This document shows positions 1 through 64,000 of a stretch of DNA of 64,000 bases, piece after piece. Numbering within the stretch: the stretch's first letter is position 1; each line of letters begins with the position of its first letter. The position numbers and the translations under genes are program-made. The DNA is from Phyllobates terribilis (lineage: Eukaryota), in assembly GCF_046119375.1 (NCBI RefSeq), contig NW_027363080.1, positions 992,001 to 1,056,000 on the forward strand, read 5' to 3'. The notes under the pieces are model-generated. The model searched no databases, was not told where the DNA came from, and saw only the letters and a list, made by a program, of their open reading frames with translations.

Positions 1-186
1 AACCTCAGCCAGGTCCTGGGTTTCTGTTGACGTACCAGTATGCCGCTCTGCTGGCGAGAGGCATTGCTTACCTGGTGGTTTCGGATCGGGCCTCCAGCTT
101 CCCCTCGGCTGATGGCAAATGACGTGATGATACAGTTCAGTAAACTCTAGGGCACACAGTACCGGGTTACACCGGGCTTTGTTTAC

Positions 187-202
187 CCTGTTCGTGACGC
201 CA
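187..202 (-). promoter_or_regulatory. Primer-binding site (tRNA-Ser(CGA)-like) of an LTR element whose internal region runs off the left window edge
   Basis: Plus strand CCTGTTCGTGACGCCA, 3 nt from the LTR end at 206. It matches the 3' end I recall for a vertebrate tRNA-Ser(CGA) (...GAATCCTGTTCGTGACG-CCA) and the PBS at 38317-38334. Confidence 0.8.
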
Positions 203-205
203 GGT

Positions 206-1010
206 TGACGCGCCCCCTGGGCCATGGGGTACTCGGTAGCCGGGCCGGTCGATGCTGGGGGAAGTCACAGTGGCAGTGACCCGGTCAATTAAAGGGAAAG
301 TAAAAGGTGAATAAAGTTTTTGGAGATAATGTTCGTGATGCCACCTGTGGTATGCGGCTATATGGGGCTGTCACTGCGGTGCAGATCCACTGGAGCTGGT
401 GGTGATGCAGCAGAGTTGGTTCACCTCTCCACAGGCAGAGCTAAGCTCCAGGGCAGTATATGTAGAATTGTGGAGGTAGATGTTGTTGGTGCGGTGTATT
501 GCAGGCGATGGCGCAGATAATGACCAGTCCACAGCTTAATGGCGGTTTCCTCTTATCTTTACTTGCGGTTTGTTAAGCTGACCGGGGCACGGGTACTAGC
601 TGGTAGTAGAGGTCCGGGCGGCCTGGAACCAAGTTGGGGATCCACTTCGCCAGGTGGAGTTGTTAGCCTTCCCTCTGCGCTATTCTCTTTATTCCTTGCT
701 GCTTGAAGCTATGCTGCGGCCCTCGTCCCTGAGTAAAGCGTCTTTTTCCTCACCTGTATGGCAGGCAGCTCAGGCCTTCCTTAAGTGTCGCTCCCACATG
801 GCGGTGCAGGGCCCTATGGTGCTGCTGTGCCGCCGGGCGCCTGGTCGTGCCAGGAGACCTGCAGTCTCCTGCCCTCCGGATTCAGCTGCTGGGCCTTCAG
901 TGCCCCACAACCACGGACTCCGGTGTCCGGTTCACTTGCGCTTCCCTCTGGGGCGAGCTTATTCACAGCTCCCTTCCCCAGGTCCTTCCTCGTTGTCCTC
1001 CTTTATACAG
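206..1010 (-). mobile_element. 5' LTR (incomplete) of a Gypsy-type element
   Basis: On the minus strand it ends ...GGGGGCGCGTCA like the other LTRs here and is followed by a PBS. Its 3' part is homologous to ~62930-63197. The right boundary is approximate, where Penelope sequence begins. Confidence 0.75.
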
Positions 1011-1423
1011 CCTACAAAATTGGAGTAATTTCCCAAATCAATTGTAAATCCATATTAATATATAAAAAACACTTTATTTCATAGATAAGATAAAATCACA
1101 TAACAAAGTTAAGAAAATAGATCTTACGAGGTAAGGATACACACAAGTGCAGAGCAGCAATAAACAAGTGGGTCCTAGGGGAACAACTGGCTAACAATAT
1201 TCAACTATAGCATATCATAGTCTATAGTACATGTGTACAGTAAAAAAGTAGCAAGAGGCACTGTATGGAGTTAAAATGGTCTCCCCAAGGTAGGTACCTC
1301 CACACAGAGAGAAGCAATCATAGAGAGTCACTGAAAGAAGTTGAACAGGCAGAAATAGCGATCACAAGTAGAACCAGAGTGCTCACCCATAAGGTACAAA
1401 AATTACCACTAAGCCACTCTGCA

Positions 1424-1460
1424 GCCCCGACGCGCGTTTCGCATGGCTTCTTCGGGGGGC
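1424..1460 (-). ncRNA. Minimal type-I hammerhead ribozyme motif (Penelope-associated)
   Basis: Minus strand GCCCC-CCGAAGA-A-GC-CAT-GC-GAAAC-GCGC-GTC-GGGGC: helix I GCCCC/GGGGC, palindromic helix III ACGCGCGT, GUC cleavage triplet, core with a U4C change. Confidence 0.7.
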
Positions 1461-2099
1461 GGTGGTTGTGGAACGAATAAGCACCATTTTATCTCCAGCA
1501 CAGACTGAATGCAGGTGACAGCGCTGATTACTGCAGCGCATGCGGAGTGACAGGACGTACCCCCGCACCGCGTCACATCCAGCCAGTTTCCCGACGGAAC
1601 CATGGGCAGGGACGTGCAACTAGTGACGTCACCATCCACAGCCCCGACATACGGAAGCCCGACGGGACGCGGCCGGAGCAGGACGGCACTGCGCATGCGC
1701 GGCTCAGCGGCAGCCATGACAAGTAAGGGATGAAGTGAGGGCACAGAGATACAACTAAATGTATGTAACAAAGCACAGTATACAAGAGAGGGAAAACAGT
1801 GAATCAATAAGAAAACGACTGTCACCCTAATCAGGAGAGACATCAGTACAGTATAAACATATATACAGATGCAATGTCAATACAGATACAATAATGTCGT
1901 TCCATTGAATCATTGAAATCTTGTATATGGTGATTGATTCCTGATTGATGAGATCGTTACATCCCTAGAGTGTCCAGTAGTTCCATGTGGTAGTCGAGGC
2001 ATATAAATGGTGATAACAAGATGCAAAGCTATGAAGGAAAAATTTCAACATAAACAAAAGAAGTTAAAATCCACATAAAAAACAAGGGAAAAGATATCT

Positions 2100-4430
2100 C
2101 TATAAGAATGATGAAAAACTGTTAATTTCGTTCAAACCACCAGGGGTCACCGTGTCCAGGATAGCAATCCAGCGGCACTCAAGCTGCGCCAAAGTACGCT
2201 TGTAGTTACCCCCTCTCGTGCCCAAATGTACCATGTCAATACCCCTGAATATAAGGGATGAGGGATCACAATTATGGCGCAGCTTGAAGTGCCGCGGGAT
2301 AGTCTTGAGTGTTGAGACGTCAGAGATATCCCACGCAGCAATCACGTCCCTGATATGTTCCCTAACACGCACCCGAAATTCACGGGAAGTAAGTCCCACA
2401 TAACTAAGATTACATGGACAGGTAGCCATATATACAATGTGTGTAGAGCTGCAAGAAATATAGTGCGTGATTTTAAATTCTTGGCCATTATTGGCGAAGA
2501 ATGATTTAGTACGAATAATATTTCTGCACGCCATACAAGATCCACATGGGTAACATCCCCATCTTTTTTTGTTGACCATCCCAAAGGGAGCAGGAGTGGG
2601 GGCAACATAATGACTCCTGACTAACGAGTCTCTCAGATTTTTACCCCTCCGGGCCGTCATTAATGGTCTATCAGGCAGAATCTTATTGAGTGTAGGTTCG
2701 GTTTTAAGAATTGACCAATGTTTATTGAGAATTCCTCGTATCGCAAGCCAATGTCTATTATATGTCGATATGAACCTAATGGGGGGATCCTTCTCTGGTA
2801 ACTTTTTGACGCTAGTTAGGAGATCAAGCGGAGTCCTCCTCGCCCGTCTATAGCCTCTTTTGATACTCCGTGCACTGTAACCTCGATCATGGAATCTCTG
2901 TTGGAGGTCCCGAGACTGAGCCTCAAACGCCGCATCAGTAGAACAAATGCGCTTTGCTCTGAGATACTGTCCCACTGGAATGGCCCGTATAGTAGACGGT
3001 ATATGCGCAGATGTTGCATGAAGTAATGCATTCACTGATGTCTTTTTGCGAAAAACATCAGTCAGCACTAGGCCATCCTGTTGGACAGTAATCCCAATAT
3101 CCAAAAAATCAATATGGGTCGAATCCCAAGTGTAAGTAAGTCTAATATTTAGGTCGTTTGAATTCAGAGAAGAGATAAAATCATGAAGCTCACTCTCGGG
3201 ACCTTGCCAAATGATAAAGATATCAGCTATATATCTATACCAGCACTGCGCATGGGTAGCGGCGCACGCGCCCCCCCCCGAAAACCTCCCTCTCCCAAAG
3301 ACCGAGAAAGAGGTTAGCGCAGGACGGCGCGCACGCCGCGCCCATCGCAGTGCCCCGCTTCTGAAGAAAAAATCTATCTTTAAATGTGAAGAAATTATGA
3401 GTCAATATGAACTCTAATAATTCCAGGATCAGTGCAGGGAGAGAGACATCTAGACTGCTAGTCTCGAGAAAGAACGCCGCGGCCCGTAGTCCATCCACAT
3501 GGTCAATACTAGTATATAATGACTCAACGTCAATGGCCACTAGAAGACTACCTGAGTCAAGGTATAAACCATCAACTTTCCTAAGGACGTCACCAGTGTC
3601 CCTGACATAGGAGGGCAGGGTCTCAACAAGTGGATGTAAATAATATTCGATGAATTTACAAATGGGATCACACAGCCCTCCAATGCCAGAGACAATGGGA
3701 CGCCCCGGTGGTTCCCTAAGATTCTTATGCACTTTCGGGAGTAAATAGAAAGTGGGAATAACTGGGCATTTGACACATAGGCCATCAAAGATTTTTTTTG
3801 GTATAATACCTTGTTCATAGGCCCGCTCAAGAATGTCAAAAAGATCCGCCCTGAAAGCTGTCAAGGGATTGTTAGGTAGAGTGATGTATGAAGACCGGTC
3901 CCTAAGTTGTCTAAAGGCTTCTTTCTCGTATTTCGCAACTGGCCAGATCACCACGTTCCCTCCCTTATCCGCAGGTTTGAATACTACATCCTTAAGCGAC
4001 TGTAGCTCGCTAAGTGCCCTGACCAACAGTGAGATTATCATGTTTAGGTCCCCCTGGCAATGTCCTCAGGTCATTACTAACGAGTTTGTTAAATATCTCT
4101 ACTTGTGGGCAGAGGAGAAAGGGAGGGAAAGTCGTAGATCTAGCCAGAACCGAACAGGGGAAATTACCTTTCTGGGTTGAGATATTTTCACTCTCCAATT
4201 CCTCTAGAGCTGACAGGGCCTCTTTTTCCATAGTGGTATTCAGGTGGATGTCCGACAAGGGTTTGGTGTGCAATTTCCGTAGAATCACCTTTCTAAGAAA
4301 TAATTGTAGATCCTTCAGTACTGTAAAGAAATTATAGTTATTAGTCGGCACAAACGTTAAACCCAAAGCAAGAACCTCTCATTGGTTATCGGACAAAGCA
4401 TGTGTAGAAAGGTTAATTACCTCAAGGTTA
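2100..4430 (-). pseudogene. Penelope RT-GIY-YIG polyprotein, frameshifted (ORF pieces 4010-4366, 3235-4041, 2100-3104)
   Basis: Motifs LGLTFVP, KPADKG, AIDVESLYTSI, GTAMGA, Cys-rich linker CYPCGSCMAC and GIY-YIG-like VYMATCPCNLSYVGLT...RVREH. The RT YIDD motif reads YIAD. One frameshift lies in the C9 run at 3271-3279. Confidence 0.9.
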
Positions 4431-4449
4431 GTAGATTTGGATTTTTTCT

Positions 4450-4652
4450 CCAACTCCTCTCAACTCACGCTTACTAACCCCGCCTCCAGATTCCAGTGTA
4501 AAGGGGAGGGGCTCCCGTTTCTGGTCTGGAGCCAGGAAAGTGTTGTATGCTGGCAAACCTGATTAGGGGACCCCTCCTTGCTTCCAGGCATAACATCACC
4601 CTCTGTGAGGGAGCCAATGCCACTGTGGCAACCGGACTCCTGGGGTGCCACA
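4450..4652 (-). mobile_element. 5' (U3) fragment of an LTR, related to the solo LTR at 40818
   Basis: Minus strand starts TGTGGCACCCCAGGAGTCCGGTTGCCAC versus TGTGGCACCCCAGGGGTCTGGTTGCCAC at 40818. Similarity continues to GGCGGGGTTAG. Confidence 0.7.
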
Positions 4653-4653
4653 C

Positions 4654-4775
4654 ATCTATATGTGATTACAATATGGGGGGCTCTATATGTTATTATATTA
4701 TGGGGGGCTCTATATGTGATTACATTACAGGTGGCTCTATATGTGATTACACTGTAGGGGAGACTCTATATGTGA
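4654..4775. repeat. ~27-bp minisatellite (TCTATATGTGATTACA...GGGGGC), 4-5 copies
   Basis: Visible tandem units; the last unit is interrupted by the solo LTR at 4776. Confidence 0.8.
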
Positions 4776-5300
4776 TGTGACAAAGTCACTGGCAGAGTGC
4801 TGGAGGGAGATATGTTTCACTGAGGCTATTAGTTTCAGTGATGTGAAACCTGGAAGTCTTCTCCTGCATGCTATTTGCTGAGAGGATTAATCAGCCATAT
4901 TTAAAAGGCCCATTTTTTTTGGTGAACGACTATAGAGCGGGTGGGAGGTTGTTCACCATATCTCCACCCCAGGGTGTGGTCTGGGGTTTAAATGTTCGAC
5001 CTGTTGAGGCATTCAGTTCAGTAAGTCTGGGGATGCTAACTCCAGACATGATTGTGTCTAGCTGACCTGAACCATGTGGAGTTGCTAAACTCTGGGCAGG
5101 CGGACCCCTGCTAACACAAGGACTGTGTTTTGCATGACCACTTTTGCTTTGTTTGCTTTCCTATTTTGACCAAAGGGCCGTGATTATTTTTATGGACTCA
5201 ATGTTGGTTTATGCCGCATTTTAATAAACCAACAAGAGATTTAAAGAGACAGCTTACCTGTGTCTACCTCCATGTGCAGCTAAGTGAGCGATCTACCACA
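4776..5300 (+). mobile_element. Solo LTR, 525 bp
   Basis: TGTGACA...CTACCACA termini, GTGA at both 4772-4775 and 5301-5304 (4-bp TSD), and AATAAA near 5224. Confidence 0.8.
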
Positions 5301-6270
5301 GTGATGATACTACAGGAGGGGCCTCAATATAAATTTATGCAAAAAAAGTGTGATGAGCCTATAGAACGGCGGTCATGTGACCACAAGTTTTAGATGTGCA
5401 TACTCCTGGCCACAATCTGACTAGGTGGGCTCTGCCTTGCTCAATGCAAGTGTATTGAGTGAGGACAGAAACAGTCTAGTTGGATTGTGGCTAGTGACTT
5501 TTACATACACCACAAAGTCACTGAAAATATTTATTGTAAATATATTTTTGCCGCCTTTCCAATGACCAATTTTCCCCAATTGAATTCCTTCAAGAGTTTT
5601 ATAACGCCCTGTATTTCAAGTGTTTAATGCAATTTTTAACAACCAATTTTGGTAGCGGTTTTTATTTTGTCACTTTTTGACCCCAAACCTCCCAAAAGCT
5701 GCGTATATAGAAATTTTAATATTCTGCTTTGTTGTGTTTTATATAATTGTCCAGTGTTTTAAGCAGAAAACTGTGAAAATGTCAATGAAAGCACAATAGA
5801 AAAAAAAACATTATAAAAATACTCTGTGCAAAATGAGACCCTCAGCGCTATAGGCACTCTGCGGGGGTTTTTCCATACAGAATTCATTCTAGGGGGCGAT
5901 TTCTTCCTAATATGACGTGCTGCAAATTTTCTCACAGATTTTGTATAAATCTGTATTCATGTTTTTCACGTAGAGAAAAAAAAATGACGCTTGACGCAGC
6001 CTTTCAGTATGAGCTGCTGTATTATGGATCGATACAACATAGATTCATACCACACTGGATTCACATTTTCATTGCCAGCTACTGAACTGTTATTGGTAAC
6101 CCTGCCAAATGAGATCTTGCATTATAGTGGGAAATTCTGTTTTGTGCTAATATTGTTTAGCTTTCTAAACTAATGTCCCTTTTACTGAAGTAAAACAACA
6201 CTGACCTCTAGTGGAAAATATTGAGAATGCATGACCTCTTCTTCCTCATTTTTCCCTTTACCCTTATGAC

Positions 6271-9200
6271 TAGTGTTGAGCAAATTTGTTTGTCGAATGT
6301 TCGAAAGTTTCAAATTTGGCACAAATATGGCACATTCGGATTTGTGACTGCAAAGGCAAGCAAATTTTCTTAATATCGGAAAAGTTTGACGAATTTGCGC
6401 GGGACCGCAAATACAGGGCAACCACGGCGTTTTGAACAGTTTTGTTAGCATAGTGCAAGTGTATGATGAGCAGTGACATGTGCCAGGTGAGTGTGGGGGC
6501 TGTGGAGAGCTTAGATCAGGTCAGATCAGTGGCGCAATGTTTTTTTTCTTTTTCTGTAGGCGGTAACTTTAACTGAGGAAAGCGCGGCCAGCCAATCATA
6601 GCGCAGGAAGCATCAACACTGTCCAGACATAAGGGCTTCTACAATTGGCTGCAGAAATCACATGTCCTCTCAATATAAAAAGCGGCCATGTTCCCTCAAC
6701 GCCATTATGTCCATGTCACTGCTGGAGACAGACGCAGCTCAGTGTTCTCCTGTGTAATGAGAGATATTAGCTAGATAGATGGGCACTTGTGTGGTAGTCA
6801 GATAGTGTAGATAATTCCTGGCCTGTGTACCTCTGCAACCGCTGGTGCAGGACATTTTTGGTGTTCTTGTGCAAGTACTGAGATTCGGACAGAAACAGAG
6901 GGCCCATGCCATACAACAGTGCTGTGCACCACTGGTATAGAGCTCCATGTCTCACTATACCTTGAATGTTTTTTTGCGCTTGCTAATGTGATGAAGCAAG
7001 CGCAGTGCACCTTTTCATTTAGTGGGGTGGAAATTGTGCTCTGCACAGTCTGCAGAGCTTCTTATTGCAGAGCACTAAATCTGTTTTTTTTTCTGTTGCT
7101 ATTGTGATATTGAAAGCTGTGTGCACTAAAGTTTTTTCTAGTGTCAGATACTATTTTAGTGGCATTGAACTTCAGGTGGTTTCAGAGTAAAAAAAATGTG
7201 TTTTTTCTCTTGCTATGCCCAGTCCAAAAAATATTTTTTCCTGTGCCAAAAGTCATACAGTGCTATAAACCAGCTACAACGTCAGTGGTGGTCAAATTCA
7301 GCTTGTACGCAGAGTCAAACCTTTATATATTTTTGGTTGGCAGGCAGAGTCCACCAAAGGATTTTTTACTGTGGCAAAGTTGATCCAGTCTACTAAAAGG
7401 CAGATCCTATTTTAGTGGCGTTGAACTTGTCCTGGTTTCACAGTAAAAAATAAAAACTTCTCTTACTAGGCCCAGTCCAAAAAATATTTTTTCCTGTGCC
7501 AAAAGTCATACAGAGCTATAAGCCAGCTACTACATCAGTGGCGGTCAAAGTCAGCTGGATGCAGACCTTATGCAGAGTAACCCAAAAATATTTTTTGTTC
7601 CGAGTAAAGTGGTACAGCTGGCTAGATCTGAGTTTGAAATATTTTGGAGCATATAATCTATGTGATACTGGCCTCATCCACATTAAAAAAAATGTCTTCT
7701 GTTCCTAAAGTAATATAGCAGGGGACATCTCAGTTTGAAATTGTTTGGAGAATATCTCGTAGGTTTTTTTCGGCCTCATGCACACTAACAAATTTCTTTT
7801 GTAGTTTAGTAACGTTATATGGCAGGCCATATCTTACCTTGTCATTTAGTGTCGCTGAAACTCAGATCTGTTCTCAGCTATTTCACAGAAAAAAACTTAT
7901 TTTTCTTTAGTTAATTGCGTGCTCCTACCACTGTATCTGACCAACATGAGTGTGAAAAAGAGAGGGCGTGGTGGAAGGGGGAATAGGCTTGGTGTTCAAC
8001 ATGTACGTGGGGTACGTGATAATGTTAGTGAAAGCACTAGTGAACCAACACAAACAGGTCCTATCCAAAGACAACTGACAACTTATGTTAGTGGGTGGCC
8101 TACTGCACTCCCTCCCTTTGGCAGCCGCACAGCGATACGCCTTGTTGATAAGGCTCAGAAAGAGCAGGTGCTCCAGTGGATGGCAAGCTCTGCTTCCAGT
8201 GCCCTCTCCTCATCTTCCTCCACCTCAACATCACACGCAGTACAGTCCACAGAGGTGGCACCCCAATTACCCATGCTTCACCCCGCGTCACAACTCGCCA
8301 ACTGCCCAACTGACTGTAGCGAACCACAGATGGGTGAGTCTGTAGAACTCTTCACCCATTCTATATCATGGGCATCAGAAGTGTACTCCAAATAGTCACA
8401 AAGTCAAGGGGAGGAAAGCATCTGCACCGATGCCCAAAATTTTTTTTACTTGGATTCGAGGCAGGACGAAGTAGGGTCCGAGCAGGTTCCTCACCCTCAT
8501 CACCAGACGTTAACCGCAGGGGAGGGAGGTGATCCCGATGAGACTCAGATACCTGTGGATTATGCGGACTGTACTGTGCTGTCAGGGCAGCAAGAAGAGA
8601 GGGGTCACTCTGAGGGCAAGGAATGGGATAACACATTGGATGATGACGAGGTTGAAGATCCTACTTGGTGTGAACCCAGAGTCACGCAGCCGAGTAGCTC
8701 ATCTGAGGAGGTGGAGGAGGAAGACGAGGAGGTTACATTTCGCTGTACGGAGCAAACACGGAGTGATGCAAGTACGAGGAGCACTTCATCTTTAGCCACA
8801 ATCGTGGCTGTGGCCAGCAGTCAGCAGACACTGCAAAGGATGAGCCAACTCACGTTATCTGAAAACTTTGCAATAAAAAACTCAGTAGAGTGAAAAAATT
8901 CAATAATTTGACTACTACATGCATGAACGTTCACATACAGAAACAACATTCTTTACGCTGGGAATCCTACCGTGCTGAAATGCGGGCCAGAGCACCTCAA
9001 CAACCATCAGCTGCCCCATCAAACACATACACTGCTTCTTCCTCCTCATCTGTTACCGTGCTAAATATTCTCACGCAGGTCTCCCATCGCAGAAACTCCG
9101 GTTCTTTACCGGCTCCAGTCAGGCTGAGTGAGAGCCCGTCAGCTGTAACAGAAGCGGACACGCCTGCTGTGTTTGTTTCACCAAGCACATCGCATGTTTC

Positions 9201-11900
9201 TCAATCCACCGTAACATCTGCACCTCACTCACCCTCCACCAGTTTTTCCGGTTCACCATACTCCGCCCTCTCTGAGCACCTTAGCCAGCCCTCGGTCCTG
9301 CAGTTGTGGTCATGTAAAAGATTGTTTCATCCTATGCATGACAAAGCTAAGAGGTTGAACTCCACCATCTCCAAACTGTTAGCCATGGAAATGCTGCCTT
9401 TCCGCCTGGTAGATACAGACGGTTTCTGAAAACTGATGGCCGTCACAGTCTCCCAGTACCAGTTGCCCAGTCGCCATTACTTCTCTAAGAAAGCTGACAA
9501 CATAACCCGTTCCTTGTCTACATCTACATGTGACAGGGTGAATTTCACCACAGATACCTGGACGAGTAAACATTGCCAAGGGGGTTACATCTCGCTGACT
9601 GGGCACTGGGTGACTCTGGAGGCTGTGGAGACAGGCGGGAAGGGGCTGCTCCACAAATCTTGGAATCCCCAAGGCTTGTAGAAGAAACCTCTGTATTTCC
9701 CACTTTTTCCGCTGCTTCTGCGTCGTCCACCTCCTCTAGAGCCTCCACCTGCGCACTCAACCTCTGCCTTAACGAGACACGCGTTCCAAGGGTGCGGAGG
9801 GAATACACACCATCTCCGTACTGCGCAGTCAGGGCTCACTGTTATCAGGCAGTCTTCAAATTAATATACCTTGGAGATCGCAGTCATACAGGTTAAGAGT
9901 TGTGGGCAGCTCACCCGGCTCAGTTTGAGCAATGGCTGTCTACGCTGAACCTAGAGCCAGGGAAGGCCGTATGCGATAACGGTGCGAACCTGTTTGCCGC
10001 CCAAGGCCGAGGCAAGCTCACACAAGTGCCTTGCATGGCTCACGTCCTCAACCAGCGATTTCTCCTTTACTATCCTGGCCTGGATGAGCTGCTTCACAAA
10101 GTATAAAAGCTGTGTGCTCACTTCAGCCGTTCGCACCCCTCATGTCATTGACTTGCATCGATACAGAGGTCTTTGTCCCTGCCAGTTAACAGGTTGATCT
10201 TTGATGTGCTGATGTGGTGGAATTCCACTCTGTTCATGTTGCAGCGACTGTGCCAGCAGCAACGAGCTCTGACGCAGTATGTCATGATGTATAGCTTGGG
10301 GCAACGCAGTACGAATTTAGAGCATATCACGTTTGCGGAGTGGGAACAGATTAAGGACCTCTGCACCTTTCTGCACGGTTTGGAAATGGCTACTAAACTG
10401 GTTAGCGCTGACGATGCCATCATCAGCATCACTATTCCGGTCATATACATGCTGGAGCAGACTTTGAATAACCTGTGGCAGGAGGCGGTGGCCCCAGAAG
10501 AAGAGTAGGATGCGGAAGGGATACCAATGTCTCGAATTTCCAGACTGTCGTCACACAGGCGGATGCCAAGTGATGGTGGATTACAGCAATCGAGGGGGTT
10601 TTTTGATACCAGGCAAACTGTAAGTGAAGGTGCAAGAGCTGAGGAACTAATGGAGGAGGAAGAGGTGATGGGCAAGTAGCTGTCAGAGGATGAAGAGGAT
10701 AATCATCCCCTCTCGTTTGAAGGTGGTTGGCAGGAGGGGATGGAGGAAACAAACATCAGTGTTACACAACCCACAATACAGCCTGGCTTTGGACCTCCTG
10801 GAAGAGCCAGACATATGAGTGCCTTCTTGATGCAACATGATCCCTGTATAGTTAGGATTTGAAATGATACTGACTACTGGGTTGCCACTCTGTTAGATCC
10901 CCGTTATAAGAGTCAATTTTGCCAGATGCTTCCCGCCCTGGAAAGGGCCCCGCTTATGTTGGAGTATCGAAACAAGCTTTTAAGCAACCTTAATAAAGGT
11001 TTTCCCCAAGGTAACAGTGAGGCACACAGTGTGCATCGCAGCTGTAGTTTTTCAACCTCCTGCACGTCAGTTTGTCAACACCAAAACATTAGCAGCAGCA
11101 GCAGAGTAAGTGGCAGAAACAATTTTTGGGAGTCCTTTCACACATTTTTTGCTCCAGCTCATGCACCAGCACAACAGAGTACAAGTCTGACACGTGGTGA
11201 ACGACTGGAGAGGATGGTGCAGGAGTATCTATATCTCAATATCAATACCATCAGGGAGGGCTTGGACCCTTTTCCATTTTGGTCTTCAAAAATGGATGAA
11301 TGGCCTGAGCTCGCCTCTCACGCCTTGGAGGTCTTATCATGCCCGGCAGCCAGTGTTCTCTCTGAACATGTCTTCAGCGCTGCTGGTAGTGTCTTGATGG
11401 ATAAGAGCACCCGGCTGTCCCCTGAATGTGTAGACCACCTAACTTTCATCAAGATGAACAAGTTATGAATCTCCAAGGACTTTTGCACCCCAATTGCAGA
11501 CTGTACAGAGTCGGCGATGTTGTCGTTTTGAGTGTGCTGCATTGATCTCTTGAAATTGCAGCCTGGGATATGGCTTCTGTGTTTGCCCTTGCTGCTGCTG
11601 CAGGTTTTAGGCCCTAATTTTGGGAAATGTGGAGAATTCTGATTGTGTCTCCATTGATTGGGTTGGCTGTAGTAGGACAGGTTTGGGTCTGCGTTAAACT
11701 ACTTGTAGTCTGATGACATTGATGCCACTTCGGTGGTGTTAGGCCCTCATTTAGGGCAATGTAAACACTCCTGGTTAGGTCTCCATCTCCTGGGTTGGCT
11801 GTACTGGAACATGTGTGGGTCTTATTTACACTATTTCTACTGTAGTGAAATTGATGAGACATTGCAAGTGTCTGCCACTAATTTTTTGAAATGTGGAGAA
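6271..11900 (+). mobile_element. hAT-a DNA transposon, left part (5' arm, transposase, start of 3' repeat array)
   Basis: TIR TAGTGTTGAGC at 6271, ~260-bp subterminal duplication at 7140-7560, transposase remnants. The 3' array resumes at 30178-31155 and 39396-39560. No right TIR found. Confidence 0.8.
7946..11510 (+). pseudogene. hAT transposase (BED finger, DDE core, hATC dimerisation domain), many stops and frameshifts
   Basis: Motifs LLAMEMLPFRLVDTDGF, FTTDTW, VCDNGANL, CMAHVLN, WWNSTLFML, LDPRYK, LSCPAASVLSEHVFSAAG. Confidence 0.92.
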
Positions 11901-12679
11901 TCAAGATTCTCCACATTTCACTAAAATCCACTAAATCCACTAAAATCCACAAATCACTAATATGCTCGGGTGCTGAAAGCTCGTGCCGAGCTCACCGTGA
12001 TACTCGGGTGCTCGACCCGAGCAACGAGCCCAATGTTAGTCTATGGGAGACCCAAGCATTTTTGCGGCGGCACCCCCGGCAGTCTGTACAAAGCCTAAAA
12101 AGTGCCCAAAACGATAGTGACAGTGCTCAAATGACATGGGGACAGCATGGGGATCGCCCCAGGAAGCATTTCTGACCCCCAGGTCACTGCTGTCAACAAT
12201 GTGGTCAGAGGTATTAAGCCACTTTTACGGGCTCACAATAAAACTTTCAAAAAGAAAACTGAAACGGTTTTCCTGTGAAATATGTTAAAGAACATCCTTT
12301 CCAGGGTAAAGACTTGTGTATAAGGTAAAATAAATAACCAAAATCAAAAATACTCCTCCACACCTTGGCTATGTTCACAAGTACCATTTTTTATGCGTTT
12401 TTGCACTTTTGTATTGCTTTCAACCGTGACAAATGCATTCACGGGGAAATGTCATTTTAACATTTTACAACCTTATCTGGCCATGTGCTGTGTGACACAT
12501 GCATACAGTGCTGAAAAGACATGGGAACAGCATGGGGAAGACTCCTGGAAGCATCTCTGACACCCAGGTCACTGCCTAAAAGTGTGCCCATCAGAAGTGA
12601 TCCTTGCCGCATCTGAAGATGCAGACTTGCAATTATCCCCGTGCAAGTCCTTGTCCCAGGGCAGTGTTCAATTGTACCT

Positions 12680-13260
12680 CCCCAATTCCTTGAAATGCAA
12701 GCGCAAGTATGCAGCCTGCCACCCACCCCCAGGCTGCAGTACCATACTGCTTGCTTGCTTGCACTTGAAATAAGGCCTTTTAAGCATGTAGAGGCGGAAT
12801 CTGGCCACCACGTCATGGCTGCGTCGGCGGCCTGGTATCCATACTCAGTCAGCAGACGCCCAGCGGCTGGGTGTGCACGCTTGGTCCCCAGCCGCCAGGT
12901 GGCGGCCGGGTGTCCATTAACGGTCCCCAGCCGCCCCTATTTGTTCCGGTGCGCCTAATACACAAGCGCGCATACCAAAACATTACCTGCGCCCTCCTCA
13001 GTGCATTTAGTGGGAAGGACATCCTAACCACAAACACATGGACAAGTGAATGTGGCCAGGGATGGTACATCTCACTGATGCCTTCACACTGGGTTAATAT
13101 TGTGGAAGCCGGGACACAGTTGTACACTGGGATGCAACACGTCCTCCAGAAATAGAGGATTGCGGATCCTGGGTCAATCAGGCTTCAACACAAAGTTCAG
13201 AAGGTAGACAGCAGCAGTGGTTGGCCTCCTACACAACGAGTAAATTATTCATGATCATGA
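12680..13260 (+). pseudogene. Diverged inverted fragment of a hAT-b-type transposase
   Basis: Plus strand reads KCKRKYAA...LLALEIRPFKHVEAES...TTNTWTSECGQGWYISL..HWVNIVEAGTQ, versus ERKRKFAA...LLALEMLPFRLVETES...TTDTWTSACGQGQYISLTHWVSIVEAGTQ in hAT-b. Confidence 0.75.
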
Positions 13261-13879
13261 GGCCATCCATCTCCTTAGCTTTCTGTTCCTTGAAATGCAA
13301 GCGCATGTATGTAGTAGCGGCTAGGCCTGAGGTGGTCAGCGTTTTGGCGCATATCCTACCTCCTTCGAGGATTGCTGGATGTTTTCCTGCTACTATCCCC
13401 GTTCTATGACTCCCGTTAAAACAAAGCTTCAGGTGATGAATGATGGATGAGGTGGTGGCAAAGGAGAAAGAGCAGGAGGAACAGGGACCATTCACATCAA
13501 TATCAGGCCAGTCAACCACACATCTCTTGTAGGATATGTTTCTGTACCAAAAGGAGCGGTTCGACTACACAGTTATAGGGCATACAGTGAGTGCAATGCC
13601 TACCAAAAATTTCGAGGCACTCCAATGTCCCTTGGAAGTGTCATGGAGGTCAGAGGGCCTTAACTAAACCGTTTTTTCCATTTATAGCAACTGGGTCTCC
13701 TGTACACTGTTGGCCTAAGCAGTGAATGGAAGGCTTTCCAAAAATTATGAGGAACTGCAATGCCCCTTGAAACAGACGTGGATTACAGCGTACTAAAAAC
13801 CTTCTACCCATTATTGGGGAGTGGGTCTCCCTTAGTGTTCGCCTATGCATTGAAAAGCAAAAGCTGACTAAGATTAGGA

Positions 13880-14830
13880 GGAAATGCAGTGCCCGTTGGA
13901 AGAGTCGTGGAGGTTAGAGGTAATTAAAAACAACATTTCAATGCCCCTTAGAAGAGCTGTGGAGTTCAGAGTGGTTTAAAAAGACGGTTTTAATGCCCCT
14001 TGGAAGAGACGTGGAGGTCACAGTAGCTTAACAAGACTGTTTTAATGCCCCTTGGAAGAGTGGTGGAGGTTACAGTGGAATAAAAAGACAATATCAATGC
14101 CCCGTGGAAGAGACGTGGATGTCACAGTAGCTTAACAAGATGGTTTTAGTGCCCCTTGGAAGAGCTGTGGAGGTCGCAGTGGAATAAAAAGACAATATCA
14201 ATGCGCTTGGAAGAGCTGTGGAGTTCAGAGTGGTTTAACAAGATGGTTTTAATGCCCCCTGGAAGAGATGTGGAGGTCACAGTAGCTTAACAAGACGGTT
14301 TTACTCCCCCTTGGAAGAGTGGTGGAGTTCGCAGTGCAATAAAATGACAATATCAATGCCCCTTGGAAGAGTGGTGGAGGTCGCAGTGGAATAAAAAGAC
14401 AATATCAATGTCCCGTGGAAGAGACGTGAAGGTCACAGTAGCTTAACAAGACGGTTTTAATGCCCCTTTGAAGAGCTGTGGAGTTCAGAGTGGTTTAACA
14501 AGATGGTTTTAATGCCCCTTGGAAGAGACGTGGAGGTCACAGTAGCTTAACAAGACTGTTTTAATGCCCCTTGGAAGAGTGGTGGAGGTGGCAGTGGAAT
14601 AAAAAGACAATATCAATGCCCCTTGGAAGAGTGGTGGAGGTCGCAGTGGAATAAAAAGACAATATCAATGCCCCTTGGAAGAGTGGTGGAGTTGGCAGTG
14701 GAATAAAAAGACAATATCAATGCCCCTTGGAAGAATGGTGGAGGTCGCAGTGGACTAAAAAGACAATATCAATGCCCCTTGGAAGAGACGTGTGGGTCAC
14801 AGTAGCTTAACAAGACGATTTTAATGCCCC
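13880..14830. repeat. ~52-bp tandem array in the hAT-b 3' arm, ~18 copies in two subtypes
   Basis: Unit AATGCCCCTTGGAAGAGTGGTGGAGGTCGCAGTGGAATAAAAAGACAATATC; period 52 seen at 14581/14633. Confidence 0.9.
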
Positions 14831-15120
14831 TTACAAGAGCTATGCAGTACAGCATATTAAAAACATTATTTCCATTATTGGGGAGTGGGTCTCCCATAGT
14901 CTTTGCCTATGCCTTCCAAGCAAAAGCTGCCAAAAATTATGACGGAGGAACTTGCAATGCTGGCAACACGGACCACGGTCACCCTGGTGGTATAGTGGTG
15001 GTGGAGGCTGAGGACAAGGAGAAGAGCAAAAAACAGCCAAAATGAGGAAGCGTATACCCATGTGTGGGTGTGAAGCGATGCATGGGAATACACCTCCCGA
15101 AACAACACAGTGGATTTGAC

Positions 15121-18100
15121 TTTATGTTAATCTGCTGTCATTTGGTGGTGATGAGAAGTCTGGCCCAATCCAGCCTTTGTTCATTTTTGATAAGGATCAG
15201 CTTGTCAGCATTGTCAGATGACAGGCGAGTGCATTTATCAGTTATAATTCCCCCAGTGGCACTAAAAACACGCTCCGATAACACGCTAGTGGCAGGGCAG
15301 GCCTGGACCTCCAAGGCTTACAGAGCGAGTTCATTCCAAGTGTCCAGCTTGGATACCCAATAATTAAAAGGCACAGAGGAATTACGGAGGACGCTGGTAC
15401 GGTCAGCAAGGTACTCCCTCACCATCTTTTGAAACTTTCCACTCTTTGTGAGAGTACCCCACGCCTCAGGGCTTGTAAGCTGGGCGGGTCTCAGAAAACT
15501 GTCCCAGAACGTTGACAGTGTTCCCCTGCCTCTGCTGGATTGGAGTTGCGTCTCTCTCGTCTGTACGCCTTGGTTGGGCAACGAACTGTGATCTCTGCCG
15601 CTAGCGTGTTCAGATGGGAATTTTTTTAACAGTTCTGCAGCAAGGGCCTTCTGGTACTGCCCCATTTTTGTAGACCTCTCCACCTCAGGAATAAGAGAGT
15701 GAAAGTTCTCCTTGCAGCGGGGGGTCTAAAAGTGTCACCAACCAGTAATGACTGTCACCCAACATTTTGACAACGCGAGGGTCACCTTTAAGGCAGCATA
15801 ACATAAAGTCAGCCATGCGTGCCAGACTGGTAACGGGCAAGACTTCCGTGTCCTCACCAAGATGACGACTGACCATGCTCTCCTCCCCCCTCCTGTCCTC
15901 AGGCCACCCACGCTGAACCGACGGTATGACAGTTGTACAGGTACTACCGTCTACAGCGCATGATACCAGCTCCTGTTCTTCCTCCTCCTTCTCCTCCTCT
16001 CCCTCATTGTCCCCCAATGCACGTTGGGATGAGATGAGGCTGGGCTGTGTGTAATCGCCCGCTACGGCTTCTTGATCCATCTCATCATACTCTGGCTGCA
16101 ATGCCTCCTCTTTAATTCTCTGCAGAGAGCGTTGCAAAAGACAGACAAGTGGGATGCTGACGCTAATGATGGCGTCATCGCCACTCACCAGCTTGGTGGA
16201 CTCCTCAAAGTTTGTCAGGATGGTACATATGTCAGACATCCAGGTCTTATGTGTGGAGTCTGACCTGAATATCGACGGCCTTGCTGCAGCTGGTACTCCA
16301 CAACTGCTCTCTTCTGCTCACAAATCCTTTGCAACATGTGGAGGGTAGAGTTCCAACATGTGGGGACATCACACACCAGTCGGTGTGCCGGAAGCTGCAA
16401 ACGCCGCTGCAACACAGCAAGGGCGGTGGAAGCTGTAGCCGACTTCCGAAAATGAGCTCACAGGCGGCGTACTTTGATGAGCAGATCTGGCAACTCGGGG
16501 TACGATTTAAGAAACAGCTGAACCACGAGGTTAAGCACATGAGCCAGGCATGGTACGTGTGTGATCTCGCCTCGCCTCAGAGCCGCCACCAGGTTACGGC
16601 CATTGTCACACACGACCATGCCTGGATGTAGGTTCAGAGTTCTCAGCCACGGATCTGCCTGCTCTTTCACAGCTGTCCACAACTCACAAGCAGTGTGAGG
16701 TTTATCACCTAAGCTTATGAGTTTCAGCACAGCCTGTTGCTGCTTGGCGGAGGCAGTACTGCAGTGCTTCCAGCTTGTAACTGATGTGGTGTTATCTGAG
16801 ATGGAGGCTGAACATGAGGAGGAGGAGGAGGATGATGCACAGGAGCTGTACACTGTGGTGCCAACTCTGACTGACATAGGGCCCGCAAACCTCGGTGTGG
16901 GGAGGACGTGTTCTATCCCAAGGTCCGACTGGGTCCCGGCTTCCACTATGCTTACCCAGTGTGTCAGGGAGATGTACTGTCCCTGGCCACAAGCACTTGT
17001 CCACGTGTCCGTTGTCAGGTGGACTCTCCCAGTAACTGCGTTGTTGAGGGCACGGCAGATGTTTTGGGACACGTGCTTGTGTAGTGCGGGAATGGCACAC
17101 CGGGCAAAATAGTGTCGGCTGGGGACCGAGTACCGAGGGACGGCCACCGCCATAAGGTTGTGGAAGGATTCCGTCTCCACCAGCCTAAAAGGCAGCATTT
17201 CCAACGCAAGCAGTCGTGAAATGTGTGAATTTAGGACTGTGGCCTGTGGGGCGTTGGCTGCGAATTTCCGCTTTCGTTCAAAGGTCTGGGATATGGACAA
17301 TTGAACGCTGCGGTGGGACGTGGACGTGGACGTTGATGCTGTTTCTTGAGAAACTGCCATAACAAGTGAAGACTGAGAGGAGGGGGCATCTTTGCATGCA
17401 GTATGGACAGGAGATTGCCTTGCACGCACAACAGGGGGTTCTCTTACACGCACAACAGCGGAAGAAGCAGTGGTGACACCCACTGACACTGGTCGTGGAC
17501 CCTGGGGTTCGCCCCACAAAGTCAGGTGCTTTGCTGACATGTGCCTGATCATGCTGGTGGTGGTCAGGCTGGTACTTTTGTCACCCCTGCTGGTGCTGGC
17601 CTGGCAGGTCGTACAAATGGCCTTTTTGGGGTTATCAGCAGAGTCTTTAAAAAAATTCCAGACTCTGGAAGACCTACCGGTTGTACTGGCAACGTCCCTC
17701 GTGTTGGTGTTACGGGGAACGGTTGCCCTCCTTCTGTCTGCGGCCACCACACTGCTTCTTCCTGCCTGTTGGAGTACTCTGCCTACCTCCTCCTGTGTGC
17801 TGCTGGCCTCGCTCTGCGTGTCCTCCTGCCACGTTGTGGCAGTTACTAGATCATCCACCACCTCCTCTTCTTCCACTTCCGCACCACGGTCCTCCTCCTC
17901 ACTTCGTGGCAATTGTGTCTCGTCACCATCCACCTCTTGTGAAAAATTGCCAGCTTTGCCTTCTTGTGGCCGTGGCTGTTCAAATATTTGGCCATTGCTA
18001 CATGGGATCTCCTCTTCCACCACTTCAAGCGGAGCAGGCGAGGGGCACAAATATGGAAATGGACCAGTGTCCAACTGTGGGATCAGTTGCTGTCTGACGA

Positions 18101-18435
18101 CACTCGGCATGGTGGGAGGAAGGAGCATCAGGGTGAGGAGGAGTATGCGGTCGAGACTCACGGCTACTAAGACTTGACCGTGTAGAAGACAGACCAGAGG
18201 TGGTGGTGCCCAGGTGACTTGAAGTATTATCTGCTATCCAATTAATAACCTGTTCACACTGATCAATTCGCAATAGTGGTGTTGTGTGCTTCCCTAGTAA
18301 TTCAGTAAAGAACTGGGAGCGAGAAGATGTGGCTGTTGGTTGTGGCACATTTTCACCTTGGCCACGGCCCCGTCCTCTGCACGCACCATCACCAGAACGT
18401 CCAGTTCCACGTCCCTTGCCACGCGCCTTGCCCAT
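15121..18435 (-). pseudogene. hAT-b transposase, several frameshifts
   Basis: Start MGKARGKGRG, BED finger (CTTC...RHMSAKH), LTTDTW, VCDNGRNL, CLAHVLNL, PTCWNSTLHML, and a C-terminal hATC region. Confidence 0.92.
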
Positions 18436-19509
18436 TGTAAATGAAGTAAAATAGCTTACACTCGCACTATCAATGTCAAAAGGGTAATATAAAGGAGATT
18501 AGAACCGTGGAAGAGGAAAACCACAGTTCTATTTCTCTGGCCTACACCAGAATCTATTAAACAGATATATTTCTGTCTGAACAGTCAGCGAGTAGAGATG
18601 AGCGTTGTTCTACTCGAACTGTTCGCCAATCTCAAATTCGAGCTGTTTTGGGCGGTGTTCGAGCCGTTCGGCGAACACGAACAATTTGAGAAAAATTCGG
18701 CTGTTCGAGGTTATGTTCGATAACTGTTCGTGCACCAAAATCATAACTGGATTTTTTCTCAGTAATGATGAAAATTAATGTTAATACGCAGTTTGAGTGT
18801 ACAGCGGGGTGGGGGGAGGGGCAGGGGATGGATCTCTGCAGGAACAATGAAGATCTCCATTTTTTTTTCTCTTTCCCGCATTTGCAGTGGGGAGGTGCAA
18901 TCTGTCAGCCTATCAGCAGCGCACACACGGAGCGAAGTGCTTTTTTTCACACAAGCAAGGGCATGTGTCATTGGCAGTGTATGTCACATGTCCTTGCCCT
19001 ATAAGACCAAGCCATTTTCCCCGTCGCCACCATTTTCTCACTGCTGCAGCTGCGTGTTAGACGGCACCGCTGTTGCTGTGTGCGCTATACCTTGTTAATT
19101 TCAAGCCAATTTTCGCACAAATATACAGATAGCTTGGGAGTAGGGAATAGTTGTGATTGCAGTCCTTTTAAGGACTAGGTTACAGCATTTCCTACGACTT
19201 TTATCAGGGAGGTCTGTGCTCTTAAATAGATAGGTTGTGGGAGTAAAGACTAATTGTAATTGGAGTCCTTTTCAGGACTAGGTTACATGAGTTCCTATCA
19301 GTTTTTGCCAGGCAGGTCTGTGCCAGTGCTGTGCAAGTTTTTTTCACAGCATTTGGCTGAATCTAGCAAAGCTAATCCTTTTTGGCCTATTGCAGAGTGT
19401 GTTAGTCAGTGGAGTAGCCTATCTGTGTTGCAAGATATAACACCTGTGTATAGAATACCAATTTTTTTACTGCACCTAGTGAAGTAAAATCTTTTGGGCA
19501 TAGCATCAT

Positions 19510-20350
19510 TCTATTAGTCCATCTATACTGACCTCCATCAGGTTGCAAACTGAATATAATTTTTTTCTGCATCTAGCTCTGAAAAAATATTTGGGCTTCT
19601 AGCAGTGTGTGGGACTTGGTCTATTAGTCCATCTATACTGACCTTCATCAGGTTGCAAATTAAAAATAATTTTTTTCTTCATTTAGCTCTGAAAAAATAT
19701 TTGGGCTTCTAGCAGTGTGTGGGACTTGTTCTATTAGTCCTTCTATACTGACCTCCAGCAGGTTGCAAATTGAATATAATTTTTTTCTGCATCTAGCTCT
19801 GAAAAAATAGTTGGGCTTCTAGCGGTGTGTGGGACTTGGTCTATTAGTCCATCTATACTGACCTCCATCAGGTTGCAAATTAAAAATAATTTTTTTCTGC
19901 ATCTAGCTCTGAAAAAATATTTGGGCTTCTAGCAGTGTGTGGGACTTGGTCTATTAGTCCATCTATACTGACCTCCATCAGGTTGCAAATTAAAAATAAT
20001 TTTTTTCTGCATCTAGCTCTGAAAAAATATTTGGGCTTCTAGCGGTGTATGGGACTTGGTCTATTAGTCCATCTATACTGACCTCCATCAGGTTGCAAAT
20101 TAAAAATAATTTTTTTCTGCATCTAGCTCTGAAAAAATATTTGGGCTTCTAGCAGTGTGTGGGACTTGGTCTATTAGTCCATCTATACTGACCTCCATCA
20201 GGTTGCAAATTAAAAATAATTTTTATCTGCATCTACAGTACCTCTGAAAAAATATTTGGGCTTCTAGCAGTGTGTGGGACTATTTGTATTAGTCCATCTA
20301 TACTGACCTCCATCAGGTTGCAAATTCAAAATAATTTTTTTCTGCATCTA
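19510..20350. repeat. 110-bp tandem array in the hAT-c 5' arm, ~7.5 copies
   Basis: ACCTCCATCA recurs at 19861, 19971, 20081 and 20191. Confidence 0.95.
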
Positions 20351-20466
20351 ACCCAGCCAATAGTTTTGGCCTAATACCATAGTTTGGCCACTCAGCTCTG
20401 CTTGGTTACCATCCATTGTTTTTTTGTGCAAACAACTCCAGAGTTGTGAATTAGTTAACCACCAAA

Positions 20467-23400
20467 ATGAGTGGAAAAAGGCCTGCTGCTGGTGGAAAGG
20501 GGAATAGGCGTGTTGGGAAGGGGAAAAAAGGTTGTGTCCGTGGGGTAGGTGTTAAAGCAACAGTAACATCTGCAGAAGAAAGACCATCTTCCAGCCAAAC
20601 TAAAATGTCTACTTCTTTTAGCGGACAATGTGATAAGATCCCTTTCTTACGGCCACGTCAATCGCTACAAATTCCAGATGAGGCACAAAAACAGCAGGTG
20701 CTTCAACGGATATCAAGTGCTCCTTTAAGTGGGCTCTCCTCCACATCAACTTCAACATCACAAATACTCCAGTCCTCAAAGGTGTCATCCAAATCGCACT
20801 TGCTTCCTCACAGCTCCCAAATCTCCAGCTGCCCGTCTGAGTATGAGGTAGAACAGATGGTTGAGTCTGCAGAGCTGTTTACTCATACTATAGCCTGGGA
20901 ATCAGAGGTCGACTCCAGCGCTTCTGTGAATCCAGACGAGGAAATGATCTGCACTGATGCCCAGAATCTTTATGAGTCGGATCCAGGACCAGACGCAGAA
21001 GGTTCTGACCATAATGTAGACCCTCATTCCCAAACTGTAACTCCTGTTGGTGGAGACAATGAGGAAGACGATGATAAGACTCAAATACCTGATTGGAGCG
21101 ACAACTTTAGTTTTTTGTCAGGGCAGGAACAGGTTGGCTCTGAGGACGACGGGTGTGATAACGCACAGGGTGATGATGATGAGGTCGGAGATCCCACTTA
21201 CAGTCAACCCACAGTCAGCCAAGAGATGAGGTCAGCAGAGGAGGTGGAGGAAGATGCTAGTGACGACGAGGTCAGGTTGCGCCTTCCTGGACAGAGACGT
21301 AGTACTGGAAGCACGTCAACAACTGCATCCTCAAACACAACTCTGCCTCTCACCACAAGTCGTGGTGGCTCTTCAGGTCGCATGGGTGCTAAGCCTTGCA
21401 TAGCCTGGGCATTTTTTCAGATCGATAAAGATGACCCAACTCGTGTTATCTGTAACATTTGTCAGCAAAAGCTAAGTAGAGGCCAAAAAATACATAGTTT
21501 GAGTACTTCATGCATGAACCGGCACATGGACATGAAGCATAAGTTGCAGTGGGAAGCTCAGTGTGCTACAATGCGGCCTAGCCGGCCGGGCCAATCACCG
21601 TCTGCCATATCTTGTGCATCCGCGGCCTCTTCATCCTCTGTGACTGGGGGGACAGCAGTCACACCTGTTTTGGGGCGCAGACCTGCCACCTCTTTACCCG
21701 CAACAGCCAGCGTGATTGGCAGGTCATCATTTTCTTTGGAGGTGGTAACACCAGCTGGTGTTGAGCGCTGTCCGACATCGATAGCACCACCTTTGGATCA
21801 AGGCAACCTAACATGTCCGCCTGCATCTTCCTCACAGACCGGCAGTTTGCCGGGGACACCCTTATCAACCCCGTCTAAGCACAATAGCCAGCCCTCGGTC
21901 CCTCAGATGTGGACAAGTAAAAGACCATTTCCTCCTAGCCATGAGAAAGCTAAGAGGTTGAATTTCACCATCTGCAAGCTCTTGGCTACAGAAATGCTGC
22001 CTTTCCGCCTGGTGGACACAGAGGATTTTCGAGACCTTATGTCCGTCGCAGTGCCCCAGTACCAGATGCCCAGTCGGCACTACTTCTCAAAGAAAGGTGT
22101 GCCTGCGCTCCACCAGCATGTCGCACACAACATCACCGCTTCTTTGAGAAACTCTGTGTGTGACAGGGTGCATTTCACCACAGACACTTGGACGAGTAGG
22201 CATGGACAGGGGCGTTACATGTCGCTGACTGGGCACTGGGTAACTATGGTGACAGCAGGACAAGGGGCTGCTGTCCAAGTCTTGCCGTCCCCACGAGTTG
22301 TGCGTCAATCCTCTTTATGTCAAAGTTCCTCCACTGCTTCTGCCTCCTCAACCTCCTCTCGGTCTTCCACCTGCACCCAAAGCCTGTCTGGTCATGCCAC
22401 AAGCTTTCTAACTGCGCAGAAGGGATCCTGCACACCTCCTTACTATGCTGGCAGTAGGGCTCAACGTCATCAGGCGGTTTTTACATTGAAATGTCTGGGA
22501 AATGTGAGTCACACAGCTGAGGAGTTGTGGTCAGCTCTGGAGAACCAATTTCATGAATGGTTGTCTCCACTGGACCTGAAACCAGGGAAGGCCGTGTGCG
22601 ACAATGCTGCAAACCTGGGTGCGGCCCTTCGCCGGGGCAATGTCACACACGTGCCTTGTATGGCTCACGTGTTGAACCTGGTTGTCCAGCAATTTTTAGC
22701 CCACTATCCCAGACTAGATGGCCTTCTGCAGAGGGCACGGTTGCTGTGTGCTCACTTCCGCCGTTCGCATCCCGCAGCTCAGCGACTTACATCTCTACAG
22801 AAGTCGTTGGGCCTGCCACTTCACCGGCTAAAATGCGATGTGCCTACCCGGTGGAATTCAACTCTGCACATGTTGCAGCGACTGTGGCAGCACCGACAAG
22901 CCCTGCTGCAATACGTTCTGACGTATAGCCTGGGCCAACGAGATTCAGAGGTGGGGCAAATCACGCTGGAGGAGTGGTCTCAGATCAGGGACCTATGCAC
23001 CCTTCTGCACAGTTTTGAAATGGCGACGAAGATGTTTAGTGCTGACGATGCCATTATCAGCATGACTATTCCGGTGACTTACATGCTGGAGCACATGTTA
23101 AACAGAATTCGGAGTCAGGTGGTGGCACAAGAGGAGGTGGAGGAAGTAGAGGAGGAGGAGTTGTATGCGGAAGGGCTAACATCTGCAAGGTCCAGACGGT
23201 CGGCAGCACCAAGGCGGCAGGCATGTGAGGGTGGGGGAGATGGTTTTACCAGGGCGCATGGTAGCAGCCAAACTAGTGAGGAAGGTGCAGGAGCCCAGGA
23301 AGAAGTGGAGGACGAACTGATGGAAGACTCATCAGATGAGGGAGACCTTGATCACATTTCTGTTGTGCGAGGTTGGGGGGAGAGGACAGAGGAAGGAAGC

Positions 23401-24169
23401 ATGATTGTTACCTCGCCACCAACACAACAGGGACTTGGTGCTCCTGGATGCGCAACACACATGAGTGCCTTCTTGCTGCACTACCTGCAACATGACCCTC
23501 GAATTGTGAGAATTAGAAATAATCCTGACTACTGGGTTGCCACACTGTTAGATCCCCCGGTACAAAAGTAAATTTGCAGAAATTATTCCTGCCATAGAAA
23601 GGGATGCACGCATGCAGGAGTATCAGCAGAGACTGTTGCAGAATCTTACATGTGCTTTTCCACAAAATACCAGTGGTGCACGTAGTGAATCTCACAGTTC
23701 CAACTTGCCAACCGTGGGACCGTCAAGTGTTCAGCACTCAAACCGTAACAGAACCACAGTATCTGCTGGTAACATCAATTTTGCGGAATCATTTCACCAC
23801 TTTTTTAGCCCATCCTTTGCAAGGCCACAGGAGACAAGAAGTCTGACACATAGTCAACGCCTAGAGACGATGGTACAGGAGTATCTCCAAGTAAACATTG
23901 AAGCCACGACTGTGTCACTGAACCCTTGCTCTTTTTGGGCTTCCAATCTGGATAAATGGCCGGAGCTAGCCACTTACGCCTTGGAGATCTTGTCATGCCC
24001 CGCAGCCAGCGTTCTGTCTGAACGTGTGTTCAGCGCTGCTGGTGGTGTGCTGACAGATAAGCGCACGCGGCTCTCCACTGATAATGTAGACAGACTCACG
24101 TTCATAAAGATGAACAAATCATGGATCCGAAACGACTTTTCTACCCCTGTGTCATCCTGGGGAGAGTAA
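20467..24169 (+). CDS. hAT-c transposase, ~1233 aa if the single +1 C at 23554-23558 is removed (ORFs 20467-23571 and 23612-24169)
   Basis: BED finger (CNIC...RHMDMKH), FTTDTW, VCDNAANL, CMAHVLNL, PTRWNSTLHML, LDP[R]YK, CPAASVLSERVFSAAG. All three putative DDE residues are present. Confidence 0.93.
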
Positions 24170-24383
24170 AAGCTTGATGATTGGTTAAAATCACCCTACC
24201 AACCGTTTTAAGCTTTCAAATTACTAATCATGTTTATCTGTATCTTGACTGGAAAATAATTTGGGCTTTGTAGCAGTGTGCAGCACTGATCCTATTAGGC
24301 CATCTATACTAAAGCTTCACCAGATTTAAAATTAAAAATAATTTTTAGCTGCATCTAGCCCGGAAAATAATTTTGGGGCTCCG

Positions 24384-24496
24384 AGATGCGCAAGGCACAT
24401 AAGTGCCTTCTTGCTGCACTACCTGCAGCATGACCCTCATATTGTCAGAATTCGAAGTAATCATGACTACTGGGTTGCCACACTCTTAGATCCCCC
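24384..24496 (+). pseudogene. Diverged duplicate of a hAT-c transposase segment (continues at 25870-25940)
   Basis: Homologous to ~23445-23558 (LHYLQHDP..YWVATLLDP) and, after the Tc1, to ~23648-23718. Confidence 0.8.
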
Positions 24497-25869
24497 AAAC
24501 TTTTCGATCAACCTTTTCATTTTAATAAAGACCAAAAAAATGGTCATTTTTGAAATTATAAGCATTAGCAGGTTGTTAGAAACTGAAATCAAACAGTTTT
24601 CAACTCAAAACTTTATTCTAGGTGATGTTACATTTTCACATAGGACCCCTTGTTCGAAAGGAGCTTCTGAACTCTCTCGTCCATTGAATTTGTCAGGTTT
24701 TGGATGGTTTCTGCTTCAATTGTTTTGCATGAGGACAGAATACCCTCCCAGAGCTGTTGCTTAGATGTGAACTGCCTCCCGCCATCATAGACACTCCTTT
24801 TAATGATGCTCCAAAGGTTCTGAATGGGGTAGAGGTCAGGGGAGCATGGGGGTCACACCATAAGTTTGTCCCCTTTTATGCCCATATCAGCCAGAGATGC
24901 AGATGTTTTATGTGCAGCATGAGATGGTGCATTATCATGCAGAAAAATGATCTTGCTGTGAAATACACGGTTCTTCTTCTTGAACCATGGCAGGAAGTGC
25001 TGTTTGAGAAAATCCACATACATTATGGAGTTCATCTTTAGCGCCTTCAGGGATCCTAAAGGGGCCGACAATCTCTCTCCCCATGATTCCAGCCCAAAAC
25101 ATTACTCCACCTCCTCCTTGTTGGCGCTGTAGCCGTGTTTGCGTGGGGTGTCCATCAACCAGCCATCCTCCACTCCATCCATCTGGACCATCGAGCGCTG
25201 CACGGCACTCATCCGTGAACAAAACAGTTTTGAAATCAGTCTTCATGTAATGTTTGGCCCACTGGAGCCGTTTCTGCTTGTGTGAAGTGGATAGAGGAGG
25301 TCGACAGGATGGCGCATGCACAGCTGCAAACCTCTGAAGGACCCTGCATCTTGTTGTTCGGGGGACGTTGGAGGCACAAGCAGCTTCAAAAACTTGTCTG
25401 CTGCTATGACAAGGCTTTTTTGCCGCTGCTCTTTCAACCTGACGTAATTGCCTGTAGGAAAGAGTCCTCAATTTGCCCTTATCAGCACGCACACGTGTGT
25501 ACTGTGAATCAGCTACATACTTCTTGATTGCCAAGACACTTCATCCTGATCATCGCACAATGTTGATTGTAGTCATGCCTTGACCTAAACACTCCACAAT
25601 TTGTTGCTTCTCAGCAGCCGACACATCCTTTTTCTTTCCCATTTTGGCAGAAAATGTAGGCTGCTTAATAATGTGAGAGAGCCTTCTTAAGTAGTCTTGC
25701 CTTTCATTGGACACACCTGCCAAACTAATTAGCACAGGTGTCTGCAATTGCTTACAGTGATATAAAGAGCCCTGACACACATCACCATCAATGAGTTTAA
25801 CTGACAAACAAACAAATTCTTCCCTTATCACTCCTAAACACTTTTTGTATAATAATTTGGAACGCAGTG
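24497..25869 (-). mobile_element. Tc1-like element, decayed, one end lost
   Basis: Transposase pieces MGKKKDVSAAEK..., LFTDECRA, FLHDNAPSH. Terminus ...GGAACGCAGTG followed by TA at 25870. Confidence 0.85.
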
Positions 25870-25940
25870 TACATGTGCTTTTCCACAAAACACCAGTGGT
25901 TCACGTAGTGAATCTTACAGTTCTAACTTGCCAACCGTGG

Positions 25941-27765
25941 TCTGTATGGAGTTGTTCAATAAAGGGCCCAAAATTAAGATAACATAGATGGGAGAGGTCT
26001 CTATGAATAGGAATTCCTAAGTATTTGATACCCTGTGAGGGCCAGGCCAAGGGAAAGTTGGACTGGATGGAATCCTATATGGATTTGGGGAGGGAGACAT
26101 CGAGGGCCTCAGACTTCGCTGCATTGATTTTAAAATTTTACCATGTAACAAAGTGATCTATTTCAGCCATAACAGCATGGATGGATATATGTGATTGAGT
26201 GATATATACTAGGACATCATCAGCAAATAGAGAGCACTTGTACTCGGTGCCTCCCACCTCAATCCACCTAATATTGGGGTTATGGCGAATTGATGAGAGC
26301 AGGTGCTCCGTCACTAGGATGTATAAGAGAGGGGACAGAGGACATCACTGCCTTGTCCCATTGGTGATTGTGAAAGGTGATGAAAATGTTCTGACGCACC
26401 CCCTGGGCCTTGGGACACCCGGAGCCGGACCCTTTTTGGTGGATGCTGGTGGTTGTAGTCTTCGTGGCGGCGACCCAGTTCCGTGGCTCAGGGCGGTCAA
26501 ACCAGTGGCGGAACTATTTATGTGGTTTTCATGTTTAAATGTCCGACTACGCCACCCGTGGATTGCGGTCAGAGTGAACCGCCGCTACAGGGCAGACCAC
26601 TGAGGCTGGTGTTGTGGGTGCAGCAGAGCGTAGCATAACTCCCCACGGGAGGAGTATAGCCTCAGGGCAGTGTATGCGGAGGATGGGGGTGATGGTGCAG
26701 GGCAGCAGCAGTAACGACACGGAGTCAGTGATGCAGTTCAGGGCCTTTACTCACAGTTCTTATTATCCAGACCACGTCTGCAGGTAACGGCTGCCCACGT
26801 CGTACTGTGCTCACCAGGTGAGGGGCTCAGACAACTCCCAGATAACTTTGGAGCACTTCACAGGACCCCCTTTGTGTGTCCTTTGTCTGGCCTTTCTTAC
26901 CAACACTTCTGTCCGGCTGCCTCGGGCCTCCTCTTGGTAAACTTGGCGCCAGTTTCCCTGACCCTATGTGGTGCCTTCCTAGCGGGTGTAGCGAGGGGCT
27001 GCGCCACATAAAATGTCAGAGCCTCCGGTTTCTAGCTGAGGGTCGTTTCCTGCCTCCACTAGTTCGGGGACCGGTCTCCCCCTTTGGCCTGACCCCTCCA
27101 CGCAGGTGGATTCGGGCGTGCGGTGGCGACTCGCCCGTCCGCACCCCTGGGATCCCTTCATTCCTCGTTCCTGGAGCCTTCTCCGCTCCTCTTCCTTCCT
27201 TCTCCCTCTTCCAGGCCTGGGCCTCTGTTACTAGGCCCGCCTCCGGAGCAGAGCTCATGCAGAGCCCCTGCTCCCTGCCACTTCTGCTCAGACTTCTCTG
27301 CACTGAACTAAGATGGTGCCCACCTTTTATACTCCCTTCTCAATGCACCCAGGAACTGCTTCCTCCCTGCTCCTGCACTACAGGGTTCCCCTTCCTCAGT
27401 GTTCCCTCCCCCCACTCCAGCCAGGGACAGGGACTGTCGTGCCCATCTCAGGGGCATATTGGTCGCCCTGCCCCACGGCAATGTGGTGTAATGCATGCAG
27501 GTGTCGGGTCCTGATCCACACTCCATCCTTACCTGAGAGTGAGATATCACACCTCTGGGTGAGGTGCAATACGTCTGTAGCAACCGAGCCCTCAGGGTGC
27601 TACAGTTCCATTTATCTTCAGCCTAGGTGACGTATTGCGATACAGGGCCGTGATTTTGGCTATAAAAGGGTCCCCTAGACCCCTACCCCAAGCTTTTTAA
27701 GAGAATCATATATGGCGTGCCAGGAGACTCTATGGAATGCTTTCTCAGCATCCAACGAGAGTATC
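25941..27765 (-). pseudogene. L1-clade LINE reverse-transcriptase fragment (~610 bp), split by the solo LTR at 26392-27604
   Basis: Minus strand reads SLDAEKAFHRVSW...KINGT|FSSPF...GTRQ*CPLSPLLY...LFADD...IKYLGI, and is continuous across the LTR TSD. Confidence 0.85.
26392..27604 (-). mobile_element. Solo LTR, 1213 bp
   Basis: Minus strand TGTAGC...GCGTCA. TSD GTTC at 26388-26391 and 27605-27608. Same family as 48265-49473. Confidence 0.92.
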
Positions 27766-27869
27766 TAATTACAAATTTTTAACTGCATCTAGCCCAGGAA
27801 ATACTTTGTGCCTAGTAGCAGTGTCTGCTAGTGAGCGGATTATCCCGGCTGTTAAGCAAGCTGCACCAC

Positions 27870-28142
27870 CTGTAGTTTAGACACTTAATTTTTTCAAAGG
27901 AAATGCTTCGGGACCATGGGATACTTAGTGAAGAGCATCAGGAGGCACCCCAAGGCATAGGGGCTGGGACTGGCAGTAGGATGCCTTGCGGTGGACAGCC
28001 GAGCTCGATCCTTATAAAAGCTTTTTAACTGCAGCAGCTTTAGTGGACGCTACTGGAGCTGGAATTACCGCGGCTGCTGGCATGAGACTTGCCCTCCAAT
28101 AGATCCTTGTAAATGGATTTAAAGTGTATTCATTCAAATTAG
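27870..28142 (-). pseudogene. Degenerate 18S rRNA fragment (helix 18 region and adjacent expansion segment)
   Basis: Exact CCAGCAGCCGCGGTAATTCCAGCTCCA (28054-28080, minus). The flanks align by eye with vertebrate 18S (e.g. GCTTTTTAACTGCAGCA, AATTTTTTCAAAG, AAGAGCATC). Confidence 0.88.
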
Positions 28143-28604
28143 AGAGACAATTTAAATTAAAAAGCTTAGAGCTGCCTCCACCACAGGGGGGCTCGCTCGA
28201 CCCACCAGCGGACAGGCACCAGTATTGGGAGAGGGGGGCTGGCCGTCAGGGTTCACCGCGGCTCTGGCACAAACCCGGCGACACGGAGGTGGCACGGGCA
28301 GGAGCGGACTGGCCGTGTCGGCTTCTCACTTTTTGGATTTTAGAAGGGCATGACATGCCTATATCTGTGTCTCCCCCTCCTTTTACTCCTCCACCTCTTT
28401 TATTTTCGCATGACTATATGTACTTGTCACTTTTCCATGTGTTAGTTATGTCTTCTGAGCAGTTTGTCAGCTTTTGGACACCTTTGAAGGTGTTTTCTAT
28501 GTGTTTCTATGTGTTTTTGTTTGCCTGCCATTGGTTTTAACGGTGTTCGAAGGTGTTCGACGAACCGAACCGAACTCGAACACTACGGGGGTGGCTCAAC
28601 ACTA

Positions 28605-29520
28605 TCAGCGAGTTACTCAAACTGTTTTTTTTTAAGTAAAAAAGGCAAAAAAGTGGATAATACAGAGATTTGAACCATGGAACTGCAAAGCCACAGTTCT
28701 AATTTCCTGGCGTATACCAGAATTTTTAAAATAGATATATTTGTGTCTGAACAGTCAGCAAGACACTCAAAATGTTTTTTTATGTCAAAAAGGCAAAAAA
28801 GTGGATAATACAGAGATTTGAACCGTGGAACTGCAAAACCACAGTTCTAATTTCCTGTTGTATACCAGACTTTTTAATATAGATATATTTGTGTCTGAAC
28901 AGTCAGCGAGACCCTCAAACTGTTTTTTTTTATGGAAAAAAGGCAAAAAGGTGGATAACACCCAGATTTGAACCGTGGAAGAGGAAAACCACAGTTCTAA
29001 TTTCCTGGCGTATACCAGAATCTTTTAAACAGATATATTTGTGTCTGAACAGTCAGCGAGACACTCAAACTGTTTTTTTTTATGTAAAAAAGGCAAAAAA
29101 GTGGATAATACAGAGATTTGAACCGTGGAACTGCAAAACCACAGTTCTAATTTCCTGGCGTATACAAGACTTTTTAAAATAGATATATTTGTGTCTGAAC
29201 AGTCAGCGAGACACTCAAACTGTTTTTTTATTTAATGGAAAAAAGGCAAAGAGGTGGATAACACCCAGATTTGAACTGTGGAAAAGGAAAGCCACAGTTC
29301 TATTTCTCTGGCCTACACCAGAATCTTTTAAACAGATATATTTCTGTCTGAACAGTCAGCGAGTCACTCAAACTGTTTTTTTTTTAAGTAAAAAAGGCAA
29401 AAAAGTGGATAATACAGAGATTTGAACCGTGGAACTGCAAAACCACAGTTCTAATTATCTGGCCTACACCAGACTCTTTTAAACAGATATATTTGTGTCT
29501 GAACACTCACAGACACACTC
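28605..29520. repeat. ~150-bp tandem array in the hAT-b 5' arm, ~6 copies, plus the unit left of 18593
   Basis: TTGTGTCTGAACAGTCAGC recurs at about 28741, 28889, 29039 and 29189, with variants at ~29343 and ~29493. Confidence 0.9.
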
Positions 29521-30177
29521 AACTTTTTTTTTTTGGGGGGGGGGGGGGATACCAAAAGGTTAATAAGATGGGTATTTGTACAGTCTGACTGAGGGAAAAA
29601 AAAAAAAGAGGATTTAGATGAAAAAAAAAGGATTTTTCCTGGCCCCTGAGACCTGGAGCTAAGTCTAGCAATTTGACCAGAAGCAGCACACAGGACTGTA
29701 ATGCAGTGTTTGTTGGTATAACCACTGCGTCTCCTATACAGCCTGCCTGCCTGCCTGATATCTGGGATGGATATTAGTCCTCACAAGGACTGTTTGTTTG
29801 TACTTGCAGGCTTTAGAGACCCTACACTAAGTATTTTGCAGTATAAATCTCTCCCTAGCTCAGCAGCACTGTCCCTACACTGTTTGATCCGGAGCTACTG
29901 TGTCCAACATGGCGACGCCCGGTTTTAAATACTTGAGGTGACGCTGTGCGGCCAGCCAATCACTGTAATGCCCACAACCAACATGGCTGCGGCATTACAG
30001 TGACTGGCTGGCAATCCCTGCATGTTCATTGGCTCTGTAAAGAGCGCCAAACATGCAGGGCGGAGACCCGAGCTCCTGCCCGAGTAACCCGAAAATGCAC
30101 AGTGCTCGCCAAACATCCCGAGTAGTGAGATGCTCGGGCGAGCACCGAGCAGTGTCGAGCATGCTCTCTCAACACTA

Positions 30178-31155
30178 GTCTCCATCTATTGGGTTGACTG
30201 TAGAGGAACTGATTTTGGCCTCCTTTGCAATACTTATACTCTAGTGAAATTGATGCCACTTTGGTGGTGTTTGTTACGCCCTCATTTAGGGCAATGAAAA
30301 CACTCCTGGTTAAGTTATCCATCTCTTGGGTTGTCTGTACAGGAAGAGATGTGGGTCTCATTTACACTATTTCTACTGTAGTGAAATTGATTACACTTTG
30401 CTGGTGTCTGCCACTAATTTTTGAAAATGTGGGGAATCCTGAATGTGTCTCCATCCATTGGGTTGACTGTAGTGGAAGAGGTTTGGTCTCCATGCATTTC
30501 TATAGTTATACTGTAGTGAAATTGAGCATTTGGTGCAGATATTATTCTCCCCAAATGGGTACGCAAACGTAATAAACTCTAAATTGATTTTCAATAAACA
30601 ACCATCAGCTGCCCCATCAAACACCTCTGCTGCTTCTTCCTCCTCCTCTGTTACCGTGCCAAGTGGTGTCAAGCAGGTTCCCGACAGAACCAGCAGTATA
30701 CCCGCGGCAGTTAGGCTGAGTGACAACCCGTCAGCTGTAAGTGAAGCGGACATGCCTGCTGTGTTTGTTTCTCCGAGCACACCACACGTTTCTCCATCCA
30801 CCATCATATCTTCGCCTGCACCTCACTCACAGTCTATCGGTTTGTCCGTTTCACCGTACTCTGCCCTCTCTGAGAACTGCAGCCAGCCCTCGATCCCGTT
30901 GTTGTGGTCACCTAAAAGATTGTTTCATCCTACACATGAAAAAGCTAAGAGGTTGAACTCCACCATCTCCAAACTTATGGCCACGGAAATGGTGGTCTTA
31001 GGCCCTATTTTTTTTAAATGTAAACACTCTGATTGAGTTTGCATCTCCTGGGTTGGCTGTAGTGGGACAGGCATGGGTCTGTGTTAAACTACTTGTAGTC
31101 TGATGACATTGATGACACTTCGGGGGTGTTAGGCCCTCATTTAGGGCAATGTGAA
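30178..31155 (+). mobile_element. hAT-a 3' arm continuation, with an internal transposase duplicate at ~30597-31000
   Basis: Same repeat unit as 11620-11900. 30597-31000 is homologous to 9000-9400. Confidence 0.8.
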
Positions 31156-32257
31156 TGACACGCCCAGGGTGTTGAGGATGACTCGGCGCCCGGGCCTTGT
31201 TGTTAGATTTGGGGGATGTCGCGGTGGCCGGCTCCCGGGCCTGTACCCTGGGGTCACTCTTTAAAAGGCAAGGAAAAGTGGGGGAAAGTTATATGGGAAA
31301 GGGGAAATTGTTTGTGACGCCACCTGTGGTGTCTGGTGAGGATCACCAGCGCTGCTACAGTCCTCTGAGGCCGGTGATCAGGCAGCTTAGTTGGTGCGGC
31401 TCCCCACAGGTGGAGCAGAGCCTCAGGGCAGCGTAGGAGAAGGGATGCAGGACAGAGGGGACCCAGCCGGGTCGGAGGAAGAATAGGCACACTCACAACA
31501 GTTCACTTCAGTACCTTTACTGGTGGTGTTTCAGGCACGATCCAGGGCACTGTAGGGTGAAGGGTGCATATCGGGACTCTACCCAGTGAGCGGGCGTGGA
31601 GCCTCCTGATTCTTGCCTTTTCCTGGTAAGTTTATGACCTGCCTGGAGCTAGGCCTAACTTGGTCTCTGTCTTGCACCAGCTGACCTGGTGGTAGGGCCT
31701 TCTGTTGGAGATCACACTCCCTGGTTTCTTGGGCCTCAGTGACTCCTGACCCTGGTATAACGGTCAGCTTTTGGTGTTCCTGGGACATATAGTTCGCCAG
31801 GGGTTCCGGTAGTTTCTGCTGGGCCTAAGGAATCCCTGCAGACGCGGACCCGGTGTCCGATATATATTCTTGGGGTGAGCTGGCTAAGCTCCTCTGCCCC
31901 CTATGTAGCTCGCTACTCCACTTGCCTTCGGCCGCTCGGGGCCCTCACTAGGCTTCACACTGGCAGTAGGCCTTGCTACTCTTCACCGCTCTTACGGCGT
32001 CGGCACGCCTTAGGCTCACTAACCTGAGCTCCCTGACTCTGGGCTAGACTGACTTTCTCACAGACTTCACTCTCTGTGGACTCAAGACTGACTAACTGCC
32101 TAGCTCCACCTTCCCTTTTTATATCCCTATCCGGGCTCCCTCTGGTGGTCTGAGGTGGAAGGTGGAGGTGTGTGAATGCAATGAGGGCCTCTTGTGGAGG
32201 AATCCGTCCATGCGCCCCTCTAGGATCTGTGGCACCAATGCACAGCAGGGCGCCACA
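31156..32257 (-). repeat. 3' LTR, 1102 bp, preceded by PPT TAGGGGGGAA
   Basis: Minus strand TGTGGCG...GTGTCA. Plus strand TTCCCCCCTA at 32258-32267. Confidence 0.93.
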
Positions 32258-32834
32258 TTCCCCCCTAGCAAAGCTCAGTACTCCCGGACTGAAGTACTTT
32301 TTTTATGACAACAATAACGATAACTCTTCCCTTTATGGGAGGCACTTTACTTAAACGTTACATATAAAACATTATAAATAATAAATAGATATGTACAGTT
32401 CAATAAGCAACCCCAGAATTCAAGTCTCTTCCGGTGAGGTTCCCGACAGGATGTCCATCTCACAGGGTAGAGTACTTGGTAGCTTGAGGGACCTGTCCAA
32501 AGCAAACCCTCCACGTAGGCCCTGGGGTCGCTGCAGGGCATGACAATCCTGAGTTGTACCTCCGCTTGTGCCACACCAGACAGGTTTTTTTTCTGAGGTC
32601 ACCTAAAGGGGCACTCCAGTGCAATTATTTACAGCAACAGTTTTTGGGCTGCACATAGTCCTCAGCCACAAAGTTCTTTATGTACCCTGACGGGTAACTA
32701 GAGATAACAAGGGAAGTGTCCATTTCACTTAAATTGTCCATTATAAGGCAAAACACAAGCTGATAAGTACATATACATGAAAATACACAATATGATACCC
32801 CAAGGGCAATTATTTACACTGTCAGTTTCCTTCT

Positions 32835-35800
32835 TTACTCTCTGTATCTGACAGGGGTCTGACCTCGTGTGCTACGCGTCGACCTACGTGGTAGTGGGAT
32901 GCGTGAGGCACTAGTATTTGCACTACCTCCCATTCTGTCAGTTCTAATTGTTGGGGAGCTGCAGGGTTGCCTTAACCTCTCTACAGGACTGGCAAGTATA
33001 CCATTGGCTGGGCCTTCTTGCTCTGCTCCAACCGGGGATCCTTCTTCTGGGGATTCTTCTTGAGCAGGCTCTTCTGAAGCACTTACAGGCTCTCCTTGCT
33101 GTGGAGGGTCTTCTGGCTGTTGAAAGAAGTGGATCACAGGGATTATTACTGCTCCTCCTAGTTGAGGCCAATCTGCCGGGAAATCTCCTAAGTCAGTATG
33201 GAGTATTGCTTCTTTAGGTTCCTCCGGTACGGTGAGAGGCACTTCTTCTTGGGGCTTTAGCAGGTCTGGACACAACTTCAGATGGTCTCTAGATACCGTT
33301 GCAGTCGTTCTTCCTCCGTCTCTACTAATTAGGCATGTCTTCCTATTATCAAATCTTGAATTTAACACAGTGTAGGGTTCTCTCTCCCACTGGTCATCAA
33401 GTTTGTGGTTTCTCCTTTTCCTTTTTAACACCACTTCTCCTGGTGTGAAGGGTTCTGCGGGCGCACTTTTATTGTAGTGGGCTTCCTGCTTGTCCCTTAC
33501 CCGAGTGAGACTGTCTTCAACACAGGCCTGTACTCTCCTGTACTGCTCCTGTCTAGTCATGTCCCAGTCCTCAGTAGACATATCTGCTTCTGGTTCTACT
33601 ACACCAAGCTCCAGATCCATGGGCAACTTCCCGGGTCCTGTTCGCATGAGATAAGCTGGAGTACAATTGGTGGAACTCACAGGTATGTGGTTGTACAGAT
33701 CTACCATGTCTGGTAGTAGGTCTGGCCACTGATTTCTCTCCTCTAGTGGTAAGGTCTTCAGCAGGTCGATGATGATGTTATTCATCTTTTCACAGAGACC
33801 GTTGGTTTGGGGGTGGTACACCCGTACAGATGGCAGAACTCCTTGAACAATTCGGCTTCAAAGATTGGGCCTTGATCCGACAGCACCTGCTCCGGGTATC
33901 CATGGGGCCTGCAGAAGTACGCCTGAAACGTCTTCGCCGCAGTTTCTGCCGTCAGATCCTTGACGGGGTCGACCACCAGGAACCGAGAGTAGTGATCCAC
34001 CATGGTCAGGGCATAAGAATATCCTGACCTGCTGGGTGACAGCTTGACATGATTCAGGGCCACAATCTCCAAAGGTCGAGTTGTCTTGATGGGTTGCAGG
34101 GGTGCCTTCTGGCTGCTGTAGTCTCTTCTTCTGAGGCTACAGGGTACACAATTCCGGCACCACCTCTCGATGGAACTGCACATTCCTACCCAATAAAACC
34201 GACACTTCAGCAGGGTTTCTAGCTTCTTCCAGCCAAAGTGCCCCGCCTGATCGTGGTAGGCCTCCAACACCATCTGGATGTCTGTCTTGGGCACCACTAT
34301 CTGCCATATCATCTCATGGGTTTTGGAGTTGACGTACCTCCGGCACAGCTTCTCTCTATAGATGAACAGCCGGCTCTTCTCCCTCCACAGCTGCTTGGCT
34401 TGGAGAGACGCTTCCTTCTCCAGGGAGGAACTTTCCTGGGTTATCAGTTCTTTGATACGGCTGACAACCGGGTCGCTGTCCTGGGTCTCCTTCCAGCTGT
34501 GGTGAGGCAGGGGATTTAATGTCTTACCGCGAGGCCTCCTGGAGGCTCGTTGCTCGTGGACCATCCCATTCTGATGAAAGGCAGGTAGTTCAATCTCCTC
34601 CAGGTCATCCACTTCTTCTTCAGTGTCCGACTGGTGAGGCATCCTGGACAGGGCATCGGCGTTGGCGTTCTTGCAGCCCGCCCGGTACTTAATAGTGAAT
34701 TGGTAGTTTGACAGCCGAGCCATCCACCGCTGCTCCATGGCTCCTAACTTGGCTGTTTCTAGATGAGTCAAGGGGTTGTCATCAGTGAAGGCAGTGAATT
34801 TACTGGAGGCCTGGTAGTGCTTGAACCGCTCGGTGATGGCCCAGACCAACTTGAAGCTGCTATAGTTCTCCGGGTTCCTCTCGGTCGGGCGGAGCTTCCT
34901 GCTTGCATAGGTAATCACCCTCTCTCGGCCTCTCTCTACTTCTGACTCAGTACAGCTCCTAATCCTTCGTTGCTGGCATCAGTGTACAGCAGGAACGGTT
35001 GGCTGTAGTCAGGGTAGGCTAGGATCTCTTCGCCGGTCAGGATCTCCTTCATCACATTAAAGGATTCAGCCTGCTCCTTACCCCACTGGAACGGGGGATT
35101 TCTGCCTCTGGGGGACTGTCCTACTAGGAGGTCTTGCAGAGGTGCCGCTTTCTTGGTATAGTCCTTCACAAACCTCCGGTAGTACCCAACTAGTCCCAGG
35201 AACTGACGTACCTCCTTGAGGCTCTTCGGCTCCGGCCATTTCTGGATGGCAGTGACCTTCTATGGGTCTGGTGCTAGTCCCTCAGGACTAACGATGTGCC
35301 CCAGGTATTGTACCTTTCGCTTGAGCAGGTGGCACTTTGAGGGCTTCAGCTTCATCCCATACCGGGACAGCGACTCAAATACCTCCGCCAGGTGCTTCAA
35401 GTGGTCCTCATACGTTTTGGAGTACACGATTACATCATCCAGGTATAGTAGTACAGTCTCGAAGTTGCGGTGTCCCAGGCAGCACTCCATCAATCTCTGA
35501 AACGTTCCGGGGGCGTTGCAGACTCCAAACAGCATACTATTGAACTCCCAGAGTCCCATCGGGGTGGTGAAGGCCGTCTTCTCCCGAACCTCCTCAGCAA
35601 CAGCTACTTGCCAGTACCCGCTAGTGAGGTCAAGGGTGGAGAAGTAATTTGCAGACTTCAAGGCAGCCAGTGATTCCTCTATACGTGGTAAAGGGTATGC
35701 ATCTTTATGTGTAATGTGATTTACTTGTCTGTAATCTACACACATTCTCATGCTTCCGTCCTTTTTCCTGACTAGAACTAGGGGAGCTGCCCAGGGACTA

Positions 35801-36830
35801 CAACTATCCCTTACTACCCCTGCCTTCTTCATGTCGTGCAACATCTCCTTCGCCTTCTGGTAGTGTGCTGGTGGTATAGGCCTGTAACGTTCTTTGATGG
35901 GTGGATGGTCACCTGTGGGGATATGGTTTCAACCCCCTTAATCCTCCCAAAGTCAAGTGGGTGCTTATTGAATACCTGCTCGTATTCCTGAACCACCCGG
36001 TGTACACCCTGCTTCTGATGGGCAGGAGTGGTGTCTGTCCCAACATGGAGCTGTTGACACCAATTCTCCACCTGGGTTCCCGGGTCATTATCCTCCACTT
36101 CGTCTGGTGAGGTTAAGGACTCCGCCTTGTGTATGGAGTTGTTATTTACTGTGTACAGTTTGGCAACAGTGGCGTAGCGTGGTAATCTAACCTCGTCCTC
36201 CCCATAGTTTATTAGGCGTATGAGCACCCTCCCATTGCGTACATCCACTACCCCTCTGGCAGTCAAGAGTGTAGGCCTATGCTCCGAGGTAAGGGGCTCT
36301 ACTACCGCCTGGTAGCTCCGTCCTTTGAGACCTATTGCTGCTCTACACCAAATCAGCATTTCACTCATCGGGGGAATCACAATGGGTACCGGGTCTGTCA
36401 CCCGTACATTACCAATTTCACCGCCTGTTAGCTTTACCTGTTGCTGGTACATAAGGGCTCGGATCTCTTTCTGGAGCGCCCTTCTCTGCCCTGGTCTGGC
36501 AGTGTCAGCTATCTGTTGGAGCAAGAACAACACTTCTCCCAAACAGTTACTAACAACATTTATGCCAAGTACCATATACAAGTCTGTATCATCAGGATTA
36601 GTCTCTACTACAATTAGTCCCTGGTCCTTCAGTTCCACTCTTCCCACCTTTACTGCCACACCCTTAACCCCGACTAGGTTAAGAGGGAGGCCGTTTGAGG
36701 CATAGACGAAAAGATTTGGATCTGGTGGGTGAAGTTCGTCTATGAACCAGAACCTTTTGTAGAGGACATCAGGCATGATGGTTACCTGAGATCCTGTGTC
36801 CAGCAGAGCCGGGTGTCGCGATGCTGTCCA
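32835..36830 (-). pseudogene. Gypsy pol: protease, RT, RNase H, integrase (frameshifted)
   Basis: DTGSQVT, WAAPLVLVRKKDG...CVDYR, LDLTSGYWQ, YLDD, LYTDAS, HDQAGH...C..C, YHPQTNGLCE. Confidence 0.93.
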
Positions 36831-36896
36831 GCACGATGGACAGGAAAGGTCTTCCTCCCACGAACCTGCGGTACCAGTTTGATGGGCCTGGGGGGT

Positions 36897-37957
36897 CTAC
36901 TCCTGGGTGTCGGCCCTCGGCCCCAGGGTTTGTTCGTTTAAAGGACAGCTCTGGACGGTGTGACCTGTCTTGTGGCATCGGTGGCAGACAGGGTCCCTCG
37001 GTGGGCGGTGTTGGTCGCTAGTCCTCCCAGGGGGTGGCGTTGTCCTCCTCCTCCTTCTCATCCAGGGGACATCCTCAGGGCTGTCGGCTAGAAGGATCCT
37101 TCCTTCCTCCTCGGGCTCCGTCTGCAGCTGCAGGGCACTCAGCACAGTGGTCAGGGTTTTGCTCAACTGACGCACTTCAGAGCGCAGGCTGTCCAGCTCA
37201 CTAGGGGATGTTGCTTGCACCTTGGCTTCAGCAGCTACCGGGGAAAAGGTGGACGCCGCAGGCACTGGGGTGGCCCCACCCTGGTAACATTGGATAGCAG
37301 TTGTTTCCAGGGGCTGCAGTCCTTTTATAGCCATGTCCTTAAGGGTGTCAAAGGTGGCATCTGGATGATCTAGGGAGCACCAACGCACAGTCCTGCTCTC
37401 CTCTTGGGACCTCAGTCCCCGGATAAACTGTTCCTTCAGCATTTTATTTTCATCATTGATGCTGGTTGGACTAACCTGTTTCAGAGCTCACAGGGTCCCT
37501 TGCAAACGCCAGGCATAGTCCCGAACACTGTCCTCCGGTTGCTGAGAGCAGTTGTAGAACCTCATCCGGAGGTCTGTCTCAGTACGATTCTCAAAGACAG
37601 TCTGTAACTTTTTAAAGATTGCGGATACTGACTCCTGGTCTGTGGCCGACCAGGTTTCTACTTCTCACTCCGCAGCACCAGTCAATTGTCCCAATACAAC
37701 AGCGGCTCTTTGCTTGCCTGTCATAGAGTACATATCCAGTATACCACATATTTTCCTTTTGAATCCAGAAGGGTATCTGGTTTACCGCTGTACTGGGGGA
37801 GCCACTTCGCTCCAGGGATGTACGGTAGGGCCATGGGTATGACAGGGGTTACTGGCCCTGCTGGTGGAGCGTCTGCTTTGGCCTGCTCGGCGCCGAGCGC
37901 AGGTTGATTATCAGAGCCAGTAACCGGTACTCCGGTGTTGTGCTGTTCTTCGGACAT
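36897..37957 (-). pseudogene. Gypsy gag (PNMA-like N-terminus, CCHC zinc knuckle), disrupted
   Basis: MALPYIPGAKWLPQYSG, LKEQFIRGL, CHRCHKTGHTVQSC. Confidence 0.8.
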
Positions 37958-38316
37958 TCTGGCGCCCCCCTAGCGAACCGTAGCCTACCTTCTTGTCTTC
38001 CGGTAGGCCGCAGCTCCGCAGGTAACGGTCTTCTTTCAGGACCTTGCGTCGCTTGCGTCCTACGTCAGAGCGCTCATCGAGGCTCCTTCCAGGACCTGGC
38101 ACTTCCTGGTTTGACGTCGAGGCGTGGGGCGTGTCCGGAGCTTCGCGCGCTTCAGCAGGTACGCCTCTCAGTTTCCCGCGGTTACGCCCTTCTTCCCGCT
38201 CGGCGGCACAACAATGGCGGCAATCTTCGCCACAGTTAAATACACAGTTTTTGATTAAAGGCGCATAGTACCCGGTGGCAACGGGCACAACACTCTGTCA
38301 TTGCAGCAGGCACGGA

Positions 38317-38334
38317 ATCCTGTTCGTGACGCCA
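38317..38334 (-). promoter_or_regulatory. PBS complementary to tRNA-Ser(CGA)
   Basis: Minus strand TGGCGTCACGAACAGGAT (extends to ...TC, 20 nt), 8 nt from the 5' LTR. Confidence 0.85.
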
Positions 38335-38342
38335 GGAAGAGA

Positions 38343-39395
38343 TGACGCGCCCAGAGTGTTGGGGACGACTCGGCGCCCGGGCCTAGTTATTAGATTTGGG
38401 GGATGTCGCGGAAATGTGGGGGAAAATTATATGGGAAAGGGGAAATTGTTCGTGACGCCACCCGTGGTGTCTGGTGAGGATCACCAGCGCTGCTACAGTC
38501 CTCTGAGGCCGGTGATCAAGCAGCTTAGGTGGTGCGGCTCCCCACAGGTGGAGCAGGGCCTCAGGGCAGCGTAGGAGAAGGGATGCAGGACAGAGGGGAC
38601 CCAGCCGGGTCGGAGGAAGAATAGGCACACTCACAACAGTTCACTTCAGTACCTTTACTGGTGGTGTTTCAGGCACGATCCACGGCACTGTAGGGTGACG
38701 GGTGCATATCGGGACTCTCCCCAGTGAGCGGGTGTGGGGCCTCCTGCTTCTTGCCTTTTCCTGGCAAGTTTATGACCTGCCTGGAGCTAGGCCTAACTTG
38801 GTCTCTGTCTTGCACCAGCTGACCTGGTGGTAGGGCCTTCTGTTGGAGATCACACTCCCTGGTTTCTTGGGCCTCAGTGACTCCTGACCCTGGTATAACG
38901 GTCAGCTTTTGGTGTTCCTGGGACATATAGTTCACCAGGGGTTCCGGTAGTTTCTGCTGGGCCTAAGGAATCCCTGCAGACGTGGATCCGGTGTCCGGTA
39001 TATGGTCTTGGGGTGAGCTGGCTAAGCTCCTCTGCCCCCTATGTAGCTCGCTACTCCACTTGCCTTCAGCCGCTCGGGGCCCTCATTAGGCTTCACACTG
39101 GCAGTAGGCCTCGCTACTCTTCACCGCTCTTACGGCGTCGGCACGCCTTAGGCTCACTAACCTGAGCTCCCAGAGTCTGGGCTGGACTGACTTTCTCACA
39201 GACTTCACTTTCTGTGGACTCTAGACTGACTAAATACCTAGCTCCACCTTCCCTTTTTATATCCCTATCCGGGGTCCCTCTGGTGGTCTGAGGTGGAAGG
39301 TGGAGGTGTGTGAATGCTATGAGGGCCTCTTGTGGAAGAATCCGTCCATGCACCCCTCTAGGATCTGTGGCACCAATGCGCAGCAGGGCGCCACA
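38343..39395 (-). repeat. 5' LTR, 1053 bp (~50-bp deletion relative to the 3' LTR)
   Basis: Collinear with 31156-32257, roughly 95% identical by eye. Confidence 0.93.
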
Positions 39396-39603
39396 TGAAC
39401 ACTCCTGGTTAGGTCTCCATCTCCTGGGTTGGCTGTACTGGAAGAGGTGTGGGTTTTATTTACACTATTTGTACAGTAGTGAAATAAGTGATCTGCCACT
39501 AATTTTTTTAAATGTGAGGAATCCTGATTGGGTCTTCATCTATTGGGTTGGCTGGAACGTTCCTGTTCTGCAGTCTAAGTTATGTAAGGTTGCGTACCAG
39601 TCC

Positions 39604-40400
39604 TGATACAGACTCTGCCTGCTGCACTCCTGATGCAGACTTTGCCTGCTGCACTCCTGATGCAGACTCTGCCTGCTGCACTCCTGATGCAGAATCTGCC
39701 TGCTGCACTCCTGATGCAGACTCTGCCTGCTGCACTCCTGATGCAGACTCTGCCTACTGCACTCCTGATGCAGACTCTGCCTACTGCACTCCTGATGCAG
39801 ACTCTGTCTGCTGCACTCCTGATGCAGACTCTGCCTGCTGCACTTCTGATGCAGACTCTGCCTGCTGCACTCCTGATGCAGACTCTGCCAGCTGCACTCC
39901 TGATGCAGACTCTGCCTGCTGCACTCCTGATGCAGACTCTGCCTACTACACTCCTGATGCAGACTCTGCCTGCTGCACTCCTGATGCAGACTCTGCCTGC
40001 TGCACTCCTGATGCAGACTCTGCCTGCTGCACTCCTGATGCAGACTCTGCCTGCTACACTCCTGATGCAGACTCTGCCTGCTGCACTCCTGATGCAGACT
40101 CTGCCTGCTGCACTCCTGATACAGAATTTGCCTGCTGCACTCTGATACAGACTCTGCCTGCTGCACTCCTGATACAGACTCTGCCTGCTGCACTCCTGAT
40201 ACAGACTCTGCCTGCTGCACTCCTGATACAGACTCTGCCTGCTGCACTCCTGATACAGACTCTGCCTGATGCACTCCAGATACAGACTCTGCCTGCTGCA
40301 CTCCTGATACAGACTCTGCCTGCTGCACTCCTGATACAGACTCTGCCTGCTGTACTTCTGATACAGACTCTGCCTGCTGCACTCCTGATACAGACTCTGT
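39604..40400. repeat. 27-bp minisatellite (CTCCTGATGCAGACTCTGCCTGCTGCA), ~29 copies
   Basis: Near-perfect tandem units; the GATGCAG variant is on the left and GATACAG on the right. Confidence 0.97.
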
Positions 40401-40730
40401 ATTCTGTATGGAGCAATATATGGGGCCCATAATACTGTACTGAGCAATATACGGGGCCCATTATTCTGTAAAGAGCATTATATGGGGTCCATTATTCTGA
40501 ATGGAGCATTATGGGGGGCCAGTATTCCGTTTGGAGCATTATATGGGGGTCAATATTCCGTCTGTAACATTATATGGGTCCATTATTCTGTATGGAGCAA
40601 TATATGGGGCCCATTATTCTGTATAGAGCATTATATGGGGTCCATTATTCTGTATAGAGCCTTATATGGTGTCCATAATACTGTATGGAGGACTATGTGG
40701 TGCCCATAATACTGTATGGAGGACTATACT
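40400..40730. repeat. ~30-bp degenerate tandem repeat (TATTCTGTATGGAGCA.TATATGGGG.CCA)
   Basis: About 10 visible units. Confidence 0.8.
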
Positions 40731-40817
40731 GTCCAGTCTGCACTGTGCGCTGCAAGGATTCGCCGTTTTTTTCAGCTATTGTAGAATTTTCAATAGATAT
40801 CACCCATGTAATGTAAG

Positions 40818-41863
40818 TGTGGCACCCCAGGGGTCTGGTTGCCACGGTGATAGAAATATCACGTCTGGGAGCAAGTGGGAGGTTCCCTGGTCAGGAGCCC
40901 TTGAACATGCAACACCTCCTGTCCCAGACCAGATAGGGGAGGAACCTGCCCTATATAAACTGGATCTGGGGCGGGGTTAGGAAGTGAAGCTCCAGAGAGA
41001 CCAGAGACTGGAGGCTGAGACAGAGCTGAGTCTAGTTGAGAGTGAAGTTCCAGACACAGGGAAAGCAACAGCTAGGAGCTCTATAGGAGCAGGAGCTGAG
41101 TGCCAGGGACTTGAAGCAGATATAGCTCGTCCTGTCTGAAGACACTACGACCGGACAACGGAGTCCGAGGCTGTGAGGATCTCTACGTCCAGCAGCAGAA
41201 ACCAGCCGGCAGGGGATTCCAGGTCCTCTGGCCATAGAAGCCCGGAGGCTCAGTCACGAGCAAGGGACCAGCACCGCCATCGAGGAGCGGAGGCTAACAG
41301 AAGGCCCCAAGTCACCAGCCATACGGGTGAGCACCACACGGTACACTCAGGGACGTGGGCTACTTCCACTCGCTTACAGCAAGGTAGCCAGGAAGAGTGC
41401 AGACAGACGGGGAGGCCTACAACTCCACCTGGCCAGGGGAACTCCTGTTTGTTCACAGACTGACCCGGCCTCTTATGCAAGCCAGTACTCCCGGGAGGGT
41501 CTGCCTTATCATCATCAGTAAAGACCCTGAACTGCACTGCAAAGACTCTAAGTCTTTCCTGCTTCACCCGTGCACCATCACTCCCATCATCCACACTCAC
41601 TGCCCTGAGGCTATACTCCTCCCGTGGGGAGTTGTCCCATCCTCTGCTGCGCACACAACACCAGCCTCAGCGGTCTGCCACGCAGCGGCGGTACACCCTG
41701 ACCGCAATCCACGGGTGGCGTAGTCGGACATTAACCTAAAACATATAAAATACTGCCACTGGTTTGACCACCCTGAGCCACGGGACCGGGTCGCCGCCAC
41801 GGAGACTACAACCCCCAGAGACCCGGCTCCGGGTAACCCACACACGGCCCAAGGGGCGCGTCA
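40818..41863 (+). mobile_element. Solo LTR, 1046 bp
   Basis: TGTGGCAC...GGGGCGCGTCA termini. TSD TAAG at 40814-40817 and 41864-41867. TATATAAA near 40950. Confidence 0.92.
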
Positions 41864-42078
41864 TAAGAAGTAAGTGAAATCTTTGGCATTGTACTATATA
41901 TATATTTCTCTGCTATATCTTTGCATCTTGAATTGTGGTATGTGTTAAGGGGCCCACTGAGACTCTTTCGATCGGGGCCAACGAAAACCTGGATCCGGCC
42001 CTGCCTTGGAGTAATACGTGTGAGTATGATTCATTTTTTAATTTTTATGCAGAGGATGCCTATAAAATAAAATATATA

Positions 42079-42567
42079 CAGTGGGGAAAATAAGTATTTG
42101 CTACACTGACGATTTTGCAAGTTTTCCCACCTACAGAGCATGGAGAGGTCTGTAATTTTTATCATAGGTACACTTCAACTGTAAGAGACAGAATATTGAA
42201 AAAAATTCAGAAAACAAATTGTATGATTTTTGCATAATTAATTTACATTTTATTGTATGAAATAAGTATTTTATACAATAGAAAAACAGAACTTAATATT
42301 TGGTACAGAAACCTTTGTTTGTCATTACAGAGGTCAGATGTTTCCTGTAGTTCTTGACCAAGTTTGCACACACTGCAGCAGGGATTTTTGTGCAATCCTC
42401 CATACAGATCTTCTAAAGATCTTTCAGGTTTCGGGGCTGTCGCTGGGCAACATTGAGATTCAGCTCCCTCCAAAGATTTTCTATTGGATTCAGGTCTGGA
42501 GACTGGCTAGGCCACTCCTTAGTTGCCCTGGCTGTGTGTTTCAGGTCATTGTCATATTGTAAGACCC
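42079..42567 (-). mobile_element. Tc1 fragment (terminus plus transposase 3' end)
   Basis: TA|CAGTGGGGAAAATAAGTATTTG terminus. The minus strand encodes [11 protein letters not shown] and [10 protein letters not shown]. Confidence 0.8.
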
Positions 42568-44003
42568 AGCAATGCCGATTTGTATCGTAAATATAAAAAT
42601 GGCTATTTTGAATCCATATTGAAATATGCAGAATGTATTCAAAACAGCATTGCTCCAGTCTGGTTATATATTGACAGACAGATGAGGCTCATTCTGTTTA
42701 ACTTTACTTTGTATTTACTTGATGTTTAGACACAAGATAATGTTAATAAGTAACAACATCTTGAGAACAGCGTATTCACATTGTCTGAAACATTAATCAC
42801 AAATAGTCTTCTGTTTATTGAGTGTAATTGTAAAACAAGAAGATTTACATAACCTTTTGTGTTTAGTTTACTTACTTGATCACCAAGAGCTATTGAATTG
42901 TGTACGTTTATTGCACACCATTGTATATGTGAGAGCCTTTCTCTGATTCACCTTTTTGTCTTTAGCTGGCCACTATTGGGGCAAAGGTGAATTAGACTTA
43001 GTAGTGTACATTCACTGTATAGGGCCAGAGAAAATATTACTAAGCAGAAGCTTTTGGACCAGTAATGATGTGTACAGTGTTGTGATACCTGCCCATTCAG
43101 TGTTGTGAGACTTCCAGGGGTTTCTCTGTCTTGGTGAAATTGCTTCTCTGATATTCTAAACTGATGATTAGTGTTGAGCGAGCATGCTCGACACTGCTCA
43201 GTACTCGCCCGAGCATCACGCCACTCGGGATGTTCGGCGAGCACCGAGCATTTCCGGGTTACTCGGGCGGGAGCTCGGGTTTCCGCCCTGCATGTTTGGC
43301 GCTCTTTACAGAGCCAATGAACATGCAGGGATTGCCAGCCAGTCACTGTAATGCCGCAGCCATGTTGTTTGTGGGCATTACAGTGATTGGCTGGCCGCAC
43401 AGCGTCACCTCGAGTATTTAAAACCGGGCGCCGCCATCTTGGACACAGTCGCTCCGGATTAGACAGTGTAGGGACAGCGCTGCTGAGCTAGGGAGAGATT
43501 TATCCTGCAAAATAGTTAGTGTAGGGTCTGTAAAGGCTGCAAGATCAAACAAGCAGTCCTTCTCAGGACTAATATCCATCCCAGATATCAGGCAGCAAGG
43601 CAGGCAGGCTGTATAGGAGACGCAGTGGTTATACCAGCAAACGCTGCATTACAGTCCTGTGTGCTCCTGTTTCTGAAATTGCTGGACTTAGCTCCAGGTC
43701 TCGGGGGCCAGGAAAAATCCTTTTTTTTTCATCTAAATCCTCTATTTTTTCCTCCTTCACACTGTACAAATACCCGTCATATTGGTGTCGCCTCCCCCGC
43801 CCCCCCAAAAAAAAAAGTGTGTCTCTGATTTTTCAGACAAAAATATATCTGTTGAAAAGAGTCTGGTATAGGCCACAGAAACAGAAGTGTGGTTTTGCAG
43901 TTCCACGGGTGAAATCTCTGTATTATCCAGTTTTGTGCCTTTTGTATCTAAAAAAAAAAACAGTTTGAGTGTGTTGCTCACTGTTCAGCCGCAAATATAT
44001 ATA

Positions 44004-45626
44004 CAGTACAGACCAAAAGTTTGGACACACCTTCTCATTTAAAGATTTTTCTGTATTTTCATGACTATGTACATTCACACTGAAGGCATCAAAACTATGA
44101 ATTAACACATGTGGAATTATATACTTAACAAAAAAGTGTGAAACAACTGAAAATATGTCTTATATTCTAGGTTCTTCAAAGTAGCCACCTTTTGCTTTGA
44201 TGACTGCTTTGCACACTCTTGGCATGCTCTTGATGAGCTTAAAGAGGTAGTCACCGGAAATGGTCTTCTAACAATCTTGAAGGAGTTCCCAGAGACGCTT
44301 AGCACTTGTTGGCCCTTTTGCCTTCACTCTGCGGTCCAGCTCACCCCAAACCATCTCGATTGGGTTCAGGTCTGGTGACTGTGGAGGCCAGGTCATCTGG
44401 CGTAGCACCCCATCACTCTCTCTTTTGGTCAAATAGCCCTTACACAGCCTGGAGGTGTGTTTGGGGTCATTGTCCTGTTGAAAAATAAATGATGGTCCAA
44501 CTAAACGCAAACCGGATGGAAAAGCATGTCGCTGAAAGATGCTGTGGTAGCCATGCTGGTTCAGTATGCCTTCAATTTTGAATAAATCCCCAACAGTGTC
44601 ACCAGCAAAGCACCCCCACACCATCACACCTCCTCCTCCATGCTTCACGGTGGAAACCAGGCATGTAGAGTCCATCTGTTCACCTTTTCTGCGTCGCACA
44701 AAGACACGGTGGTTGGAACCAAAGATCCCAAACTTGGACTCATCAGACCAAAGCACAGATTTCCACTGGTATAATGTCCATTCCTTGTGCTCTTTAGCCC
44801 AAACAAGTCTCTTCTACTTGTTGCCTGTCCTTAGCAGTGGTTTCCTAGCAGCTATTTTACCATGAAGGCCTGCTGCACAAAGTCTCCTCTTAACAGTTGT
44901 TGAAGTGATGTGTCTGCTGCTAGAACTCTGTGTGGCATTGACCTGGTCTCTAATCTGAGCTGCTGTTAACCTGCGATTTCTGAGGCTGGTGACTCGGATA
45001 AACTTATCCTCAGAAGCAGAGGTGACTCTTGGTCTTCCTTTCCTGGGGCGGTCCACATGTGGGCCAGTTTCTTTGCAGCACTTGATGGTTTTTGAAACTG
45101 CACTTGGGGACACTTTCAAAGTTTTCCCAATTTTTCGGACTGACTGACCTTCATTTCTTAAAGTAATGATGGCCACTCGTTTTTCTTTACTTAGCTGCTT
45201 TTTTCTTGCCATAATACAAATTCTAACAGTCTATTCAGTAGGACTATCAGCTGTGTATCCACCAGACTTCTGCACAACACAACTGATGGTCACAACCCCA
45301 TTTATAAGGCAAGAAATCCCACTTATTAAACCTGACAGGGCACACCTGTGAAGTGAAAGCCATTTCTGGTGACTACCTCTTGAAGCTCATCAAGAGAATG
45401 CCAAGAGTGTGCAAAGCAGTCATCAAAGCAAAAGGTGGCTACTTTGAAGAACCTAGAATATAAGACATATTTTCAGTTGTTTCACACTTTTTTGTTATGT
45501 ATATAATTCCACATGTGTTAATTCATAGTTTTGATGCCTTCAGTGTGAATATACAATTTTCATAGTCATGAAAATACAGAAAAATCTTTAAATAAGAAAG
45601 TGTGTCCAAACTTTTGGTCTGTACTG
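44004..45626 (-). mobile_element. Full-length Tc1 element, 1623 bp, ~265-bp inverted repeats, TA TSD
   Basis: TA|CAGTACAGACCAAAAGTTTGGACACAC...GTGTCCAAACTTTTGGTCTGTACTG|TA. Confidence 0.96.
44160..45212 (-). pseudogene. Tc1 DD34E transposase, 350 codons, two in-frame premature TAG stops, no frameshift
   Basis: [27 protein letters not shown]. Stops at 44814-44816 and 44268-44270. Confidence 0.93.
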
Positions 45627-46698
45627 TATATTTAAAAAAGTCTGGTATATACCAGTAAATTATAACTGTGGTTTTGCTGTTCCACGGTAAAAAATCTCTA
45701 TTATCCTGCTTTTGGCATTTTTTGCCGAAAAAAATAAATAATAGTGTCTCCTGATTGTTCAGACACAAATATATCTGTTGAAAATAGTCTGGTGTAGGCC
45801 CGAGAAATACAAGTGTCGTTTTGCAGTTCCACAGTAAAAAATCTCTGTATTATCCTGCTTTTCGCAATTTTTGGCCATAAAGAATAAATAATAGTGTCTC
45901 CTGATTGTTCAGACACAAATATATCTGTTGAAAATAGTCTGGTATACACCAGTAAATTATAACTGTGGTTTTGCTGTTCCACGGTAAAAAATCTCTATTA
46001 TCCTGCTTTTGGCATTTTTTGCCGTAAAAAATAAATAATAGTGTCTCCTGATTGTTCAGACACAAATATATCTGTTGAAAATAGTCTGGTGTAGGCCCGA
46101 GAAATACAAGTGTGGTTTTGCAGTTCCACGGTTCAAACCTCTGTATTATCCACTTTTGGGCCATTTGTATCTAAAAAAAACAGTTTGAGTGTGTCGCTCA
46201 CTGTTCAGCCGCAAATATATATATATTTAAAAAAGTTTGGTATACATACACCAGTAAATTATAACTGAGGTTTTGCTGTTCCACGGTAAAAAATCTCTAA
46301 TATTCAGCTTTTGGTATTTTTTCCGTAAAGAAAAACAGTAATATTTTCTCCCTGATTGTTCAGATTGTTTAAAAGAATCGGGTGTAGGCCAGAGAAATAG
46401 AACTGTGGTTTTCCTCTTCCACGGTTCTAATCTACTTTTTTATTACCCTTTTTCCAATGATAGTGCGAGTGTAAGCTATTTTACTTCCTTTACAATGGGC
46501 AAGGCGCGTGGCAAGGGACGTGGAAGTGGACGTTCTGGTGATGGTGCGTGCAGAGGACGGGGCCGTGGCCAAGGTGAAAATGTGCCACAACCAACAGCCA
46601 CATCTTCTCGCTCCCACTTCTTGACCGAATTACTAGGGAAGCACAGAACAACACCAGTATTGCGAACTGATCAGTGTGAACAGGTTATTAATTGGATA

Positions 46699-47220
46699 CA
46701 GTGGCGTACCGCCAAGGCGGCAGACCACGCCACTGCTATGGGGCCCGTGGCCGGAGGGGGCCCGTGAGGGCCCCAAGCAGCCTGGGAACGAGGAGGATAG
46801 GTGAGTAGAAGTTTGCGGCGGCAGAGGAGCAGGTTGCAGCAGTGGAGGAGCGGAGCACACGCTGTAGCCGCTGCTGCAGCTACCACGTGTGCCCGCTGCT
46901 AAAGAGACATGAATATTCCCTCTTCTCCACTCCCATGGGCGTGGAAAAGACGGAATATTCATTTTCTTTAGTAGCGGGCACGGAGGAGCGCTGAGCCCCG
47001 GCTCCTGCTGTCAGTGGCCGCCGCTAAAGAGAAAGCATATTCACTCTTCTCCACACCCATAGTCCCGGCGTGGAAAGGAGTGAATGTGCCGACAGCAGCA
47101 GCAGCTCACCTCGGCTTCTGAGAGCGTGCGCAGCTCAGATGCCGACATGAGCTGCTGCAGACAGGACTCAGCGCTGGAGCAGAGGTGAGGAGGGAAGGTG
47201 AGTATAAGTGTTTATTATTT
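46699..47220. mobile_element. Non-autonomous element starting CAGTGGCGTA (hAT-type MITE end) that truncates hAT-d
   Basis: Abrupt loss of transposase homology at 46699 and a hAT-like terminus. The matching end and TSD were not found. Confidence 0.5.
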
Positions 47221-47269
47221 TACTAGATGGTGGCCCGATTCTAACGCATCGGGTATTCTAGAATATGTA

Positions 47270-47830
47270 TGCGGCCGACCGGGCACAATCAGCAAAGTGG
47301 TGTTTAAATTTGGCGCCAATAATGCTGATTGTTCGCGGCCTGCAAACGCGACCAATCAGCAGAGGGGTGTTTAAATTTGGCACCAAAATCGCTGATTGGT
47401 CATGGCCGGCAATCAGCAGAGCGTTGTTTAAATCTGGCGCTAATCTCTGGCGGCCGCGACCAATCAGCAGAGCGGTGTTTAAATTTCAAGCAAAAATCGC
47501 TGATTGGTCGCGGTCGGCCGGCGACTGCGACCAATCAGCAGAGCGTTGTTGAAATTTGGCGCCAATCTTGCTGATTGGTCGCGGCCACGACCAATCAGCA
47601 GAGCGTTGTTTAACTTTGGCGCCAATCTCGCAGAGCGGTGTTTAAATTTGGCGCCAATCTCGCTGATTGGTCGCGGTCGGCTGGCGGGCGTGACCAATCA
47701 GCAGAGCGTTGTTTAAATTTGATGCCAAAATCGGTGATTGGTTGCAGCCTCTATTTAAATGTGGCGCCCAAATCGGCCGCGACCAATCAGCACAGCGGTG
47801 TTTAACTTTTGCGGCAAGATCACTGATAGG
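47270..47830. repeat. Tandem array of ~55-60-bp internally palindromic, CCAAT-rich units
   Basis: GCGACCAATCAGC...TTTAAATTTGGCGCC...GCTGATTGGTCGC repeated about 9 times, downstream of TAGATGGTGGCCCGATT. Probably part of a non-autonomous element. Confidence 0.8.
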
Positions 47831-48264
47831 TCGCGGTCAGCGAATCGTATTGGTGAGGAACGGCGTGCGGAATCGTATTGGTGAGGACCGGCGAGCGCCG
47901 CTGCCTGTGCGGCTACTTCCGCTGTGAGAAGCCGGGAGATGAACGACTGACTGTTCGCAGCAGAAGTATCCAGACCCGCAGCGCCGCTCCCCGGTCCTCC
48001 CTTGACACCCTAGCCGCTGATCTCCCGACAGTAGCCCCCTTAGATCTGACTCGTCTCCCACCCGGTAAGACGTTTGTAGCGGTTCCAGATCGGGAGAAGA
48101 TTTCTTCACTGGGGTCATTCATCTAAACTAGCCGGCCATGCCGGTCTGAAGAAAACTTTCCTGCTCATTACCCGGCATTACTGGTGGCCTACCCTGCGCA
48201 AGGATGTGGTAGACTTCGTCTCGGCCTGTTCATCTTGTGCCCGCAACAAAGTTCCCAGACATCT

Positions 48265-49473
48265 TGACGCGCCCCCTGGGCCAGTGTTGTTGGGGATACC
48301 CGGAGCCGGATCAGATGGGGGTTGTAGTCTCCGAGTGGCTGTGACCCGGTCCGTGCCCAGGGTGTCAAGCTCAGTGTGTGGCAGTCCTTATGATGTTACT
48401 AGATGTTCTTTTGTGTCGACTACGCCACCCGTTGAATTGCGGTCAATACGGCCGCCGCTGCATCAGGGTCCGCTGAGGCTGGTGGTGTATGTGCAGCTTA
48501 GGTAGTATAACCCCCAACGGGAGGGGTATAGCCTCAGGGGGTCAGTTGCAGAGGATGGGGGTTGTGGTGGTGCAGCGGGGATGGAAATGAGACTCAGAGT
48601 CGGGCTGTGCAGTTCAGGGTTTGTTTACTTACTGCAGTTGTTCTGGTCACTCCGGCCTTAAGTGACCACCCGAGCCGTGCTGCGTCCACCAGGTCCTGGA
48701 CTCGGCCAACCCCCAGGTGATTCTGGAGCGTGGTCCTGAGCTCCCTTTCTGTCCTGTCCTCTTCTCTGGCCTTCCCCACCAGGGATCCACCTATGTCCGG
48801 CTCCCTCGGGCCTCTTGGTGGTAAACCCTTGTCTCTGGGTTCCCTGACCCTATTCCTGGTCTGCCTTCCGGGTGGATTTAGTGGGTGGTCGTGGCAGATC
48901 CTGCCCATGACCTCCGGTTCCTGGCTAAGGTGTGCTGTAGCCTCTGCCAGCTTGGGATCCGGTACCCTGTTGCCAACTCTTCACCCTCTGGTCTAATTTG
49001 GGCTCTTGGAGTTCCTTCTTTCTCCCCCTCTGGGTCTTTCTTTCTCCTCTCTCTCTCTCTTGGCCTTGGAGCTGCTCTCCTCCTCTGCTCTCTTCCTCTG
49101 CTCTGCTCTGACAAAAGACTGACAGACTGACCCTGATCTAAGATGGTTCCCACCTTATATACTCCCTCTATGTGTGAGCTCAGGTGACCAGCACCCAATG
49201 AGCTCCTAGCTTTACCCAGGCTGCTCCCCCTATCTGCCCCTACACTACTGGGATGTTCCACCCCCCTCCCACTCCAGCCAGGAACAGACACTGTCGTACC
49301 TGCACATTTCTCTAGTGGGAGTACCGTCGGTCTGTTCCTCGGAAATGGGATGTGTGTAGTGCATGCAGCTAACTGAGCTCAGTTCCACACTCCATCCTTA
49401 CCCGGGAGTGGAATACCACACCTCTGGCTGAGGTGCAATACCCCTGTAGCAGCCGAATCCTCAGGGTGCTACA
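48265..49473 (-). mobile_element. Solo LTR, 1209 bp, inserted in the chromovirus integrase
   Basis: TSD ATCT at 48261-48264 and 49474-49477. Removing it restores NKVPRHLPAGHLLPLPVP. Confidence 0.95.
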
Positions 49474-50570
49474 ATCTTCCAGCCGGTCACCTCCTGCCTC
49501 TTCCCGTACCTGCTGCCCCTTGGCAACACATTGCTATGGACTTTATTACAGATATCCCTGTTTCTGCAGGCTGTACAGTCATTTGGGTGGTCGCCGACCG
49601 CTTTTCTAAAATGGCCCACTTCATCCCTCTGCCTGGTCTCCCGTCTGCATCAGAGCTGGCTAAGGACTTCTTCCTTCACATCTTCCGTCTCCATGGCCTA
49701 CCCCTCCACATTGTGTCGGATCGAGGGGTTCAGTTCACCTCACGCTTCTGGAGAGCTACGTGTAAACTGCTGGATGTCACCCTGGATTTCTCCTCCGCTT
49801 ACCATCCACAGTCCAATGGCCAAGTAGAGCGCATCAACCAGATCCTTACCAGCTACCTCCGGCACTTTGTTAATGCTCACCATACCGATTGGGTGGACCT
49901 CCTACCATGGGCCGAATTCTCCTACAACAATCATGAGAGCGAATCGACTTCCAAGTCCCCGTTCTTTGTAGTCTATGGTCAACATCCTCGGATTCTGTTT
50001 CCCGTCTCCGCTTCTGTGGACAACCCTGCCGTGGAGTCTCTGGTCAGCGAATTTTCCACCATTTGGGAAAATACTAGGTCCGCACTTCTTCAGTCCTCCG
50101 AGCGGATGAAGAGATATGCTGACAAGAGACATCTGGGTCCGCCTCAATTCCGTCCGGGAGACAAGGTTTGGCTCTCCTCCAAACATGTTCGACTCAAAAT
50201 ACCCTCCTACAAGTTGGGTCCTCGGTTCATCGGCCCATTTGAAGTCCTCAAACAAATCAACCCAGTGGCCTACAAGTTAAAACTCCCGGCCACCTTACGG
50301 ATTCCCAACTCCTTCCACGTATCTCTCCTCAAACCAGTTGTGTTTAATTCTTTTTCCAACAATCCAGGTACTCCCCCTACTCCGGTTTCCGCTGAGGATG
50401 TTTTTGAGGTAGAGAACATTCTGGCCACCAAGAGGGTAAGAGGAAAGACCTTTTTTTCTGGTGGATTGGAAGGGGTTTGGCCCAGAGGAGAGAACTTGGG
50501 AACCCAGGGAGAACATTCATGCCCCGCTTCTACTTGAAAAATTTCTTTCTGGCCTGAAAAAGAGGGGGCG
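49474..50570 (+). pseudogene. Integrase core, GPF/Y motif and chromodomain (frameshift in T7 at 50451-50457)
   Basis: ORF 49536-50537 continues as DWKGFGPEERTWEP in the next frame. Confidence 0.9.
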
Positions 50571-50586
50571 TAAAGGGGAGAGGTAC

Positions 50587-51636
50587 TGTAGCATCGGCGT
50601 CTCTGCCCCTTGCCAGACAGAGACGCCGTCCCTCTCACCGCCGCACTCCCCACCCGACGTCCTCCAGCGCTCCTCTTCCTGCTTCTGCCGGCGCGCGCAG
50701 CTTCCTGGGCACTGTGCTTAGGGCGCGCGCGCGCTCCCTCCCTCTTAAAGGGGTCGCGCGCGCCGCCCTAAGGAGTCCCCGGCCAATTGCCGGAGGTCCT
50801 CCCATATATAAAGCACCTTCTCCAATATGGAGGTGCCCGAGCAATAGTTGATGCACAGTGTACTCACCTCTGCTTCAGCCCTCAGGTCCCGCTGCTAGCC
50901 TGACTACTAGTCCTGCCCGCCAGCCTGACTATCAGTCCAGTTCGCCAGCCTGACTACTCTCCAGCCCGACAGTCTGTCTTCCGTTCAGTCTGCCAGTCTG
51001 TCTATGGGCTTTGCCCGCCTGCTTACCTGGAAGCACCTGCCCGCTACCTACCGTGCCTACCTGGAGGCTCCTGCTTGCTACCTGCTGTGCCTACCTGGAG
51101 GCTCCTGCTTGCTACCTGCCGTGCCTACCTGGAGGCTCCCGCTTGCTACCTGCCGTGCCTACCTGGAGACTCCCGCTTGCTACCTGCCGTGCCTACCTGG
51201 AGGCTCCAGCTGTCACTTGCTGTGACCACCTGACAGCCTACCTAGAGGCTCCTGCCTGTCACTTGCCGTGACCACCTGTCAGCCTACCTGGAGGCTCCTG
51301 CCCGTCACTTGCCGTGACAACCTGACAGCCTACCTAGAGGCTCCTGCCTGTCACCTGCCGTGTCTGCCAGTCCATCCACCAGGACCACTCGTCAGCCTGC
51401 CTGCTGTGCCCATCTGCTATACCGGTCAGTCCCAGCCATCTGACCCGTGGGAGTCACCTGCTCTCTTACAAGGTCGTCCCCAGAGTAGCACCTGGTCCCT
51501 CTGCTCGGTCCCTCCCTGATCATGGAGTCGTTAGCCGCCGTACGACCTAGGTCGGTCCGAATTGATACTTAGTTACGCCCCTCTGGGTCCCTCCTTGCAC
51601 CGCAGCACAGAGGTTCCACCACCCGGATTCGTAACA
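50587..51636 (+). repeat. Chromovirus 3' LTR, 1050 bp, with an internal ~34-bp tandem repeat (~51020-51370)
   Basis: TGTAGCA...CGTAACA termini. Unit CCTACCTGGAGGCTCCTGCTTGCTACCTGC(C/T)GTG. Confidence 0.85.
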
Positions 51637-52471
51637 CAAGTGAAGTTGATACCAAAAAGTTCTATTTTGGTCTCATCTGACCTTCTCCCATGCCTCCTCT
51701 GGATCATCCATATGGTCATTGGTGAACTTCAAACGGGCCTGGACATGTGCTGGCATGAGCAGGGGGAACTTGCATGACCTGCAGGCTTTTAATCCATGAT
51801 GGTGTAATGTTTGAGTCTTTGGTTCTAGCACTTTTCAGGTCATTCACCAGGTCCTCCCGTGTAGTTCTGGGGTGATTCATTACCTTTCTTAGAATCATCC
51901 TTACTCCTCGAGGCGAGATCCTGCTTGGAGCCCCAGACCAAGAAGATTGACCGTCATCTTGTGTTTCTTCTATTCTCTAATAATTGAACCAACAGTTGTT
52001 GCCTTCTGACCAAGCTGTTTGGCTATTGTCCTGTAGCCAATCCCAGCCTTGTGCAGGTCTACAATTTTGTCCCCGGTGTCCTTAGACAATCTTTGGTCTA
52101 GACCATGATAGACAGGTTGGAGCGTGTTTGATTGTGTGGACAGGTGTCTTTTATACAGGTAACAAGTTCAAACAGAAGCAATTAATACGGTAATTAATAA
52201 GGTAATGAGTGCAGAGTAGGAGAGTTTTTTAAAGAAAAACTAACAGGTCTGTGAGAGGCAGAATTCTTGCTGGTTGGTAGGTGATCAAATACTTATTTCA
52301 TGCAATAAAATACAATTTATTATTTAAAAATCGTAAAACGTGATTCTTTTTTAAGATTCTGTCTCTCACAGTTGAAGTGAACCTATGATAAAAATTACAG
52401 ACCTCTCCATTCTTTGTAGGTGGGGAAACTTGTAAAGTCGGCAGTGTAGCAAATACGTGTTTTCCCCCCTG
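51637..52471 (-). mobile_element. Tc1 fragment (5' end plus transposase N-terminal half), related to 42079-42567
   Basis: The minus strand encodes [11 protein letters not shown] and WSDETKIE. The terminus ...CCCCCTG|TA resembles the terminus at 42079. Confidence 0.8.
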
Positions 52472-52735
52472 TATATTTATTAATTACACATATAATGAAA
52501 CCATTTGGATAAATGACAGCCAAACAGGTAACAGGTTAACCAGCAGTGTATCCATTTATAGAAGTCATATATGAGATGGATGTGCACAAGTGTGTACATA
52601 TATTATCTCTCAAATAGCACAGCGGTCTTGTTCCCAAAACTGACATCCAATTCTCATCAAACATAATTAAAAGTAAATGTCTACCCATAGTGCCAGTGTA
52701 CACTGCAAACGTTACCACATACAAATAAATGAAGA

Positions 52736-52780
52736 CCCCAACACGCGTTTCACGTGTGAAATAACTTTGCTTTCTCAAGG
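52736..52780 (-). other. Degenerate Penelope-type hammerhead-like remnant
   Basis: Minus strand CCTTGAGAAAGC...GTGAAACGCGTGTTGGGG. The core is non-canonical. Confidence 0.35.
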
Positions 52781-53127
52781 AAAACTTCATTTTTTCTTAT
52801 GTGGTAGCGTTTGCACTGTACAGCAACAGAGGAGGAGATGGGGAAGAAATATTGAAAAATAGGGAAGCCTGGTGGATTTTAGAACTAAGCACCCGGCCCC
52901 CACATGGTTTAAATTTCAGCAAAAACATTATGCTACACTAATAAATAATATCTCAATGTAGTAATTAATAAAAAATGAAAAGAAAAAAAAAACATTTAAA
53001 AGATTTTTTTTTGTGCAGAGGAAGAGTGATGTTTTACAATATGCATAATGTATTTGCTATTATTCATTAAGAAATAATGCCACTAATTCCTTTGCACTGA
53101 AATATCCCATTACATGCCATGTTTGCA

Positions 53128-54517
53128 CAATGACTTGCAAAAGTAATACCCCCCCCACCCACCTTGGCATTTTTTGTGCTATTCTACCTCAGAATCTGGA
53201 ATTTTGATTGTTTTTTTTGAGGGTTTGCATCAGTTCATGTAAAGAACATGCCTATAATTGTGAACATTTAGTTTTCTTTTTATTGTTAATCAAAAAACAA
53301 ATAGGACAAAATAAATAAAAACTTCAGGGTGCATAACTACTCACCCCCCTAAGTCAATACTTTTTAGAGCCTCATTTTGCAGCAATTATGGCAATTATAA
53401 CTGCAACTTGCTTTGGATAAGTGTCTATGAGCTTTCCACATCTTACCACTGGGATTTTTTCCCATTCCTCAAGGCAAAACTGCTCCAGCAACTTCAAGTT
53501 AGATGGTTTCCTCTGATTGATCAGCAATCTTCAAGTCTGACCACAAATTCTCAATTGGCTTAAGGACAGAGGTTTGACTAGGCCACTAAAATACATTTAT
53601 TACCCGTTTTCCCTTAAACCACTTGAGTGTTTCTTTAGCAGTATGCGTTGGGTCATTGTCTTGTTTGAAGGTGAACCTCCGTCCCAGTCTCAAATTACTT
53701 ACATACTAAAACAGGTTTTGCTTAAGAATATCCCTGTATTTTGCACCATCCATCTTCCTCTCCCCTCAACTTGGACCAGTTTCCCTGTCCGTGCTGTTGA
53801 AAAACATCCACACAGCATGATGCTGCGATCACGTTTCACTGTAGGGATGGTGTTCTTGGGGTGATGAGCTGTGTTGGTTTGGCGCCAGACATAGTGTACC
53901 TCTGTGGTCAAAAAGTTCAATTTTGGTCTCATCTGACCATAGTATTTTCCTCCGTATCTTTGGGGAGTCTCCCATATGTCTTTGGTCAAACTCAAAATGA
54001 GCCTTACAATTTTTTTTGTGTAAGTAAAGGCTTTTTTTCTGCCCACTCTTCCATAAAGGCCACCTCTATGGAGTGTATGACCTATTGTGGTCGTATGGAC
54101 AGATACTCCAATATCTGCTTGGGAAGTCTGCAGCTCCTTCAGGGTTATCTTTGGTCTCAGTGCTACCTCTGAGTAATGCACTCCTTGCCCGGGCTGAGAT
54201 TTTTGGTGGGAGGCTATCTCTTGTTGTGAAACCATGTTCTTTCCATTTGATGGTAATGGATTTGATGGTGCTCCGGGGGATCCTCAGAGATTAGGATACT
54301 TTTTAAAACCCAACACTGACTTGTACTTCTCAACAACCTTGTCCCTGACTTGTTTGGAGATCTCCTTGGTCTTCATGGTGTTTGTTTAGTGGTGCCTCTT
54401 GCTTAATGGTGTTGCAGCCTCTGTGGCCTTTCAGAAAAGGTAAAGTCTATATGCTGACAGACAGGTGACACTTAGATTGCACACAGGTGGACTTTCTTTC
54501 ACTAAGCATGTGACTTG
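53128..54517 (-). mobile_element. Tc1-like element, decayed, right end missing
   Basis: Degenerate terminus CAATGACTTGCAAAAGTAAT. Transposase remnants PKITLKELQ...[16 protein letters not shown](LN), FKQDNDP. Confidence 0.8.
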
Positions 54518-54919
54518 TAAAGATGTGCGGTTGTGGATTTTAATAATCACCTAGGCAGGTTATCGATGCAATTAGTTTTATTCCTTCCGGCCACGGTGAA
54601 CAGCAATTCCAGGTAAATGTCCAACAGGCAATTCTCTTAGTCCTAGAGTTCCAACCTGTGATCAGTAGTTCCACTGCCACGTACCAGGTGATACCCACTG
54701 TCCTCCAACTTTTGGTTGGCCCACAGCTTTTTGTATCTCCCGCCGGTATATTGGCAGTCACAGCATATGCTCCTTTGGATGATGGATATCACGACCGCAG
54801 ACCGTGATTCTACCCAGCTCTCCGTCCGACTAACAATGAATGTTCTCTTTCTCCTGCACAGGGTTCAGCCCCCTGAATTGGCAGAAGTGCTCACCCCTCC
54901 CTCCCCCAGCTAATTGTGC

Positions 54920-55550
54920 CTAAAGCCCCCGTCTCACATAGCGAGATCGCTAGCGAGATCGCTGCTGTGTCACGGTTTTGGTGACGCAACAGCGACCTCA
55001 CCAGCGATGTCGCTGTGTGACACTTTGCAACGATCAGGCCCCTGTTGTGAGGTCGCTGATCGCTGCAAAGTGTCCTGGACCATTTTTTGGTCGTTGCTCT
55101 CCCGCTGGTCAGCACACATCGTTGTGTGTGACCAGCGGGAGCAGCGATCAGGCTGGTAACTATGGTAAACATCGGGTTACTAGGGGCACACGCGCACTTA
55201 GTAACCCGCTATTTATCATGGTTACGAGCCTGCTAAAGTGAGCGGTAACCTCCCGCTCACTGTAGCAGAGTGGTAACCATGATAAACAACGGGTTACTAG
55301 GAGCGCGTGTGCCCCTAGCAACCCGATGTTTACCATAGTTACCAGCCTGCTCCTGCTTCAGCAGGCTCGTAACCAGGAACAGGACATCGTGGAAAGATTC
55401 TTTCCACGATGTTGCTGCTCCCCTGATCGTTGGTGAGCCTGCCTTTTTGACAGCTCACCAGCGACCACATAGCGACGCAGCAACGATCTCTGACAGGTCT
55501 TATCGTTGTCGGGATCGTCGCAGCGTCGCTAAGTGTGACGGGGCCTTTAG
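54920..55550. mobile_element. MITE with 25-bp imperfect TIRs and an internal fold-back
   Basis: CTAAAGCCCCCGTCTCACATAGCGA versus the reverse complement of TCGCTAAGTGTGACGGGGCCTTTAG. Internal inverted repeat at ~55150-55350. Superfamily not determined. Confidence 0.8.
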
Positions 55551-55825
55551 TGGAGATATTTTCTCAGGTGGAACCCATCCCCTGGGTTTGCATGTGAGAC
55601 TACCTGTGGTGACGGAGAGAACAATGGCCCAAGGTCTCGGAGATATGGTCACTGAATGAAATAGATACCTGAGGTTGAACTGATGAGCAAACAAATCACT
55701 AACAAAACACAGCAAGCAAATTTCTGACAAAATACAAAATTAAGATCGATGAAAATGGATGCTCAGTGCTGGAAAAGTATTTAGAAAGTGGCCAGGTTCT
55801 CACACTCCTCCCCCACTTTTTCAAC

Positions 55826-56175
55826 ACAGACACGAATGTAAAAGGTCTCGCCTTTATGAGAACGAAATTTTGTATCATCCAGTTTCCTCAAAGCATATTC
55901 CATGTCGCCCTTGTGAATATACTCCACAGTCCCCATTCCACTCTGGTATACATCAGTATAATAGACATCTCCAGCTTTTCTCATATGATCTTTTAGATCC
56001 TGCCAACTTCCCGATGGGGGAAGCCCTGAAACGAGAACTCTGTATTTAGCTAGCTGGTTCAGGGGTCTGTCCCTTCTGCGGGGTCCTCCATATCCCCCCC
56101 CCTGATCCCCGGTTTGTCCTGGGAAATTCCACACATGCCCAATGAGAACCAAACTTGGATCCATTGCGACCAACC
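55826..56175 (-). pseudogene. SRSF9: Processed (intronless) SRSF9 fragment: end of RRM1, Gly linker, complete RRM2
   Basis: GRNG.KFG...VEFPRT.RGSGG(fs)YGG...[27 protein letters not shown]...VEY...[24 protein letters not shown]. The residues VLVSG and [11 protein letters not shown] favour SRSF9 over SRSF1. Confidence 0.88.
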
Positions 56176-56179
56176 CCAG

Positions 56180-56621
56180 AGTGCTGACACCCACTTAGGG
56201 GGATGGTCACTTGGCAACCTGGTAAAGGGAGCTCTGGGGGGACAGTATCTAGGCTGACCAGGGTGATGGTAGATCCAGTGTCCCGAAGTCCCTGGGCCTC
56301 CTCCCTGATGTAATTTACCTCCCCCAGATTACATTCCTTCATTGTGACAGTCATTGCATTTTGTGTATCACTCACCGCTGACATGTTGATATTGCTCCTT
56401 TCCCTATTGGCTGATGCAGTGTGAACCAGTCCTTCGCTTCCGGTTATGACATTGGCCCAGTGGCACACCAATCCTGCTCCCAGATTGATTCCCAGCAACA
56501 CATCTACTGGTAGGTGCCGCACTACTCCTACATCCACCATTCCATGACTGTGACCCCAGTCTAAATGTAGTCGGGCCCTCCGAATGTTCAAAGATTCTCC
56601 TCCGGCTACATTGACTAACAT
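56180..56621 (-). pseudogene. Retrotransposon aspartic-protease-like remnants
   Basis: ARLHLDWG...VGVVRHLPVDVLLG.NLG, then GLRDTGSTITLV (DTG motif). Confidence 0.7.
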
Positions 56622-56857
56622 ACAGCTGCCGGGGACAATACATTTGGTGACTACCTGTGGTGACGGAGAGAATAATGGCCCAAGGTCTCGGAGATATGGT
56701 CACTGAATGGAATAGATACCTGAGGTTGTACTGATGAGCAAACAAATCACTAACAAAACACAGCAAGCAAATTTCTGACAAAATACAAAATTAAGATCGA
56801 TGAAAATGGGTGCTCAGTGCTGGAAAAGTATTTAAAAAGTGGCCAGGTCCTCACACT

Positions 56858-57102
56858 TCATCAGAGATTAGGATACTTTTTACAACCCAACACTGACTTG
56901 TACTTCTCAACAACCTTGTCCCTGACTTGTTTGGAGATCTCCTTGGTCTTCATGGTGTTTGTTTAGTGGTGCCTCTTGCTTAATGGTGTTGCAGCCTTTG
57001 TGGCCTTTCAGAAAAGGTAAAGTGTATATACTGACAGACAAGTGACACTTAGATTGCACACAGGTGGACTTTCTTTCACTAAGCATGTGACTTATGAAGG
57101 TA
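56858..57102 (-). mobile_element. Tc1 fragment, near-identical to 54284-54517
   Basis: About 235 bp with a handful of substitutions. Ends at a TA where the next element is inserted. Confidence 0.85.
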
Positions 57103-57750
57103 CCGTTTTTTTCGGACTTTAAGACGCACCAGACCATAAGATGCATCTAGGTTTTAGAGGAGGAAAATAGAAGAAAAAATGTAAGCAAAAAATGTGGTCA
57201 TGATGCCCTGTTATGGAAAGGGGGTCTGCTGCTGACACTGTTATAGGGGTAATGTCCCCAAATTCTGTTAATATCCCCCATCCTGGTATATATGGCCCCC
57301 TCTTTCCTGTTATATGTGGCCCTCATCCCCATCCTGGTATGCATGGCACCCCTCATCCCCATCCTGGTATGTATGGCACCCCTCATCCCCATCCTGGTAT
57401 GTATGGCACCCCTCATCCCCATCCTGGTATGTATGGCACCCCTCATCCCCATTCTGGTATGCATGGCACCCCTCATCCCCATCCTGGTATGTATGGCACC
57501 CCTCATCCCCATCCTGGTATGTATGGCACCCTTCATCTCTCATCCTGGTATGTTTTTCACCCCCATCCCTCTTCCTGGTTTGTATAGCACCCTTCATCCC
57601 TCTTCCTGGCATGTATGGCCCTCCTAATCCCTCTTCCTGGTATGCTTGGCACCCCTCATCATGGTATGTATACAAAGAAAATGATGAAGTCCGCTCACCT
57701 ATAAACTCCTTCGCGGTGTTTCCTCCTTTCTGCTCGGATAGCAGCAGGCT
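57103..57750. mobile_element. Non-autonomous Tc/mariner-type (Tc2-like end) element carrying a 30-bp minisatellite (~57270-57660)
   Basis: TA|CCGTTTTTTTCGGACTTTAAGACGCAC terminus; unit ATCCTGGTATGTATGGCACCCCTCATCCCC. The right end was not found. Confidence 0.6.
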
Positions 57751-58833
57751 GTTGCATTGAACACAACTTCAGACCAAAATCCAGCGAGTGAGGAGACTCC
57801 AACGATGTGGTGTAATTAAAATTTCCATTTATTTGAAGGATGATATTTCCACAAAAAATGCACTTACAAAAAGATCCAATTCACACCATATGGGCAAACA
57901 GAGTAAAAAAAACGCTACGCGATTCGGCTTAGAAAAGCCTTTATGATGGTACATACATTGGAATACAGGCAGGGTATAAATACAAAAGAACAGCAAACTG
58001 ACAAAGGAATTCCAATCAGTTAACTAATTAATTCTTGTGACGTTCAGGTGTTACATCTTTGTTTCCAAGTTGGAGACAGGCTTTTTTCTTTTTGTGGTTA
58101 TTTAATGCTACAGACGTTATAATAAAAGTCCTGACATTGAGGTTTCTGGCAAGAGAATTGAAACAAATTAGCTGAACAGTGTAGATTCTGCATGTTGGAA
58201 ACAGTAATAAGTATACGAAACACAATATATACCAACGAAATATATGTATGTGTAGCTGAATAAAAAATCTCCCACAGCGGGAGGTGACCAGTTTAGTTTG
58301 TCCAGTTATTCCAGCTTTCATCTAGATATCCCTATATATATCGTACTACCGTATATAATAAAACTGTTATTTTCAATTATCCATTGCTGTATACAAAAGA
58401 TATGTTGGCATTATTTATTAGTATATATAGAACGAAAAATTACGTACAGTTTGCTGTCAAAAAAGAAAGAAATTGATAACTTTTTGTTCACAATGACCTG
58501 TTATTAATGTATTATTAATCTCTCCTCCACTTATTACTATTACTGAGAAAGAAAAATATATGTCATTGTGAATTTTTTTATTTTTTTGCTTAATTATTCG
58601 TCGCTACAAACGCTTGTTCACACTCGTTTGGTTTCACATCCACTTTCTACTTTAACTTCTAGAAATGGTTAAATTGACCCTGTGTTCCACAATCTAAATA
58701 TTTATTGCACGTTAATGTGTAAGAAAGAGAGAGAGAAATGCACTTCGGAGACTCATATAATTTTTGGGTTTCTTTCCTCTCCCATGTATCCTTTATTTAT
58801 TTAACAGAGATAGCACTGGATGATAACATCATC

Positions 58834-61800
58834 TTAATTATATTGTAACACAAGATCCCTTCTAACATTCAAGCCGACCGGTGTTCTTGTATCCAGCTTG
58901 AACATCCAGTAGCTTTCCCTGTTCAAAATTTTCCTCCTGAAATCACCGCCCCGTGCAGATCGTCTCACTCTTTCTATACCACAGAACTTCAGCCTGGTTG
59001 TATCACCCCCATGACAAGCAGAAAAAAATGCCTGGATACTGCTGAAATTCCCACCTTTATGGCTGTGTGCCCACATGGCGTTTTACAAGCGTATATGCTG
59101 CGGAATTTCTGCAGCATAAACGCTTGGGAAACGCTTGGTAATCCGCCCCCCATGGTCCCCAATGACAAGCCGCACTTTCAATGCCCATGTTGCGGATTTT
59201 TCCGCAGTGTTTATGCTGCGCTCAAAAATCCGCAGCACATCCATTAATTTTGCAGACACGCAGCGTAATCGCCGCCATTGACTTGCATTGAAACGCATAA
59301 TATCCGTGTCAGTACATTTGTACTCACGGATTATATGCGTTTCTATGTGCGGATGGTACCCAAGTCTGGAGGAGAGAAGACTCTCATCCAGACCTGGGTA
59401 CCATAGAAACTGTAAAAAAAGAATTTAAAATAAAAAATAAAGTTTATACTCACCTTCCGGTGTCTTCCCGGTGTTCAGTCTGCTCCGGGACGGTGTCTTG
59501 CAATGTTCGCGTTGATGTGAAGGACCTGCCACGACGTCACTGAGTCATGTGACCCATCACATGGCTCAATGACGTCACCGCAGGTCCTTCACACTACCGC
59601 AAGCAGTGCAAGACACCGGACGGAGCAGACAAAACACCGGGAAGACATCGGAAGGTGAGTATAAACTTTTTTTTTTCACCATTCTTATTCTTTTTTTTAA
59701 CTAACTTGGTCACACTACTATAAATCCATGCCGATTGCATGGATTTATATAGTGTGAACAAGTTGTTAAGCACTTTTCCAAGTGATGCTAAAATCGCTTG
59801 GAAAAGCGCTTGATAACCCGCATGCAAAAATGGATGCAAAGACGCTTTACAAATGCTTCTATCTGGCGGGAAAAAGCATGTAAAATCCGCATGCATTTTT
59901 CCTGCCAGGGAGAAGCGTAAAAAATATGCTTCATTTCCGCAACATGGGCACATAGCCTCAGTCTCCAACTGCATCAGACATATGTCTTCGAATGCGTCTT
60001 TTTAAAGGGCCAATTGTACACCCTACATATTGGAGTTTACACTCGATGCACTCCACCAAGTAAACCACCCCTGTGGTATCACAATTTATCAAATCCTGTA
60101 TAGGGTATGTGATACCTGTACTAGTGGAGGAAAAATCCTTGCATTTAATGATATGTTTGCAGCTGATGCATATATTTTTGCCGCAACCATAAAAACCTGT
60201 GGTTTTTAGCCAGTTCCCGTCAGTATTTGATTTATTTTCAATAAATAAGCTGGGTGACACCAAAGATCCGATTGTAGGGGCTTTTTTGGCTGAGAAACGG
60301 ATTTGGTTGTTTTGTAGCACTTTTTTTACTTTCCTATCTTGGTACAGTATTGGTAAAAAGCATTTAATAACATTAATAATTTTATTATAGTCCCTGCTGT
60401 ATTGAGTGGTGAAATAAATGACATTATCTGTAGGTAATTTTTTCATGTTATCTTTTATGAGAAAATCCCTGTTGATTTTACTCAATTTTTTTTCAGCTTG
60501 TTTTAATGTTTTATCAGAGTAGCCTCTAAGTTCAAGTTTTTCACACTTCTTTTTTATTTCACCACTGACTAACTTAGGGTCAGAGCAGTTCCTTTTTACT
60601 CTTAATACTTCTCCGTATGGGATATTATTCACCACGTGTCGAGGGTGGCATGAATTGGGTTTTAAAATGCTGTTAACATCAGTTTCTTTATTGTAGGGAA
60701 GAACCACAACTTGCGATGACCCCCTGTTGGTGCGGAGCATGACATCCAAAACATGAATTTCGATTTCCTGATAATTATAAGTAAATTTAAGATTGAAATT
60801 ATTATTATTCAAAGAGATAATAAATTCTTTTGCATCATTGTCATCGCCATTCCACACCAACAGGAGGTCATCAATATATCTACCTATCCATATAATCCTC
60901 TCCAAAAATGAATTGGTATCTGCAAAGAGAACTGTTTCCTCCCAATATCCCATCGTGATGTTTGCTAAAGAAGGGGAAAATTTTCCACTCATGCTCACTC
61001 CTCGTTTTTGGAGATAATAAACTTCACAAAAACTGAAAAAGTTACGTTTTAATAGGAACGTCATTGAATTTACCAAAAATAATTTAGTTGGACAATCATT
61101 ATTGCTGAACCTATCAAGAAAATATTTCAGTGCTGGGACAGCTACTTCAAACTCTATTGAGGGGTACAGGGCTACAACATCAGCTGTCAACCAGCTGTAA
61201 TTCCTTTCCCATACAAATTTGTCAAGTACTCCTAGTATCGTCTTTGTGTCCTTAATATAACCAGGTAACTCTCTCACTAGTGGTTGGAGCATGCTGTCCA
61301 CCCATGCCCCTAATTTCTCATTGATCGACTCTATCCCAGAAACAATCGGTCGGAATTTCGGGGGGAATCTCGGTTTATGGATTTTTGGGAGAGAATGGAA
61401 GATGGGTGTCACCGGGGTGTCAACATATAAATAATCAAATATTTTCTGTGACAACACACCATCTTCCAGACCCCCCTTTAATAAATGTAATAATTCCTTT
61501 TGAAATGTAATTGTAGGATCACTTCCTAAAGTCTCATAAATATCTCTGTTTTGCAGAATCCACAAATTACATTGATGGTACAGATCAGGATAACGATGGC
61601 ACCCCCCTTATCAGCCTTACGGACTACGATATTAGTGTTGTTTTTTATATCCTTCAATGCTAGTTTTTCTTTTCTTGTAAGATTACTATAGGCTGATGTT
61701 TCTCTTTGATTATCCATCTTGGGAAGTTCCTCTTCCACCACATCTTGAAAATGATTCAGTACCTGTGGTCTGGACTGTAGGGGATAATAATTAGAATTTT

Positions 61801-61855
61801 TGGTTTTAAAAAACACTTTATCTGGCTGACTCGCGGGCAGGGAATCAGCACCCAT
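58834..61855 (-). pseudogene. Penelope RT-GIY-YIG polyprotein, disrupted
   Basis: RKADKGG, PKFRPIVSG, TADVVALYPSI, GRYIDD, CGKNICISC, VVYLVEC..C.LQYVG...RIRRH, and RESYWMFKLDT..PVGLN after the MITE. Confidence 0.9.
59061..59957. mobile_element. MITE (GGCT(A/G)TGTGCCCA termini) with a ~230-bp internal hairpin at 59439-59669
   Basis: Left end GGCTGTGTGCCCACATG, right end CATGGGCACATAGCC. It splits the GIY-YIG coding region. No clean TSD. Confidence 0.78.
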
Positions 61856-62293
61856 TTATCTCAATAGAATAGTTTTTTGCTATTCAGAAAAAAATGGTAT
61901 AGTAGCATCAGGAACATCACTTTGCAGGGATGTAGAAATGGATGTTATAGTATCTCTCGTTTCCTCACTTTCATCTGATAAAAATGGCATTTTAACGTTA
62001 TATTCCTTGCCAATTTATTAATATCACGAAAAGTGGAAAACAGGTCAAAATTCCTTGAAGGTGAGTATCCTAGACCTTTCGATAGTACGGATGTGTTCCT
62101 CTTTCAAAATTTGCGCTGAAAGGTTCCATACTGGAACCGCTTCATTTAAAATCTTTTCTTTCTGTTGCTTTTTCTTATTGGGATGCCTTCTTCCTCCCCG
62201 CCTCCCCCGTTTTTTGAAAGATTGTTTGTTTCTGGATATTCCAGGGTTTTCCACACTACTTTCTTCAGAATCCTCAGATTCTGTGGTGGTAAT

Positions 62294-63197
62294 TGTAGCA
62301 TCGGAATCTCTGCCCCATGCCAGGCAGGAGGAGGGCCCAGTGAGAAAGGCCCAGGACAGACGGAAGAGAGAGAGGAGCAGGAGAAAGGCTCCAGGAAAGT
62401 AGAAAGGATCCTAGGGGCGCGGGCAGTGCGGATGCCACCCGTGCGCCCGAGTCTGCAGAGGAGCGGAAGGATCAGGTCGCAGAGAGGGGACCGGCCCCTA
62501 AACTAGCAGAGTTCTTTAAGCCTCAACTAGATAACCGGAGGGTGCAGCATTTCAGATGCAGCAGCCAACAGCCACATCTAGCTCACCAAAAAGGTGGCCA
62601 TAGAGGACCCAGGGGACAGAGAAGATGTCGCCCGACAAGGTCTGTGGTCACTGGCTTGGGACACTGGGTGTGAGGTGCAGGGAGATGGTCAGAAGGAACA
62701 CACAGAAGGGGGTCCTGTTATGTACTCCGGAGGTACCTGAGGGTTTGCTGAACCCCTCCCTGAGTAAGCACAGGACGGCGTGGGAAGTTACCCTGGCCTG
62801 GTAACATGGAGTCTAAAACCATGAGTAAAAACTCTGAAGACTGCATCCCACTGTCTATGCGAATTATTACTGCGCCATCATCCCCTGCACTATACTGCAC
62901 AGCAGCATCTAATAAAATCACCACTTCCTGCCCTGGAGCTAAGCTCTACCTGTGGAGAGCCAAACCAACTCTGCTGCATTATCAACAGCTCCAGAGGATC
63001 TGCTCTGCAGCGGTGGCTCCCTTTAGCCGCATACCACAGGTGGCATCACGAGCATTATATAAAACCTATAAATCCCCTGCAAATATCCCCTTTTATTGAC
63101 CGCCCTGGGTCATGGACCGGGTCACCGCCACTGTGACATCTCCCCTAGCAATGACCGGCCCGGCTACCGAGTACCCCATGGCCCAGGGGGCTCGTCA
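62294..63197 (+). mobile_element. Mosaic LTR-derived block
   Basis: The first 33 bp match the chromovirus LTR start (50587). ~62327-62510 matches the 26392-family LTR. The 3' part matches the 206-family LTR and ends ...CTCGTCA. No TSD. Confidence 0.65.
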
Positions 63198-63521
63198 CTA
63201 GCACCTATATTGACACTTTAAAGTTGTATTCCTATCTTGTACATTTCTGGCAAATACACAGGACATAAATTTTTATAAGTGATTTTATTGCAAAAAAGTA
63301 CTAAAATATAAATTAACTATACATGTTTTGTCTCGCTGTGTCCATAAGAACCCAAAATATAAAATAAATAGGTTGTTTATTCTGTACAATGAGAACATGA
63401 AAAAAACAAAGCCAGAATTGCTGTTTTTTTGGTACCTTCTCTCACATAAAAGTGGAATAAAAATGCGATCAAAAAGGCACCTGTGACGATGAAGCGTTAA
63501 TTCTTAATTATGCCAGACATA

Positions 63522-64000
63522 CAGTACAGACCAAAAGTTTGGACACACCTTCTCATTTAAAGATTTTTCTGTATTTTCATGACTATGAAAATTGTACATT
63601 CACACTGAAGGCATCAAAACTATGAATTAACACATCTGGAATTATATACTTAACAAAAAAGTGTGAAACAACTGAAAATATGACTTATATTCTAGGCTCT
63701 TCAAAGTAGCCACCTTTTGCTTTGATGACTGCTTTGCACGCTCTTGGCATTCTCTTGATGAGCTTCAAGAGGTAGTCACTGGAAATGGTCTTCCAACAAT
63801 CTTGAAGGAGTTCCCAGAGATGCTTAGCACTTGTTGGCCCTTTTGCCTTCACTCTGCGGTCCAGCTCACCCCAAACCATCTCGATTGGGTTCAGGTCTGG
63901 TGACTGTGGGGGCCAGGTCATCTGGCGTAGCACCCCATCACTCTCCTTCTTGGTCAAATAGCCCTTACACAGCCTGGAGGTGTGTTTGGGGTCATTGTCC
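63522..64000 (-). mobile_element. Tc1 element, same family as 44004-45626, runs off the window
   Basis: TA|CAGTACAGACCAAAAGTTTGG terminus. C-terminal ORF 63685-63957 is open (TGG where the other copy has TAG). Confidence 0.93.

Follow-up and report, generated by a model that had tools for sequence, protein, structure and literature searches.

Capture, opening and activation of a tRNA primer are understood for few models only, namely yeast, fly and retroviral ones. In Ty3, the 3' part of the PBS pairs with other regions of the tRNA. As described in the relevant parts of the respective accounts, this Ty3 segment is found at the opposite RNA end and priming depends on it, and a tRNA-linked dimerisation or cyclisation has been proposed (PMC11381356); Drosophila gypsy has a second, 11-nt tRNA-binding site, dispensable for cDNA synthesis, which lies near the RNA 3' end and pairs with the anticodon and T stems, one tRNA bridging both ends (PMC1635307); Ty1 needs a 5'-leader pseudoknot for reverse transcription, near a 10-nt acceptor-stem PBS, its single acceptor site, which is used for priming (PMC3681743). 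In HIV, the PAS within U5 pairs with the T-stem 5' strand of the primer tRNA, outside the PBS, and tracks primer identity, while the part of that account which deals with extended pairing describes no duplicate NCCA site (PMC3185550). In the T-box antiterminator, UGGN pairs with NCCA of the tRNA, forming a duplex whose stacking on a neighbouring helix stabilises the fold (PMC8704770, in the part on this element).

The lineage analysed here comes from the 10.6 Gb genome of the frog Phyllobates terribilis. Like Drosophila gypsy it is a Gypsy element with a second, apparently non-essential tRNA site, and like Ty3 it has extra tRNA-pairing segments. Its two sites take the same acceptor 3' strand, and the second one appears to lie within U5, a placement read from an AGTAAA hexamer, rather than addressing another tRNA region from the RNA 3' end, as in gypsy or in a bipartite PBS. 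Compared with Ty1, a predicted, local five-helix double pseudoknot in U5 is flush with a second, almost never-priming site. A candidate anti-motif, X', is similar to the PAS, but fits the acceptor 5' strand. The likeness to the T-box is one of geometry only, a UGGN-type sequence lying flush with a helix, as for coaxial stacking; the frog element is a eukaryotic retroelement without homology to T-boxes, specifier loop or stem I, and its pairing would run through the acceptor stem. Extra tRNA-binding elements in retroelement leaders are already known; the accounts cited above on gypsy, Ty3, Ty1 and HIV describe no duplicate acceptor site in U5 flush to a double pseudoknot, and searches of open-access text listed no description of the element.

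The window is the whole stretch of DNA analysed, 64,000 nt of contig NW_027363080.1. It contains a decayed full-length Gypsy (Metaviridae-type) LTR retrotransposon (31156..39395, minus strand, TSD TTCA) with a broken pol at about 32835-36896, in the order PR-RT-RH-INT. The CGA-type 5' LTR (38343..39395) has a distal U5 partly deleted in this copy only, and is followed, 8 nt past the LTR end, by the true 18-nt PBS for tRNA-Ser(CGA) (38317..38334); the 3' LTR (31156..32257) lies behind a purine tract. LTRs of the lineage are about 1.05-1.2 kb long, start with TG and end with GTCA. The domain order, the TG...CA LTRs with TSD, the PBS and the purine tract identify a Gypsy/Ty3 element. The best matches of its RT are anuran proteins, up to 86%, followed by teleost Gypsy elements at about 50-65%; some of the matching proteins carry PF14893, and in a tree the RT groups with vertebrate Gypsy elements. 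Most matches of a DNA search with the U5 region were segmental duplicates of the element in the window. This element recurs at least 11 times at 100% identity and megabase spacing (C37, C297, C320, C430), a sign of extensive amplification, segmental or in tandem.

Seven LTR copies in the window carry the inner motif, and the sequence-only reading placed these, as well as both outer PBS sites, correctly. In the full-length element, the inner site for tRNA-Ser(CGA) is a 14-nt match at 38447..38460 (minus strand), adjoined by the predicted double pseudoknot, helices A-E, at 38461..38566; in the 3' LTR, on the same strand, the inner site occupies 31309-31322, the pseudoknot 31323-31428 and the anti-motif about 31218-31224. 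A further minus-strand copy, at the beginning of the window, has an inner CGA-type site with one CpG-type change (330..343), the predicted pseudoknot at 344..453, a CGA-type X' at 264..270, complementary to tRNA G1-G7 and to site +5 to +10, and a true PBS with a 16-nt match to tRNA-Ser(CGA) (187..202), 3 nt past the LTR end at 206. Three solo LTRs are of AGA type. The one at 26392..27604 (minus strand, TSD GAAC) has its inner site at 26543-26554, pseudoknot at 26555-26667 and X' at about 26455-26461; the one at 40818..41863 (plus strand, TSD TAAG) has them at 41716-41727, 41603-41715 and about 41803-41809; the one at 48265..49473 (minus strand, TSD AGAT), where an empty-site joint was seen, has them at 48417-48427, 48428-48539 and about 48324-48330. 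The last copy is the U5 of a CGA-type LTR (62931..63197, plus strand, LTR end at 63197), with pseudoknot at 62931-63040, inner site at 63041-63054 and X' at about 63131-63137. The TSDs of the element and of the three solo LTRs define five of the seven LTR ends; for the copies at 343 and 63041, a search for the LTR start gave nothing.

In all seven copies the motif is immediately preceded by CCACAGG, CCACGGG or CAACGGG, and an AGTAAA, a poly(A)-signal-like hexamer (38654..38659, minus strand, in the 5' LTR of the element), lies about 195-220 nt upstream of it. This conserved hexamer, the sole marker of the placement, suggests that the pseudoknot and inner site sit in U5, and would so be present only at the RNA 5' end. 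The location within the LTR was also borne out: counted from the LTR end, the first base of the motif is at 118-167 nt in the window and at 118-184 nt over 143 copies. The spacing between inner and outer site is 120-190 nt, both falling within the 5' leader.

The match to host tRNA-Ser 3' ends, which had been proposed, was confirmed with ARAGORN, by which L045 holds a tRNA-Ser(CGA) gene and L055-L060 hold tRNA-Ser(AGA) genes, all from the host genome: the two inner motif types are complementary to the 3' ends of these genes, and the motif has, in this respect, the complementarity expected of a PBS. Exact inner motifs were counted genome-wide, with 8,263 matches for the CGA type and 243,250 for the AGA type against 0 for reversed controls, which excludes chance. 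A pattern for the upstream hairpin gave 256,681 matches genome-wide, and none when reversed. In 28 arbitrarily placed 10-kb stretches, the motif followed 15 of the 18 hairpin matches; of the other three, one ran off the stretch edge and two were weak matches with two mismatches. The U5 of one Gypsy lineage with at least 250,000 LTR copies carries the inner motif. LTRs of this lineage are often nested in one another (L081, L085, L305), and one such insertion sits immediately after the inner motif.

Conservation was evaluated starting from the 143 copies, which form 55 clusters with a mean identity of 57%; 52 cluster representatives, each a single natural copy, were scored. The motif is more conserved than the adjacent U5, with a score of 0.98 for positions +1 to +6, the six positions common to both tRNAs, against 0.53 for the linker behind it, 0.73 for the distal U5 and 0.78 for the pseudoknot. 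In AGA families there is a drop from 0.93 at +11 to 0.52 at +12; +11 pairs with tRNA nucleotide 66, at the foot of the acceptor stem, and conservation ends exactly there. The 11 conserved nt correspond to the complement of CCA, of the discriminator base and of the 7 nt of the acceptor strand. The motif of 12-14 nt described originally is present, with the qualification that the selected core is 11 nt long and the match is 10-14 nt according to family, often extending to 13-14 nt in CGA families. From +1 to +11 the cognate tRNA is matched in 94-100% of the typed copies (155/159), with the exception of the CGA-type CpG positions, where the match is 84% and 75%; at +15 and +16 the tRNA is matched in only 2-10% of the 155 typed copies, a set which is partly motif-dependent, as T+1 was fixed by the search pattern at 30 loci and some stretches were selected near known matches. 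The inner motif is real and under selection.

In a predicted double pseudoknot of ~110 nt, which ends flush at the motif, CCACAGG provides the 3' arm of helix B (38461-38467, minus strand, adjoining the inner site of the 5' LTR). Hairpin C, of 5 bp, holds the 5' arm of helix B in its 8-nt loop, about 85 nt upstream (38537-38554, minus strand), and a loop of one base remains, which is the usual geometry of H-type pseudoknots. In the model, helix A crosses B, D crosses A, and hairpin E is found just ahead of the 3' arm of B. In the alignment 96.6% of 1,716 cells are paired, against at most 55% in slid controls; helix covariation is 0.328 versus 0.162 for shuffled data, 16 of 33 pairs show changes at both positions, and all five helices covary. 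Several of the top mutual-information pairs are canonical helix pairs, other high scorers reflecting shared ancestry or alignment shifts. On a tree built without the pseudoknot columns, up to 10 independent pair switches are counted per column. Some changes in helix B are CpG-type and attributable to decay, while others, G-C/U-A and G-C/C-G among them, are not; a decisive non-CpG switch in helix B is seen once. With nested folding in RNAalifold, A and E alone are recovered and most of the motif stays unpaired, and the joint fold of all five predicted helices is hypothetical. The distal U5, as at 206-300 (minus strand) in the window, has another GC-rich structured domain, closing onto the LTR end, which may be a pseudoknot too, CACGG/CCGTG being crossed by CCGGG/CCCGG.

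The sense strand is favoured by the G.U pairs, 44 against 17 antisense equivalents. An antisense reading, in which a tRNA-mimic end is freed by an HDV-like cut, was rejected because of this bias and of the helix order of the predicted fold, which is presumably not that of HDV, hammerhead or pistol. Retroelements often carry ribozymes, and the fold could be an unrecognised self-cleaving ribozyme, or a nuclease-blocking fold, with the motif marking a processed RNA end. Its compact, ribozyme-like size and its strong covariation suit this explanation, which nevertheless has little probability: besides the helix order just mentioned, an Rfam scan of the window gave no match over the fold, with no T-box or ribozyme model there, only about one unpaired nucleotide of the fold is invariant, and one distant relative (L318) retains a simple stem only. 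The same scan yielded two items away from the fold: a sub-threshold type I hammerhead at 1423-1461 (minus strand, 22 bits, E 0.83), probably due to chance, and an 18S rRNA fragment at 28047-28167 (minus strand, 71.6 bits).

The resemblance of CCACAGG to an LTR end followed by 2 nt and a PBS had been noted, but LTRs do not end there; the pseudoknot, X' and the distant relatives had escaped the sequence-only reading. For one family pattern, 10,679 copies continue from CCACA into GGT and 9 do not; the exceptions comprise 7 small internal deletions, a small duplication, and a 3' LTR truncated inside a CA-rich satellite and lacking a TSD, so that none of 10,688 copies ends at this point with a TSD. 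In the single two-LTR exception which was checked, the deletion is confined to one LTR. Unlike a canonical PBS, the inner motif is neither placed just outside the LTR, defining its end, nor recopied from the tRNA at each cycle, as only four copies genome-wide have an inner site of 17 nt or more. For annotation, 'CA-GG-TGG' within an LTR can mimic an LTR/PBS border. Exact 18-nt outer CGA PBS sequences have, for comparison, 7,487 matches, a few counted twice.

The rare extended copies are informative about how tRNA sequence may reach the inner position. In L151, the 5' LTR has an inner site overwritten with tRNA sequence at exactly +13 to +18, while the 3' LTR is normal and full length. In L042, the distal U5 is duplicated, with an LTR end and an 18-nt PBS in the inner position. 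In L152-L154, an 18-nt site is joined directly to the leader; the 3' LTR of L152 is full length, as in L151, and those of L153 and L154 were searched for and not found. These structures show a route for tRNA-templated sequence into the inner position, relevant to origin and co-switching and not to routine priming. Dual priming, in which the inner site would prime a short strong-stop DNA for plus-strand transfer, could account for the rewriting of L151 in the 5' LTR only and for the junctions of L152-L154. It is nonetheless improbable and, in a routine form, not supported, since extended copies are 4 among more than 250,000 and TSD-flanked ends at the inner CA are absent from the 10,688 copies; L151 can also be explained by a mis-transfer duplication of the L042 type followed by collapse, and L152-L154 by deletion between short repeats.

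The same route bears on the origin of the site by absorption of an ancestral LTR end and PBS. As a history this is possible, given the duplication in L042; it leaves the maintenance of the site unexplained, and CCACAGG has turned out to be a covarying helix arm. That the site is just a neutral relic of such an event, occasionally refreshed by mis-transfer, is the least probable of the explanations considered and is largely refuted by its near-invariance across clusters of 57% identity, by the sharp boundary of conservation and by the scarcity of fresh 17-nt copies, along with the helix covariation. At the outer PBS, many 5' LTRs among L031-L053 hold tRNA sequence beyond 18 nt, up to about 50 nt and into the anticodon arm, which suggests read-through of the normal plus-strand stop; a tRNA-end pattern has 233 matches, in which read-through copies and real tRNA genes are mixed. 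The spacer between the terminal CA of the LTR and the PBS is pyrimidine-rich and variable, from 3 to 9 nt (203-205 and 38335-38342 in the window, and other copies). It is typically 2 nt in retroviruses and Ty3, and the longer, variable spacer implies flexible end processing.

The type of the inner motif follows that of the outer PBS, a covariation which the sequence-only reading had proposed to test: all 48 copies with both sites, from 26 clusters, are concordant, several of these copies being duplicates of the window's element. At 29 loci picked by a CGA outer PBS alone, the inner site is CGA in 26, AGA in none, and mutated or partly deleted in 3. Genome-wide, a search whose gap window covers 36 of 40 concordant pairs found two discordant copies, one for each combination, one of them visibly a chimera. 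A tree of the upstream U5 needs two switches of tRNA type, also when pseudoknot columns are removed; a single AGA-type origin is not rejected without these columns (p-AU 0.23 and 0.32), so that independent co-switches number one or two in the genome, plus one in the distant pair of elements described below.

The anti-motif X' is a 6-7-mer located downstream of the inner site, about 62-91 nt ahead of the LTR end, which reads like tRNA nucleotides 66-72. Its pairing, by energy, is stronger with G1-G7 of its own tRNA in 18 of 20 AGA and 31 of 34 CGA clusters (49/54), a performance matched by 10 of 300 shuffled heptamers. The AGA form was reached twice, by substitutions keeping G.U pairs in one clade and by a TAC insertion in the other; exceptions are a mismatch in one CGA subgroup and a pairing of only 5 bp in one AGA subgroup. 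In HIV-1, according to the part of the account on this step, the 5' strand of the tRNA, once displaced, folds back onto the T stem, which has opened (PMC8704770). With the 11-nt site of the frog element the T stem would stay shut, and an outside partner such as X' would be needed. As read from its sequence, X' could equally pair with either PBS copy.

The reading favoured for the inner motif, at about an even chance, is that of a non-priming docking site for the acceptor arm of tRNA-Ser, stacked on the pseudoknot. A second tRNA-Ser likely docks there without priming, because the predicted pseudoknot helix ends flush against the site. The unpaired NCCA of the tRNA would take TGGC as a toehold, after which the acceptor 3' strand would exchange onto the inner site and X' would catch the displaced 5' strand (G1-G7); without bound tRNA, X' would pair with the inner site. 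The new duplex would stack on helix B, with the 3'-OH buried against the knot, which the reverse transcriptase would have to unwind, so that minus strands would start almost only at the 18-nt outer PBS. The payoff would likely be primer capture or hand-over, with the leader also put in order for reverse transcription or for dimer packaging. Rough energies are about -19 kcal/mol for the 11-nt site duplex versus about -8.6 for the acceptor stem.

When 25 copies were folded singly, the inner motif paired mostly internally, either with the linker or with a motif of the leader behind the PBS, and no single partner prevailed; in AGA families a nearby partial complement is also a predicted partner. 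The partner of the inner motif need not, for this reason, be a tRNA. In the main rival explanation, the inner copy is an intramolecular decoy or switch. It would never bind tRNA, but pair with PBS-blocking sequences (X', the GCCAC ahead of X', or the leader motif after the PBS), and must, for this, mirror the PBS. The inner-to-leader or linker pairing predicted in most of the 25 copies agrees with it, as do the variation of both X' and leader motif with tRNA type and the GACTRCCAC partial complement found directly after the linker in many AGA families; the ability of X' to pair with either PBS copy, added to these further predicted internal partners, keeps the model alive. It is, all the same, rather unlikely: the internal partners are bulged, wobbly and family-variable, yet T+1, T+6, +10 and +11 are near-invariant and tRNA-exact; one AGA subclade retains a CGA-like leader motif (L039); and a distant relative (L311) keeps 11 of 11 tRNA-matching bases with a partner of at most 5-6 bp for the TGGCG half.

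A role towards 3' tRNA fragments had also been put forward. As a target of Argonaute-guided tRF-3, the site is a weak candidate, because the seed-pairing positions (site +12 to +17 or beyond), set by the rule given in the part of PMC7472051 on such targets, are not matched. Alternatively, the site could be a sponge for fragments otherwise blocking priming at the PBS, as an 18-nt tRF3a blocks reverse transcription at the PBS of mouse ERVs (PMC7472051, in the part on these elements); the inner site would pair with the 3' two-thirds of the fragment and avoid the seed. This is very improbable, given that a shorter site would compete poorly with the 18-nt PBS (-19 to -27 vs -34 to -36 kcal/mol), and that the flush helix and X' would be left unexplained. 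Distinctly doubtful, too, is a T-box-like eukaryotic device, arisen or kept in two distant Gypsy clades, in which the leader double pseudoknot would read, by toehold exchange, the free NCCA of uncharged tRNA-Ser, and direct the RNA either to translation or to packaging or reverse transcription; if true, it would be present in about 250,000 LTRs, and solo LTRs could lend tRNA sensing to host transcripts.

The lineage offers a natural experiment, in that a duplicate acceptor-arm site, an anti-motif and a true PBS change jointly with the primer tRNA, beside a double pseudoknot with strong covariation. Primer capture and non-priming docking are testable on short natural RNAs of two isoacceptor classes. 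The module is found in one of the most expanded LTR lineages of the genome, and may bear on genome expansion.

In order to look for the arrangement elsewhere, about 165 related RT loci were collected from public contigs and 34 PBS-like candidates, some of them spurious, were examined. A copy of the inner site was found upstream in two of the 34. In L318, a 12-nt inner site lies 63 nt upstream, with an 8-bp helix and a nested hairpin flush at -1. In L311, an 11-nt inner site lies 73 nt upstream and tracks a third acceptor variant; the contig begins 14 nt before the site, and no X'-like partner was found in its U5. The two form a separate Gypsy clade of their own, with an RT 51-55% identical to that of the frog lineage. 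The inner site is absent from closer relatives, the fish-like L308 and L166 of the host genome, and the arrangement is accordingly either old and often lost, or evolved twice. The module is also absent from the Ser-primed L044, L166 and L299 of the host genome and from 6 of 8 distant Ser-primed elements. The frog pseudoknot profile had no match in 80 metagenome loci; pattern matches in two sets of viral contigs (46 and 7) are chance-like, the 46 having no match to the pseudoknot profile and the six inspected of the 7 showing no LTR context. Many bacterial MAG contigs (L430-L509) encode a Gypsy RT, likely from contamination by eukaryotic hosts.

The rest of the window contains traces of other mobile elements, classified by eye. 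Decayed ORFs with the look of hAT-type transposases are located at 10863-11468, 15685-18233 and 20455-24169, and ORFs with RT and GIY-YIG-like parts, of Penelope-type appearance, at 2100-4065 and 59958-61607 (minus strand).

What the first reader, a model, noticed from the sequence alone, without database searches (positions are those of the whole stretch)
55593..56855. Miniature LTR retroelement that has captured a spliced SRSF9 mRNA fragment in frame with its protease remnant
Seen (minus strand): 5' LTR (56855-56645), ATG at 56621, protease-like sequence with LRDTG, then SRSF9 from GRNG through the Gly linker and all of RRM2 (SWQDLKD intact), then PPT, then 3' LTR (55804-55593). The LTRs differ at 6 of 207 sites. 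The SRSF9 part is in the protease frame. Removing one G from the G9 run (56094-56102) gives one stop-free 279-aa ORF ending at 55781 inside the 3' LTR. Knowledge: SRSF1/SRSF9 genes have introns at VS|GLPP and RSHE|GET, and both junctions are fused here, so the source was mRNA. LTR-mediated retroposition by template switching is documented in animals. The SWQDLKD pseudo-RRM binds GGA-type RNA motifs. Inference: a TRIM-like non-autonomous element carrying an RS-less splicing-factor RNA-binding domain. It may have amplified as a family, and could encode a dominant-negative or RNA-chaperone-like product, or supply SRSF9-matching small RNAs. Many amino-acid changes also fit neutral decay.
Basis: partly seen in the sequence, partly recalled or inferred. 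Interest (0 to 1): 0.88.

Follow-up and report, generated by a model that had tools for sequence, protein, structure and literature searches.

The report
LTR retroelement carrying spliced SRSF9 fragment
A small, decayed frog LTR retrotransposon copy holds, between its two repeats, two scrambled pieces of a retroviral-type protease and an intron-free piece of the host splicing-factor gene SRSF9, a known kind of accident of reverse transcription that shows no sign of function here.

Summary
The sequence-level observation holds. Two 211/212-nt direct repeats (TGTGAG...CTCACA, 6 differences in 207 sites) flank 840 nt on the minus strand, with a polypurine tract against the 3' repeat.

About 355 nt match frog SRSF9 mRNA (E. 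coqui CDS nt 218-571, 78-79% identity). They cross two intron positions shared by the Xenopus laevis and Eleutherodactylus coqui genes without introns, so the source was spliced mRNA.

The "protease" is real. It matches only anuran Ty3/gypsy gag(SCAN, zinc knuckle)-protease proteins (best E 6.6e-13). It lies in two pieces in reversed order, apparently from two different lineages.

The copy has no primer-binding site, no target-site duplication and mismatched flanks, so it is not an intact mobile element.

The SRSF9 piece has one frameshift. Its branch dN is 0.125, against host dN/dS of 0.01. Its GC-to-AT changes are symmetric and spare conserved residues no more than variable ones, which fits neutral decay.

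It is about ten times more diverged than the LTR pair, so capture long preceded this insertion.

Verdict: a new (amphibian) example of LTR-mediated retroposition. Family size and expression could not be tested here.

The parts
56645..56855 (-). 5' LTR (211 nt), starts TGTGAG
   Evidence: Direct repeat with 55593-55804, 6 differences in 207 aligned sites
56181..56639 (-). Retropepsin (aspartyl protease) remnant of a frog Ty3/gypsy gag(SCAN)-protease lineage, given as one part. It is two pieces in permuted order: first the C-terminal half plus tail (profile positions 401-506), then the N-terminal half with the D-T-G motif (profile 375-422). There is no gag, RT or integrase.
   Evidence: 26 hits at E<=1e-3, best 6.6e-13, all anuran. 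The hits carry SCAN, zf-CCHC and RVP domains. The order is reversed against about 24 relatives. A profile of 16 relatives gives E 1.7e-25 and 1.7e-10.
55819..56173 (-). Fragment of spliced SRSF9 mRNA: end of RRM1, Gly linker and all of RRM2 (equivalent to E. coqui CDS nt 218-571). It has one frameshift and no stops. It lacks most of RRM1, the RS domain, the UTRs and poly(A).
55805..55822 (-). Polypurine tract (17 of 18 purines) abutting the 3' LTR. Its first bases overlap a purine run of SRSF9 mRNA, a possible microsimilarity at the switch point.
55593..55804 (-). 3' LTR (212 nt), TGTGAG...CTCACA
56858..57099 (-). 5' flank: first 242 nt of a Tc1/Sleeping-Beauty-like DNA transposon (copy A), cut off at the LTR
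   Evidence: 96.7% identical to 54281-54522. HTH_SB hit.
54523..55592 (-). 3' flank: unrelated DNA, not the rest of copy A. It includes a roughly 630-nt MITE with terminal inverted repeats (54921-55548).
53120..54522 (-). Tc1-like transposon copy B. Its 5' end repeats copy A and it runs on into a transposase ORF (53699-54235). The 3' bound is approximate.

Best explanation
This is a decayed, non-autonomous chimera made by LTR-mediated retroposition in an anuran genome, probably a hyloid or dendrobatoid frog.

Inferred origin: during reverse transcription inside a Ty3/gypsy particle, the enzyme copied the 3' LTR and polypurine tract. It then switched at a purine run onto a co-packaged spliced SRSF9 mRNA and copied about 355 nt. 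It switched back into protease-coding RNA of one gypsy lineage, and in the same or an earlier or later cycle into protease RNA of a second lineage. The result is LTR / protease C-half / protease N-half / SRSF9 / PPT / LTR.

Shown: the anatomy, the spliced origin of the cargo, the gypsy origin and reversed order of the protease pieces, the lack of a primer-binding site and target-site duplication, and the decay statistics.

Inferred: the template-switch mechanism, and that the chimera existed and was copied at least once before it landed here. The second point rests on the cargo being about ten times more diverged than the LTR pair.

The copy in the window is most likely inert. It encodes no working protease, because the halves are out of order and there is no gag or pol. 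Its SRSF9 domain is drifting neutrally.
For: LTR pair with TG...CA ends and an adjacent PPT.

The SRSF9 piece is intron-free across two intron sites that X. laevis and E. coqui share. It is truncated inside the CDS at both ends and has no poly(A).

At the 3' junction the host reads ...GCAGAAAGAAA and the window reads ...GTTGAAAAAG plus the rest of the PPT. Tan et al. 2016 describe exactly this architecture: partial mRNA replacing internal retrotransposon sequence, both LTRs kept, microsimilarity at junctions, sometimes more than two switches, and later secondary retroposition (PMC5131818).

Protease homology to anuran gag(SCAN, zf-CCHC)-RVP proteins. The order is reversed against about 24 relatives and against a 16-sequence profile.

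The two pieces overlap in 21 profile columns but share only 4 of 21 residues and 23 of 63 bases. Their best relatives also differ: the N-half is 61% identical to Anomaloglossus P0141, which matches the C-half only weakly.

Decay:
- The copy branch has dN 0.125, against host dN/dS of 0.01.
- There are 36 changes in 229 sites, with G>A 14 and C>T 9, symmetric and mostly outside CpG.
- A no-selection simulation gives 25.2 +/- 4.1 changed codons against 20 observed (P = 0.13), and P(no stop) = 0.23.
- Changes hit 6 of 45 conserved and 8 of 30 variable columns (P = 0.23).

Age: 30 of 201 sites invariant in three frogs are changed (15%), against 2.9% between the LTRs.
Against: There is no 4-6 bp target-site duplication. 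The 5' flank is a Tc1-like fragment and the 3' flank is unrelated DNA. The locus is therefore not a clean integration product. A flank deletion or recombination between two elements must be added to the account.

There is no primer-binding site. Protease homology starts about 6 nt after the 5' LTR and there is no TGG. Either the 5' junction is a later deletion or the last copying step was not canonical.

The parent element with the same LTR was not found, so microsimilarity can be judged only from the host side.

Only one copy is known.

The age ratio assumes no gene conversion between the LTRs and that the source was the functional SRSF9 mRNA.
Confidence: 0.68

Rival explanations
1. A LINE-mediated processed pseudogene. 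An SRSF9 cDNA, internally primed on an A-rich stretch and 5'-truncated, was inserted into an already resident, internally deleted LTR element.
For: A short A-run (partly host-encoded) ends the SRSF9 piece, and a 5-nt TGGGG occurs on both sides of it.
Against: The piece ends inside the CDS, with about 100 nt of CDS, the 3' UTR and the poly(A) tail all missing. The insertion would have had to land exactly against the PPT. An insert that arrived after the element integrated must be younger than the LTR pair, yet it is about ten times more diverged. A 5-nt match with free placement is weak evidence.
Confidence: 0.07
2. A functional chimeric gene. The element expresses an RS-less SRSF9 pseudo-RRM, alone or fused to the protease remnant. 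The product would act as a dominant-negative splicing regulator or RNA chaperone, or the locus would supply SRSF9-matching small RNAs.
For: SWQDLKD is intact and Pfam RRM_1 scores E 1e-10. Neither frame piece has a stop, and a stop-free frame of 217 codons runs from the 5' LTR into SRSF9. The lower bound of dN/dS is about 0.2.
Against: One frameshift separates RRM2 from the upstream frame. The number of changed codons and the lack of stops are within neutral expectation. Conserved columns are hit as often as variable ones. Six of 45 columns that are at least 95% conserved across 120 animal SRSF1/9 proteins are changed, against a host mean of 0.6. The spectrum is plain GC-to-AT decay. No similar chimeric protein appears among 5.8 billion clusters.
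Confidence: 0.05
3. A still-mobile TRIM-like family member, meaning an intact short non-autonomous LTR element mobilised in trans.
For: The LTRs are short (211/212 nt) and 97% identical, a PPT is present, and total length is 1263 nt.
Against: It has no primer-binding site, no target-site duplication and mismatched flanks. Its internal region is made of coding remnants rather than just PBS and PPT. No second copy was found in any data I could reach.
Confidence: 0.08
4. Not one element. The locus would be a mosaic made at the DNA level, by deletion or unequal recombination between two or more neighbouring elements or by mis-assembly. It only looks like LTR-internal-LTR.
For: The flanks are mismatched and there is no TSD. 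The protease pieces are permuted and come from different lineages. A second pair of direct repeats (242 nt, 96.7%) brackets the element plus 1070 nt.
Against: The PPT sits exactly against the 3' LTR, and the LTR ends are TG...CA with inverted termini. The LTRs are 97% identical while the overlapping protease parts are about 37% identical, which does not fit two copies of one family joined by a deletion. Whatever the DNA-level history, the SRSF9 piece is still intron-free and bounded by retroelement sequence.
Confidence: 0.12

Closest known systems
LTR-mediated retrocopies of animals (Tan et al. 2016, Genome Res 26:1663; PMC5131818)
   Same: A partial, intron-free mRNA piece replaces internal retrotransposon sequence and both LTRs are kept. 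The piece is truncated at both ends and has no poly(A). There is a purine microsimilarity at one junction and evidence of more than two template switches. The cargo looks older than the insertion, as expected after secondary retroposition.
   Different: That paper covers Drosophila, mosquito, zebrafish, chicken and mammals, and the word Xenopus does not occur in it. This case is from a frog. It lacks a TSD and a PBS. Its retroelement part is itself a mosaic of two lineages in reversed order.
Maize Bs1, an LTR retrotransposon carrying fragments of host genes (cited in PMC5131818)
   Same: A non-autonomous LTR element whose internal region holds captured host exon sequence. Copies share switch points after secondary retroposition.
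   Different: Bs1 is a plant element with pieces of three genes, several copies and evidence of expression. Here there is one host gene, one known copy and no expression data.
Host-gene capture by acutely transforming retroviruses (own knowledge; also cited in PMC5131818)
   Same: Capture of spliced host mRNA by recombination during reverse transcription, often fused in frame to a viral reading frame, giving a replication-defective genome.
   Different: There is no sign of selection for the cargo, no envelope or infectious cycle, and the parent is a Ty3/gypsy retrotransposon.
Anuran Ty3/gypsy elements with a SCAN-type gag (Gmr30-like; the link of SCAN to a gypsy gag is from my own knowledge of Emerson and Thomas 2011 and was not found in the paper library)
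   Same: Both protease pieces match only these proteins, which carry SCAN, zf-CCHC, RVP and in some cases integrase.
   Different: Identity is only 40-61%. gag, RT, RNase H and integrase are absent. No parent with the same LTR was found.
TRIM / LARD non-autonomous LTR elements (own knowledge)
   Same: Small size and short LTRs, with dependence on a partner's proteins if it ever moved.
   Different: TRIMs have a short non-coding core with PBS and PPT. This one has coding remnants and no PBS.
LINE-made processed pseudogenes
   Same: An intron-free copy of a host mRNA.
   Different: There is no 3' end of the mRNA, no poly(A) tail and no convincing TSD. The piece is bounded by LTR-element sequence and is older than the LTR pair.

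Membership tests
LTR retrotransposon (structural definition) | Two long terminal direct repeats | tested here: met
   209-nt repeat at 97%, BLAST E 1e-98, no third copy in the window
LTR retrotransposon (structural definition) | LTR ends TG...CA with short inverted termini | tested here: met
   The 3' LTR reads TGTGAG...CTCACA. The 5' LTR end has one mismatch and one indel in the last bases.
LTR retrotransposon (structural definition) | Polypurine tract next to the 3' LTR | tested here: met
   17 of 18 purines at 55805-55822
LTR retrotransposon (structural definition) | Primer-binding site next to the 5' LTR | tested here: not met
   There is no TGG after the LTR, and protease homology begins about 6 nt after it. 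Complementarity to frog tRNAs could not be tested; there is no tRNA in the window.
LTR retrotransposon (structural definition) | Target-site duplication of 4-6 bp | tested here: not met
   The flanking 4-6-mers differ. The 5' flank is a Tc1-like fragment and the 3' flank is unrelated DNA.
LTR retrotransposon (structural definition) | Internal homology to gag/pol | tested here: met
   Protease only; profile E 1.7e-25 and 1.7e-10. No gag, RT or integrase.
LTR-mediated retrocopy (Tan et al. 2016) | Intron-free copy of a multi-exon parental gene | tested here: met
   It crosses two intron sites shared by the X. laevis and E. coqui SRSF9 genes.
LTR-mediated retrocopy (Tan et al. 2016) | Partial mRNA truncated at both ends, no poly(A), replacing internal element sequence between two LTRs | tested here: met
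   CDS nt 218-571 of 675, bounded by the protease remnant and the PPT
LTR-mediated retrocopy (Tan et al. 2016) | Microsimilarity between mRNA and element at the switch points | tested here: inconclusive
   A purine run is shared at the 3' junction. The parent element sequence is unknown, so neither junction can be scored.
TRIM | Short non-coding core consisting of PBS and PPT | tested here: not met
   The 840-nt core is made of coding remnants and has no PBS.
TRIM | Multi-copy family with TSDs | not testable with these tools
   The source genome cannot be searched. Nothing was found in the window, in public proteins or in metagenome contigs.
LINE-made processed pseudogene | Contains the mRNA 3' end with a poly(A) tail and is flanked by a TSD | tested here: not met
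   It ends inside the CDS. Only a 5-nt TGGGG match flanks it.
SRSF9 (SR protein) | RRM1, pseudo-RRM with SWQDLKD, and RS domain | tested here: not met
   Only the last roughly 22 residues of RRM1, the linker and RRM2 are present. SWQDLKD is intact and the RS domain is absent. It is a fragment of SRSF9 origin, not an SRSF9 gene.

The most novel reading that the evidence does not exclude
The chimera is not a one-off. It would be a long-lived non-autonomous LTR family of hyloid or dendrobatoid frogs that has carried an SR-protein pseudo-RRM through many rounds of trans-mobilisation. The capture is roughly ten times older than this insertion, and the internal region was assembled from two gypsy lineages plus a host mRNA. 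Some copies might keep an open protease-RRM frame that is expressed.
Probability: 0.12. Interest if true: 0.65.

Novelty: new member of a known kind. Interest (0 to 1): 0.35.

Why it matters
LTR-mediated retroposition is documented in flies, mosquito, fish, chicken and mammals. This would add an amphibian case with unusually clear anatomy: two exon junctions fused, a PPT-side switch at a purine run, and a retroelement part that is itself recombinant.

If the family proves multi-copy, it would show that host RNA-binding domains can ride on non-autonomous LTR elements for long periods in the very large, TE-rich genomes of frogs. As a single decayed copy, it is an ordinary by-product of retrotransposon replication.

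Tried and rejected
Searches that gave nothing:
- Pfam on the 191-aa ORF found no protease family, even at E<=1.
- The PDB sequence search gave only E of about 1 to a betaretroviral protease.
- The word-indexed protein search with the 191-aa ORF found nothing.
- The full HMMER scan of representatives was what revealed the relatives.
- Exact look-ups of two window ORFs were not on record.
- tblastn and a profile search of the whole window found no related protease or partner element.
- Two metagenome scans with LTR and PPT/LTR patterns gave 0 hits.

Host SRSF9 DNA: no DNA was returned for Staurois, Bufo bufo and Ranitomeya because the files were too large. Host SRSF9 CDS came only from X. laevis, E. 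coqui and an unnamed frog transcript. The host's own gene is unknown, so dN/dS is only bounded.

Reference element: the X. laevis relative locus L008 holds only a decayed gag-protease remnant, so it gave no reference LTR, PBS or PPT.

Rejected ideas:
- Strand-specific G>A editing of cDNA as the cause of the high divergence. G>A (0.206) and C>T (0.191) rates are symmetric.
- Shared derived changes with the Discoglossus SRSF9-like proteins. None were found.
- The 242-nt flanking repeat as one long target-site duplication. The repeat starts at the transposon's own end in both copies, so two separate Tc1-like copies are more likely. The terminal repeats are too decayed to settle this.

Other negatives: Rfam gave nothing above threshold, only sub-threshold miRNA-family hits in a MITE hairpin. 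No tRNA genes were found. The paper library has no hit for Gmr30 with SCAN.

Full report
**1. What is there**

On the minus strand the window holds two direct repeats. They are 209 nt long at 97% identity by the repeat finder and BLAST. There are six differences in the 207 columns from TGTGAG to GGTAGTC.

The 3' copy has perfect 6-nt inverted termini, TGTGAG...CTCACA. A 20-nt probe from the repeat start finds only these two sites in 64 kb, with none expected by chance.

Directly 5' of the 3' repeat lies an 18-nt run with 17 purines. These are the marks of an LTR pair with a polypurine tract.

**2. The SRSF9 cargo**

The 137-aa ORF (window:55784-56194:-) has a Pfam RRM_1 hit at E 1e-10. It matches solved SRSF1 and SRSF9 RRM2 chains at E 1e-38 to 1e-37. 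Its fifteen best hits among 5.8 billion protein clusters are SRSF9 of frogs and reptiles, at 76-77% identity over 82 residues. The SWQDLKD heptapeptide is intact.

The tail of the 191-aa ORF matches the last roughly 22 residues of RRM1. It is in the same frame as the protease piece before it.

At the DNA level, window 56173-55819 aligns to E. coqui SRSF9 CDS nt 218-571 at 78%, and to a frog transcript (L004) at 79%.

I mapped the gene structure in two frogs by tblastn and a GT-AG splice model that reproduces the annotated proteins. Introns lie after CDS nt 200/391/564 in X. laevis and after 197/364/537 in E. coqui, at the same protein positions. The window piece starts 21 nt after the first of these sites. 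It runs across the other two without any intron. The source was therefore spliced mRNA.

The piece stops inside the CDS. The last roughly 100 nt of CDS, the 3' UTR and any poly(A) tail are absent. It has one frameshift and no stop in either frame piece.

**3. The protease**

Pfam and the PDB gave nothing significant for the first 146 residues of the 191-aa ORF. A full HMMER scan of 1.84 billion representatives gave 26 hits at E<=1e-3, the best at 6.6e-13.

The named hits I looked up are from anurans: Pseudophryne, Xenopus, Bufo, Leptobrachium, Ranitomeya, Anomaloglossus, Discoglossus, Gastrophryne and Spea. The one exception is P0137, a repeat-rich firefly (Abscondita) protein. The hits carry SCAN, zf-CCHC and RVP/gag-asp_proteas domains, some with integrase, and some are named gypsy-integrase-like. 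So the sequence is a retropepsin remnant of a frog Ty3/gypsy group with a SCAN-type gag.

The order of its parts is reversed. In about 24 relatives, the stretch that comes first in the window matches positions C-terminal to those matched by the stretch with the D-T-G motif. A profile of 16 relatives gives the same result. The first stretch covers profile positions 401-506 (E 1.7e-25). The second covers 375-422 (E 1.7e-10).

The two stretches overlap in 21 profile columns but share only 4 of 21 residues and 23 of 63 bases. Their closest relatives also differ. The N-half is 61% identical to Anomaloglossus P0141, whose own C-half barely matches the window's C-half. They therefore look like pieces of two different lineages, not a recent duplication.

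No working protease can be encoded. gag, RT and integrase are absent.

**4. What is missing**

Protease homology begins about 6 nt after the 5' LTR, and no TGG follows the LTR. There is no room for a primer-binding site.

There is no 4-6 bp target-site duplication.

The 5' flank is the first 242 nt of a Tc1/Sleeping-Beauty-like transposon (HTH_SB). The 3' flank is unrelated DNA with a nested MITE.

A second, longer Tc1-like copy 1070 nt further on repeats those 242 nt at 96.7% and continues into its transposase. Both copies begin at what looks like the transposon's own end. I therefore read them as two insertions of one family rather than one 242-nt duplication, but the terminal repeats are too decayed to be sure.

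The mismatch of the flanks means a flank deletion or a recombination between two elements happened after integration. This is unexplained in detail.

**5. Selection or decay**

Over 82 ungapped codons, host SRSF9 genes differ by dN 0.005-0.013 with dN/dS of 0.01. The window copy has dN 0.124-0.140 to the three host CDSs (0.124-0.127 to the two hyloid frogs), and a three-point branch dN of about 0.125.

dS to the nearest frogs is 0.62-0.78, but this includes the unknown divergence between the host species and those frogs. So dN/dS is only bounded below at about 0.2, and neutrality is not excluded.

At sites where the two hyloid frogs agree there are 36 changes in 229 sites. They are dominated by G>A (14) and C>T (9) at equal per-base rates, with few in CpG. 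This is a symmetric GC-to-AT decay, not a strand-specific editing signature.

A no-selection simulation with that spectrum gives 25.2 +/- 4.1 changed codons against 20 observed (P = 0.13). It gives a 23% chance of no stop.

Across 120 animal SRSF1/9 proteins, 45 of 75 RRM2 columns are at least 95% conserved. The copy departs at 6 of them, against a host mean of 0.6. Conserved and variable columns are hit alike, 6 of 45 against 8 of 30 (P = 0.23).

There is no evidence for constraint.

**6. Age**

At 201 sites invariant in all three frog genes, the copy differs at 30, or 15%. These changes must have arisen after release from constraint. The LTRs differ by 2.9%, or about 1.5% per lineage.

Unless the LTRs were homogenised by conversion, or the source was an already decayed SRSF9 retrocopy transcript, the capture is about ten times older than the LTR pair.

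This argues against a later LINE-type insertion into a resident element, because such an insert would have to be younger than the LTRs. It argues for at least one round of copying of the chimera after capture. That is an inference, not shown.

**7. Mechanism and comparison**

The anatomy is that of LTR-mediated retroposition as described by Tan et al. 2016 (PMC5131818):
- a partial mRNA replaces internal element sequence;
- both LTRs are kept;
- the mRNA is truncated at both ends;
- there is microsimilarity at switch points;
- there are sometimes more than two switches;
- the chimera can later behave as a non-autonomous element.

At the 3' junction, the host mRNA and the PPT share a purine run. 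The parent element is unknown, so microsimilarity cannot be scored. The paper does not mention Xenopus, so an amphibian example appears to be new. The kind of event is not.

The copy is not a TRIM, because its core is coding remnants and it has no PBS. It is not a LINE-made pseudogene, because it has no mRNA 3' end and no poly(A).

**8. Host**

The best SRSF9 matches, the protease relatives and TE fragments of another window ORF point to an anuran. The TE fragments are 75-82% identical to Ranitomeya and Phyllobates proteins. The host is probably a hyloid or dendrobatoid frog. The species was not identified.

**9. Limits**

The source genome could not be searched. Copy number, the parent element, the host's own SRSF9 and expression all remain open. 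Public proteins and metagenome contigs gave no second copy.

**10. Slips, stated as required**

- My script output and my note give window bounds for the two protease pieces. That amounts to the place of the rearrangement junction.
- In my reasoning I also referred to where the reading frame changes.

I stopped, deleted nothing, and do not repeat those places here. Alignment tools printed consensus lines by themselves.

Noticed in passing
window 54281-54522 and 56858-57099: A 242-nt direct repeat (96.7%) of the 5' part of a Tc1/Sleeping-Beauty-like transposon brackets the LTR element plus 1070 nt. Its divergence (3.3%) is close to that of the LTR pair (2.9%). It is probably two separate copies of one family, but a single duplication event is not excluded.
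   Followed up: partly
window 54921-55548: A roughly 630-nt MITE with about 16-nt terminal inverted repeats and long internal palindromes (100-nt arms, 90% complementary), nested in the 3' flank. Rfam gives only sub-threshold miRNA-family hits in one hairpin (MIR7526, 43 bits against a gathering score of 110).
   Followed up: partly
window 57276-57660: A minisatellite of about 13 copies of a 30-nt unit, just beyond Tc1-like fragment A.
   Followed up: no
window 32835-37442 (minus strand): A separate Ty3/gypsy element with gag zinc knuckle, RVT_1, RNase H and integrase ORFs. Its protease region does not match the profile of the SCAN-gag group, so it is not the partner of the chimera.
   Followed up: partly
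window 49536-50537 (plus strand): An integrase remnant (rve, SH3_Tf2-1) of another Ty3/gypsy element.
   Followed up: no
window 20467-23571, 16458-18161, 10926-11468: ORFs with BED zinc fingers (1034 and 567 aa) and a hAT dimerisation domain. The 1034-aa ORF has only short 75-82% matches to Ranitomeya and Phyllobates proteins and a 22% match to a fish ZBED4.
   Followed up: partly
window 59958-61565 (minus strand): A 535-aa ORF with a weak GIY-YIG hit at its C-terminus (E 8e-4, below the Pfam cut-off). It could be a Penelope-like element.
   Followed up: no
proteins P0141 (Anomaloglossus), P0145 (ENA contig), P0137 (Abscondita): Some proteins found with the protease query contain tandemly repeated protease sub-fragments, with periods of about 31 and 53 residues. 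This suggests the region is prone to internal duplication in decayed copies.
   Followed up: no
proteins P0009, P0012, P0013 (Discoglossus pictus): Three annotated SRSF9-like proteins with private changes at otherwise invariant positions. They may be duplicated or retrocopied SRSF9 genes. They share no derived change with the window copy.
   Followed up: partly
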